From: Takakia lepidozioides
Taxonomy: Eukaryota > Plantae > Bryophyta
Length of the DNA stretch: 64,000 nt
NCBI GenBank assembly: GCA_030704615.1
Contig: CM060731.1
Location: 19,840,001 to 19,904,000, forward strand
Reading direction: 5' to 3'
Shown here: in pieces, positions 1-64,000 of the stretch
Layout of the letters: each line of letters opens with the position of its first letter
Position numbering within the stretch: position 1 is the first letter of the stretch
The notes under the pieces: generated by a model
What the model was told of the DNA's origin: nothing
The model's input: the letters and a program-made list of their open reading frames with translations, nothing else
Database searches by the model: none
Made by a program: the position numbers and the translations under genes

Positions 1-97
1 CTTCCATATTTATCTAAAGGGTGGTGCAAAGGGTTCTGGTCCCAACCGCCAACAATTATTACATCGGGCGGCAGCGCGGTCTTCTGATCCTCTGAAG

Positions 98-658
98 ATG
101 GCAGAGGCGGTAAGAAGTTTTGTGGAGGGAACTCCTCTCCATGGTGGAAATCCTGGGCTTGAAGGTGACCTTCTTACTCGGACAACGAGGCGGAAGATTG
201 TTTTGGGCAACTTTGAAGACGAGGAACACCTTCATTCATGGAGGCCTAACATGAACCTCCGCACCACACCCAGGCGCCGTGAAGGTGCCGGAGGACTAAG
301 AGTGCCCACAACTACTATTCAGTTGTCTCTAGAGACGTTGGAGGATGACCTTCCACTACAGAATAGAAAGCCGGTTTTAGAGACCGCCGTGTCCACAACA
401 TGTTGGCACATCGCCCGGACGTTCGACACTTCAAGAGTAAAGTGTTGGGCAGTACGGTCTGACAGTGCAGATGCATGCAAAGAAGAAATCCGACCACTCC
501 ACAGTTTGGGTGTTCCTGCTCCAAGATATGTGGGTCGCCACCATCCTCCGGCTTTAGGCACACTTGCCATTGATAGGATCTTGCTAAACCTAGGGAACCA
601 AAACATCGATCAGTTTTGTATAAATTGGAATAGCTTGTCATTTCCAGTAGAAATGTGA
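98..658 (+). other. Uncharacterised ORF, probably transposon-derived (Cys/His-containing C-terminal part)
   Basis: 186-aa ORF with a TTCWHIAR...KCWA...C...GVPAPRY segment. No splice structure or host-gene motif recognised. Confidence 0.25.
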
Positions 659-1445
659 GAAGACTGGAGTAATATGAATGAGTGAAATGAAGTTTTGTGG
701 TAAGGGAATCCACGAGGGGTGTGGAAAGTATTGAGTGGGAGTGCGTAAGAGAAACTTTGTGTATTGTGCTTGGGTACATGGGAGGAAGGTCTTGTGTGGA
801 TATCATTGAAGAAGTCTAGAGACTTCCAATGCAAATGTTGATGATGTGCGAGGGTCTAAGCTATGGAGGGGGTTGGAATGGATATTCTCCAACAACTAGA
901 TTAATCTTCTGTGTGTTATATTCTCAATGTGATAACCTAATGGTCGAGAAAGAGATAAGACTTTGGCCAAAGCCGGCATAACTAAAAGCCACTTTGCCTT
1001 GCAACTCTAATGGTGCATATATATAGGCCATGTTGGAGTGGTTTGGATGTGAGATTGAGTTCGTAATATATCTCGATTTGGATTACATGTAGCTAATAAA
1101 ATATCCAAATTTGACAATTTTCTTGGTGAGCTGATGAGTTTGTCAAATGTTTGTGGCTATGTAACGTGTGTTGCTTATGGATGTGTAAGATAGTTAGTGT
1201 TGGTTTAGCGATGATATTTCAATATTATGTTGTAGATTATGGGCTACATGACAATCAAAGAGGTTGTCATTATATTCTCAGGTATTGTATTTATGAGGAA
1301 TTCCTTTCCATTGTAGGAGTACATAGTAGTGGTACACGATGCTTCATATTGGTCCATATGCATTTTTCGGATTATGTCTTGTATTTCTTCAAGCACATAT
1401 GCAGATATTGTGCTATTATGTGTTGGGCGCTAATTGGGTGTGGAT

Positions 1446-2400
1446 CAGTGTTGGGCAGTTCTTGCATTTGTGAAGGAACCTTCGGTTCCGGTTCCACAAT
1501 TTTTCAAGAGACGGTTCCGGATCCGGTTCCGGTTTTTTTTTATTGAGCCGGTTCTGGTCCGGTTCCGGATCCAACTTTTAAACATGGGGGCGGTTCCGGT
1601 TACCGGTTAGTTGCTGATAAAAACCATCGGTTCTGGTTAGGTTCCGATTCTATTTTAAAAATATATTTGTTTAATTTAATTAGATTTAATTTTTTTTATC
1701 AGTCCGGTAGATTAAATAGCAATGTATTCACATATTTGAACTAAAATCCAACGATTTTGTTAGTTTTCACTAACACAAAAAAACAAACAAAAATACTCTA
1801 AATAAACTGGTAGAAGAAAATGGGTAAAATTTTATGGGTTGAAAGTACTATTTAGCTACCTGGCAAGTATTGGCATCTGCAAACATTTTATTAATGAACT
1901 TAGCCAGGATATCATGGAGCTGGAGATTGAGCCCAAGATCTCATGGCGCTGAAGCATTGAACATAGAATCTCATGGCCTTCAAGCATTGAACCCAGGATC
2001 TCAGGAGCTTGAGAGCATTAAATAAGTTTTGCCCTGGGCCCACCAGCCCCACCAAGGGGTCAAGAAACCGGAACCTGTTTTCTGCGCCCCGGTTCTTCCG
2101 GTTCTCACACCCAGCAGGAACCGCCGGTTCGGTTCTGCGCCGATCCCCATTGGCAGGTTCCGGTTCCGGGTCAGGTTCTGTAGGAATGGGCCCGGTTCCG
2201 GTTAACCTGAACCTGAACCGGCGGTTAACCTTTGTCCCGGCGGGTAACTGCCCAACACGTGTGGATACTACACTGGGGCCTTGTAGAGGCGAATTTAGAC
2301 TGGAAAATCCCTTTGTCCCGGCGGGTAACCGCCCAACACTGGTAGAGGCGAATTTAGACTGGAAAATCCCTTTGTCCCGGCGGGTAACCGCCCAACACTG
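1446..2400 (+). mobile_element. hAT-type non-autonomous DNA transposon (MITE), copy 1
   Basis: Starts CAGTGTTGGGCAGTT at 1446 and ends AACCGCCCAACACTG at 2400. 8-bp TSD GTGTGGAT at 1438-1445 and 2401-2408. Many GGTTCC/GGAACC subterminal motifs. A highly similar inverted copy lies at 22057-22885. Confidence 0.9.
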
Positions 2401-2451
2401 GTGTGGATACTACACTGGGCCTTGTAGAGGCGAATTTAGACTGGAAAATCC
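2230..2451 (+). repeat. Imperfect tandem triplication of the MITE right end plus flank
   Basis: Three units starting CTTTGTCCCGGCGGGTAAC at about 2230, 2311 and 2370, each ending GTAGAGGCGAATTTAGACTGGAAAATCC. The middle unit lacks the TSD segment. Confidence 0.9.
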
Positions 2452-3386
2452 AATAGCGTTCTGGTTAGAGACAAGTGGACACATGTCATTGGACTGATTA
2501 CAGACAAATGAGTTAGGCCTCCAAATTTAAAAGCGACATGCTTAAGAAGTCCTTGATAAATACTTCAAAGCTTGCCGATATCATTTACAGCTTCTTGTAA
2601 TTGTGTGCCTAATGTCCTAGCATAGGCCTCAACTGGGAGTTGTAGTTCCAAGACCATTTAGGTTTTGAGGTAGTTCTACAAGAATCCTTAATAAAACTTG
2701 GTTGTCCGTCATTTCCCATTTTTGGATCAAGATGATCTATACACATACACATATCTTGGCATTCAAATGTAAAATGGGACACTCAAATACGATATACTCG
2801 AAAGAAAATACTCTCACAAGCTACCACCCTATTGAACTCGCCAGCCACTATACGACAAAAATTACATATTATATGCATATTACTCCGACCATCCACGTAA
2901 TACGCTTTTCATGCAGCTCCATTCTCTATTCCAGACATAGATGCATTGGATAGAGACATTATCTAAGCAAGTATGTGGACTCCTAAATAGTATGTCCAAT
3001 GCACTTGATATAGTTGTTGTGTCCTGCTTGGTATGGTGAGATCGCTATAACAAACACATTTGTGCATGCTTCGTTCCATTGCCGCGGGCCATTTCTTGAA
3101 TCTTTTCAATTTTTTAATTTGCCGACTGAGTTATTAGAGATGAGAACGAGGTCATTTGCATAGGCCAAGTTTTTGATACATTTAGGGGAAGATGTGAAAA
3201 TTACTGTTTCCTTGTGTATTTGAAACGATCTGAATAACATATTTTTTGATTATCTACCAACCTGTATCTGTAGCTTTAAAAGATAAGATTTGCTGCCCAA
3301 GAAGTAAGGTTAGTGGGTTTCTGTCATTAAAGAAACAGAAAGATGTGGGCACAATAGAAATATTGCTCTACCTCCCGGCATCTTTA

Positions 3387-3521
3387 CATCCTTACGTATA
3401 GGGTAAATCCCCCAACCGAAGCGCGTACCCCAGTAACCTAGGGCATACCAGTCCGAGGGCGTAGCCTGAGGCAGTACGATCCCAACACCAGGGTGGGGCC
3501 GAAGGGTGAGGGACTTACCTT
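3387..3521. repeat. Imperfect palindromic element related to 41528-41642
   Basis: AGGGTAAATCCC...GGGACTTACCTT arms with central CCGAGGGCGTAGCCTGAGG. Confidence 0.5.
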
Positions 3522-6500
3522 GCCTAAAGACATAGGGTTTCTTTTTGCAGTTGATGGCTGAGATGTTTTAAGGACCGCAAGTGGCGATGGCTGAGGTCCC
3601 TAGAACTAAAATAACAGAATAAGATTAGTAAGAAAAGATGATGGCACTGCATAAGACCTTGATTCATCGCCCTAGGGATCTTACGTGTAAAATTTCCCCG
3701 CTTGTCGACCTGACATTCCATCAGCTAAGCTCCTTGAAAATACAGAGGGAAGAAACCCGTAGGTTCTTAGTTCTTACGCTACTCTGAATGCTGCCTCTCC
3801 TGTACACATACTCTCTCCAAGCTCTTACAGAACAACAAGGGCCAGCACTTCTTTTAAAAGCTGTGCAGAGAGCGATACCTGAGCTACATACTTGCTGACA
3901 CGCTACAATTCGAACAATTTGGTGTTGTTTGGTGCACGATGCAGGTGGTGTGCATCACAAGTATTATTTGTAATGATTGTGGGGTAGCTCAAGGGATCGA
4001 TGGCCGTGTCAGAAACCACAACGCGTCTCTTAATTGTTTCCAAAAGGAAGGGTAGTGTTATAACTCCGCAAGCCTGCTCTCGTCAGTAGCTATCATTATC
4101 ACCCTCATGAAAATTGCTATGTACAACCTTTGCAAAGCTGAGAAAAAATGAATCCATCGTGTTGTTTCCTCACGACTTCCTGTTGATACGTACAGTAGAT
4201 TCAAAAGTCGTGAGGGTAACGGCCTGGGCCAAAGCCCAAGTGGGGTCGCGTGGACTTCTCCTTCCCCCTTTTTTGAAGAGGGGACAGTGGCCCTCGAAAA
4301 TTCTATTAATTCCCCGTTCAGGTTACAGACAGGACATTGTCAAGATGTGCTGTTATTCTTTTGTTTTCGGGAACGATATAAAAGTTGAAGAACTTTATAG
4401 GAAAACGGAGGCACGCACACCCAAGAGCTTGGCAGAAAGCGGTGAGGCTACACAGTACGGTTGGTGCAACTGCCAACACTGTCAGACTGGGCTGCCTAAG
4501 AATGGGCTGGTCAAGAAGGTGGGTCCACCGGATCACAGAATAGCAAAGATACACCTTCAGATAGGAATTCCCTTCGAACATAGAAAAGTTACTCTGCATA
4601 TAATGTTATGCTTTCAAATGCCTAAAGAGAGCTCCGCCTGTCTAGAAACCGAGGAGGATTATCCCCTCCCGGATAGAAGAATTTACAGCTAATTGAGTCA
4701 ATTGAGTCACAATGTCAGCTAAAAATTACTGTAAAATGTAGTGAACCAGGATACATCATCCTTGGTGGCTCAAATCCAAAAGTCCGACTAAACATACTGA
4801 ATGGACTACTGAGGTCTACAGTAGCCAACAACCAAAAACAGGTATCAGTTGGAGCGCCATGCCTAACCATCTTACAGTCCACGGTGCCGCTTGGTTGTGA
4901 AACGACCACTATCACCTCTACTAATGTGTTTATCCATGTGATCCACGGTGTCCGCTCTGACAAGTTACGGAGTATGAAGACCTTGAGCAAAAGGCATCCA
5001 CTACTGGATAACCAAACTCCCACGAGCGAGCTAAGATGGGAGAGTGGTAATTCCGCAAGCTATGTAAGTAAGAGATAAGGGGAAAGTGAGATAAAGGGAA
5101 AGTTTGCGAAAAGTCTACGTCTGTGATTACGAGAATCGGTCGACTGCAATGCGCCAGAGCACAAGTGAGTCCCGCCAAAGTGCTAATAAATGTGTTACAT
5201 CCCGACTTTGCTGCCAGATCAAAAGCCCATCATGCTAACTTTCACGTTAAGGTAAACAATCTGTATTGCTATTATTACCTAGGCTACCTTCCCGTTTCCC
5301 GTCAACCACTTTATCTTTGAATTGAGAAGACACAAATACCTTTGACTCAGCTGTATTAATTACAATTAGAGGGGAATATTTCATTAAAACCCAGGCCTAA
5401 ACCATGAGGCATACAATACACACTAGAGGCAAGGTGCCCACATCACCAGCTCATGGGACCACTTCTCCTCCACTTCTCAACACGCAGCCTATAAGAAGAC
5501 AAAGGTTCCTCTCAAGACAGCTAGCAAGGGACCTTGTCCACACACAAGAAATTATAAGCTACAACGGTCCAACCCAAAGACCCGCCTGTTTAAATTATCA
5601 AAGTAAAGAAGATAAGTCACATGTACACTAAAAGTTCATTGGAACATGCGAGGTCGGTTGGTGCTACTACCACCTAGCGCAGGCGCACAAAAGCACTCTC
5701 TCCTCACAATCACAACAGTCTGCCCCACCTCTCATTGACCGCTACACTCTTTCGGCATCAGATTCCCAAAATTTGCACCAAAAACCCCATTGCCCAGAGC
5801 TCGACATTAACATGTTGGGATTGAAAGCCTCATCATCGTCAGTCCCTCTCACTCTGCTCTCATTTCCAACAACCGAGCGGGCCCAAGCTGACGCCTCAAT
5901 CATCCTTGCATGGACTGCATGGACCCCGCCATCGCATCAACTTCAGCCATCCTCGCGCTGCCCTCCTCATCACATTCTCACCTCACCTCTACCCCGCTAC
6001 TTTCCATCACGTGCCAGGTGGCACGCACAAATTACCCGGCCACCGTACTCTCCGGGACGCACCGCCGGCGATGTAGCCATCACTGTTAGCCATGCCACGT
6101 GCACGGCTGCGATCACTCACTGCCAGCTAGTAACTCACTAGCTGTCAGACGAAAGCATCCATCATCATGCCAGAGGGAATGTAAAAGGTCAAGATGGATG
6201 ACAAATGCTTTCTTCCCAAATTAAAGAGTAGGTGGACTCGAGATGCGGTCGCGTGTTCGAACCCCGGGGAGCAAGCGACAGAAGGGAAGCGTTACCGAGA
6301 TATGTGTCAGAGAACTTAAAGTCCAAACAGTTGATCTTTTCTATTATTTGCGCTGCCACGTGCAGTTGGTCAATGGGCATCCGGCCATCCATCATTTGCA
6401 AGTTATATAAAAAATGAAAAATGAAAATGAAATGGTTGGGTAGATAATGGGCTTGCACGCTTGAGTCTTTATCTCTCTCATCCGTCGTCGTCTCGCGGGG

Positions 6501-6864
6501 AGTGCAGGCGAGCGCGTGTGTTGGTCGCAGACAGAGCGAGTGCTCAGAGCTGCGCAGCGACAAGGAACTGCTCCTCCCACACGCGCACTCGCAGGCGGCA
6601 GAGCGACGAGCGTACGTGGCCTGCAGTGTCGCAGTGGTGAGGCAGAAATTAATATGCACAAAAGTGGTCCTAATCACTTCCCTGATCGACTGCAGTAGCT
6701 ACTCAGGGAGGGGAAGCTGCAGCAAATTCTCAGGCCCCTAATAAGGGCAGAAGAAAGTCCCACAGGCTCACCAGAGACAGTACCGGTGACAGAAAGAACG
6801 TGAAGAGAGTCTAAAGAAGGGAGAGGGAGAGAGAGTGAGGAGAGGTTTGAAGAGAACAGCAGAC

Positions 6865-9800
6865 ATGGGGGAGCTGAAAAGGGTCGTGTTGGCAGTGCTA
6901 CTTCTGGCAGTAATGGTTGTTCATTGTATGGGATCAACGATCACTCCAAGGCGGAGCCTTCATTTTCATACGGTAGCCAAGTATTTTAGGCATATGAATC
7001 TGCCTCGACGAGTTGAGGGTGTGAATTTTCTCAGCACGCAGAGTGGAAATGATCAGGTGAGCTTCCATTTGTTGTGTAGATTCCGAGGCTTTTAGTTACA
7101 CTGGCTTCGGCCGGTGTCATCTCTCTCTCTCTAGATTCCGAGGTTATGCAAGTGTGGTCTGAGTGAACTGACACCCAGGTTCGTCGAGAAGGCTTGGCAG
7201 CACTTAGATAGCTAATTTTTCACTTCGCTGTAAACAACGATGATGCAGGAGTGACGGCTCCTGAAGAGACACTCGCAAATTACGTTTGGATCAGTTTTAG
7301 ATGTACATGACTTGAACTCTCGAATACAGTTTGGTTTGTTCCTTGGTACATGTAGTACAAGCTTCACAGTTTTCCCTGTACATAGCTACTCTGTACTCAG
7401 CTGGTCCCTGTGTCGGAGAATGTTTCCCAGCTCAACTTGCCCTGGGTTCATCGTCTCGTTGCTGGCACGCCTAACTTTCCTCACGGCGTCATCAGTTCAA
7501 TCACCTGCCTACTCCCTCCTCCCTCAATAGACACGAAGGTGGCGCGGAAGAAATTCGCGTGGTGATGGCGCCCTTTTGCATAGGCTTCATTCGTCAAGAG
7601 AAGGGGACTAGAAGTAATTGTTACGTCTGGCTGAACGCAAACGCTTACCTAGTCCTTGGTATGATCCTCAGAAACGGCCGCCTGCATCGCATGTCAAACA
7701 AAGGGTGGCAGACTTGTTTACTACCAATTGTCCGTTGTTCTCATGTCCGGAGAAGCAACGGCACCATGACCCTTCTTAAATTGCTCGAGACATCTGCCAA
7801 GTGTCTCGTTTAGAAATTGTATCAAACCCAAAGCTTGCAGAGAGAAAGAGGGAGCTCTGTACCAGTTGACCAATTCATGCTAGTCCTGCATGCCATATGC
7901 AGGCAGTTACAGAAATCTAAACCCCATGGGAAATCTCTGGAAATTAACGCATCTCCCTTTCCTCTTTGGCAGACAGGTCTATTGTCCGGTCAAGCCTTTG
8001 CACTGTAGCTGGCCTAGATTTGTGGCATGGAATCCAGGGGTATCATGGGGCTGTACATGGGAATAGTACCAGTCGGGTGTGTGCGATGAGTGTCCTCTGT
8101 AGAGATAGAACTAACTTCATACATACTCACTAATTTACTAATACTTGTAAGGCATAGGCTGGCGGTGTTTTCGTTTGGGAAAAAATTTATATAGTCGGAA
8201 GATAGTGTGCAAAAGACTGCGACCGTCACCCGTCCGGAACCTTCAGAAGGGTCACTGATGGAAGGGAAGTTTATGGGGGGAGACCGTTCATGTGAATTCT
8301 GCGAGCAAGTTGTTGACTTTGTGATTTTCACAGGTGATTAGAGCGGAGTTGATACATAGAGATCATCCAGATTCGCCTTTCAGCTCTTCCACCTCTTCGA
8401 ACAAATCTGAGAGGTTTCTTCAATCTGTGAAGAGGAGTTATGCGCGCCAGTCGCTTATTGCAAACCAAATGAGCAGTAAAACGGTGGGCGACTCGTACCT
8501 CGAAAGCCCCGTGTCGGCGGGCAGTGGAGAGTACCTGATGTCTATTGCACTAGGGACGCCTGCTCAACAGTTTTCCGCAATTGTGGATACTGGAAGCGAT
8601 TTGGTGTGGGTTCAGTGCGATCCTTGCACAGCCTGCTATGCACAGTCTGGCTCCGTGTTTGATCCCTCCAAGTCTTCTTCATATAGTGGAGTTGCTTGCG
8701 GTAGCAACTTGTGCCAGGTACCTGAGTAACCTCTTTTGTTTCCCCTTTTCAGAGCTCTCTACTGTCTTTGCTGTTTAACTTTTTAGAGTAGATGAAATTC
8801 TCATGCCGCAACAGTATTTAGACTACTGATTTCATGAGATAGCCCAGAGTCTCGAGGATCAGTCAATCACGCAATGTGGTCGGTCTCCTGCCTTCCCATT
8901 GTTTGCTCTATCTGTTGCATGTGATTCGCGTGTGGGGTCTGCCCGGACCCTACAGTCATTTCGGACTTCCAGACTTCTAGAAGATGGCATGTAATTGTAC
9001 AAATGTTATACACGCACCCCACAGCAAAAATCTCTAGGTTGGTGATACTGTATACTAGTGTACATACTCTTTTCGAAGTTGCAGCTGCATGCACTTGATA
9101 ATTGTATCAATCGTTTGTCTGCAGGATCTTCCTGTTCAGTCCTGCGGTACCGACTGTCAGTACCAGTACACGTATGGAGACCAGTCGTCTACCACTGGTG
9201 ACTTCGCTTTTGAGACGGTCTCACTAGGTGGTAGTGGCATCCCCAAGGTTGCTTTTGGTTGTGGGCATAGCAATAAGGGCACATTCTCAGGTGCAGGCGG
9301 GCTCGTAGGACTTGGCCAGGGTCCCATCTCTCTTCCCTCTCAGATCAGCTCAACTGTTCCTCCTAAATTCTCCTATTGCTTGGTTAACTTGGATGCTTCA
9401 GCCAGTCAAACGAGCCCCCTGCTCTTCGGAAATTCGGCAGTTTCTGGAGGCGTGTCATATACTCCCATCGTCAGTAATGGCGCTCACCCGACATACTACT
9501 ATGTAGACTTGACGGGCATTAGTGTTGGCGGTGTGGCGGTGACGGGCATTCCAGGAGGCACTTTCTCCATTGATTCCTCAGGCAATGGTGGTACTATCTT
9601 TGACTGTGGAACGACCATCACAATGTTGACCCAGACCGCCTACAACCAAGTCTTGAATGTAAGTTGTGGCCCCCAGGTTGTTGAATGCCTGCCTGTCGAA
9701 ACTTGGATTGTGAGATGTTTTGGTTTCAATAGTGGAGCTGAAGACTTCACAAGATTGTCAAACATCTGACAGCTAAGGTGACGGCTTCAAAATGTCTAGT

Positions 9801-10305
9801 CCAAAACAGGCAGGTGCATGAATATATGATCCATAGATTGGAAGTCCTTGAGCACCTACTAACTAATGCTACAACTTCCACTCTGCAATCCAACCCGAGT
9901 GGTCACGGATAGGATCTCAGTCAGTCATTCAATCGCACATTGTCTAGCAGCTTACTGTAAGTACTGATATGATGTTGTCATTCCCGTGTGTGTGGCCAGG
10001 CCTTTGGAAGCAGCATCACCTACCCTACCGTTGATGGCTCTGCCTATGGACTGGACCTGTGCTACAGCGTAGCCAGCGTTGCAAACCCGACAGTTCCTAC
10101 TGCTGTGTTCCACTTCCAGGGTGCTGACTTCCAACTATCTGCAGCGAACCTGTTCGTTTTTGTGGACCAGGCCAACACAGTTATCTGTCTAGCTATGGCA
10201 GCCAGCCAGGGTTTCAGCATCATCGGCAACATCCAGCAGATGGATCATGAGATCGTGTATGACCGAGTAGCTAATCGGATTGGATTCTCATCTACGACCT
10301 GTTGA
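6865..10305 (+). CDS. Secreted A1-family aspartic protease, nepenthesin/CDR1-like (about 471 aa, 4 exons)
   Basis: Exons 6865-7056, 8334-8717, 9125-9658 and 10000-10305, all with GT-AG phase-0 introns. Signal peptide VVLAVLLLAVMVVHC, ELIHRD, GEY-M---LGTP, catalytic DTGSD, Cys-rich insert, second motif DCGTT, and C-terminal IIGNIQQ...YD. Confidence 0.93.
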
Positions 10306-12385
10306 TGGTCTTAACTGCCTGGGGAGCTTCTTATAAATCTAATCAGATCGGAAGTGCCCTTGTTAGCTGGCAGCAGCCAGCCCCAGACAGCTGGCCACTC
10401 TACCACACCCGAGCCACACCCACACATCAAATTCTTTCTTAGAGTCACGGTGCTGTCCAGCGATTGGAAGTGGTGCATAGGTGTGCAGCTATAGTTAGTG
10501 TGTGAATACCACTGCATAGCATTCGTGACAGATTTTCGCAGGTAAATTGCATTACTGTAAAGTAGACTCTAGTGCAATATGATCTCTTGCATGCAGACGG
10601 TGGAAACAGATTCTCACAATTTTTCTGTGCCTGTAGAAAGCTGACCAGTCAATGTCACGGATGGCACTAGAAGGTCCAAATTTTTAGATTACATCATAAA
10701 AGTTGTCAATTATTTTGACCCATACCACAGCATTGGAAGCTGATGGAAAGCACCGAGTAAAAGCTCAAACCTCAATAAGGTGTTCCTTGGCTTGGTACAT
10801 CTTGCTAGCACTTGTTAATCACATCTTGCAAGGCTACATCAGTGCCATGCAGCCATGTGAGATGCAGTTAAAATGAATACATAAAGTTGAAGAGTGACTA
10901 GTTCATTCTGCACCATATTTGCAGTCAATGATTTGTATTTCAGTCTCTCATTTCCAACTCAAAGTTAAAGAGTGCCTATACCGGTAAAGTCTCTCGCTTT
11001 TTCTCGTGCGACACGGATCCCCCAGCTGCTGGTTTCGCAAGTGCAGGCCAAGTTCCTCAATGTCCATACTCTCCCTCCTTTTGACCATCAAATGATGTCA
11101 CATTGAATCTGAGAAGATCTCAATAGGTTGCACATTGATGGGACATAGAGACCCAATATCTCGGATGATTCCTGAAGATCTATTAGAATGATGATAACCT
11201 TCCAGTATCATCATCATCGCCTCTTACCGTGTACCGAAGTTCTCCACTTATTGAGACAAAAAGGAGACGGAACTAGTTAACACTCCCAGAGAAGATCGCT
11301 TTATGCCTATACTGCAATACAGGAGAACTTAGAAGTGGAGACGGAACACAATTTTTTCTACACGTGCCCTGCCTATACCATTTGAGATCCACATTGGTGG
11401 CTCTTTAGAGACTGTCCCACCTTGCCTGGGCCCTTCAGCTATGAGATCCGAAATACATTGCATCTTATCTACAGGAGGCAGACTCCACCTTCAGAAAGCT
11501 TCCTCGTTACCAGAGTTTTAGGGTTCTTTCAACACCGATTCTTTCTGCTTTCTGTCTCTTGGGCTCCCGCGGACGTCATAAAGCTCTCTCTTTCCTCTTT
11601 TTATTAAGTAGGCTCATAATACAGATCAGGGACAGTACGTTTTCTTGTAAGGAAAAGACCAGAGAGATCTTTAGAGCATCTGATGCACGACCAACTGACC
11701 ATAATTCCATGACAACCTGAGATGGTAGGTCTGGACAGCTGGGAATCCAACATAGGTAACAAAAGAAAAGTTCAGGGCTCGGGCTCCAAGGTGCAGTGGA
11801 CTTTGTATTGTCAGAAAAGTGCACGTATCCCACTTGCTTAAGAGTTTGGAGCCACAGTGGAGAAGACACTCGTTCACGACTGCACGTGGGGCTGGTACTA
11901 CTTAGGCAACCATCGTCATCTCTCAACCCTTCCGAAGTGGGATACTTACTGAGACCTCTCAGATTCCTGCTGTGTGCACCTTGTGGATAATCACTCTGCG
12001 GAATCTGTCATTTCTCAAGTTCCCATGTTTTTCATGTTCTCGCGAATGTGTCGGTTCCCGGGAGGTTCCCATATTGACCTGTGCCAGTCGTTTGAAAATC
12101 TGCTGTTGCCGTTAATAGAGTGGATACATATACATACAACGAGGAAAGTAGCCATATACTCGTAACTCACCTGCTTCAGATCTCTTCATGGAAATTTGGG
12201 ACTTCAGTGACCCACATTTGACAGTGTTGTGATTTTCTTCCCCAGTTGCCGAGCCCTCGTTTTGGGCCTTCCAAAGCCACGCAGTGTGGATACCGCTTCT
12301 CCTTGGTTCTTGTAGCCTTTTTCCACACAAATCAGTACTCTAGAGGGGAACATAGGCAGCTTGATTGGTCGGAGGGTACGGCGAG

Positions 12386-14018
12386 ATGAAGGATGATGAG
12401 CAGAAAGGCTTGATATGGAGGCTTCCCAAATTGGAGTCAAGGGACTTGGGCAAGCTGGGCCCGGGTTTTGGCTATGGTATTGGCTGCGGCATGGGCTTAG
12501 GGGCAGGCGTTCTTGGAGGTGGGCCTCTCGCTCCCCCCATCTCGTCTTAGCACAGATATTTCAGCATATGCGCATCCATCTTTCCTGTGCCATTGCCACA
12601 TGGGGTTGATGTGAATCCTGGTGATGGAGGACTCGCTCGAAAGCCCTGGTAATGATCAAGGGTCAAGACCAGATTTGTAATCAGAAGGCAGGAATGAACC
12701 TCGATTAACTGCCTTCAGGGCTGAATTGAGTTAGATCTTATTGTAGCTATTCCTTGGAAGCTTGCTGCAAATATCTTCACAAATTCTCTGATTCGGTTTA
12801 TTCTAGTTGACGCTTAAAAATGAGTCGACATTACGTAACCCTGGGTAATGAATCACCGCATTACAGACCTCCATTCAATATCCATTGCTTTGGCTTCTGC
12901 AGATTCCATGGAGCCGGCCTGAGAAACCATTTTAGGTTTTCTGCTGGGATTCGTTGAGTTGTTTTCATCCAGTAAGAAATGCTCGAGGGTGGTCACGGAA
13001 CCTGGACTCAAGGCCAGTCAAATAGCCGATGCAGGGAGCCCATTTAGACAGTCACTAGAGGAAACAATTTTAAAGAAAATTTGTGTAGATGATCTGTCAA
13101 ACGAATTAGAGCCCTTCAATTTTAGACCAAGCTGGAGCTCCTATGTATGTTACCTATGAGTTTGACAGCTACGTCATGAGATCTCATAAACCCTTCTTCC
13201 AAGAAGATACGAAACTTTGGCTTGCTGCGCAGCACAAAATTGTCACCCTCTTACCCCATTCTCAACCATTCCTTTCATAAAGAACAAAACAAGTAACATG
13301 AGAATACCTGTAACTTTTCTGTAGTTGAGAATCTGTCTTGCAGGTGTTGGACTTGGCTTTGGATTTCCAGGCCTGCAGGTTGGGTTTGGATTGGGGGCTG
13401 GCTGCGGGGTAGGATTGGGCTTTGGCTATGGTGTGGGCAAAGGCAGAGCGTATGATGAGTACACAAGACACAGCAACTTGGGCAGGCTACCTAAACGCAG
13501 TAATGGGGTGGCAGGTTCGAGTGGGTGCGTGTTATTTCTCCCTCTCTGTGGACGATATAAAGTCTCTCTCTCTCTCTCAACTGGTTGGTCTTGGCTGTGC
13601 ACTACGGCACTTTTCTCTTGACTCTCATAAAACCTTGTGGCCAGAAAGTTCACAAATGACTGTTATATACTACAGGGACAATTCCTTATGGGTTAGGTGA
13701 GTGAATGTTCGCATGGAATTCCTTCTTCTTTTCTCTCTCATTGGTGCTTTTTCCTCATTACAATGTTACTGGCAGTGCGCAAACCATTGGCACACATCCG
13801 TGTTGTTTAGATTGCTACATCAGCCGTAGTGCATCGTATATCATATGGCATATTTGGGCTAGTTCCATAACCTGCTGGGTGAAAACCCATGAGTGAACCG
13901 GAAGGGTTATGATTTACCTAGGTGTTATACCCTCCAAAGTACATCGCAGCCCACTTTTGCAGGAAACCATCAATATGTGCATGCACTTCTCTCTCTCTCT
14001 CCCTTCCTCCCTCCCTCC

Positions 14019-14049
<31 letters not shown>

Positions 14050-14202
14050 CAGCATGTACTAAAGGATGTGCTCCTTGCTTGCTTCTCAATGCAAGTATAA
14101 TCCAGGGCTGAGATTGGAGCCATGCTGGATGACTTCATCTCCGGTGTGAAAAGAGCATTGGAGGGTCTTCAAGATGTTGGTGAAGGCAAGCGAAAGAGGT
14201 AG
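12386..14202 (+). CDS. Small conserved glycine-rich plant protein (resembles Arabidopsis AT4G10330 family, from recall), 3 exons
   Basis: Exons 12386-12518, 13344-13524 and 14106-14202 join in frame through GT-AG introns: MKDDEQKGLIWRLPKL...GPGFGYGIGCG...GFPGLQVGFGLGAGCGVGLGFGYGVGKG...AEIGAMLDDFISGVKRALE...KRKR*. Confidence 0.85.
13986..14042. repeat. (CT)n / pyrimidine microsatellite in intron
   Basis: Direct reading. Confidence 0.9.
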
Positions 14203-15759
14203 TCAGGAGACAGGATTAGTCTGTCCTTATTGAGGTTCAGATACTACTTGCCGATTAATTGTCAAAGCTCAAGACAGCATGGCGCTGCAAATGCTCAGAC
14301 AATGATGGAAAGTGGCTGTGCAAGCAGTCATCATCACGCAACAGAGTGCAATTAAAGGGCAGCCAGTGTGTGCTCCCGGATGTGGGCCCAAGACCAGCAA
14401 TTGTGCACTATCGTTGAAAAACTGTGAATTGCTGGCTGGAGCGGTAGTGCGGTCAGATCCAGGTTTCTGTAGGTACGATTTCATAATAGAGTACATTGAC
14501 AGGCTTGACAAAATGCACTGAATGGCCACTCATCGTATCTCACTTGTACTTCGGGAACAGGGCTTTTCATGTCCATTTTGTATATAGATGCAGTTTTCTC
14601 CCTTGGGTTCCATCATCTTGAATCGTATAGATTTGGCTTTTGTGTCGTGTCAAAATGCAAAGCTAGGTATTACTACTGTGAGAAGCTTGGCATGGAGAGA
14701 AGTCTAGTGTCACCACAAGGTAACAAGAAGAGTACTTGAAGCATGTCACAAGGCAGCAAAGGAGAGTGGCGGGCGTTCAGGCCTAACTTAGATTTTATTT
14801 CCCACAGGGTTAACTTATCACTGCAATCAGAAAATGAACATTCTGCGTGCACACTGGTTGCTACACTGTCTTGGTGGGTACTAGTCAAGGGAGGTCTTGG
14901 TAGGTCTGTTTTCTCGTTGAGGGATCAAGAACATTTTTAAACCACACTGATTGCTGAAGACGGTTTTCAAAACATGGAGACCATGAAGATTTCCTCTATT
15001 TGAACATGCCCTACGACAATTCCCATGTGAAGCTACCCACTGCTACCAGCATTCACAACTGCATCTTGCCTATGTATGGAGAACCTCCTCTCCTCTACGC
15101 TTTCCATTTGTGATTGCCATACAGTACATGTCACCCAATAGGTTGTGCTGGTGCCGGCTAACCTAGAGCAAGTAGCAGAACGTGTTTGGTTTTTAAATGG
15201 GGTATATTGGTCCTTTTTGACCAGAGACTTACTCTCATTTCTCAGATCACAGTTAGTTATCAGAGCAGCGAGTGATTTCCCTGATCTGCTTTGTCACTCA
15301 GAAAATGTTAGGTAGAAGAGAGAAATGAAATGGTACTTTATGATGTCCATGGGAAGCTGAGCTTATGGGACAAGAGGAAGAAAGAAACAAGGAAAGAGAG
15401 AGGGGCCACAAACAGCCCAAAAGCAATTAGAGCTCAAGAGATTGTCTAAGAGTGAACATGGTAACCTGCCAAGCAATTCTGATCCTTATAATGGAAGACC
15501 TCGAGAGATTGGGTATCCCGAAATAGATAGTTGAATCTCCCATGGATCTCTTAGTATAAAGGGCAGTGAGAAGAAATGTTATTTACTTTCAATTCCCCTG
15601 TAATTCCCAGCCCCAGTGGGGCATAGTCGCTCTTCAGGCTGCACATTCTCCCATCTACCAGTTTCTATCAGCAGACTTTGGGAGCCCACCCTGACCCTGC
15701 CCAATGCACTTAGAAAAGAGGGAGTAATTAGAGAGAGGAAATTTTATTAGCTCAGAATG

Positions 15760-15958
15760 CCCAGTTGACAAAATAGCAGTTTGGGGGGCATGAGAAATGT
15801 AGTACTCATTGGTTATCCCTGATGATAACAACTCGACGAAACTTGCAAGACACCCAGTTGATAAAATGGCACTACTTGAGAGAGAGGTTGGGGGGGCATG
15901 AGAAACGCATTACTCGTTGGCCATCCCTGTTAATAACAGCTCAACGGAACTTGCAAGA
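15760..15958. repeat. Diverged tandem duplication, about 93-105 bp units
   Basis: CCCAGTTGA.AAAAT...GGGGGGCATGAGAAA...ACTTGCAAGA occurs twice in tandem. Confidence 0.8.
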
Positions 15959-16749
15959 AGCCAACTAATGTGGGATACTAATCTCCCTGGTTGGTTGTGG
16001 AGTAAGATGCAGGCAATAATGTTCTGAATATATATCCCTAGAGCAACTACTTCAGAATCCATATAATATTCCTAAAACCCCACAAGTATGCAACACTTGA
16101 GCCTGACATTCCTACAGCCCTCGTGGACAGCTGAAGACAAAAAACGTTGTGCAAATTTGAGTGTCAAGGACTGGCATTGCCATAATCAGAGGGGAGAGGG
16201 TATCTTTAGTGAAGTCCACCCCCTTGTCCTCTCCATTTTCTGTGTGCCTTATTTACACTTTTGGTTAGGGCTCCTTACTTTGGAATGAGAGAGGGAGAGA
16301 GAGAGGAGAGAGAGGGCCAAAAAAAATAAAAAGGTGGGGGGGGGGGAGTGACTGAGCAGCTGCACTGAACTACAATGTGTTTATAAGTAGTAAACACATT
16401 GCCCTTGATGGGTGGAGACAGATAAAGAAAATAGCACTGTCGTGTCCTAGAAGGCAGAAGCTCATGTTGATATGGACCAGTTATGACTCTTCACACCATG
16501 ACCGTGCTGCATTGAGTTTCTCTACCAGAGTCTCTGCTTTTTTTTTGCTAGTTTCTTTGTCCAACTTGTCCACAATCCTACTAGAGAATGTTCCTTGGGC
16601 GAAAGAAGGGAGAGATACCCTTCCACCATAGCTTTCCCTCCTTTCAATGTAGGCCTATCGCCTCTGAACTGCAGTCTTTGCTCGAGAGACACACACACAA
16701 ACTTTGACCCCTACCACAGTTATTCTTAGGGCATTTGGTTGCTTGGATG

Positions 16750-17137
16750 CCCGGAATTCCCTTTAAAGCTTGCTTAATTATTTTTACAGATTCTTTCATT
16801 TCTCCGATTCGTACCAAATAACGAGCTAATGAATCTCCTTCTTCTTGCCACTGAATCTGCCAATCCGATTCGTCATAACATTCATAATGATCAACTTTAC
16901 GAACATCCCATTGAACTCCCGAAGATCGTAACATGGGTCCAGATAAACCCCAATTTATCGCTTCTTCCCTACCAACAATACCTATTCCCTCTACCCGTTT
17001 GAGAAAAATGGGATTTCGTGTAATAAGTTTCTCATATTCATCAACTTTTGGTAAGAAGTAATCACAGAAATCTAAACATTTGTCTACCCAACCATAAGGT
17101 GAATCTACAGCCACTCCTATGATACGAAAAAAATTAT
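16750..17137 (-). pseudogene. ndhH: Nuclear insertion of plastid DNA (NUPT): internal fragment of ndhH
   Basis: AT-rich segment encoding [48 protein letters not shown]...[30 protein letters not shown]. Both ends are truncated and the flanks are unrelated. Confidence 0.95.
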
Positions 17138-17421
17138 TAAGTGTAATGGTCAAGAGAGATGCTGGTATAACAACCAAGCTGGATGACCTGCTCAGACAAG
17201 AGTGCAAAAAGATCCTCAAGAATTTCCCCCCCTCCAGCCACTCCTATCTTGCTATGAAGAAAGCTACAAAGTTTTGTCCATCAGATAAAATCCTTGGATA
17301 TAGAATCTGACCTCATGTCAAAAACTACCAGTCTTCTTTGCTTGGACTCCTGGAGCCTCAGTGCAGAGAGAGAGCACATGCTCTACACCTTGAAACAGTG
17401 GCCTCATTGCCCATAACCTGG

Positions 17422-17793
17422 CTAAGCAGGCTCCGATGTTAGATGTAACAGTCTCCCTCCTTTGACATGTTGAGCCTCCAACTCGTGCACCAAATGTACA
17501 GCATTCTTCAGATGAGAGCGCGTCTCCCAGGTTGATTCAGAATGCGGATAACCCTTCCACTTAACAAGAAATTCAACCCGAGTTTTGCCACGATCTTTTC
17601 GTTCTCGCCGGTCAAGCACAGCTTCTACTTCAAATGCTTTAGGTCCTTTGTTCACTGGCACAGGTGGAGGCCGCGCAAAAGCATAATCACCTCCATCAAC
17701 AGCCGGTATATATGGCTTCAATAGCCATGTGACATTCTTCAAGCCCTCGGGAATGTCAAGATGGTATGTCACCTTTCCCACCCTGTCTTTCAT
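17422..17793 (-). mobile_element. Ty3/gypsy chromovirus remnant (integrase C-terminus plus chromodomain)
   Basis: RVGKVTYHLDIP...LLKPY followed by chromodomain FEVEAVLDRR...EFLVKWKGYPHSESTWE...LKNA. Confidence 0.88.
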
Positions 17794-18599
17794 GTTATAA
17801 AACTCCTCATGCCCAGATCAGATAGCTATCTCTGTCGAACTGATACTTCTGGCAACAAATCACAAATTTTCTCTGGTGTGCGTCATATGCCCAGTGTGGG
17901 TGACTAACTTCTGTTTAATTCCAAAATTTTAGCCTGTAGATAGAGTATGAGCTCCATAAGTGTAGACCGCGCAAAGGCTGTCTGCCCCCAGCCCTGAGAA
18001 GGCAGTTGCAAAATGCAGCTTAGGTAAGTGTCCATTGACCAGACAGACGGCGCTCTATGTTAAAAGTACATGTGGAATCTAATGTGTATGCCTGGTCACC
18101 CATTGAGCCTCAACAGAAGAAATACTCATTAATCTCTGCAAGGAAAGAATTTCTTGAACATCAACAGGATCAACAAAAGCATTGTTACAAAGTGGTAAAT
18201 GAATGCATCCAGTAAACATCCCATCTGATGAGGATCCTGCCGATTGAGTCATGGTGTACACAAGTCCAGCTCAACCTTGAAAAAAGAGTCCCCAAAAAGC
18301 TCTTGACATAATTCAGACTACAACTTCTCGCAGCATATGTAGGGAAAATAAGCGGCACATTTGCTGCCAGACATCCATTATTGAAACAACCCAAAAGAAC
18401 AAATCAGAGGCTTTCCGATATTCTGATTCAAAGGGCTGCAATGTGTCTGCATATAATTCAAAATCTATCTGGTGTGCACCTTTTCCAGTTTTGTGTTCAC
18501 ATTTAAGGTGCACAACTTCCCAAGCTCATGCCATTTTGCTAACCTGTGAGACAGCTCTAAGAGGTGGAACACTGGATGAGGCTCTAGTAATGAAACTAG

Positions 18600-21500
18600 T
18601 TACTTTGATAGTTTCTCGCCTCGCTCAGTTGCAGCCACAACTGCATTCATGAGCGCTGCCCGGAACCCCCGCCTCTCTAGTTCGTGAATGCCTGCTATGG
18701 TTGTGCCTGCAGAGAGAAAAAACAAGTGAAATAAAAATTGTGCAAACCCAGCAAAGCGTTTCAGGAAAGCCAAATGAGGGTTTGATTCCTAAAGGACCTA
18801 ATGCTCATAAGGGTGTTTGGCAGAGCATTGGTTGACAAGTAGGGATGCTTGAGACTTGCAAGCAAGCAAGCATCATGGCATTGTCTTGTGGACTGTCATT
18901 GTCTTCAAGAGGTCGTCTTGCCATTCATGATTCCAGCCAGATCTGGGAAACTGATAGAAGCAGACTAGGATGTACCTCCAGGCGATGTAACTTCATCTTT
19001 AAGCTGACCAGGGTGCTTCTTTGTCTCCAAGACCATCTTTGCAGATCCCAACACCTGCTATGCCCCCACAACATACTTTCGGAATTACCCGATAAATTGT
19101 GACTGATCATGTAAGCTTCTAGATGGAACTTTGTTTGGTGACACAAAAGGACTGGATATCCAGCTCCTCCCCACCACCACATCCTAACCTGGAGACAGAT
19201 TCCGCTACACATATCGTAGATAATACACATAGCATGAGGCGTCTTTTCAACAGTCGAGCGACTTACACCCAAGGTGAAGTACTGTTGATCTAAATCATGT
19301 CCAGAAATTTTAAGTGGATGATCGATATTGTAGTAGTTTTAAGACTAACCAGCTTGGGGGTACAAAACTGGCTCTTACTGTCTGAGCTGCAAGAGAAAGA
19401 GCAATATCACGGGGAAGGCCTGCAGCCACACCACCATCTGCAAGTGCTTCAATGGCCAAAAACACATAAGCCGGTCCACTCCCGCTGCAAGAAATATCAG
19501 CACCGCCTAAGCATTACTCCTTATAAACTGTGGAATCTTCACAAAAGAATGGATGTCAGTAACATGAAGGGGGCACTCACTGCTCTTAGACTACTAGTGA
19601 ATTTTATTGAAGTTAGGAAGTGATGAAGTACATGATGCACAGTGTACATGAACATGTACCTGAGGCCAGTCACCGCATTCAACAACTTTTCATCAACCAC
19701 ATGAATAGTGCCGATCGCATTAAACAGACTCCTCACAAGATCTGAATCCTCTGACGTTGCCTGTGCCCCTAGGCTTAGGCCTGCCCCAAAACATCAATAA
19801 CAAATTTAAGAAGTCACGCCTATTGTGAGTGGAACAGGAAAACTTAGACAGCAATGCAAAGGATTGCTGCTGCAGAAGCACCTATAGACACCTACACACA
19901 CCCTACTTTTGGCAGGTGTAGTCCTGGCAGTAATAACCGAATTCTCCTACCAATCACATTGTAGGAATGTCTAATCCAGCTTTCATGTCACAACTCTCCA
20001 ACTACATCTGCCTCTGAAGCCTTTAACTTGAAAATTATGCCCCCAGAAGTGTGGGATAAACTCCAGACTTGCAATTGTAAGTAATCGAATAAAACTTTGC
20101 AGCGACTCACAGTCAGACCATCAAAAACAACTAACCTAGTCCACTAATCTCTCCAGCAAGGAACATCAAACGTCTAGTCACCCAATTTCTACTGGAGTGC
20201 AGACCTTTAGAAAGGGAATGCACCTGCAGCCGTCTCACCCACAAGGCACGGCAAATTGGGCATCACCCTTACAACTCTTGCATCTCCTGCCCATTTCTGC
20301 ATGCAAGCCTTTCCCCTTATTGAGCATCACATGGGCTCCACAGATATAGGAGTATCTCGGATGTGTAAACAACTTGAAGTTAATGACCTCAGGAGAAATT
20401 GCAACTTATTAATTGGAGGAAAATTAGTGGTTTTATTACTCGTATCAAAATTTGACTTCCAGAATAGCAGCAAGAATCCAACAGTAATGCAGATCTCGCG
20501 CAAAGATATGTCTTCTTTGTCCAACAGTACATGAGGGAAAGCAGCAAGTAATAGCAGCATGAGATCTGACAAGATCAATGCACCAGTTTATGCTAAATTC
20601 GATAAGAAGAAGCTCAATCATCCTGCCAAGTTTCCAATGACCAAGGCCATTAGGGTTGAACCGATGCATGCATGAAAAATGTCACCCTCCCGCACAGAGG
20701 AACCACAAACCTGCAAATTTCCAAGGCTTATGCCGGCAGCAATAGAAACCAAGAGATGGTTCTTTGTCAAACTCGGGCTGAGCTCTGTCAACACCTTCTC
20801 CACTGCATCCATGTACAAAACAGTTCGTTAGATGCCCATCTCCATCGATAGCATAAAATTCCTTACCCAAGTCTAAACACCCTGCATCGGAAGCTGAAGC
20901 AGAAACGTTTCTTGAGCTTCCAGTCTCCAAAATGGGATTTGAGGGCGTCATCTTGTGCCGGTTCGTCATGACGTGAGCACTTCGGGCACCAGTATTAGAC
21001 GTCATTAAAAGTGACAAGCACGTGCAGGCTGCCACATTGTGGAAAGTGAAGGAAAGCACAAAGTATTGCAAGTTTCTCTGTCCATATTGACCTCACTTGA
21101 TATTGCGCTGATTAATCTCAAGCACTATATTACTGTCAGGAGAGTGGGGGGGACTGCACACACCAACTTGGGGCTTCACGGCGAGTATCAGCACATTGCT
21201 GCTCTCTGCGACCTGTTCCCTCCATCAAAACAAGGCAGATCAAATAAACTGTACTACACAGGAGATGACTCAATTTCAGTCAGAAATTCAGAAATTTTAT
21301 TACGTGCAAAAATTAGTTCACACTTCAAATCAAGAAAAATTAAAAAACCACCCAAACAACCCAACATGGCAGATCGTCCAACTACATGTTCTTCCCCGCA
21401 ATTGGACTTCCCACTTCAGGGGCGTTGAAGGATCCACGAGACGCGTACCTTAGAATTGGATGCGCACACAGAGGCTCCGATACTCTCAAAAACTTGGCAT

Positions 21501-21640
21501 CGACTAGCATTGACGTCGGATGCACTCATGCGCCCAGCGGGCAAGACCCCTGCACGATCCAGGCCCCTGGCTATTGCCTCCGCCATCTGGCCACCTCCAA
21601 TGAATCCCAATCGCGTGCTCGCTGCCGCATCGATCCCCAT
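18600..21640 (-). CDS. P5CR: Pyrroline-5-carboxylate reductase, 8 exons
   Basis: Exon 1 (21640-21449) has [16 protein letters not shown]. Later exons give [52 protein letters not shown] and ALMNAVVAA..., ending LSK* at 18600-18602. All introns are GT-AG. Confidence 0.95.
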
Positions 21641-21906
21641 GGCGACGGTGAGCAGCACAAGGGATCCAAACTACAACCCAGATCCCCCTCAACAACACAA
21701 GAGCCCGGAATCCAAGAGAAATGTGCGCGGGAGATAGAACGAGCCATCGCTCTGCCCTGCCCTTCTTCAACTCCTCGCACGCTCGGGCCGCTGTGGATCT
21801 CGTGAGCAGACATGCGTCTTGTGGCCGCTCACCCTACCCCCCCCCCCCACTCTTTCTTTTCTCTCTGTCTATGTATTTTACTTAGCAGCATAGACAGACT
21901 TTCAGT

Positions 21907-23022
21907 GACGAATGGCCCAAATGTTCAATATATCTTAAACGTCTTTACGACATTATCACTATAGACGACACTACGTACAGATCAAACACACTTCTCATCA
22001 ACACTGTAAAAAATATGTATAAGTCATACTTGAACCCAAAGTCGATCAATATCTTCCGGTGTTGGGCGGTTACCCGCCGAGACCCAGGTTAACCGCTGGT
22101 AACCGGGCCCATTCCTACCGAACCCGACCCGAAACCGGAACCTGCCAATGGGGATCGGCGCAGATCCGAACCGGCGGTTCGTGCTGGGTGTGAGAGCGTG
22201 AGAACTGGCGCACAGGGATAAAAAAAGGTTCTGGTTCTTGAACCCTTGGTGGGCCTTGGCAACATGGCATAACACTAGAGAGCTGGTGGGCTCAGGGCAA
22301 AACTTCTTTAATGCTCTCAAGCTGGTGAGATCCTGGGTTCAATGCTTGAAGGCCATGAGATTCTATGTTCAATGCTTCAGCGACATGACCTGGGGTTCAA
22401 TCTCTAGCTCCATGATATCCTGGCTAAGTTCATTAATAAAATGTTTGAAGATGCCAATACTTGCCAGGTAGCTGAATAGTACTTTCAACCCATAAAATTT
22501 TACCCATTTTCTTCTACCAGTTTATTTAGAGTATTTTTGTTTGTTTTTTTGTGTTAGTGAAAACTAACAAAATCGTTGGATTTTAGTTTAAATATGTGAA
22601 TACATTGCTATTTAATCTACCGGACTGATAAAAAAAATTAAATCTAATTAAATTAAACAAATATATTTTTAATATAGAACCGGAACCTAACCGGGAACTG
22701 ATGGTTTTTTTATCAGCAACTAACCGGTAACCGGAACCGCCCCCATGTTTAAAAGTTGGATCCGGAACTAGACCGGAACCAGCTCAATAAAAAAAAACCG
22801 GATCCGGATCCGGAACCGTCTCTTGAAATAATTGTGGAACCGGAACCGAAGGTTCCTTCACAAATGCAAGAACCGCCCAACACTGATATCTTCCTTCCAA
22901 AATATAAAGCGCTCATCGACCCATACAAGGACAGGTTTCTTCTGGATGAACTCAAACCGCACCTTGAAGAGTTGCGGTTATCCGGAAAAGACGCTAATAT
23001 ATTCAACGTGAAAAACCCATAA
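21907..23022 (+). pseudogene. FCP1/SCP-like (NIF) domain copy 1, C-terminal half, split by the MITE
   Basis: Removing the MITE and one TSD restores one frame: IYLKRLYDII...SNTLLINT...KSYLNPKSINIF|LPKYKAL...FLLDELKPHLEEL. This parallels the K-L...NTLLIDD...K...NP block of the neighbouring copies. Confidence 0.65.
22057..22885 (-). mobile_element. hAT-type MITE, copy 2 (inverted relative to copy 1)
   Basis: Termini CGGTGTTGGGCGGTT (22057) and AACCGCCCAACACTG (22885). Perfect 8-bp TSD ATATCTTC at 22049-22056 and 22886-22893. Confidence 0.93.
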
Positions 23023-23269
23023 GATGTCGACCGTATAATGACCCAAAGGTCAAATGCCTCTTGTTCTGGCATTTGCAGTGGCAAGTTTAACTTTGAAAAC
23101 AAAAATTTCCTGACACTTCCTTGGAACAGATTGAAACGTAGATGGCCACTCAAGATTTTCCTGAACCTCGACTGTCCAGTGGACGTTGCTCCCAATGTCA
23201 ATCCTGTCCATGGTTTATCTTGATTACCACCTAAATGGATGTATGAATTTATCACAGATTGCAGCACCA

Positions 23270-23887
23270 GTTTCTCCACTTGCGAAAGGATTGCGTGTGA
23301 TAATTTTTGACCTGAATGGAGTCTTAAAGCACCAGAAGAGCTACAATGTCCCCCGGATGTCCGAGACAAACTACAGGATACCAACTCTTGTTGGATTTCG
23401 ACTTATCTATAGGCGGGAAAAATATCATGAGATGTGGACAGAGTTGAACAAACATTTCCGTCTAAGAATATAGAGTTGCATGATGTACAAGAACTTGTAG
23501 CATCTCCTGGATTTTATGCTTTGGGGTCTTCCTCAGCCGACATTCGTTATGTCTCAAGACGATTGTATCTCCTGTCCTACTTTTGTCCACCCTCAATTTA
23601 TATTAGGATACGACCCACCGAGTCTGTTCTTGAAGCCATTGATGACGGTCTGGCAAAGATTTGGTGGTCAGTACAACATGAGTAACACTCTACTCATTGA
23701 CGATTCTGCTATTAAGTGTGTGTTAAACCCGCCTAAATCCTGTCTGATTCTAAAATCATTTGAATCCGTGGACACGGACTCTTGCTATCTCCAGAAGATT
23801 CTCCTGAAATATTTGCTTGAAATGAAGAAATCTCGCACCGTTTCCAGTTATCTCAGGGAAAAAATGATAGGACTTAAGCCTTATTAG
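23270..23887 (+). pseudogene. FCP1/SCP-like (NIF) HAD-fold domain copy 2, with in-frame stops
   Basis: VIIFDLNGVL...RE...HFRLRI*SC (stop where W is expected)...SQDDC...FLKPL...NTLLIDDSAIKCVLNP. Confidence 0.8.
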
Positions 23888-25229
23888 AATGTTTCCACCG
23901 ATCCCAAGTTTAAGCCTCTCTTGGATTATATTGATGATTCTAATTACCGGAATCTCCGATATGATGCTTCAAAGTAAAGATTTTATTGATCAACCACGTC
24001 TATGATGCAATCTCAATTTTTGGTTGGTTTTTCTATAGGTTGTGTTGTATTTCTTTAAGGACTGTTGTCTTTTGTGCTTTCCGTCTCAATGTGACTTGAC
24101 ATGGGATTGTATGTTATCTCCTTATCTCATCCTTGTGTTTCTCCACCCTACACCACCCCGATCATATGGGATACAGGCCTTCTCGAAATCTCGTCGCGGG
24201 GGCTTTTTCAAATCCGACAACCTCCACTGTGCAGCGGAGGTTATTCTTTGTCTGTACATTAACTATCTAAGTTCGTTTGGGCAGGTTCATGGAGATGCTG
24301 CGGATGCAAACTTCTCGTCGGGACCTCCATTAGAATCCTCCATATCAGAAATTCGTCGACAGATGGGCAACATTCGTACTATTGTTCAGATTTATGTCAT
24401 CGACGGTGAAGCATCATCCAGGCACTTGGCTTCCGTTCAATTGCACGACCCTCTTCTTCAGTCCATTCCTAAAAAGGATGTTCTGTCGCATGATTGTTTA
24501 GGATTGAATGTCGAAGGTGGAAGCCAACCTGACAAATGTGTAGGAGATTTCATGGACCTCGTTCTACAATCCTCACCCTCTTTGTTAAGTGTGAAGGGTT
24601 TGAGATCTACCTCGAAAATGTCAGCCATTAAAGACGCAGCTGAGGCTGCGCCTCCACAGCACACTGCAGTTGCCTCTCTTCCCTCCTTCTCTCCCCAACA
24701 CGAGGGTTGGACAACCCAAATCAGAAGGAGTCAGATAAAATTACTTATATCTGAATTCTTACTCGTCCTTTTGTTTTCCTTAGTATTGGGTCTAATGTTC
24801 TTGTTTTACTCGGGGCCAGAAAATCTGCGGATTATGACATTCCTGTCAAACGACGTCTTCATTGGAATTCTGTTCCGGAGGTAATCCCTTCGTTACGTGT
24901 GAATTCCATTCAGGATGTGGAGTGCTCAAGGGACAATTTCCATTCTGTTCCCCTTCTCCGCAACCCTTTGGACGAGGACAAGGATGAAACAATTGCAACT
25001 TCTCGATTTCCTAACCCTGCAGTGTTGGCGCAATATTCTGCACCAAGGAAGCGGAATAGAGCCCCCAAACCATTTCCATCTCTTTTACAAATCGGTTCCA
25101 CCGGAGAAAAGTCTGTCTTCCGAGACAAAGTGTCAAGGACGAGAACATGACTGAACACAATCAAGAGATCAGACTAGAGGTACAAGACTAGATAAGAAGT
25201 CAAGGTCGACGTGGCATGGTGGGTGTTGT

Positions 25230-25505
25230 GTGCAGTTTAAGTTGAAGGACAAAATCAGCCTGTATGATCCTCATTTACCACGACACAGGGCTGCTAGTGG
25301 AATTGTCACTGGTGTGCTTGGCAAAGACACATATCACTGTCGTGTTATACCTGAAGGATTGTGGTGGGTTGAGGTGAATGATATCTATATTGCCAATTGT
25401 GTCTTGTCTCACCCTAACGAGGAAGAGGTCCCACCGCAAACAATGTTGGAGGATGTCGTCGGTCTGAATTGTCTTTGGCCAGAGAAGAACATGAAGATGG
25501 CTTAG
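25230..25505 (+). mobile_element. CACTA Tnp1/En-Spm-like accessory domain
   Basis: AASGIV...G...H...IPEG..VEV...L.HP....L.DVVG..LWP pattern typical of CACTA ORF2 C-terminal domains. It lies just inside a CACTA 3' end. Confidence 0.65.
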
Positions 25506-25699
25506 ATTTCGTTCGCCCGGGAATAGACATTGCTGACAGTGAGAAGAAGGCAGGAAATCAGTTCAGTGTTCATAGCATGCATGTGGAGATGTCGTGTAGA
25601 AGTTAGGCTCAGACTTTTATCATGGCTGGATTTTGTTGACAGTGTTCCAACACTTAACTCTCTGGGATTCTAGTCTATTTTGTGGAGCTTGAATCCCCA

Positions 25700-26589
25700 A
25701 TGGTACTTCTTTCACTACACTAGTGGTATATGTTCCTCTAGTCATGTTCATAATCACTTGCACATCACTGTAATAGTGGTATAATTTAAAACAGTGGGAG
25801 TAGCCAAATGCACACAATTGCCTACATTACCAATCGTATAGTGGTATAAGTAGTCACATATATATTACTGTACTAGTGGTATGAATTCCTCCAGTGGTAT
25901 TCCTAATCACTTACACACCACTCTGTTAGTAATCACTCCAATCCATAGTTCCCACTCAGAGAGATACCATGAATGACTCAAATAGCTTACACACCACTCT
26001 GTGGGTAATCATTCCAATGACCTGCTGAGAGACGTCATCCACTCACATAACCACTCTGTGAGTGATATTGTATATTCTCCGTTTTCATAGGATGACTCTA
26101 TGAGTCATTTTGTGATCACTCAACAAGTGGTTTCGGAAGTCATTGAATTTCACTCCATCCATTTCGTAGCACTGAGACACGACACATGTCCATGCTGAGA
26201 GTGTCGCCACGTGTCGACATAATCTCCAATATCATCCACGGACCACCGGCTTACACATCTCCACTACAAAACGGAAGTGGTTACTCTACCACTATGACAT
26301 GTCAGTTTACCACTGTGACACATCATAAGTGGTTGGTTTACCTCAGTGACACGTCATTGACATGTCACAGTGGTTAATTTACCACTGTGACACGTCAGCT
26401 AACAGGTGGACCCGGACGTGAGTGGTTCGAACCACTGTCCTTAACCACTGGTGCCACGTAATGTCTTTTACCACTCACTTATCCTAATCCACTGGTTCTT
26501 CATCACTCTGGGGCCAGAGTGGTTTAATGTCTTTTTCCGCTCAAAATGAGTGGTTAACAGAGTGGTTATTCTGCGTTTTTCTTCTAGTG
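25700..26589 (+). mobile_element. CACTA 3' terminal region
   Basis: Ends ...GCGTTTTTCTTCTAGTG at 26589 (reverse complement CACTAGAAGAAAAACGC). Dense ACCACT/AGTGGT subterminal repeats in both orientations. Confidence 0.85.
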
Positions 26590-26774
26590 TTAACCCTCTT
26601 CTTGAAACATTCCAAGCCCACAACACGTATAGGATTTTGCCACTTTTTGCACAATCATGTTGATCTTCCTTACACTCAATCATTCTGGGTCATGGGTATT
26701 TTCATGGCAAAAACACTAATGTCAGTGTGTGATTAACGCTCAGGGATAACTTTGTCTCTCGTCCTTTACATGCA

Positions 26775-27420
26775 ACAGCGGGGAAGAGGAAACAGATGTT
26801 GTTAATTTTGAGTGTTAACGGACTCCTCTGCTACCGGCCACCCCCAACTGGCGGTGAATTGTTTAAGGAGAAATTTCGTTTCTGGAATGTGACACTTCAA
26901 ATTCCTGACAGACCTGTGGTGCCTCGGCCTGGAGTCTTGGAGTTTCTGGACCTTGCATTGAAGCATTTTCACGTGGCCATTTGGTCATGCGCTGATAGAG
27001 GTGTTTTTTGTAGGATGTTGGAGAGCTTCGTTCCCACGAAAATAGTGAAGAAGTTTTGTTTCATATGGTCTGTTGAGGATTGCAAGGATACCACCGGTTA
27101 TATGAGGCCCGGGATGAAATATCTCGTGAAGGATATTCGCAGTGTTCTTGCCAAGTACTCTGGTAGACCGTTTGCTACGCAGGGGAAAATACTTCTTGTA
27201 GATGATGAGCCATCAAAGTGCCTGCGAAACCCACATAATACTGGATTCTTCCCTTTCTCATTCAAGCCATCACCAAATGGTTTGCGTGACCGGGATGATA
27301 TGACAAAGGCAGTGTGGCCATATATATCGGAGATGGCTGGAGCTTTAACAGTCGTTGATTACATTAGCGAGAACCGGACAAAGTGTTCTCATAAGCCTAT
27401 TGGTCGAGACCATGCCTGCT
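26775..27420 (+). CDS. FCP1/SCP-like (NIF) domain copy 3: open frame, catalytic motif degenerate, possibly a fragment
   Basis: LLILSVNGLL...PRPGVLEFL...FHVAIWS...FIWSVEDC...KDI...LLVDDEPSKCLRNP. Candidate acceptor CAACAG just upstream. The 3' end runs into PPR-derived sequence near 27513. Confidence 0.7.
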
Positions 27421-27512
27421 GGAGAAATTGCCGCACCAACGTTTTCGGAACTGCCCGAAATGCCCGGATCTTGATCTTCTTGATCTGCGTTTTCCGCCAT
27501 CGTTCACCTTGC

Positions 27513-27840
27513 AAACAGGGGCACGGGATGGAGGCCTGGGGGAAGGGGTGAAGCCCGACCACATCAAATGTCATTCTGGACGCTGCCTTGGTGGACATGT
27601 ATGCGAAATGTGGATGCGATGAGGATGCAAAGGGAGTATTTGACAATATGGCTGAATGAAATGTGGTGTCCTGGAATGCAATGATCGCAGGATATGCCTA
27701 GCATGGTTTGATTCCGTGAGTCAAAATCATGGCCTCGCTCCTACAATGGAGCATTTTGGCTGCATTGTGGATCTTTTTGGCCGTGCAGGTTGAGTGGAGG
27801 TGGCAGAGGACTTCATGAACAAAATGCCAATCGAACCAGC
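27513..27840 (+). pseudogene. PLS-class PPR gene fragments
   Basis: ALVDMYAKCG..DAKGVFDNMAE*NVVSWNAMIAGYA*HG and PTMEHFGCIVDLFGRAG*VEVAEDFMNKMPIEP. Confidence 0.9.
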
Positions 27841-27844
27841 TGCT

Positions 27845-28985
27845 TGGTGGGACAAACGAGGCAAAAAGGTGAATGCTTGCAGATTACCAGATGTCATTCT
27901 GAAGGCTGCAGACACAAGCTGCAGACACAAGAGGTTCTTTAGGGATGAGGAGAAGCTGTGGTATGAATACTTTTCTGACCCCAGTCAATGGAGGGACAAC
28001 CGAGGCAAAAAGGTGAATGATTACCAGATGTCATTCTAAACGTTGCAAACACAAGCTGCACACACAAGAGGTCCTTGTTTTACCCTCTCATCAGACTCGG
28101 CCCTGAGATGCATATTGAACTCTGTTAGTTAGCTCGTTGGGTGGATTTGTGGTGGTTAGGAGTTACTTTGACAAGTTACTGCTGATGTGGCAGCATGAAA
28201 GTATCCAAAAACAGATAACATGGATGAGGAGAAAACACCTTCTTCAACACATTTCACCTTGTTTTCCCATCTTATCAGAATTTGCCCTACATTTCCATGT
28301 TGAATTCTGCAAGTTAGCTGATTGAGTGAACCTTTGGTAGTTTGGAGTGACTTTCACATGATACTGCCAATGTGACATATGAAAGTATCCAAAAACAGGT
28401 AAACAGAGATGAGAAGAAGTTGTGGGATGAATACTTTTCTGACCCCAGCCAATGGTGGGACAAACAAGGCAAAAAGATGAATGCCTACATATTACCAAAT
28501 GTCATTATGAAGGCTTTAGGCACAAGCTATACACACAAGGTCCTTTAGGGTTGATGTTCGGTCAAATCCTCCATGGCTCATGACACAAGGTCAAGGTCAA
28601 TGTGGTGAGGGCACCTTCTTCTTCAACCTATTTCTGCCTGTTTTACCCTCTCATCAGATTCTCCTAAGTGTATATTGAACTCTGTAAGTTAGCTCGTTGG
28701 GTGGATCTATGGTGGTTAGGATTGACTTTGACAAGTTACTGCCGATGTGGTAGCAGGAAAGTATCCAATAACAGATAACATAGATGACGAGAAGGCACCT
28801 TCTTCAACACATTTCACCCTGTTTTCCCCTCTTATCAGAATTTGCCCTAAATTTCCATGTTGAATTCTGCAAGTTAGCTGTGAGTGAACCTTTAATGGTA
28901 GTTTGGAGTGACTTTGACACGATACTGCCAATGTGACACAAGAAAATATCCAAAAACAGATAACATAGATGAGGAGAAGCTCGTT
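27845..28985 (+). pseudogene. Tandem fragments of an OSB-type PDF-motif gene
   Basis: DEEKLWYEYFSDPSQWRDNRGKK|gtgaat (27943-28011), with degenerate copies near 27845 and 28408. A VD.RSNPPW half-motif lies near 28550, and a linker block is repeated four times. Confidence 0.75.
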
Positions 28986-29147
28986 GGTCGCATCATGGTG
29001 TTTTGTAGTGATTTTGATATGTTACTGTAGGTAGGGTTGGGGTGTTTGCTGGAAGAACTTCACGCTGTCAGTCTCAGTTGCTTCAGTTGCTAGCAGCAAG
29101 GCTGAGGTTGTATTCATGGTTTGTACACAGGTGAAGAGAGGCCGTAC

Positions 29148-29855
29148 GCCCAAGTATCCTCGCCTCAGCCCCCTGCCAGGAACAAGCTTCATCATTATAA
29201 GGTCCTCAAGTATCCCCTAACGACAGAGTTTGCCATGAGGAAGATTGTGGACAACAACACGTTGGTGTTCATTGTGGATGCGCGGGCTGACAAGAAGAAG
29301 ATCAAGGATGCAGTGAAGAAGATGTACGAAATCCAGACAAAGAAGGTAAATTTTTTGATAAGGTATGATCTGGATTGCATATGTTGTCGTCCGCTCACAT
29401 AGTATACCGCTCGTTTCTCAAGAGCATACCATTTCTTTGCCTACCAGAATGCTATGCTAACCGTTTCACTCTGAAACAAAATCCACTTGTCATGTAGGGT
29501 TGGAGTAGCCTTGCTTGAGTTACCATCACACACACTCTTATGATGTGGGCGAGAGCCTGAGATTATGATGATTAATTATTTTGAAGATCTTCAGGAACAC
29601 TCAATCGGCTGACAGGATTGCCGTTAGCTGTGTCAAGTTGCAATCTCAAGCTTTGAATGGAACCTCAAGACTGGCTTGGTAGAGCAGGGACTGTTCTCCT
29701 TTGGGTGTTTATTATCTGTATGCTTACCTCTGGGCTTCAAGTACTCATGCTGCAATTTTGTGGAACAGGCCTGATGGACTAGAGAAGGCTTATGTCAGGC
29801 TGCAGAAAGCTGATTATGATGCGTTGGACATGGCAAACAAGATAGGTATCATCTA
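29148..29855 (+). pseudogene. RPL23A: 60S ribosomal protein L23a 3' fragment with intron retained
   Basis: PKYPRLS(frameshift)[56 protein letters not shown]|gtatga...aacag|[23 protein letters not shown]. No 5' exons seen. Confidence 0.9.
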
Positions 29856-29984
29856 GAATGGTTCTTCTTGTTTGGAACTGGGTTGGTTTGAGAGGTGCTT
29901 TGAAAGTTTTGTAGTTGTCCAAAGTGCTTTTCAGTGTCAGCTGCTAGCAGCAAGGCTGAGGATGTATTGATGATTTGTACACAG

Positions 29985-30275
29985 GCAGGGATAGCTGAAG
30001 GACCAGGATAGAGGTCCAGATTCTGCGTGGGTAGATGGTCAACTGGAAACAGCAGCGGCAGCAGCACAATTGATAGAACAAGGCACTGCTATTGAAGGTA
30101 CCTTCTTCAACACATTTCACCCTGTTTTTCCCTGTTATCAGAGTCGCCCCTAAATTGTCATGTTGAATTCTGCTACAAGCTGGCTCGTGTGTGTGCAAGC
30201 CTGGCAGCCCTGGAAAAGTGGACAGAGGTCCATGGTGACATCGTCAAATCTGGAATTGTACCAGATGTCATTCTA
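29985..30275 (+). pseudogene. Further PDF-gene and PPR fragments
   Basis: WVDGQLETAAAA, the linker block, then PPR-like CASLAALEK...VHGDIVKSGIVPDVIL. Confidence 0.75.
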
Positions 30276-31084
30276 TGTTGTTGTCTTCCTATAAGATTGA
30301 GTATGCCTAAGTTATAAGCTGATACAAGTTCCACTTTTCACACAGTCCTGATTAATGTTAGTCCACACCACAAAATGATTTGAAATAATTAACATGTAGT
30401 GGATGCAGGATTGGACTATGCATGTTGATGAGATCTTGCAGCAGCTAAACCTACGAGAGAGGGGAGGGAAGAATAAGGTATAAAACGTCCACTGGATACC
30501 CGAGCGGTCCATGGGACCAAAAGTAATTTCCAAACTATTACCAAACATCACAAACCTATAACGAAATAAAGAAACTTGAAAAGCCTGGTCATCTATCAGG
30601 GGTCCAGTGGATACTGCTAATGTGCTTGCTACCATGAAAGTTGAGAGCTCTAGAGGAGATGTGAACTACATCACTCTTGCCAGGTATATCTCCACTTGTA
30701 TATATTTTTCATATCTTAAATGTTTGGCAATGTTATCAGTAAAAGCTGTTGGTGCCAATTTTCCTTGCTCTGGAAAGTTTGCACCCTTACAACATGTGGA
30801 CTTGGGAAACTACTTGTTGTAGTACAAACTAACGTGTTTAAGCTGTTACCTGGATACGATATTTCGTTGGAGAAATTTGGGCGAAGATGGAGCCTGTATT
30901 TTGTAGTGCAAATCCATCTATATCTGTCTGTGCATGAGGCACTCTGTCTCTCAAGTACTTGTGGTTAATCCTTTCTCTGTAGTTCTACTATGTCAAGAAG
31001 AGCCATTTTTAGGTGGGGGTGTGGTGGTGCAGATGTATTTGTTTGACAGAGTGGAAAGAAACAAAAACTTCTTCCATCCCAAAG

Positions 31085-31190
31085 GGATTGTCACCCCTCC
31101 CACCACTTATGGCTGTGAGTGCTGGGCACCTGGTGTCCCAGTTTCCTGGTGGGAAAAACATTTGGAACCGCTGCAATTCTCTTTCCTCCA
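31085..31190 (+). mobile_element. RTE-like LINE ORF2 C-terminal fragment
   Basis: IVTPPTTYGCECW...W...LEPLQFSFL matches the V-P-L-YG-E-W...LE--Q--FL post-RT motif. Confidence 0.5.
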
Positions 31191-31289
31191 AGGGACCGAT
31201 ATGTCGATATATGTATCGAGGTCAGTTTGATATACAGCTGATAATATGATATACTACATACTGCATGGGCTGGAATTGTACGAAATCTC

Positions 31290-31350
31290 ACTGCCAAATG
31301 TGGGTGCATGAAGGATGTGAAGGGAGTTTTCAACACTCTGGCTGAAAGAG
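31290..31350 (+). pseudogene. Short PPR fragment
   Basis: AKCGCMKDVKGVFNTLAER. Confidence 0.6.
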
Positions 31351-32929
31351 CAAAGAGGTGCATGGAACCCTTTGTCTTTTACTGAGTTGCTGTGAGCAGG
31401 GTATGAAGATATGGATAGCCTCCATGCGCCAGCTGATGACTATAAGCACTTGAAGGAGGAAGAGCAAAGCAAAGGTCTCCATTTACCAGAATAACTCATT
31501 AAGTAGTGCAATGAAGCTAGGATATTTTCCTTATCTCTCTCTTTTTCCTTGTTTGTGTCCTTGGGCTTTGGGTCTCCCCTACATGGACTTCCTTTTTTCT
31601 TTTCATGAGCCAACTCCACCAGCATGTCCTCCTCCTCCTTCCGCCCCCGACTAAATTTCTGACAAGAGCTTTGGGCAAGTGCAGGCTTGGTTCTCATACT
31701 CGTATGGATGGAATAGGAGATAACATAAGTTAATTTGCCTAATTGTACAGCATGCAAAGTGCAGATCATGCCCTGGTCAGTTATGAGGCTGATGCTGACA
31801 TCTTTTTAGATAGCAAAACTCCCTGTGTCTTTTTTTTCACATGGAGTTTATGGTCCACATAGGCCAATTGATTATTCTGTGCACAGCTTCTTTGATCACG
31901 GGTCCGCACGACTGGAGCATCCTCTTAGGGAATTTAGTAATCCACATCGTGCTCCTTTTTCACCGAAACGTTTTTCCTCTCCTTTGGTCGAACTTGGGCG
32001 CATGAAAGTACAGTGAAAAAGTTCACTGACTCCATTTCTCTGCTGAAGCTGGTGTGACTGACTAGAAACTCCAAAGACCAATCATGTTTGTATTACAGAT
32101 TGATATTCTGGGTGTCAGTACATTGAATGAAAGCATCAGTTCAACCCTCGTAGGTGTCGCAAATGCTGTGAACAAGAGAGCTGGACACAGTATTTTTCTC
32201 ATGTACGGGTTTTCTTTAATGACAGGTGGAATTTGAAAGCTGGTTGAAGCAAGGAGATATATGCGAGGAAGTTCAAAGAGAGTGTCCTGACATCTTGGTC
32301 ATGGGAAGCCATAGCACATTGGTCATGGCTTTGGTACATTACAACGGAATTGCATACTCTATGCACTGGCAGCCATAGTGTTTGAACGGTAATCGATACA
32401 GCTTGGTGTCTATATATTTTTGGCAGGATATTCACAAACTGAAAAGTTCCTAAGCATTGCTGTCAAAATTTCTACCAATTGTGGCATGAAGGCATTTGCA
32501 TTCTTATTAACTGGGAGAAAGAAATATATTTTTTGGATTTACTATGAATTTTTTATGATCTGTCATACGTATGCCTATAAGAGTTTCTAGAGTGGGTTCA
32601 TAAGACATAACAGGGATGGAGGACCTAATCTGGACTTTGTCAATGCCCATGCAAGTGAATGAAGAATCCACATGTGACTAGAGTAGGTTGTTATTAGTGA
32701 GGCAACCGGCTCAACCCATAGCTTTGGTCATGTGCTATGAAGGGCCATTGCTGGCCCAAGACTGCTTACTTTTTGCCACTTGGCAAAAAATGTTTTGATA
32801 AAATTCCCCAAAAATATGATTGGTCGTAGGGCTCAAGGTTCACATAAGCATTTTGATTGGTTCAACTTTGGCAAGACTCTGCCATTTTTCTTGCACGAAA
32901 CATGAGATGTTAATCCCAGTCCCACAATT

Positions 32930-33122
32930 CAATTATTTCTATGCCGATGTCATGCAACAAACTGACGATTCATCATGTGGCGTATTTGCGATAGCTTATA
33001 CCACGGATATAGCATTCGGATTAAATCCCGCACATTCCCAATATGCAACATCTGCCATGAGAACCCACTTGAGAGATTGCATAAACAATCGAAGAATTGA
33101 GCCATTTCCAAAACAACATTAA
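32930..33122 (+). mobile_element. Ulp1/SENP-like cysteine protease C-terminal fragment of transposon type
   Basis: QQTDDSSCGVFAIAY...G.NP....Y...MR.HL..C.....PFP. Confidence 0.7.
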
Positions 33123-33573
33123 ATTTAAAATGGTGTAGTGTTCAAATCCCCCTCACTTCTTGGGCATAGATAGGGGTATGCCTATGTTATACTTTTGCAT
33201 TGTTCCTCATGTTTTTTGCATAGTATATATTTCCAATTATCAAAAGAATCACTGTATGCGTGGGGATGACCCGCCCCTTTTTGTGCCAATTGAACGTAGT
33301 TCTCAGAAGTTGTCGCTAGTAGTGCGGAGCAACGTGAAGCCCTAGTTAAATACTTAAGAATCCATGTGGCTTACAAGCTGTGGTGGGTAACATGATGGTA
33401 AGGTGATAGTAATGTAGGCAGTGAGGTGTAAGTTTCAATTCCTGATGAGATGCTTTTGTCGTGTAACCCCGGTTGGTGTAAACATATGTAACTCTGGTTA
33501 GTCCATTTTATACTTAGCCAACTTTGGACTTAGTTGAATTTCGAGACCAAGTAAGAGTTACACTCCATTCTAT

Positions 33574-33735
33574 GTAACCACGAGTGGAGTTACACACCTC
33601 GTCGTGTAACCCAATATAACCCCAAGTGGAGTTACATACCTCGTCGTGTAACCCCGTGTAACCCCAAGTGGAGTTACACACGTCGTTCTGTAACCCCGTG
33701 TAACCCCGAGTAACCCCGACTGGAGTTTACACTCC
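33574..33735. repeat. 42-bp tandem minisatellite, about 3.5 copies, internally palindromic
   Basis: GTGGAGTTACA starts at 33584, 33626 and 33668. The first unit has an exact GTTACAC...GTGTAAC palindrome; the others carry single mismatches. Confidence 0.9.
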
Positions 33736-34539
33736 TTCAGTTCCATATCACTCCCAAGAGAGGGTGGGGGAAGATTTGACATGCCGGAAATCGGCGCACC
33801 ATCCTGTCAGAGGTTGCACGTGTGTATTAAGTTCTTACATTATTCCTATTATCTTCCGTTGTTAAATATCGTCATTCAACAATATGATTATTGGAGACTG
33901 TTTATTATATTCAGTTCCCTTCAGATTTGTCTATTTGGCTTAATTATAATTCAGTCCCCCCATTCGGTCCCTTTAGTTCTATTATATTCCGTTCCTTTCA
34001 GGTAGTTCTATTATCTCGTTTTTATCTTTTCCCATTTGTTTCTTGCATTTAATTCATTATTATCAGGACCGCCAACACTACCATTTCAGTTTTGTGATTA
34101 GGGTGGAGCCATTACGCGATTAGACGCTTGTTCTGTTACCCTACAGAGAAGGGCTTGATGAACAGGGAGAGAGATACTTTTATTCATAAATATTGGTCAC
34201 GGGGTAGTTTCGTCAATACCTAGTGGATCTTATTAATAACCGGATGCATACCCAGATCTCCTGTTTGTCATCTTTGTAATACCAGGAACCGGCCGATATT
34301 AAAAAAAGTGGGGGTTGGTTTCACATGAGCTCGGTTGTGCTCACGTGAGCCCAACCCACGATCATGGGGGATATAGATACACAGTGCATTTTTACGGTAC
34401 AACTGCACCGATATGATAAACTGCCTAGTCTATCTATACATTTATAAACATTCAATACATTCCAAATAATCACTTGTAAAACCAAACATATTATATACAA
34501 AGAGAATCATTTTAATATTAAACTATTATTTGTGTTTAA

Positions 34540-35372
34540 CCCCTAATGGACGACACGACCCGTTTCGGTCGCTTCAGAAATCAGAAATCGATTTGCCATG
34601 ATGGCAAATCGTTGGATGACCTCGGATGAAAAAACTTTCTGAATGAAAGTTGTGCGCCGGGACGTCACGCACCTGCCTGTCTTTATGGCACCCTAAAATA
34701 ATAAAAGCACTGCCATCAGTAATATTTTTAGTGTGCGGGGGTACCCAATTGAGGGCCCTCCAGCAGCTTTGACCTACCAACGTGGCAGGATATGGGTGGC
34801 TGTACCAATAAAAATTCATCTTGCATGTAGATAGGTTAGAATGCTTCCAATTTTTTTGTGGTAGTGAGTTTCCACGCAAGGAACAATATGACTAGAGGAA
34901 TTCACATTGTGATGAAAATTTGGACACATTTGAGGCAGATTTGGGGTCAATTGTAATGGATGGTCTTTTTTACCCACCAATTTTCCCATACAAAGCAACC
35001 CTCATGTGGTTTTGGAATTTGGTTCTGGAATTTTGGCCCAAGGTGCTGTACATGCCAGGCAATTAGAATCTGGGTATGTTGTATCAATGAAAATTCATTT
35101 TGCCAGGCCTATTGCTTGGTCAAACCATTTTTTCACTCCAAAACTAGAGCACAGTAAAAATTTACAGCTTGCATTTTTGTTATAATCTTCGTAATGACAC
35201 GATGAAATCAACTGAAATTTTTACAGTAGGTTTTTGAAGTAGGTAGGATTACTTTCATACGGTTCATTCCCGTAGATGTTTGTCAAATGTCAGATATGCC
35301 CTCCAACATGAGGGCATGTTCCGTTTTGGAATGGGCCCACCAAAAACGGGCTTGTCCTTTAGCCTTTAGGGG
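34540..35372. mobile_element. piggyBac-like non-autonomous element (833 bp)
   Basis: TTAA (34536-34539) CCCCTAATGGACGACACGACCCGTTT ... AAACGGGCTTGTCCTTTAGCCTTTAGGGG TTAA (35373-35376): TTAA TSD with CCCC/GGGG termini. Confidence 0.7.
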
Positions 35373-35689
35373 TTAAGCTCCAAACGAAAAACAAAAGACC
35401 CAATAAGCAAGCAAGGACCAGCATTCAACCAAAATTTCACAAGGCAAAAACTTGAGTAGTATAGCGAGCAACTATAAACCTATAGCAGGAGCAAGTGGGT
35501 TTCACATTGAAACCTTTGGTGATATAGCCACAAACTTGCGGGGCGGCAAGTTTCACATTGAGAAACCCTTAGAAATATAGCTTGAATCCAAACTTTTTAT
35601 ACCAAATCCCAACACCCAACAATCCCACATCTTACATGTAAAACCCACGCCTATAGGGTAACATGTTTACCAATTATAGGGGTTACTTG

Positions 35690-35714
35690 TTTTTTTTTTT
35701 TTTTTTTTTTTTTT
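35690..35714. repeat. poly(T)25 tract
   Basis: Direct reading. Confidence 0.9.
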
Positions 35715-37995
35715 GGGTTCTTTTTGTGTTGTGATTAGTAATAGTTTCAACCAAAGAACAGTAAATCTAGGCTATCAACCAACTAATTAGTGTTTAGATG
35801 ATGTTTTAATTTAATTAGTTAGTATTTCTAAGTACTTTGATAAGTTTGTAATTTTAAATGCGAGCTCTTCAGAAATGGTCGAAGAATGTTTTTCTAAACC
35901 CCGGCCCAATTTGATAATATTCGGTTTTCTTTATTTTATTTTATTTTTGAGAACAGGGGACACGCCCCGGAAAATTTTATTAATAAAAGCAAGGGATTAC
36001 ATGATGGGGTTATTATCCATAGTGGGTTATTATCCATGTTTCATTGATATGTTGTCTAACAATTTCGATAATGGGCTTGATTGATAACCCCGGGTGTGTA
36101 AAATCTTAAGTAAATCTAATATTGGTCTCTGGCGGGTATGTCCCGGGATATCACACCACCAACACCCAAAACCGGCCGGTCTTACAAAAGACAATAACCT
36201 CCCAACACTGGAATAAATCTACAGGGCAGTGTCCCCTTTCTCAGCCTCCTGTCATGTGAGGTTATTTTGTCCTCAGTATCAAAACATTCGGCCTCTCTGG
36301 CCCGGCCTTCAATCCCCCAAAGAAAGTAAAAAACAAAAAAACCAACATAGACATAGGGATGTCAGATATGTCCATATATACATACTTGTGGGCAGTTCGT
36401 TTCGCATGGCTTGAAGTTCTAGTTTGCAGGACCTCGCGTTGGAAGCGGCTGGATTGTCAAGAATCTCTTCCTCCTTTCTTTTAAGATGACAGCTCCACAA
36501 TGTCACATCTGTTCCGCGCATCATATCCTTAGAGTGTATTGTCCAACTGTTGTGTACGAGCTCGTCACGTTCTGCAACGACAAACAGCGATCATCAAGGC
36601 AAGATTTTCTATTTTCTCCTTCAGCAGATCTATCTTTATCGATTCTTGCTCCTCTCTGCACAAGTATTTCTTTTTGAGATACCGCTGTATCTTTGCATCT
36701 TTGCTGAGTTCCGTGTGTTCAATTCGTGGCGCTTTAAACATGTAGGGATTCGCTTGGCCGTTGCTGTGGCGCCTCTTGCGTCTTGCGGTCATTGATGTCT
36801 CTGCCATAAGTTATAACTTGGAGAGAGTGTCTCAGAAGGTTTTCCGCAAGGGCTTTCTTGGCAGTTCTTCATTCCTAAACATTCGGCCTCTACTTATGAG
36901 CAAGAGTGGAAAACACTGTTTGTTCCAAACCAGACCGCAAAAAAAATCGCATCGCAGCAGCTGATGTTGCTTTTATCACCTCTTTGGTCGCAGCCACTTC
37001 TGCCATTCCTTTAAATACCGAGCGGATAAAGTTCTTGGGGACTCTACTCTCGATGGGATCAAAGAAATAGTTTTCTCTGAATGACGGCCTCAGACAGCTC
37101 GAAGAGCTTATGGGACACACAAGAAAGCAGGATATGGGCTCTAACACTCAAGCCCGAAAACAACTTTTGTGACCAAGTTCCCATCAGCATATCGGATACG
37201 TAAGTTCGTTATTTGAAAGAAAATGTATGAACGAAAGAAAGGAAAACCTTATGTGAAAACCGGGAGTGAGCTTTGGGTGGGATTCGCTGATTCTCCTCCC
37301 TTTCTAGAACTTAAAAGAAAACTATTTGTGCTTTGCGACCATCTAGGTAGATGTTTCATGCGTTCCATCCACTCTGACCACTTGAACACCGTTGTTTAAT
37401 AGTCTTGAAGATACAAAGAGGCCATGCACTACAAGACAACATGCGTTTGCATTTACACTCAGAAGCATAACCAATGACCATGAAGTAGTGCCACATGATG
37501 ACAGCACAGTTGAAAAAATGGAAGCCCTGAAATTGCATACAGCAGAGGTGTACAAGGTGGACAACATTGTTTTCAAGTTGTCCACATAGAACCGAAATAT
37601 TTTGTATATTGAAAACCCCGTATTTTCAGGGAATGTGAAACACAGGGTGGACAACGTGATTGCCAAGTTGCCCAAATTCAATGACAAGTCTACTTTAAAT
37701 TGATTTGCTTTCGCCAGCTAATCCATTGCCAGATTTGGTAAGGCAGAAGACTGTCTCAACTCTTTCCTGCTCTCTTGCCATCACAAATTGGATACCCCAC
37801 TTTCAGTATACCTCTAATTCACCCTCAACTTTCCCTGTACAAATGCATGGGTGGGAAAAAAGCTCTTTCAAAGAGAGCAGAGAATAACCTGAATAGAGGA
37901 GAGCTCTGGCACTCTTCCACACAGCTGCACACGGAAGTTGCAACTTTATGAATCGGTAATGTGGGAGGAGGCAGTTCCGGAGGAGGAGATTAATC

Positions 37996-40374
37996 CTAAC
38001 TTTGCCAGGTGACAGCAATGGGACTTTGCACTACATGTGTTCCATCCGTCCATGTCAGATACCCAAACACAGTTTCTGAATCACCAGGGAGGAGATCAAC
38101 ATGTTGAGCAGTCACAGCCAGTGTGTAGGTCTGCTTCTCATTCACTGCACCGAAATCCAACGTCGAAGGCTTCACCACCACTGTCACACCCTTGGGAGCT
38201 GCTACGCTGGCAGTGTACCTTGATTTTGCCTGCCCTACATTAGTCACAGTCCTGGTAAAAGTGGTAGACAGTACTGTCGTTTTGGACTGATCCAAGACAG
38301 CCGAAAATGAGGGGTAATTCAAGTCTCCAGGAAGAACTGCCTTCTCGGGACACTTCGGAACCTCATGGGTGAACACCTGTATGGCATTTGCTGAGAAATT
38401 CAACCCACATAGAAAGTTCACGTAGTCTTGGGAAGTCAGATCATAGACCAAACCTGGCTGAACAGCCTTTTCAGGCTGCACTTGACCAGATCCAAAATCA
38501 AAGGGGCTTGAAAAAGTCCCGGTGGCTTCATCTGTCAGAAGTGCATTGTTGTTGCTAATGACAGAGGCAGTAGTCATGAGAGCAGACTTTATTGCACCTG
38601 GGCTCCAGTCTGGATGCGCTGCCTTCAACAAGACTGCAATCCCACTTACATGGGGGCAAGACATGGAAGTCCCAGAGATGATATTAAAACGCACTCTCCT
38701 GCTGTCAAAGGCCAAGCCCGTGGGGCCAGTATGACCAGTCCAAGCTGCCAGAATATTCACCCCTGGCCCGATCACATCTGGCTTCAAGATCTCGGGGAAA
38801 ATTGGGCTTGGTCCCCGTGAAGAGAAGGAGGCAATCACTGGAGCAGGCTTCACATTGAGCGCAGTTCCCCCAAAATGGATGGTAGCTGTGGGATTTTTAG
38901 TAGAAGCAATGTAAGCCTTGATCGCACTGCCTGCTTTGCTACCCACGTCTGTGCCAGGTAGAATGTGGCTGTCTGCTACCACACCCTCCCCGTCAACGTG
39001 GGTATTAGCCATAATCATCCCCGCCCCTCCAGCCAAAAGCACTACGCCCCCCTTCTCCGTTCTGGCATTTACGCCTCGATCACACAAAACTATCTTCCCA
39101 GCAACAAGTTTCGGATTCAGACTGCCCTCCAAGCATTGGCCGGCGCTGGTAGTATTGACTCCGTTAAGGCCTGCCTTTCCGGCGTAGATAAGAGGGAGAC
39201 TACCGTTTCCCAATCCTTTCCCGCTGTAGAGAGACTGCCCAGAGTATGTAGCCCCATTACCTAAAACTGGATCGGCAGGGAAATCTCTGTCCAGCGTACC
39301 AGCTCCTACAGTAAGCTGCCAGGGGGCAATATTGGAGACGGTAAGAGGACCAGGACCCGAGTTCCCTGCAGAGCAAGACACTAAGACGCCGTGCTTGACT
39401 GCCCCAAAAGATGCAATGGATATAATGTCATTGTAGTTGGGTGTGACACCTCCGCCCACAGAGAGAGAAATCACATCAACCCCATCTGCCACAGCCTGAT
39501 CAAAAGCAGCAAGAATATCTGAGTCGAAGCACCCTGGCGTCCAACACACTTTGTACACAGCGAGTCGAGCCTTTGGAGCCATTCCTCGTGCGGTCCCCTC
39601 AGCAAACCCAAACAGGCTTGCACGATAGACATAACGACCAGCAGCTGTGGATGATGTGTGAGTTCCATGCCCTTCGGAGTCTCTTGCAGACTTATACTCC
39701 ACGGTTTCATTTATCGGACCCACTTCGGCCTCATATCCCTTGTAGTAGTAGCGTGCCCCTATCAGCTTTTTGTTGCACATAGAGGCATTGAAGGCAGTCC
39801 CTGGAACACACGTACCTTTCCAGCGCGAGGGAATTGGCCCCATGCGCTGGTCCGAGAAGCTGTGTCGCTCAGGCCACACGCCAGTGTCCAGGAGCCCCAC
39901 AATGACATCCTCTCCATAGTCGCTGTCAGGCCAAAGACCCTTAGACACATTGAGACGCAGAAACTCTGGCGTGTGCGTGGTGTGGAGCTGCTTCACGGTA
40001 TCAGGGTACAAGCCTATCACTCCAGCCATCTTCTCCATTACAGCAGCTTCATCAGCCGTGAGACGCGCAGAAAATCCATGGAAGACCGTGTCATATGTAT
40101 GGAGAAGGCTGTCAGGTCCAATGGCGCTCAACTGGGTCAAAGACTGAACCCCCCCAAACTTCACCGACTGAAGAACAGATGTGTACCACCCAACATGGGT
40201 AGCAAAAATGCTGGGCAATTCACTCTTTGCCATCTGCACAATGTATGTTCTCCCCCTGCTAGAATCAAGCTGTAAGGACCCAGTAAGGCCCCCAACAACA
40301 AGGCAAGCTAGAAAACACGCCCACAATGTGCACCCTGCCATCTCTAATCTTCCCAGCGACTTACGCAAACCCAT
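37996..40374 (-). CDS. Subtilisin-like serine protease (S8, SBT1 clade), intronless
   Basis: Signal peptide, I9 prodomain (TYIV, LHTYDTVFHGFSARL), TTHTPEFL maturation site, catalytic LDTG / GHGTHT / SGTSMSCPHVSG, PA domain and FnIII-like tail. The start may instead be the later Met (MAGCTLW). Confidence 0.96.
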   Translation of the reverse strand: MGLRKSLGRLEMAGCTLWACFLACLVVGGLTGSLQLDSSRGRTYIVQMAKSELPSIFATHVGWYTSVLQSVKFGGVQSLTQLSAIGPDSLLHTYDTVFHGFSARLTADEAAVMEKMAGVIGLYPDTVKQLHTTHTPEFLRLNVSKGLWPDSDYGEDVIVGLLDTGVWPERHSFSDQRMGPIPSRWKGTCVPGTAFNASMCNKKLIGARYYYKGYEAEVGPINETVEYKSARDSEGHGTHTSSTAAGRYVYRASLFGFAEGTARGMAPKARLAVYKVCWTPGCFDSDILAAFDQAVADGVDVISLSVGGGVTPNYNDIISIASFGAVKHGVLVSCSAGNSGPGPLTVSNIAPWQLTVGAGTLDRDFPADPVLGNGATYSGQSLYSGKGLGNGSLPLIYAGKAGLNGVNTTSAGQCLEGSLNPKLVAGKIVLCDRGVNARTEKGGVVLLAGGAGMIMANTHVDGEGVVADSHILPGTDVGSKAGSAIKAYIASTKNPTATIHFGGTALNVKPAPVIASFSSRGPSPIFPEILKPDVIGPGVNILAAWTGHTGPTGLAFDSRRVRFNIISGTSMSCPHVSGIAVLLKAAHPDWSPGAIKSALMTTASVISNNNALLTDEATGTFSSPFDFGSGQVQPEKAVQPGLVYDLTSQDYVNFLCGLNFSANAIQVFTHEVPKCPEKAVLPGDLNYPSFSAVLDQSKTTVLSTTFTRTVTNVGQAKSRYTASVAAPKGVTVVVKPSTLDFGAVNEKQTYTLAVTAQHVDLLPGDSETVFGYLTWTDGTHVVQSPIAVTWQS

Positions 40375-41527
40375 CACTCCCAGATGGAGGCCGAGCTACC
40401 GCCACCAAATCGACAACTCGGGGCCCTACCCCAACAGACGTGCTACCGCTCCTCCACCTCCTGCTAAAGGGGCACAGACCTTCCCAAATGCCCACTCTCT
40501 CTAGGTAATAGGTAAGTCCCTTTTATCTCACAAGCCTCCTCTCTCGCAGGCTTCCCTCGGGACTCTCGACCACCGTCTTTTGCACCGTCTTTCTTCTATC
40601 TATCGAGCTGTCCTCGTCGCTACCGCCCCTATTCTATCATTAGAGCTGTCCACCTTGAGGTCGGAACCCATTTAAGGCGAGCAGATTAGCGATTCAATTA
40701 CCACCGACCAAAGAGAGAAGTCCCTCGTTCTCCACTTCCACAACTGGCAGGGTCGGTGTCACCTTCAATCTACCCAGAGGGAAGTGAGTCAAGCTCCTCT
40801 ACCGATCTGTTATCTCACCTACCTGTGGGTCGTAATAAAAAGTTGAGAACGGTTTACAAGTCAGATTGCACACTACAACTGCTGCGGAACATCCCCCCCC
40901 CCCCCGCTCAGTTGGGTAGGTGGCTTGGGAATGAGAGACGGCCACGAATGGATGTGCGGTGCAGTGCAGTGTGGATGACCCACAGCAGCGCCCTTGCTTA
41001 TCTGCTGCCGATGCTCTCCTATTTATCACAAAAGCATCCCCGTTCCCATCTCCCTATTGATAGTTCCCATTGATCCGTTAGTTTAGCATACCGCGTAGTT
41101 CCTTCCGCTATACTCTCGGTAGACAGCCGGCGATGTAGTCGGCTCATCTCCCGGCTCAGCCGTTTCTATTGCTAGCTGGCAGAATCGGCTCTCCAGCCCC
41201 ATGTCCACTGGGAGCATTCCCCATTGATCAGATACTCATCCAGAGTGCGACAGACTTGATGTGGCCCTCCATTGACCACATTGACCAGTGATGGAGCCTC
41301 AGGCCAAAAAGCGTTCTGATATACTTTTCTTCACTGACACCATCCCCACCTCTTTCAATCTCATGAGACCCGCTCTTCATCCGAGAACGAGGGGGTAAGG
41401 CCGTGGAGTGTGTGATCGGTGTGAAGCGTGTGACTCAGTTCGGCAAATGCGGGGGATGATCCCATAAAAATGGCGGAGAAGGTGACGAGGGTCGTCGTAT
41501 AGGTGCACAGCTGGTCAGCTTTTAGGT

Positions 41528-41642
41528 GTAGGGTAATGCCCTGAGTGGAGGGCACGGATTTAAGGGCCTGACCCCGAGGGCGGTAGCCCCAGGGGAAGGC
41601 CCGAAAATCCGGGAGTGCCCGACACGAGGGGCATTACCCTAC
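41528..41642. repeat. 115-bp nested imperfect palindrome
   Basis: Perfect 14-bp outer arms GTAGGGTAATGCCC / GGGCATTACCCTAC. Inner pairs GGGCAC/GTGCCC, CGGATTT/AAATCCG and GGGCCT/AGGCCC. Confidence 0.85.
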
Positions 41643-42678
41643 GTAAAGAAATGGGATGATTTTCTTATCTTTTCATCCTTCCTTTATGCTTTCTCCCCGC
41701 CAGTAGCTTGCCGTGGAAAAAAATATCTTTGAGGTAAAGATAAAGAAATATCGCAGGTGTGCATTACACTCGTGTGGGTAATCATTGGGCGGGCTCTTAC
41801 GCTGGATAACGCGCAGAAATTTACAAAGAGAAATCAGCCCTAGTTCCTTTCGTAGGAATGCCAGCGGTAGGCGACATGACCTCACACCTTGCCCCAATGG
41901 AGGACCCAACAATCCGCTGACAAGCTTCCTGGAAAGCATTTTTCGTGCTTGCTTCCGCCGCATGTTTTTGGGGAAGGGATGATATACCTCATATTGCGTT
42001 TGGAAGTCCCTCGGGTCCAGTCTTCCCCTACAAAACATCCCCAAGCTGCGGGTCTACGAGCAGTCAATCCTTCTGCCCATCCCTTCCGCAAGACTGCCGT
42101 CCACGATGTTTTAACTTAAGCGTTTTGTTTCCCGGTCCAACCACATCTGCTTCATATCTACTTGGACCCGAGTTGCACGCGTTACAACAATTTCAAGTTC
42201 ACATGACCACGGTGAGGACTTTGCAAATCCAAGTCTGCGCAGTTCGAGACGAAGGCAGTGAGAGTAATAGACCGAGATGGTCATTGTTTTTGTTTATTAT
42301 TTCGAGGAGCAACTGTGATCTAACTCTGAACATTACAAGTAGCCAGTCTTTACAGAATGCAAGCTACAACCAGAGGAACAGGCTTCTCCGTTGGTGATTA
42401 AGAAAACACTTCATATGAAGTATCTGGATTTTAAATACAGTTTCTCAACGTTCTATTCTTCAAGACAGCAGCTGTGCAACCACCATAGCCACACCACATA
42501 TGTGCAAACTACTTGTCCGGCAGAACAAGAGAGGCCCTGCAAGAGAACTAGATTACAGTGAGGAGAAGAGACTTGAAGCCGTAATTTCAGATCCCAGATC
42601 TCAGTTTGGATGTTAGGAAGAAGAGAGGGACAAAAAGACTGGAAAAAAGACGAGACAAGACAGAGCAGGAGTTCAATC

Positions 42679-45600
42679 CTACTTCTTCAAAGCTTCCAAT
42701 ATCAACTCAGACAGAGAACCGATGTTGGTGGTGACCATGTTGGGACTCTCCGTGGGAGCAACATCACCCCTGTCGTAGTTGCCACCGACCCGCAACTTCA
42801 TCTCAGACCCACCTTTCACAACTTCTTGCACTATGACTGTTTTGTGAGTACCAGACAACAGCTCCTCATAATCAGTGTCCCCAGTCTCGCCAACAACCAC
42901 AAACATGTTAGCCACATCCACATTCCACCTCGCAAAGAAATACCTGCACAATTTCCAGCACCCTTAATCATCAACTTACTCCATGTAGACACAGAACATT
43001 GCTTGCAACCCCTCCTACTAAGAAGGTGTGCCGCCAGCCATTGTTGCCAATTACTGCCTGGAATAAACTGTGGCTTTCCTCAGTCAACGAAATACTGCAG
43101 GTTCTAGAGAAAGATAAAGGTCTAGAGAAAGGTATCGATCATTTTTATGAACCTACTTAGGCTTCATGTACAAAGTGTCTAACTTCTGAGGGCAGGAACA
43201 CAAAACTTGCTAGTTTATCTCAGCCACCAACATTTGCAAGGATGTCGTCTGAGAGGAAAGACCAGCATACCGGAGGGCCTGTGACCGAGAAGCCAGCAAG
43301 GGCAGGACATGTAGCTTGGTTGCATTCTGACAATACATCACATGACACCGCAAACCCCTCATTCGCAATCGCTGTCTCAACTGATCAACCGCTGGAGCCT
43401 AACCAGCCACCCACACAAGCCCAACAGCTTATCAAGAGCAGCTCAAGACCAGTCTACTTCGAAACTCTTGCCTTGCATCAAAGAAAACATACCCACCAAG
43501 AATTCGAGGACCACCAGATGTCCCTCTGGTAAGTAGCAGCTGAAGTATAGCAATGATCTACTCAGCATCCAACAAACATAACAACCACTCTGATGAATTA
43601 AGACTAAAGTCTAAAGACAGTCGAGTGGCATACAATATCAGGGTTGCGGACATGGTATGCAAGGCAGTGTGAGTTGCAAGATTGCTCGTCTTCAACTAAA
43701 ATGCGCTCTAATTTGATCTCGGACTTCTCTCCATCAGGGGCAGTTAATCGGGCCATGGTCTTACGAAGGCCTTCATAACCCCAGCGATAATCAATGTGGG
43801 CCTGGTAGTCAGCATCAGCATGCAGGTCAAATTCTGTACTGGAGTCGTCACTGGTGGATGACCCTGCAGGATAGTACAGCTCACTCCCACTGCTGCATAT
43901 CAGCGCATCAAATTCGTTGGGGGAGAGGCCGCTGGATTTCAACATTGACACTATTTCAGAGACCGTGAGGGCTGAGGAGATGATGCAACCTGTCGACTGT
44001 GGAGCCGTTCGAACAGTTTTGACGACATCTTGAATCAATCGAATCAGTTGCTCACTAGGCTTCTCTGATGAAGCATCATAGCTATCCACTGCAATGACCA
44101 CCAGTCTTCTTCTCTTCTTCAACATTGGCACTTTTGATGACAGATTCAAAGAAGTCTGCGTTCCCAAAGGTTTCTTTGGATCAGATCCAACTTCCTCCAG
44201 AGTCCTGTCCAACCGCCCACTTTGGGTTCGCCTAGCCAGCATCTGCTTCACTTCCTCACCATTAACATTTTTCCCACTACCAATGCTATTGAGACTCCGC
44301 AGAGCTTTCTCAAAGTCCCCAACTTTTTCTCCATCAACAGACAGGCGAAGTGAGATGTCACGGACATCACGCAATGAGTCTCCCTGGGAATCTACATCTT
44401 CTTTTCCATCTGCTGATGGTTCAGTTTGCCACTGCGGATGTCGCATCCTGCACAATGCAATTCGAGACAAGTATGTACGACAGTGCTCAGGCCAAGAGAA
44501 TAGGTGAATGTTTTTCAGCCCGTTTTTTCGGCAAACATTCCAGAGCTTCCGATCAACCACCAGCTTAAGCAAGGCATCTGCAATCTCCTTTTCCTTGTGT
44601 GGGTCTATCAACAGACCATTGGTAAGTGCCTGCAATAAGACAAACACCTGATTAATATAGACCACAATGGGAGAGACAGGAGGAAAGCAAAAGAGTGATT
44701 AGTAAAAAGTCTTCCATAAGTGAAACCTTGTACCCATATGTACCACACAGATTGGCGGAGGGGAGCAGAATAGCAGCACTATCATCACCGGAAACTTGCA
44801 CCAATAGAGAGAGACAGTCTTGGTAACAAAGTGAAAACAGAACATCATTTCTCTTTCTTCCACTCCACATGATCGGAGATACTGGGAAGTTATGGTAGAA
44901 TCTTAGAAATACTTAATCCTTGCAGAGGTCTTCACTTAGTGAAGTCACAAAGTGCTTACTTACCTGCCTGAGGCACTCGGTCTCTGTGCAATAATTGGGG
45001 TTGGCTTTGTTTTTGTTCCTTTTCTTGTTCTACTGTCCCTAAAGCCCTCTGGGCCTTCCATTGAGATCACAAATTTTTTCTTCCTCTTGTCGTCCAGAAA
45101 AATCTCCATAACAATGTCACTCCAAGTGAAAATCCACTGCAGAGTGAGACCCAAAGAGGATTTCGGCTTGGTTCCAGTGACTGCGTAAATTGCCAACATC
45201 GGAATGCATTTCAAGTTCACCATTTAACATGCCTAAGGATACGCTTTAAATTTTCAGGGGGACAATTTCATGACTGCAGAAGAACATGCCAGAAATTCAG
45301 GTAAGGAGTGGGTTGAGAGGACATAGCTGGTGAGGAACCATCAGAAAGTGGGAAGCGTTACTGAAGAAGAGAAGAGAAGGCAACACCAACAAATATGCAC
45401 CTCAACTGGATTGATAGAACTAAGGAGAAACAAACCTTCTGAATGTCCACAGGGCCTCCATTCTTGGTAGCCACCATTGGTAATCCATGCGCTGCAGCCT
45501 GTCCAAATGCCAATATTCACCTCATTAGCAAGCCTGCAAATTTCAAAAGCAAGAAAGAAATGAAATCCGTCTTTGAAGTAGATGTGAGTCGAAGTTAGTA

Positions 45601-48600
45601 TCTTAAAAGAATGCACACGGAGCCATGACTCTCGGATATCCATTGAAGGTTCTTGCAATAGCTTACTTCAGTGAGCTCCAGCACCATTTGATTGCATACC
45701 CAATAACATTCCATCTGCAGGGGGACTTCAGAACAGAAATTTCCAATTGCTTGGCCACTTTTGATATGGCCAGACTCCTCTAATCGTTAGTCTGGCTATA
45801 CGGTTTGTCACCATCATGTGTAGGAACCACATCCATGTTTCTTACATTGTGGCAGAGCCACAACCCAGACTATATTCTGCCCACAAGAAAGCAACACCAG
45901 TGAAGTGACACAAAAGCAAAATGCAGTAAACATTGTGTTTGCTGTGTACCTCAATAAGTGTGAGACCAAATGGCTCCACCAGGGCGGGGTTGATGAAAAC
46001 ACCCTGCAAGTTTCATCACATATTTCAGACGTAAAGTGGTGATCATACCAAAGGACCTTCGACCATCATGAATGCTGGAAGTTGTACATAAATAGCATCT
46101 GTACCAACCACTCAACATTCACAGCATTCAAAGGCTGTAGTGGAGATAAGACACAGCAGCTATCATCATGAATTCCTACCTGACAAAGTTCACTCGTAAT
46201 GTTTGTCCATTATATTGAGCCTAGCATATCTGTAACTGAGACAGGCACTTCCTAAACTGTTTCTACAACAACTGTTCCAGAAAATAGCATTCCCACATAA
46301 CTATGCCCACACCCCATCTTATTCTAACCAAAGATGGACCTAACAATGAAGTGCACAAACCTTTGTCTTGGCTGCAAGCCGGTAGATATCAGGCACATCT
46401 GACTGCTTGTGGTGCTTAGGGTAAGCCACTTGTCCATAAAGGTTGTACTTATCAATCAGCTTCAGTACTGTGGTAAGTACAGTTGCACTACCTCCGGTCA
46501 TATCATCTATGTCGTCGCGGTTTCCCATGATTAGTGTCTGCATTCACATGAATTCCACCAAGTGTGGATGAGTGACAGACAACAGCTTCTAAACAGCAGC
46601 TGTACGTCAATGAGAGCGGGTAAAACAAGAAAGAACGTCACAGTTGCACTGCTTCCAGTCATATCATCTATGTCGTCGCAGTTTCCCATGATCAATGTCT
46701 GCATTCACATGAATCAACTCCACTGAGAGTTGATGAGTTACAGCTAACAACTACTAAACAGCAGCTTTAGGTAGTACATGTATGAGGGTGAGAGAAAAAA
46801 GAAAGAACAAAACAATCTACGAACAAAAGACCACAGAATGAACAGAACCCGTGGGCCTCCAAGAGCAACCATCAGAGGGAGAGTATACCAAATTGGCCAA
46901 TTCCCGCAAGGGCCTGCACTCTCCAAAAGCCTTCAACAGAGTGGTTATATTCTTCTTGGGATCCGGACGGGCTAATGCCAAAATCATTGGCTTGTGAGGG
47001 TTGCTGAAAAACCGCATGATCTGATCCCAAAACCAGCAATACATGGCACCAAATTGAAATTGTCAAGTTGCACTGCAGGATTTCAATAAAGCTTGCAGCT
47101 TCCTAATGTCTATGCGTATGACAAGTTTCTAGCAAACCTGTCTATGCATACATGTCTCATTCTACCTTCAGTTCTTTATAAACAGTGGCCACTAATTTTC
47201 AACCCGTCCTCATCGTACACAATTAACCACCACCGAAGGTGTAAGTTTTCATGCATAAATACAGGCTAATGACCAAATGCTCCATACTAATAACATGTGC
47301 GTAATGGCAAAGCATCACCAATGGTACATCATCTCAGTGCGTAGTCAACTCAATAACAGGTCAGAAGTAATACCACATCCCAGATAGGTGGTGGTGGCTT
47401 CGCACGGGGGGAGACGGGCACTGCGACTGAAGCGTCTGCAGTTGTAAAAGCAATCGAATCCACGTCATCCATGATGTCACCAGCATCTTGCACCACAACA
47501 TTGCTAAAGTCCATGCCTGGCGGTATCACCTACAACCAAATTGGTATTAGATACTCAGCTGATCTAACCGTCCCACCAACTAAGTATTGCTTAGTCACTG
47601 AGCAGTCAGACGCACATTACAGCCAGCACAGAACCACGATAAGTCAACCCAGCTCCAAACTTTTTAATCAAGAAATCTTGAGGCATCACAAGGAATGACA
47701 ACATCATCATAGAGGCCATTATTACAACAAAAGACATTTGAAGCCTGTGCTGATTGTAAAAACAAGAACTGGACTAAAACTGGCAAATGTAGCAGTGTCT
47801 GTTCCTGGATCAGCAAGTCAAACATGCCTGGTGCCACATAAATGGACAAGAACTGGAATGCTTAGGTCCAGTCCCTCTGTCTGATGACATGTTATAAACT
47901 CTGAATATGTATGTGAAATATCGGCCAAAAGACGTCAGTCTGGAGATTCTCGCTTACCAATATGCCTAGATAGAAGGTAAAAAGGACTGTCATGTATTTT
48001 TCCTATATTTACTCAGCAGAATCTCCAAGTAAAGACAAGGAGCGCCTCCTGAAGAATAGGGAGAGGAATACGCACCACCATGCGAGGCATGAAGCGGCCA
48101 TGACAGCTTACACCACGGCGCGCTCGTGCCCGCAATACTCTTTCCAACTTGACATCAAATCCATCATATAGGCCCCATTGTTCATCAATCTCTTGCTTGG
48201 TACTAGTAATCACTAATTCCGCAGTATCCAGTGAAAGTTCCTCAGCCTCGATTCGTCGCATGATTTTATACACGGCATTGATATCCTCTTTTGACTGGCG
48301 GCCCTGCTTGAGTAACTGCTCCAGCTTGTTACGGCCCAAGGAATGCCCAGTCAACACCATGGGCACATTCAAAGAGCCGGAAAGCAACGATGCAATATCA
48401 CCAGCGTCAGCATAGTGACCATGAATAACATGTGGCCATACAGGATCCCCACCTGCTATCTGATCACCCAGAACTTTAGCCATGTTGAGGATGTGAGAAA
48501 GGGCCCCATCCACAAACTCCTGAATGTGGGGCCAGAGCAGCTCCTTCCGAAGATATTGGTCCCTGCGATGCCCAACAAGTCTTTTGTCAAAAATGATGTC

Positions 48601-51515
48601 CAGAGAAAGAGAGACAGGAACATCTTACTTTCAAAGACCAAGATGAAGGATTAGACAAACAGACGAGAAAAGTCAGGGTCAACCATCTTGAACATTCAAG
48701 GAAGGTAGAGATGGTGACATTGAGAAAGATACAGACACAAGCAATAATGAAATTTGCAAACATAAAAGTGAATAAACCAATATCACTAGTGAGAAGGCTT
48801 GTGCCTTGGTCCACAAGGAATTCGCACGATGTATGCACCATTGCTCTCTCCCACTTCTTCTTCGTCAAAATAAGAACTTGAGCTCAACATTTCAGTGGGT
48901 TCCCCATAGCTCCAATCCACATTGGGGCAACAAATCTGACGGGTCAAAAGATCCACGCGGTACACTTCAGGCATCATTGCAAGTGCCCTGGCAAACTCCA
49001 CTACATATTTCACCTGTTCCCACCTCAGACCACATTTTACAAGGTGTTAGTGGGAAAGATGTGACTGAGGGGGAGGAAAAGTAGCTGTTGGCCATTCACC
49101 TTGAACAAACAGATAGGTAGGCTATGCCAGGAATAAGTAGCACATTGGTCATGGACAGGCTGTGTTATCTACTTCATATAAAAGCTGAAGGCCATACAAG
49201 GGTCAGCGAAAGAAAGAAAAAACGCTAGTACCTACCTGCCAGTCAGGAAAGAATAAACTACATGTAATCTATGCAGTTCCCAAGATGTTATTTATCAAAC
49301 CAACCTGTCCTCCCGTGTCAGAGTCTCGACCAAGCTCCATGTTATCTCCGCGCACAAGGCCATGTAAACTGCAGTCGGAAAGCATGTCCATGCATGGTCA
49401 CTGACATGACTTAAGGTCCATTGGAGCAGATAACATGTTGCAGTATCTCACAGAAATGGAAGACAATACAGAAATCTGAAATGCTGTGAATTTAGCACAA
49501 ACCTGATCAAAACCATGTACAACCGCCGTGGCACATGCTCATCCGGTTTTTCTGGGGCAGTGGCCACATTATCAACAAGTGAAATTGAAGGGCTGCCCTC
49601 ACTACGGGGTATAGGCTCGATGGTGCTCTCTGGTTTCTCTTTCTCCCCCTCTGACAAATCTTCAGACATGTCCTCAGTGGCATCTCGCCTTCCTTGCTCC
49701 AGCTCCATGTGGCGACGTGCCAACCTCCGAGCATCTTCCCACTCAATCTGTGACATAGAATGTAAGCAGTATCATGCTGTTAGAAGGATTCCTGCACAGA
49801 GAATGGTGACATATGCGCTCATAAGCTGCCTCAAAGTGCACATCAACAGCATCAGCTTAATTACAACCGTGTATGGCTGCGGAGCTGTTCTATCTTTGGC
49901 AACCGCATTGGGACGTCAGGCTGAGGTATAGGTGGGCTTCCAATACAGATGTTCTCACTTCAGTAATAAGCTTTTGAGTGCAGCAATGGAACTTGAAGGA
50001 CACTACATACAACATCAATGGACTGCAGGTAGACGTTATCCCTTCTAAATGCATTTACCAGATTTTTGCAGAGTAAAAGGCTCCATCTCTGCTGCAAGTA
50101 GTAAGAAACACCTTCAAATCTATTGGTTTTCGAAGAGACGAGCATTCTCAATTCAGCTCCTCTGGGAAACCATTCTACTTCAATGACAGGCAGAGGAGGA
50201 GCACACCAATCGCTTCTTGCGAGCAATATGCCAAATTCGCCAACACAAGGATTCCATCCGAAGACTGCGCTCTTGTGAACTCCTCGTGGCTGAAGCCTGC
50301 CAACAATCCGATGTATCCAGTAGTATCAACTTGGGTAATAGGAGATAGACTTTTCATCAAAACACCCCACCACCTCAGCTGCCAGGCAGCTCCTAATACC
50401 AATACTAGTGCATAACCACCACTGGCAGAACAGCCTGTGTGATGTGTGCAAGGTGGACTACTCATAGTCACTGCATTTTAATTCACATAATGCATATTGC
50501 AATTCTGGTTGCTTATGAGTCATTACTCAAATGTATCCTTAAACACCTGGTTCAGTAAAGGACTTTCTTCAGTCTGTGAGTGTGGAAACCACTTCGACTG
50601 CTAAGTTTCACTACTGAAGGGCTGGCTGCCAAGCTGAAATTGACAGAATTTTCATGGGTTTTCCAGCATGCGGTTGACCATTAGAGAGGCAAACGATCAT
50701 TCGGGCAGCAGGAGTGCAACCATTTTGCTCTGAATGTGGCTACCACCTATGGGACATTCATCGATCAGAGATTTTCCCAGGGAACTCCCACACATGGGCC
50801 TCCAAAGCTTGCCCATGAGCCATACTCCACTTCCAACACCAGCATTTCAGCATCCACATGTGAGTCTGTTGTCAACTTGACATTATCGGGTAAGGGTTCA
50901 CAAAAACACACGTGCTCTGGCTCTCTCCTGATACAAGCTGGTGGGTCAGTAGCGGCTCCGGAATCACCTCATGCTTTCTAGTATCAGTGCTAGCCTAACA
51001 CTCAATCCTCTAGGATTCCCTTCACCCGGTATGCCAATTTCAGACTGAATTTCTTAAACCCTGGTGAACGGAAACCGGACGAAAGCATGCGTTAGTATCC
51101 CGCGGGGCCTACGCCCGGAAAGGTAGGTCATGACCAAGCTTCGGAGAGAGCAGCTACTGTGCACATGTAATTTTCTTCCACGAGTCCCTCTTTTCGAAAG
51201 AAAGGCTGTCAACTTCCTTGGGTCTGACTTCTGGACTCACCGCATCACATACACGCTTTAATGAAGAACTCCATCCAGAAAATCTGGACAGTACGCAAAT
51301 ACAAGTCCGAATGGGTACTCCAGAGTCCAGCGGGGAAATAAGTATACCTTTATCCATGTGCGGTAAAGTGCGGTTTCGTCAAATCCCGTGACACCCTCCA
51401 CAAAGTACTTGGCAGCCTTGAAGTCCTCTCTGAGATGATGGCGATGATCATCGATTCTTTCTCCCGTATCCAAAATTGCTTCAAGGTAGCTATTTATCCA
51501 CTCGTTTCCTGCCAT
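42679..51515 (-). CDS. SPS: Sucrose-phosphate synthase, about 14 exons
   Basis: Starts [16 protein letters not shown] at 51515. Contains [84 protein letters not shown] and LRMRGLRCH, ending [14 protein letters not shown]...LKK*. Confidence 0.97.
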
Positions 51516-54500
51516 CTTCGTTTCTAAAAGACACAAGCTCTCAAGATCTGTAGGACGAAAACTGATTACAATCCTACAATAGCAGTCTTAGTCAATGCCC
51601 TACAATACGTCAGGAGAATTCAAACAAAATTAGATTGAATTACAACTACAAGCACGAAGAATGCAGAAAAAATTTCCACGGCGACTTCGGATCCGAAGAA
51701 AGGACAGAACAGAAAATTTGGAACAGACGATTATTGGTGTGTAGCTCCGATTGTACAACTGGAAAATCTCAAGAAGCCAGGTGATCAAAGAAGGTCGCTT
51801 CTCAACAATGCAACTACTAGCAGATCGAAACTTCTGGAGAGGTGATCTATGTGAGAGGGAGCGAGAGGAAGAGGAAAAGTGACGGATACTGAAAATCGTA
51901 CACCATCGTATCCGGCGAAGATAAGGAAAAATTGAGATCAACCAACTGCCTGAGAAAGGCACAAATATCGGCAGTGGAGGATTCTAGACAACAAGAGGGG
52001 AGACAGACCCCGAGTCCAGAAAAACAAATCCCCAAGTCCTCTTTCCAGCTGCAAACGCTCAGAAAGAATTAAGCAACACCAGCCCTCCGAATTTCTACCG
52101 CCACAGCAGTTTCCCACCTCCAGCCTACTCCTAGATGAGATGAAAGCAAGCAAACCCCATCAAAATTGGAGCAAAGATGCAGCAGGCCAGGCCGCAAGAG
52201 GCCGCAAGACGCGATAGAATTGCAGATGTCAACAGATTTACAAACAACCACTGAAGGTGGTTGGCCAGGAGTGCCCCACCCCCATGCCTGCCTCCTCTCT
52301 CTCTCTCTCCTACGCCTGCCACTTGGCGCCTCTGCACTGGGGGCGACTGCCACTTGTAGGATTCAAAGCGGAGGGACGGGAGCGTTTTTCTTGGCGTTTT
52401 CACTTTCGACTGCACCGTTCTGTCCGTGTTGGGATGAACTTCGTCTGAGAGGTCACCCAAAACACTAGAATGACGCAGAATACATCTCGTGTAGGGACGT
52501 AATTCATCCTTCATCCACCTAGCTAATCGTGAACAAATCATGAGCATTAACGTAGGGCCCATGTGATCCTTACTAGGGCTTTTTGACCCGCGTCAAAAAT
52601 CACCGCACTTCCACCAATAGAAATTCTCCACGTGTTGCTAGATACTTGCTTCTGCCGGTATCTGGCTTCTCTGAATATGCTTTTCCAGATTCGAGATTCC
52701 ACAATGCTCTCCTGTCCATTCCACAAGTGGAGTGTGCCCATTTGCAAGGACCACAAACTTTGCTTTTCGCATGAATTTTCTCCTTTTTCTGGCCAGTTTA
52801 ATAATATTGTTTATATTTTTATACTCATGCGGGGATCGGAGACAACCTCCGTGAGTCTGCTTTTTCCTGGTTGTTGGTTCAAGTAGGGTCCATTTTTTTT
52901 GGATGAGAGATGAAAGATAAAAAGGGGGTCCAGCACTGAGTGCCACCCATATGTCGAGTCTGGGTTCAAATCCTGCTACCTTGTCGGGTGAGGTGTAATG
53001 TATATAATCTTCTCCCCCCTTTCCCCATGAGCTTGGTCAATGCCTCTTGGTGAGGTTACGTTGAAAGAAGTTATTTTCTGAATTGAGGGGCCTGGTTTGC
53101 GAGGGGTCATTTTCTTCTCTTTTGTGTCATCGCCTTGCGGGTAGAGCACACTTTGTTGGTGGAAGGATAGGATACTTTGGACTAGGAAATATCTGCAGGC
53201 CCCAGTTGTTGCAAGTTGCGGTAGCGATGGATTTGGACGTGCCTGACGGATGAAATGATGGACATCCATGAAAAAGAAATATTCCTTGCTGGATGATACG
53301 ACTACTTTCATACATCAGTAAATGAGGTTCCCGAACATTAAAGTACATGCTTCCACTAAATCCAAAATCTTACCATTTTGTCTATGCCACTCATCAAAAG
53401 ATTTTAAATATATTTTTTCTTTACTCCAACGAGATTTTTTGCTTCGCCTTTGTTGGAACAATCGTAGCCTGTTTCAGTCGGTGGCCCAAATACTTTCTAT
53501 CCATTTGTTTTACATTTTATCTTTGAGCCAGGTATCCCATCCAGGTGATTCTGGGCTCAACTCCTGCCATTCAGTGTGTTTCTCAGGTCCTTGAAAGTGG
53601 TTATTTTCTCCTCTCACTTTTTTTTCTTAAGAAAGGGGAGGAAGCCCTTGAAACTTTATTCGAATTATTTGAGGGAAAAAAATTAAAACCCTGGCGAAGG
53701 CAACCCTCACTTTCATTTACTATTTCTTTTCTTTTTTTTCCTTAAAGGGAGAGACCCTTTAAATATGAGAGAAAATAACCATGCATGAGGCATGATTGGG
53801 TAGTACTAACACCTGTAACCCAGCCACGAGGGTTAACCAAGGGCCTGACTCCCTGGTTGAATATATATATATTCGCATCAATTCAAAAAGTTCGCAGTTC
53901 CCAAGGCAACTACCGTGACGTGGGGATATGTGATTGACTACAGTTCAGCGAGTAGATGGATGGATGGTCGCCAGGACTTGGGAATGACACGCGGCGCTGT
54001 CTGTGCCTTCAGAAAGCCCGCCTCGTGTCCGCTGCACTGAGTCATGTCTCCCGCGTGGCACGATGGAATCGAATATGCCTGACCCCATTGAAGGTCAGAG
54101 TGCGAGATGCATCTGCCTTTTCACACGGCCCGCTTGGACGCTTGGACCTCTTGCGGGGTGTTTTACCGACGTGGGCACTATTTCTTTTGGATGAAGAGTT
54201 TAATGGATGGACGAGCCCTTCAAAAATAAGTTCTTTCATTCACAACCTTCCATCGTGCCCATGTAATGCGATGGTTTCTCTTATCCCAGTGATTCAGTTA
54301 GTAGGATTCTTATGTTTTGCGATAATGATGCTGAGTTATGTATCACCGTAGTATGTATCCCCAATCGGACGTCTACAGGATGTCTGAATGAAAGCGCCTG
54401 CATGTGGTCCACCTCCCTTCCCATGCCAGGTAAGTAAGGCCCACTTATGCATGCCCCAAGAGTCAAGAACATGCGATGGGGTAGTTTGCTTGGTGGGATA

Positions 54501-54589
54501 GTTGGGATAGGCGAGCTGTAGCCAAAAGCCGCTATGCAATAGCTTGCAATGGAGAGGAGAGTATGAAGTGTGGAGGCTCCCAACGCAAC

Positions 54590-54614
54590 TATATATATAT
54601 ATATATATATATAT
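54590..54614. repeat. (TA)n microsatellite
   Basis: Direct reading. Confidence 0.9.
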
Positions 54615-56082
54615 TTCCCTCTACATACAACCAAATTAGCGCGTAAGCCAATAGTTGTGGTTGAATGTCAAAAAGTGTCCACTTTCCAGTAGCCCTTTGG
54701 GCTTAACTGACACCCTAATCTACACTTGCTTCGGCAAAAGTCCACATTTTTCTTTTAGATATTATATAGGAATCGTATGTAACATAATTTATATTGTGTG
54801 TAGGTATGCAACGCGATTTTTCTGCTCAAACTTAATTCTATGTGTCCCTTTCTTTATTTATTTATTTTTAAACTACAATGCACTTGCGTATGCTTCATTT
54901 TGGCGTCATATAGCTAAGGAGTGATTTTTTATAGGATTGAAATTTGAAGTGAATAGTGCCCCCCAATCAATAGGTAGTACATATACTTTAATTGCTTTTT
55001 TAATAATAGCAACTTAAAATATTATTGTATATTTTATTTTTTTAGTTATATGATTGATATTTCTATATATGAGTAATTCAAATAAAGTTGATTATATTTG
55101 TAAGTTTTAGGTCTAATCTGGAAAGATCTTATAATTGATTCATTCGCATATAACTGTGGAAAATATCGTTACCTATGTTCGTTGTGTTGAGCTATATTGA
55201 ATGGGATTTATACTCCAACTTTTCTTAAATTACATGCCGTTTACTCTAGTATGGGTGATGGTGCGTAAGAGTAAGTATTAATGGTATGTTTATGTATTTA
55301 TTTATACCTATCACATCCAGTTTTCTATCTCCCACATCGCAAGTCCAAAAATTATGAAACTGCCTTGATGCACCTTGCCATCAAGAGCCTTGAAGCGGTA
55401 TCAAAAACCCGGGCGGAGGCCTTTCGGTTTGGGAGATCTCAACGCTTAGACAAACAAAACAAATCAAAACAAACTAGGATTGCTAGGATTAGGATTGCTA
55501 AAGTATTGCTAGTGTACAAAGAAACTACCAAGTTTTGAAGAAGCAGCCATCTATCATTTGGGTGGTAAGATCGGGACTAGGTATTCCATAAAGGTATAAG
55601 GACAAACATATAGTTACACGTGGCTGCTCCTTCAAGTGCACTTTTGTAGGTAAGCCAACACACCTATGTACTTGGGCTGCTCCTCTGGAGTCCTACATGG
55701 TGAGCGAGTGAAGGATGTATGAGCGAATGGCTCCTTTCCCTGGCGAATTTCCTCATTTTTCATACCTACGTTTGTCGGAAGAGGTGGAGAAAGAGAAATC
55801 ATGGCAGTGCATACGGTGAGCATAGGGGACATGTCTTCCTTCTCCGCATGTTCTCGAGGCATCTCGGTGGAAGTTTCAACCAAGTGTGAGCTGAACACTC
55901 TGTACGCCCTTCAGCATCTTCCAAACCGCATTGCATTGAGACAAACTGTTTCCAACCAATTGCTGGGCAGTGGAGAGCAGTAGAGGAGGTTTATAGACAG
56001 GGGGATAAGCAAGGCGGCAATCCGTAGTCACACTCAGCAAGGAAGTTTCCGGCACAGAAACCTGTTCAATAAACCTAATACA

Positions 56083-56151
56083 GACGTGGAGAAACTTGGG
56101 ATCGAGTACTTTTCAAACCCCAGTCAGTGGTGGGACAATCGAGGCCATAAG
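56083..56151 (+). pseudogene. Divergent OSB-type PDF half-motif ending at a splice donor
   Basis: DVEKLGIEYFSNPSQWWDNRGHK|gtgtat. Confidence 0.7.
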
Positions 56152-56468
56152 GTGTATATGTCTGTTTTGCAGAAGCAGACTACAAGATGAATTGAAAAAA
56201 ATTGTAGCAAATTAATGCCTGGAGTTCTGATCTTTCTTTGTCAGTTGCATGGGGTCTGCTAAAGTACCCTAATTGTAATTTTTAGCACTACAGAACAACG
56301 AGCAATTCATTACATATTGCAAGGAGCAGAGATCTATTATCTACCTATATCAGGCTGATGAGATTACTATAGGAAACCTTGACATTAGTGTCAACGTTCT
56401 AATATATTCTTGGGCGCACATGACAGACCAATCAGATTCTGGGCTTATGGCCTATTTTTACTTCAGCG

Positions 56469-57500
56469 GTGAGTCGAATTCGAATGCAGACCAAATGTGT
56501 CATAAAAAAAACTCTTGACAAACATCTGAAGCATCAAGAGTCTTGCCGGAGATTTTACCATAGCTTGAGGAATGAATCGGTTATGATGCCAACAAAATTC
56601 TTATGCATCATTCATGATAAGATGGATCATCGAAAGACTGCTCTTCCACGTTTGCAAACAACGAACAAGATGATTTCAGGCTTGGGGCAGTTTCTAGTGT
56701 CTATGGCGGGTATCGTTACTCACGGTCACGGAGATGGCGCGTACGCTCAATATTGGATGGATTTTTGGCCAGCAGATCCCAACTTCGTTATATGATCTTT
56801 GGCTAGAATTTTGCGACAATTGGAGAAACCAACATATCATGAATCAAGAGCCATTTTTGACAACCCCATGCAAACTGATTTATTTGAAGTCATAATGAGA
56901 GGAAAATCCAGGTATTTGGATGTTTTGAAGTCTTGTTCTGAAAATGATAAGAAATGAGCGTTTCCATTACCACGAAGATTGTATCTACAAATTGACAATT
57001 GTGTCAAAGACAACAAGAACACGTGGATATTAGCGTTCTTATCACAAGAGAACAACACCTATGTTCTTTCCGATCTCATGAAAAATTTCATGGTATCTCA
57101 AGACCTACAATTCATTCCACAAATAATTCAAGAAGTTCCAGACTTCAAGGATTTTGTCGACGGCTTTATTTTAGAGGGGAAAGAGGCTTTGGTTGGAGCT
57201 ACGGAAATGCACATTTTTCGGTTTTTTGTTGATTCGGATGGTTGGCCTCTAATGTAATACAAAAAATCTGCAATAGATTCGGATTGGCTTCCAAAAAATA
57301 GCAATGTCAAAATGTGGAAAGCACAAGACGATGTTCTCCAATGCTTCCAGTTGGACAGCCAAAACCGCTCCGTAAAAGACCTATTTTGGGAGATGGTGAC
57401 GAAGCATTAGAGAAACAATCTTGCATCAAGTCCGGTATTAAAAAGTACATGGATTTTTGGAAAAAGTGGACGCTCTTGGATGATCAATATGGAAATATCA
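56469..57500 (+). mobile_element. Decayed Sola/DUF7869-like DDE transposase fragment
   Basis: LCIIHDKMDH.KTALPR...THGHG...DPNF...LPRRLYLQIDNCVKDNKN...AFLS, with stops and an internal deletion. Confidence 0.6.
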
Positions 57501-60430
57501 TGAAATAATTATTCATGCCTGTGAGCGTGGTTGTGTACTCTTCCGTGGGGAGTATGAGAATGTAGACATTTGCCCAGTGTGCCGCAGTTCCCGTTACATT
57601 CCTGGTCGTGGAAGTGTGCCCAAGAAAGTATTGTGACACTTCCCTGTCATTCCAAGGTTGAAACATATGTACCGATGTAAATCGATCACTAACCTCATGA
57701 CATGGCACGACAGACATAAGAGCCAGGATGGGTTGGTTCGACATCCAGCTGATAGCAAAGCATGGAGACACATTGACACCACATTTGAGGATTTTGCTGC
57801 AGAGCCACGATCTCTGCGATTTGGATTGGCCTTAGACGGTGTAAATCCCTACGGAGCTCAATCCACAAGTTGGAGCACATGGCCCGTTCTCTTGGTCAAT
57901 TACAATTTGCCTCCGTGGTTAATGACCAAAAAGTTCTTTGTCATGTTAGCGCTACTGATTCCTGGTAAGGAGTCTGTTACCTCGAACAACGTAGATGTTT
58001 ACCCGATGCCCCTAGTGGAAGAGCTATTAGAACTATGGAGAGGGATTGCAGCTCATGATGTTTCCCGTCCTCGTGGTCAACGCGAATTCACACTGAGGGC
58101 AATGTTGATGTGGTCAATCCATGACTACCCTGCATATGGCTTGCTCTCAAGTCAAGTGACAAAAGGTTATGCTGGTTGTCCAGCTTGTGGACCCGGGGTG
58201 ACTTCACAGCAGTTACACACATGTGGAAAAATTGTTTTCCTAGGCCATCGAAGATTTTTGGCCCGCAATCATCCATATAGAAGGTCAAGAATGTTCAATG
58301 GCGCTACTGAGCATGGAACTCCTCCAAAAACGCAGACTGGAACACAAATCAAGGAGCTTGCAACAGCTCGCACTGCATGGGTGGAAAACGGAGGGACGCC
58401 AGATAGCAGGACAAACCCAGCAAAAACTCATGGAGTTAAGCGATTGTCAATTTTATATGTCTTACCTTATTGGGAGGTAATTCTTTCATGACCTTTAAAT
58501 TGGCTGTGTACATTTTTGCGTTTTCTGTTTAAATTGTGATGAGTAAATGCTCAATAGCTTATGTGTTCATTTTGTAGGGTCTCCTCATCCGCCACACGTT
58601 TGACGCAATGCATTGCGAAAAGAACTTGGCTGAAAATATTATTAAGACTATCTTTGGTGAGAAAGACACATTGAAAGTTCGCCGTGATTTGGAGCTACTT
58701 GGGATGCGCCCGGAATTGTGGCTACAACGTGATCCTGACAGAGCAGATACGTTAATTATGCCTCTTGCCCCTTATGTCCTCACTGAGGCTGAGTTACAAG
58801 TCTTTCTGGAGATTGTGCAGAACTTGAAAGTGCCAACATGCTACGCATCAGCTTTCAAAAAGCATGTGGTGAAGAAGAAGTTGTCTGGCATGAAATCACA
58901 TGACTATCATGTGCTCATGCAGCAAATTATACCGCTTGCTATCCGTGGGCTCATGGCAAGTGGTCCTCGAAGGGCCATTTTGCGAGTATGTCGTGTATTT
59001 AAGAAGTTGTGTGCAAAAGTGGTGAATCTTGTAGAGTATGAGGAATTGAGAACTGAAGCAGTTCTCACTCTGTGTCTTATAGAGAAGGAGTTCCCACCAT
59101 CATTTTTTGATGTGATGACACATCTGGTTGTTCACCTAGTGGATGAGTTGTACTTATGCGGGCTCGTAGCATCTCATTGGATGTACCTCATGGAGCGGGC
59201 AATGAAAAATATGAAGGGCTACGTAAGAAACATGGCAAGGCCCGAGGGGAGCATGGCAGAAGGATACCAATTTGAAGAAGCATTGGGTTTTTGCACAGAG
59301 TATATGGCAGGATTTGATGGAAGTGTACGAAGGGTGTGGGATGCAGATGAGGCAGAATCTGTGGAACGTGAAGTTGTGGAAGGAAGTCCTAAAGCCCGAA
59401 AATTGAATGACCTGTGTGATATTGTACATGAGTACATCATTCAGAACCATCCTCGTCTGTCAGTCATGTTGGGGTAAGAAATCTACTTCATTGACATTCA
59501 GATTTCCAAGTTTTAGTCATTTATCATTAGTTGGCATATGGCGTCTTTTCAAATCTCCCACGCCACCTCTGTCAATCTCTTGGCTGACCCTCGGATTGTG
59601 ACAGGATATATGAAGCAGAGTCCACACGGATAGAAGCCAGACGACGCTTGTTTCGTGAGGAGCAAGGGCTGGAAGGCATGAGCAATCCCACGACAATTCA
59701 GTACCCTCCTGATTTGCATCCTTGTCCTCCATTTGCAGTTTGGCTCCCTCAAGGTGTACGGGATCATCTCTCAATTCAATCAGATGGGCTTGATCCTACA
59801 ACACGTGAGGAATTACTGGATCTTTCAAGGCCTCCATCATTTACTGCCCTGTCATTCAAGAGTATGACAGCGTATGGTAACCATTACAGGGTTACATCCC
59901 CCGACATGAACACAACAAGTATGGTGTCTTTTGATTGTGGAGTCTCATCTGTTTTCCAACACCAACCCATTACCAACAATTCAGGCAATGACATGGAGGA
60001 ACCTACAAGATATGTAGGTCTTATAAGGGAGATTTTGCAAATTGACTATGGCCAAACACAGCCTATAGTGTTTTTGTGTTCGTGGATACGGGCGAGTCGC
60101 GTGGGTCATCAACCTATGTCAATGAAGCAGGATGATGCTGGCTTCACACTTGTCAATTTTAACCGTATGCTTCCACCTTCTGAGCAACCTTTTGTGTTTC
60201 CTGGCCAGGTTGATCAAGTGTTTTTTTCTGATTGTGTGGAGGAGCCGGGGTGGAAAGTCGTCCTGGAGAAGAGCCCCCGAGCACGTAGAGTGGTCTGCGA
60301 CATATCAATTGATAATGATGATGTGGCAGAAGTGGAAGGATTGTTAGCCCAACAAAGACTAGAGGAGACTCTGGTTACTGATGGCCCAACATGCAGCCGA
60401 GCGGGTTACTCCAGAGCGGTTACTCCATGA
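57500..60430 (+). mobile_element. CACTA (En/Spm) Tnp2 transposase pseudogene (Transposase_21 + DUF4218 + DUF4216), 5'-truncated
   Basis: IHAC..GC.LF...CPVC..SRY, KVL*HFP, RHPADSKAW, LALDGVNP, YNLPPW, IHDYPAYG, intron 58477-58577, DAMHCEKN, MKSHDYHV, FPPSFFDVMTHL, WMY.MER, second intron, YVG.I.EI...DY...F.C.W, EQPFVFP.QV.QVFF. Confidence 0.95.
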
Positions 60431-60845
60431 TGCAGTGGCCTCCTTGTACCCAGACATAGATGAGGATGATGAAGATTAGATATGCTAGATTTGTGCACTC
60501 CAGTTATAGACCATGCATGATAGTTTAAGGTGGTAACACTCCCTTCGCATTCCCATTAAGATATCATGCTTGGACACTGGATTTTATGATCAATTATGGA
60601 GTGCTTTCCTTTCAGCACCTTTTATTCATTTGTTGTTGCAATTGGCTTTGGACCAACCCGTGCTGGTACCATTGCCATGGGTTCTGCCTGCAATGTTTTC
60701 TTGCCATGGATTCGGCACACGCCACGAAAGGCCATCCAGACCATCCTCTGGAAATGCTCCAATGTTGTTTCAAACATCTCCACATTGCAATGGATACAAC
60801 ACTGACATTAGATGAGTGAAAGTGAGACTAGACCTCCAGCCAGCC

Positions 60846-60995
60846 GGCTTTCCCACATCAAATTGAAGGGGATCTGTAGATTATAGATAACGGCTGTTGC
60901 CTTCTCAATGTCTTTTCCAATCACCTCTGCAATGAACTGGGGTATAAGATCCTTCAAATCACAAGTTTGAGCATCACGCACAAGCCACTTACGGG
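60846..60995 (-). pseudogene. RPS3A: 40S ribosomal protein S3a fragment, copy 1
   Basis: VRDAQTCDLKDLIPQFIAEVIGKDIEKATAVIYNLQ. Confidence 0.8.
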
Positions 60996-61586
60996 GATAG
61001 AGTTTCCAATGCAAACCATTGGTCTTTTATTGATAGCATTGTTGTAAAATACATGGACCAACAAGGTCAATTTCGGGAATGACATATAGTACGCTTTCAC
61101 GTACTATGTAAGCATGCAACTATGTACCAGTGACGTGGCTTGTTCGCCACTTAACCTGTTTGCCCATTCAGCCATCTCCACATTGTCATGGATTTTGCAT
61201 GCTGGATTGTGAGGGCCATCCACACCGTCCTCTGGAAATGCTATCATGGGGTTTTAGCTATGTCCACATTTCCCTGGATTATGCCTGCACGAAGCAAGGC
61301 CAACTGCATTCAGCACCCTCCACTTTATTATAGTATTGCAGCAACATTCAAAGCACTTCAATTTGTATCCATCGAAAACATCTAGGCTGGAAAAAGACAT
61401 TGTTGCAGCAGAACTTAGGAAAGTACTTCTCCCCTTCCACTACACACGTGAAATGAAAGAAGTCAACCAACAGCATACCAGCCAAGAAAATATGAAACCA
61501 GCCAAGAAAAGAGCCAATATATGCAGTGAAGGTCGACACTAAATGAAACTTATCCAACACTTACATTAGAGGAGGGAAGCTCTTAC

Positions 61587-61700
61587 CTCCATAAGCTTGC
61601 CCACATCAAATTTGGGAGCTTTCAGAATTTTTCCTTTCCGGTTGAATGAACTTGGCTACAAGATCCTTCAAATCACAAGTTTGAGCTTCACACACAATGA
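61587..61700 (-). pseudogene. RPS3A: 40S ribosomal protein S3a fragment, copy 2, ending at a splice donor
   Basis: EAQTCDLKDLVAKFI (deletion) KILKAPKFDVGKLME|gtaaga. Confidence 0.85.
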
Positions 61701-61811
61701 ACTTACAGGGATTGAGCTTCCAATGCGAACCAGAAGTCTTATATTGATAGCATTGTTGTAAAACACATGGACCAACAATGACAGTCTCTGGAATGACATA
61801 TAGTACAGCAT

Positions 61812-62432
61812 GCCGCTTCCAGTTGACCATCTACCCATGTAGGTTTCTTGTAACTATCTTTCCACAGGGAATCATAGGTAATGTGGAGCTTGAAATCCAG
61901 CCCTCTTGGATGAATCTGGACCCACACTCTATCCCTGCTCCTTCAGCTATCCATGCCTCTGACAGCCTACAATTCTACCAGCAAACACCCCAACCATACT
62001 GGTGTGGAGTTCTTCCCCAAAACACCCCAACCCTACTTATCACAATCTGAAATGCATCTGCTTCTCTCTGTAGTCCAACAGGCATTCGCCTTTTTGTCTC
62101 CATTGTCCCACCATTGGGGTCAGAAAGTGTTCACCCCAAAGCTTCTCCTCACCTCTATTATATGTTTTTGGATACTTCCCTGCTGCCACACTGGCAGTAA
62201 CTTGCCAAAGTCACTCCAAACCACCACAGATCTACCCAACGACCTAACTTACAGAATTCAATAGGCATCTTGCGGCCGAGTCTGATGAGAGGGCAACACG
62301 GGCTGAAATAGGTTGAAGAAGAAGGTGCCCTACCACATTGTCCTTAACCTGTCCTGACCCATGGAGGATTTGACCGATGACCTCTTGTGTGTGCTTCTTG
62401 TGTCTGTAGTCAGGTAATGTCGGATTGGTCTG
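61812..62432 (-). pseudogene. OSB-type PDF-motif gene fragment with intron
   Basis: cacag|TNPTLPDYRHKKHTQEV...SNPPW, the linker, a degenerate EEKLW...WWDN, an intron-like stretch, then ccag|IHPRGLDFKLHITYDSLWKDSYKKPTWVDGQLEAA. Confidence 0.75.
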
Positions 62433-62759
62433 TGAGATCGAACCACTAGGGCGTAGCTGAGTAGTCAGAGATTGAAACACGCTTGCTAAGACCAAGCTGA
62501 CTCTCCCAAGAACGGCGAGCTCGCTTCTCCTCGTCTCGTCTCCTTCTCCTCTTCTCCTTCGTGCATCATTTGCTCAACGCCTCCATCCCACGCCCCTGCA
62601 TATCCTGCTATCATCGCATTCCATCCCTCAGCTATGTGGTGTGGCGCAGGAGACAAAAAAACGCCAAGTCCTAGCCCTCCTTTCTGTTCACGATTACACT
62701 AATGGGCAACCTTATTAGCAATTTTTTAACTTTTTAAAACCTAATGGGCAACCTTATTT

Positions 62760-63095
62760 GCATTATATGTGCCTTCAAAATGACACGTGTAGTGATGTAG
62801 TTGTATAAATAGAGCTCTGAAACCATCTTCAGTCATGGAGTCATAAGATTCCATGAAACGTCGTCCACGTGTAGTCAAACATATCACACTAGTCATATAA
62901 ACCATCCCTGTCATCATGGTCAACAATGTTTGACCAATGCTCCCTAACTTTCCGGAGTCATGTAGTGATATCCATTACTACAAAGTCATAAAACTAAAAT
63001 TGTAATGCATTTCAGCGCTCTGTAGTCATCTACCTAGTGCAGTTTTTATGACTCCGCCAAAGCCGTAGTCCTAAAAACGCTCATCTCTTGTAGTG
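62760..63095 (+). mobile_element. CACTA 3' terminal region
   Basis: Ends ...CGCTCATCTCTTGTAGTG at 63095 (reverse complement CACTACAAGAGATGAGCG). Repeated GTAGTG/AGTCAT/ATGACT subterminal motifs. Confidence 0.85.
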
Positions 63096-64000
63096 ACTAT
63101 GGCTGAACGAGATGTGGTGTCGTGGAGTGCGATGCTTGCGGGGTATGCACAGCAGGGGTGCGGGATGGAGGCTCCAACCTATGAGCAAATGATGGGGGAA
63201 GGGGTGAAGCCCGCCGACATAAGATTTGTGTGTGTTTGCAGTGTGTCTGGTAGCCGTGGAAAAGGGCAAAGAGATCCCTGGTGACATGATTAAATCTGCA
63301 ATTGTTCCAGATGTCATCCTGAACACTGCTCTGGTGGCCATGTATGCCAAATATAGTAGCATTGAGGATGCCAAGGGAGTGTTCAAAACTATGGCTGAAT
63401 GAGATGTGGTGTTGTGGACTGTGATGCTTGCAGGGTGTGCAGAGCAGGGGCGCTGGATGAGGCTTTGGAGACCTGAAAGCAAATGATGGGGGAAGGGGTG
63501 AAGTTCATCCACATCATGTTTGTGTGCGTTTGCAGTGCGTGTGCAAGCCTGGCAGCCCTAGAAAAGGGCATCGGAGGTGCATGGTTGCATCACCAAAGCT
63601 GGAAATGTACCAGATGGATTAATAGCTACAAGAAACCTGCATGGGTAGATGGTCAATTAGAAGCCGCAGCAGCAGCGGCACAATGATAAACTCAGGCACT
63701 GGTAATGAAGGCACCTTCTTCAACACATTTCACCCTGTTTTTCCTTCTTGTCAGAATCGGCCCTAAATTTTCATGTTGAATTCTGCAAGTTAGCTGGTTG
63801 AGTGAGCCTTTGATAGTTTGGAGCGACTTTGACATGGTACTGCCAATGTGACAACAGGGAAGTATCCTGGAATAGGTAAGACAAAGAGAAGTTGTGGAAT
63901 GAATACTTTTCTGACCCCAGTCAATGGTGGGACAACCGAGGCAAAAAGGTGAATGCCTGTCAGATTACCAGATGTCATTCTGAACACTGTCTCTGCCCTG
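63096..64000 (+). pseudogene. PLS-class PPR fragments fused to PDF-motif fragments, running off the window end
   Basis: TMAERDVVSWSAMLAGYAQQG, PDVILNTALVAMYAK..IEDAKGVFKTMAE*DVVLW, CSACASLAALEKG, then WINSYKKPAWVDGQLEAAAA, the linker, and EYFSDPSQWWDNRGKK|gtgaat. Confidence 0.85.

Follow-up and report, generated by a model that had tools for sequence, protein, structure and literature searches.

Pack-CACTA elements carry the ends CACTACAA...TTGTAGTG and are flanked by 3-bp target duplications. The capture of gene fragments by CACTA (En/Spm) transposons is already known in flowering plants, as set out by Catoni et al. 2019 (PMC6379663) and, further, by Zabala and Vodkin 2007 (PMC1947982) and Gisby and Catoni 2022 (PMC8903248). 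The PDF motif of OSB proteins comprises about 50 amino acids with the pattern W..F..P..WWDNR..K.NP..PDFKHK..ALW....P.WV (PMC6963530). In the window (the whole 64,000-nt stretch of DNA that was analysed), broken PDF modules and PLS-PPR pieces form a recurring cassette. We consider it somewhat probable that this cassette is a dead, non-coding patchwork of host-gene fragments, which was assembled as Pack-CACTA-like cargo and subsequently underwent local tandem duplication and decay.

The initial annotation described a set of blocks that is repeated at 27.5-30.3 kb (+), 61.8-62.6 kb (-) and 63.1-64.0 kb (+). Self-BLAST and a repeat finder, both applied within the window, reproduced this recurrence, with the minus-strand blocks at 61.8-62.66 kb and identities of 74-94% between the blocks. 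The peptide blocks quoted in that annotation were all present in translation, and its linker, for which at least seven copies had been claimed, was found in seven. The cassette copies are 84-91% alike and all lie within 36 kb. All of them are non-coding, with stops or frameshifts in each, and the only open reading frame of at least 110 amino acids that falls wholly inside a cassette runs antisense (63081-63512).

The WWDNR, PDY and WVDGQL blocks turned out to be true PDF motifs, and their match to the PDF repeats of OSB proteins held in a phmmer search. Among 1.84 billion proteins, the open reading frame 27794-28036 gave 11 matches (best E 2.8e-9), ten of which are long proteins with several PDF-type repeats; the one exception, P0011, is a short fragment whose reading continues into an intron. 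P0002 (E 6.7e-6), a Chenopodium quinoa protein with the SSB domain PF00436, bears the name OSB3. L002, a bryophyte-like OB-fold OSB, showed 76% protein and 84% nucleotide identity over exon a, and the exon-a pattern hit one contig in the metagenome scan, a normal OSB. Pfam lacks a PDF model, and the exon-a and exon-b pieces were each searched singly. An OB fold was not found in the window, and neither was a complete uninterrupted PDF motif of about 50 amino acids, every copy being cut short, shifted in frame or broken by an intervening PPR patch.

The linker of the initial annotation is intron 2 of a multi-module PDF gene. It reads as a phase-1 intron with the reading frame kept, and its donors are mostly GC in place of GT. 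It occurs in two subtypes (alpha, beta), which is compatible with a parent gene having several modules. This first source gene carries several PDF modules, each consisting of exon a, intron 1, exon b and intron 2. The retained introns thus reveal the structure of the parent gene: a phase-0 intron splits the PDF modules after GKK, and homologous phase-1 introns separate them from one another, which is useful for modelling real PDF-PPR genes. A processed pseudogene or retrocopy was ruled out, since intron 1, intron 2 and the intron of a ribosomal protein L23a fragment have all been retained. Apart from the cassettes, we detected a lone, more diverged copy of exon a (EYFSNPSQWWDNRGHK; 56089..56154, +) upstream of a transposase (repeat finder, self-BLAST, tblastn) and an isolated PPR piece (..AKCGCMKDVKGVF..; 31251..31346, +; tblastn).

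The PLS-PPR identity of the remaining pieces was borne out as well. They follow the PLS pattern ..ALEKG..H..I.K.G...D....ALV.MYAKCG...A..VF..M..RDVVSWNAMI.GYA..G with an E1-type end, and the PLS-PPR protein P0028 has six repeats in succession to which the open reading frame 63226-63399 aligns (best E 7e-9). On the cassette reading frames, the Pfam models PPR and PPR_2 stayed below threshold (17 bits vs cut-offs of 25-30), and there were no other Pfam matches. The window contains no intact PPR array, the pieces covering at most two periods and carrying stops, and no DYW piece was found in it. PDF and PPR modules had been regarded as normally residing in separate genes. This is not always the case, since P0028, a hypothetical protein (O6H91_05G032800) of the lycophyte Diphasiastrum complanatum, has a PDF module ahead of its PLS-PPR array.

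The 27.5-30.3 kb copy (+) opens with PLS-PPR pseudogene pieces (27513..27842). They include an E1-type end (MPIEP), are disrupted by stops and by the loss of an internal segment, and are 77% identical to 63308-63449 in self-BLAST. Between a CACTA end and this cassette lies an open reading frame of 251 amino acids (26796..27551, +) with an NLI-interacting-factor-like phosphatase fold (Pfam PF03031, E 1.3e-10), which enters the first PPR piece by a few codons. Short unit 1 (27845..27939) consists of the 3' part of exon a (WWDKRGKK, to 27868), an intron-1 stub (27869-27882), a 27-nt PPR patch (27883-27909) and an exon-b piece (RHK..TQEVL, 27910-27939). Short unit 2 (27944..28076) comprises the full exon a to 28012, the stub GTGAATG (28013-28019), the PPR patch (28020-28046) and the exon-b piece (28047-28076). 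These are followed by long unit 1 (28077..28610), in which intron-2 alpha (28077-28214), a 19-nt mini-exon, intron-2 beta (28234-28398), exon a (28399-28476), a stub, the PPR patch (28491-28517) and an exon b ending in SNPPW (28518-28610) succeed each other. Long unit 2 (28611..29071) is truncated and 89% identical to unit 1; it holds intron-2 alpha (28611-28774), the mini-exon, intron-2 beta (28794-28959), a partial linker and the middle of intron 1 (29028-29071). Inserted in this intron 1 are the last two exons of ribosomal protein L23a together with the intervening intron (29072..29985; one frameshift; Pfam Ribosomal_L23, E 2e-10). The insert is bounded by a 49-nt direct repeat (29083-29131, 29937-29985; repeat D13) and is missing from the 62-kb copy. 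The cassette end (29986..30275) is made up of the 3' end of intron 1, an internally deleted exon b (AWVDGQLE.., to 30093) and the 5' half of intron-2 beta (30094-30175), which is joined to a PPR piece (30177-30275). The local tandem duplication units measure 560 nt.

The 62-kb copy (-) adjoins two tandem fragments of ribosomal protein S3a/eS1 (60811-61026, 61609-61830, -; repeats D4, D12), which match eS1 in PDB sequences with E 3.7e-9 and 4.6e-3. It contains the best-kept PDF module (61805..62157), with exon a at 62090-62157, intron 1 at 61916-62089 and exon b at 61805-61915 (..LDFKLHITYDSLWKDSYKKPTWVDGQLE). The adjacent stretch (62158..62623, -) holds intron-2 alpha (62158-62321), the preceding exon b (TNPTLPDYRHKKHTQEV..SNPPWV, 62325-62432) with a 3' splice site immediately upstream, and a PPR piece (62534-62623). 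The third copy (63098..64000, +) starts with two PPR periods (63098-63616) and continues with the 3' part of exon b (63617-63705), intron-2 beta (63706-63880), exon a (63881-63948), an intron-1 stub (63949-63963) and PPR sequence to the end of the window.

Alignments (A1, A2) confirmed that an aberrant junction is common to four sites (27882/3, 28019/20, 28490/1, 63963/4), as had been claimed. The 17-mer CCAGATGTCATTCTGAA occurs seven times at up to 3 mismatches (0.36 expected). Four of these occurrences are located at the junctions (27887, 28024, 28495, 63968) and three in ordinary PPR context (27564, 30261, 63307). All four junction copies show the same order, in which a stub of 7-15 nt separates the exon end GGCAAAAAG from ATTACCAGATGTCATTCTGAA; the stub begins with GTGAATG, except that the 28.5-kb copy has ATGAATG. 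The GTGAAT does mark the beginning of an intron, which splits the PDF motif after GKK, and in the unrelated contig L001 a GT..AG intron occupies the position of intron 1. In the copy at 62090 (-), which is free of the junction, the exon runs on into the intact intron. Judging from the sequence, the transition from exon and intron stub to PPR is an aberrant join at the DNA level. Since it is common to four copies, it arose once and was copied afterwards. Hence, that part of the initial annotation which held that the chimera formed once is supported, and for its amplification as a mobile unit the support is circumstantial. Of the four junction copies, three are products of local tandem duplication, and only 36 kb separates them from the fourth. 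PDF parts and PPR parts meet in at least five different aberrant joins that can be read from the sequence, and short shared bases are readable at the junctions that were examined most closely. A search with the junction pattern gave no match in the metagenome scan, which is uninformative on copies in this genome.

Two different CACTA ends were identified near the cassettes. A 5' terminus (CACTACAAAAC) is located at 26262..26580 (+), where ACCACTG / AGTGGTT motifs form a dense subterminal field; the interior of the element extends to the right. Thirteen of the subterminal motifs fall in 26001-26500, with no cluster elsewhere in the window, and the 27.5-kb copy begins 1.25 kb inside this end. 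A 3' subterminal region with its terminus (..CTTGTAGTG) was found at 62789..63095 (+); here, GTAGT[CG]N occurs six times in 300 nt (62789-63090) vs 0.44 per kb in the window, and this unique cluster ends with TAGTG at 63095. Upstream of it, three open reading frames (57658..60430, +) encode a CACTA transposase of the TNP2 type (Transposase_21, PF02992, E 1.6e-73; DUF4218, E 1.3e-32; DUF4216, E 1e-06) and are oriented like the 3' end. The space between transposase and 3' end (60.8-62.62 kb) is filled by the two S3a fragments, PDF modules and a PPR piece. The shared junction is borne by the 63.1-64.0 kb copy, which is located beyond the 63095 end, and is lacking in the copy inside the element. 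The 5' and 3' ends have different subterminal motifs and represent different families, and in self-BLAST the two loci have only the genic blocks in common and no transposon backbone. The flanks are CTC (26259-26261) and ACT (63096-63098), and neither end has a paired partner in the window; for the 63095 end, a 16-mer with 3 mismatches, short-word BLAST and motif clusters were used in this search. No cassette in the window is enclosed by a two-ended element with a 3-bp target duplication. Several further candidate ends were rejected: CACTACAAGA at 37427 has no adjoining subterminal repeat field; CACTACAG at 56285 has no repeat field and mismatched flanks; TTTTGTAGTG at 29010, considered as right end for the 26262 terminus, is a diverged linker stretch, and at 30908 it has neither repeat field nor matching flank.

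The 62-kb copy lies inside a CACTA element and the 27.5-kb copy just inside the 5' end of another family, and together these positions make Pack-CACTA-like cargo the most likely form in which the patchwork was assembled and dispersed. Its fragments stem from the multi-module PDF gene, a PLS-class PPR array and the ribosomal protein genes L23a and S3a. These pieces appear to have been joined at the DNA level with their introns kept, mostly through motifs or introns, as expected from template switching or end joining in double-strand-break repair. At least the 62-kb copy is cargo inside a CACTA (En/Spm) transposon, and later enlargement of the patchwork probably proceeded by local tandem duplication in 560-nt units, followed by decay. 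The patchwork has no protein function, and any effect would be exerted via transposon silencing. Contrary to the initial suggestion, the carrier is not an undescribed repeat family: the context is that of ordinary CACTA elements, whose gene capture is known; somewhat probably, the cassette is a further case of this Pack-CACTA-like kind.

The support for a mobile unit is circumstantial, and old local duplication alone could explain copies of 84-91% identity within 36 kb. The cassette may descend from a local cluster of real PDF-PPR fusion genes, which was tandemly duplicated and decayed in place. Unequal crossing-over, deletions and subsequent insertions of transposons would have scrambled it, and no transposon would ever have moved it. 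The existence of fusion proteins such as P0028 and the lack of a complete Pack element in the window are consistent with this scenario, and the CACTA end at 63095 cuts into a PPR motif (cf. 63367-63400), as would an insertion into an existing pseudogene. The left flank of that insertion, with the other half of the cut motif, is absent from the window. However, a native colinear transition from PDF to PPR is also lacking, every contact being an aberrant join through a motif or intron. Moreover, two unrelated ribosomal protein genes have contributed interleaved fragments, one of these with its intron, and one copy is situated between a transposase and its terminus. We consider decay of a local gene cluster possible but unlikely.

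Helitrons and Pack-MULEs also make multi-gene mosaics with introns kept, and a Helitron or a Mutator-like Pack-MULE might have captured the fragments, with the CACTA elements as mere neighbours. Nine nucleotides (TACCAGATG) are repeated on either side of the 63617-63965 segment, and 9 nt is the size of a Mutator target duplication. However, this segment has no terminal inverted repeats, and the repeat is equally well explained if both joins used the same PPR codons. Since the scanned reading frames yielded only the TNP2-type CACTA transposase and neither a Helitron helicase nor a MULE transposase, capture by another element appears quite improbable. A live locus that encodes a PDF-PPR hybrid protein or a regulated non-coding RNA giving rise to small RNAs against PPR genes is highly improbable, for although splice-site-like boundaries survive in some copies and the 62-kb (-) and 63.7-64.0 kb (+) copies are mutually inverted (I9, I10), every frame has stops and frameshifts, the intron-2 donors are mostly GC and not GT, and the inverted arms measure only 47-54 nt at 85%, the linkers being 74% alike.

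For annotation, the patchwork loci should be masked as transposon-associated pseudogene debris, since unmasked they would inflate PPR and OSB-like gene counts and suggest false chimeric proteins. If the pattern holds genome-wide, a plant outside the flowering plants would offer a clear case of Pack-CACTA capture, with RNA-editing-factor genes at its centre. A far-reaching version, which we regard as improbable, is that this seed-free plant harbours a CACTA family specialised in PDF-exon and PLS-PPR cargo, which is spread genome-wide and either feeds small RNAs that dampen PDF-PPR editing-factor genes or supplies material for new module combinations. If true, DNA transposons would drive the growth of the PPR family in early land plants beside retroposition.

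Compared with OSB proteins, the exon-a and exon-b blocks of the cassette match the same PDF motif, but there the motif stands beside an SSB domain, whereas here every module is broken and sits with PPR pieces. P0028 combines the same two module types, and exon a, exon b and the PPR pieces of the cassette each align to it. In this protein, however, a single intact PDF module is followed colinearly by the PPR array, whereas in the cassette nothing is intact and PDF and PPR meet only at aberrant joins. Pack-CACTA and Tgm-Express-type elements (PMC6379663, PMC1947982, PMC8903248) likewise hold fragments of several unrelated host genes, with introns kept, inside or beside CACTA termini, and the surroundings of the cassettes include CACTACAA termini, fields of subterminal repeats and a TNP2 transposase. 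Unlike these elements, the window shows no complete two-ended element with target duplication, the host is a seed-free plant, and the cargo is mainly of one gene type (PDF plus PLS-PPR), which then underwent heavy internal tandem duplication.

A self-BLAST, in which 27.0-30.6 kb was compared with the whole window, and a repeat finder confirmed that the same blocks recur at 27.5-30.3 kb (+), 61.8-62.66 kb (-) and 63.1-64.0 kb (+), with identities of 74-94%. In addition, both methods detected a lone, more diverged block at 56089-56154, and tblastn a small PPR piece at 31251-31346. Since Pfam holds no model of the PDF motif, we used an ORF of the window (27794-28036, 81 aa), the longest stop-free frame spanning two WWDNR blocks, as phmmer query against 1.84 billion representative proteins. 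PDF and PPR pieces were each searched singly, by reference, and the exons were kept unjoined. Here, we found 11 matching proteins, ten of which are long and carry several PDF-type repeats (best E 2.8e-9). They include a protein named OSB3 of Chenopodium quinoa (P0002), which has an SSB domain (PF00436). The eleventh match, a 106-aa fragment (P0011), is a read-through into an intron. The JGI contig Ga0181514_1388218, obtained when metagenomes were scanned with a degenerate exon pattern, codes for a normal OSB with an OB fold, and the DNA of the only PDF motif in this protein shares 84% identity with 63886-63949. Because of these matches, the WWDNR, PDY and WVDGQL blocks are PDF motifs, as the initial annotation had read them, and the failure of an HMM match, which it had named as a ground for rejection, did not occur. 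The PPR pieces aligned to six successive PLS repeats of a Diphasiastrum complanatum protein (P0028; best E 7e-9), and their Pfam PPR matches were below threshold only. With this, fragment identity is established in the window. The OSB of the metagenome contig lies on the minus strand, is complete and bryophyte-like and consists of an OB fold and one PDF motif.

On the contig encoding P0011, an intron of about 270 nt with GT..AG borders interrupts the PDF motif behind ..WWDNRGKK; the motif continues with.NP..PDFKHKTTNEALWVDSYKTPEWV, whereas it is intronless on Ga0181514_1388218. At 62 kb, the minus strand preserves this split layout, with exon a (62090-62157) followed by intron 1 (61916-62089) and exon b (61805-61915), and thus the GTGAAT at the PDF exon end is a true intron start. 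The supposed linker block, present as seven copies, is the next intron, intron 2 (about 165 nt); taken as a phase-1 intron, it brings ..GTAIE and DNMDEEKLW.. together in frame. Subtype alpha (28077, 28611 and 62158-62321 on the minus strand; 84-88% alike) comes after an exon b ending ..SNPPWV, and subtype beta (28234, 28794, 30094 and 63706; 81-94% alike) after one ending ..WVDGQLEAAAAAAQ; the two subtypes are 72-78% alike. Hence, the parent gene contained two or three PDF modules at the least, separated by homologous introns.

A search with OSB3 returned P0028 (939 aa), in which a PLS-PPR array and E motifs come after one N-terminal PDF module. This protein aligns with each of exon a, exon b and the PPR pieces of the window. 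Thus, PDF and PPR motifs are not always located in separate genes, although this had been assumed to be the normal case. In the literature, we found no paper connecting PPR proteins with the PDF motif. The window contains no surviving native PDF-to-PPR transition, and for this reason the cassette could derive from a PDF-PPR gene or, as the less simple alternative, from joint capture of an OSB gene and a PPR gene.

The shared junction is established at four sites in the window (27882/3, 28019/20, 28490/1, 63963/4). At each of them, ATTACCAGATGTCATTCTGAA comes after exon a and the initial 7-15 nt of intron 1; it is the stretch that encodes ..(I/V)PDVIL.. in the PPR repeats at 27564, 30261 and 63307. 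After 63964 the PPR reading continues to the window end; in the three copies at 27.9-28.5 kb the PPR patch comprises 27 nt only and exon b then resumes (RHK..TQEVL). In the minus-strand copy at 62090, exon a passes into normal intron 1, and since a similar short stretch (GGACTACAGAG) stands there at the crossover point, the junction looks microhomology-mediated. An aberrant join common to these copies indicates one origin followed by copying, as had been proposed, but three of the four are tandem units at one locus (28076-28419 and 28639-28979 are 89% identical), and only 36 kb separate the fourth from them. Further aberrant joins were read from the sequence: near 27842 the PPR E1 motif MPIEPAA runs into WWDKRGKK, near 27940 exon b meets the beginning of exon a, near 30176 the middle of intron-2 beta is joined to PPR ..CASLAALEK, and at 63616/7 PPR ..GNVPD is joined to (L)WINSYKKPAWVDGQL. 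There is also a 19-nt mini-exon between successive introns. The same 9 nt (TACCAGATG) stand on both sides of segment 63617-63965, and the PPR motif would read through if this segment were removed. The inverted arms of the 62-kb and 63.9-kb copies extend over about 50 nt only (85%, repeat finder).

The DNA is plant nuclear (G+C 38-52%), and its genes resemble those of a seed-free land plant. An intact, intronless subtilase (minus strand, 37999-40341 or, in wider limits, 37996-40377) has I9 inhibitor, S8, PA and fn3_6 domains; in a protein collection search its closest proteins were 63-64% identical and lycophyte and bryophyte proteins about 60-63%. An ORF at 16644-17216 (-) strongly matches the 49-kDa subunit of respiratory complex I (nad7 type, Pfam E 1.2e-51) and represents either inserted mitochondrial DNA or a copy, in the nucleus, of a gene that is usually mitochondrial. 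The ORF at 9089-9769 (+), which has the aspartyl protease domains TAXi_N and TAXi_C (E 4e-26), is probably one exon of a gene for a nepenthesin-like protease. An inverted repeat of about 750 nt (1444-2197 and 22101-22887; 94-97% identical, arms 20 kb apart) could form the long terminal inverted repeats of one large element, or else have arisen by inverted segmental duplication. At 33573-33711, a 42-nt unit rich in GTAACCCC is repeated in tandem in three and a bit copies.

A TNP2-type CACTA transposase was found at 57658-60430 (+; Transposase_21 E 1.6e-73, DUF4218, DUF4216). Upstream of it, two ORFs (56469-57254, +), one with a DUF7869 match (E 1.7e-8) and the other with a ..DKMDHRKTALP.. motif, look like pieces of another transposase-like gene. 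A GTAGT[CG]N cluster at 62789-63095, unique in the window (6 in 300 nt vs 0.44 per kb), ends with ..CTTGTAGTG; its reverse complement begins with CACTACAAGA, like the En/Spm terminus. Two tandem fragments of ribosomal protein S3a/eS1, the 62-kb PDF modules, which they directly adjoin, and a PPR piece fill the interval from the transposase to this end. This layout is that of captured cargo, and one cassette copy sits inside a transposase-bearing CACTA element. The 63.1-64.0 kb cassette starts 3 nt outside the 63095 end, which cuts a PPR motif (63367-63400 compared with 63096-63120). A second CACTA end at 26262 (CACTACAAAAC) opens a dense subterminal repeat field unlike that at 63095, followed to the right by an open NIF-like phosphatase ORF and the 27.5-kb cassette. 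This NIF/FCP1-like phosphatase-fold ORF (26796-27551, +; 251 aa) lies just within the CACTA 5' end and may be a transposon-borne or captured gene. A second NIF/FCP1-like copy (23450-23887), only 24% identical, is located 3 kb upstream, beyond the 26262 end.

In the main rival explanation, real PDF-PPR genes formed a local cluster, decayed where they stood and were struck by transposons. In self-BLAST, the 27.5-kb and 62-kb loci have only genic blocks in common and no transposon backbone, and neither a partner end nor a target duplication of the 26262 or 63095 terminus was found in the window. On the other side stand the cargo between the transposase and the 63095 end and the foreign gene pieces. 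At 29072-29985, the last two exons of ribosomal protein L23a and the intron between them (Pfam E 2e-10), bounded by a 49-nt direct repeat (repeat finder, D13), lie inside intron 1 of a PDF module; this fragment is absent from the 62-kb copy. All introns are retained, and therefore the patchwork does not result from retroposition. The best-supported reading is a Pack-CACTA-like patchwork: we infer that error-prone repair of breaks within and near CACTA elements acquired gene fragments and stitched them together, and that tandem duplication and decay followed. That the cassette controls PPR genes through small RNAs, which the initial annotation had also raised, is possible but unsupported. For flowering plants it is established that CACTA elements capture gene fragments (PMC6379663, PMC1947982, PMC8903248), and thus the Takakia patchwork belongs to a known kind.
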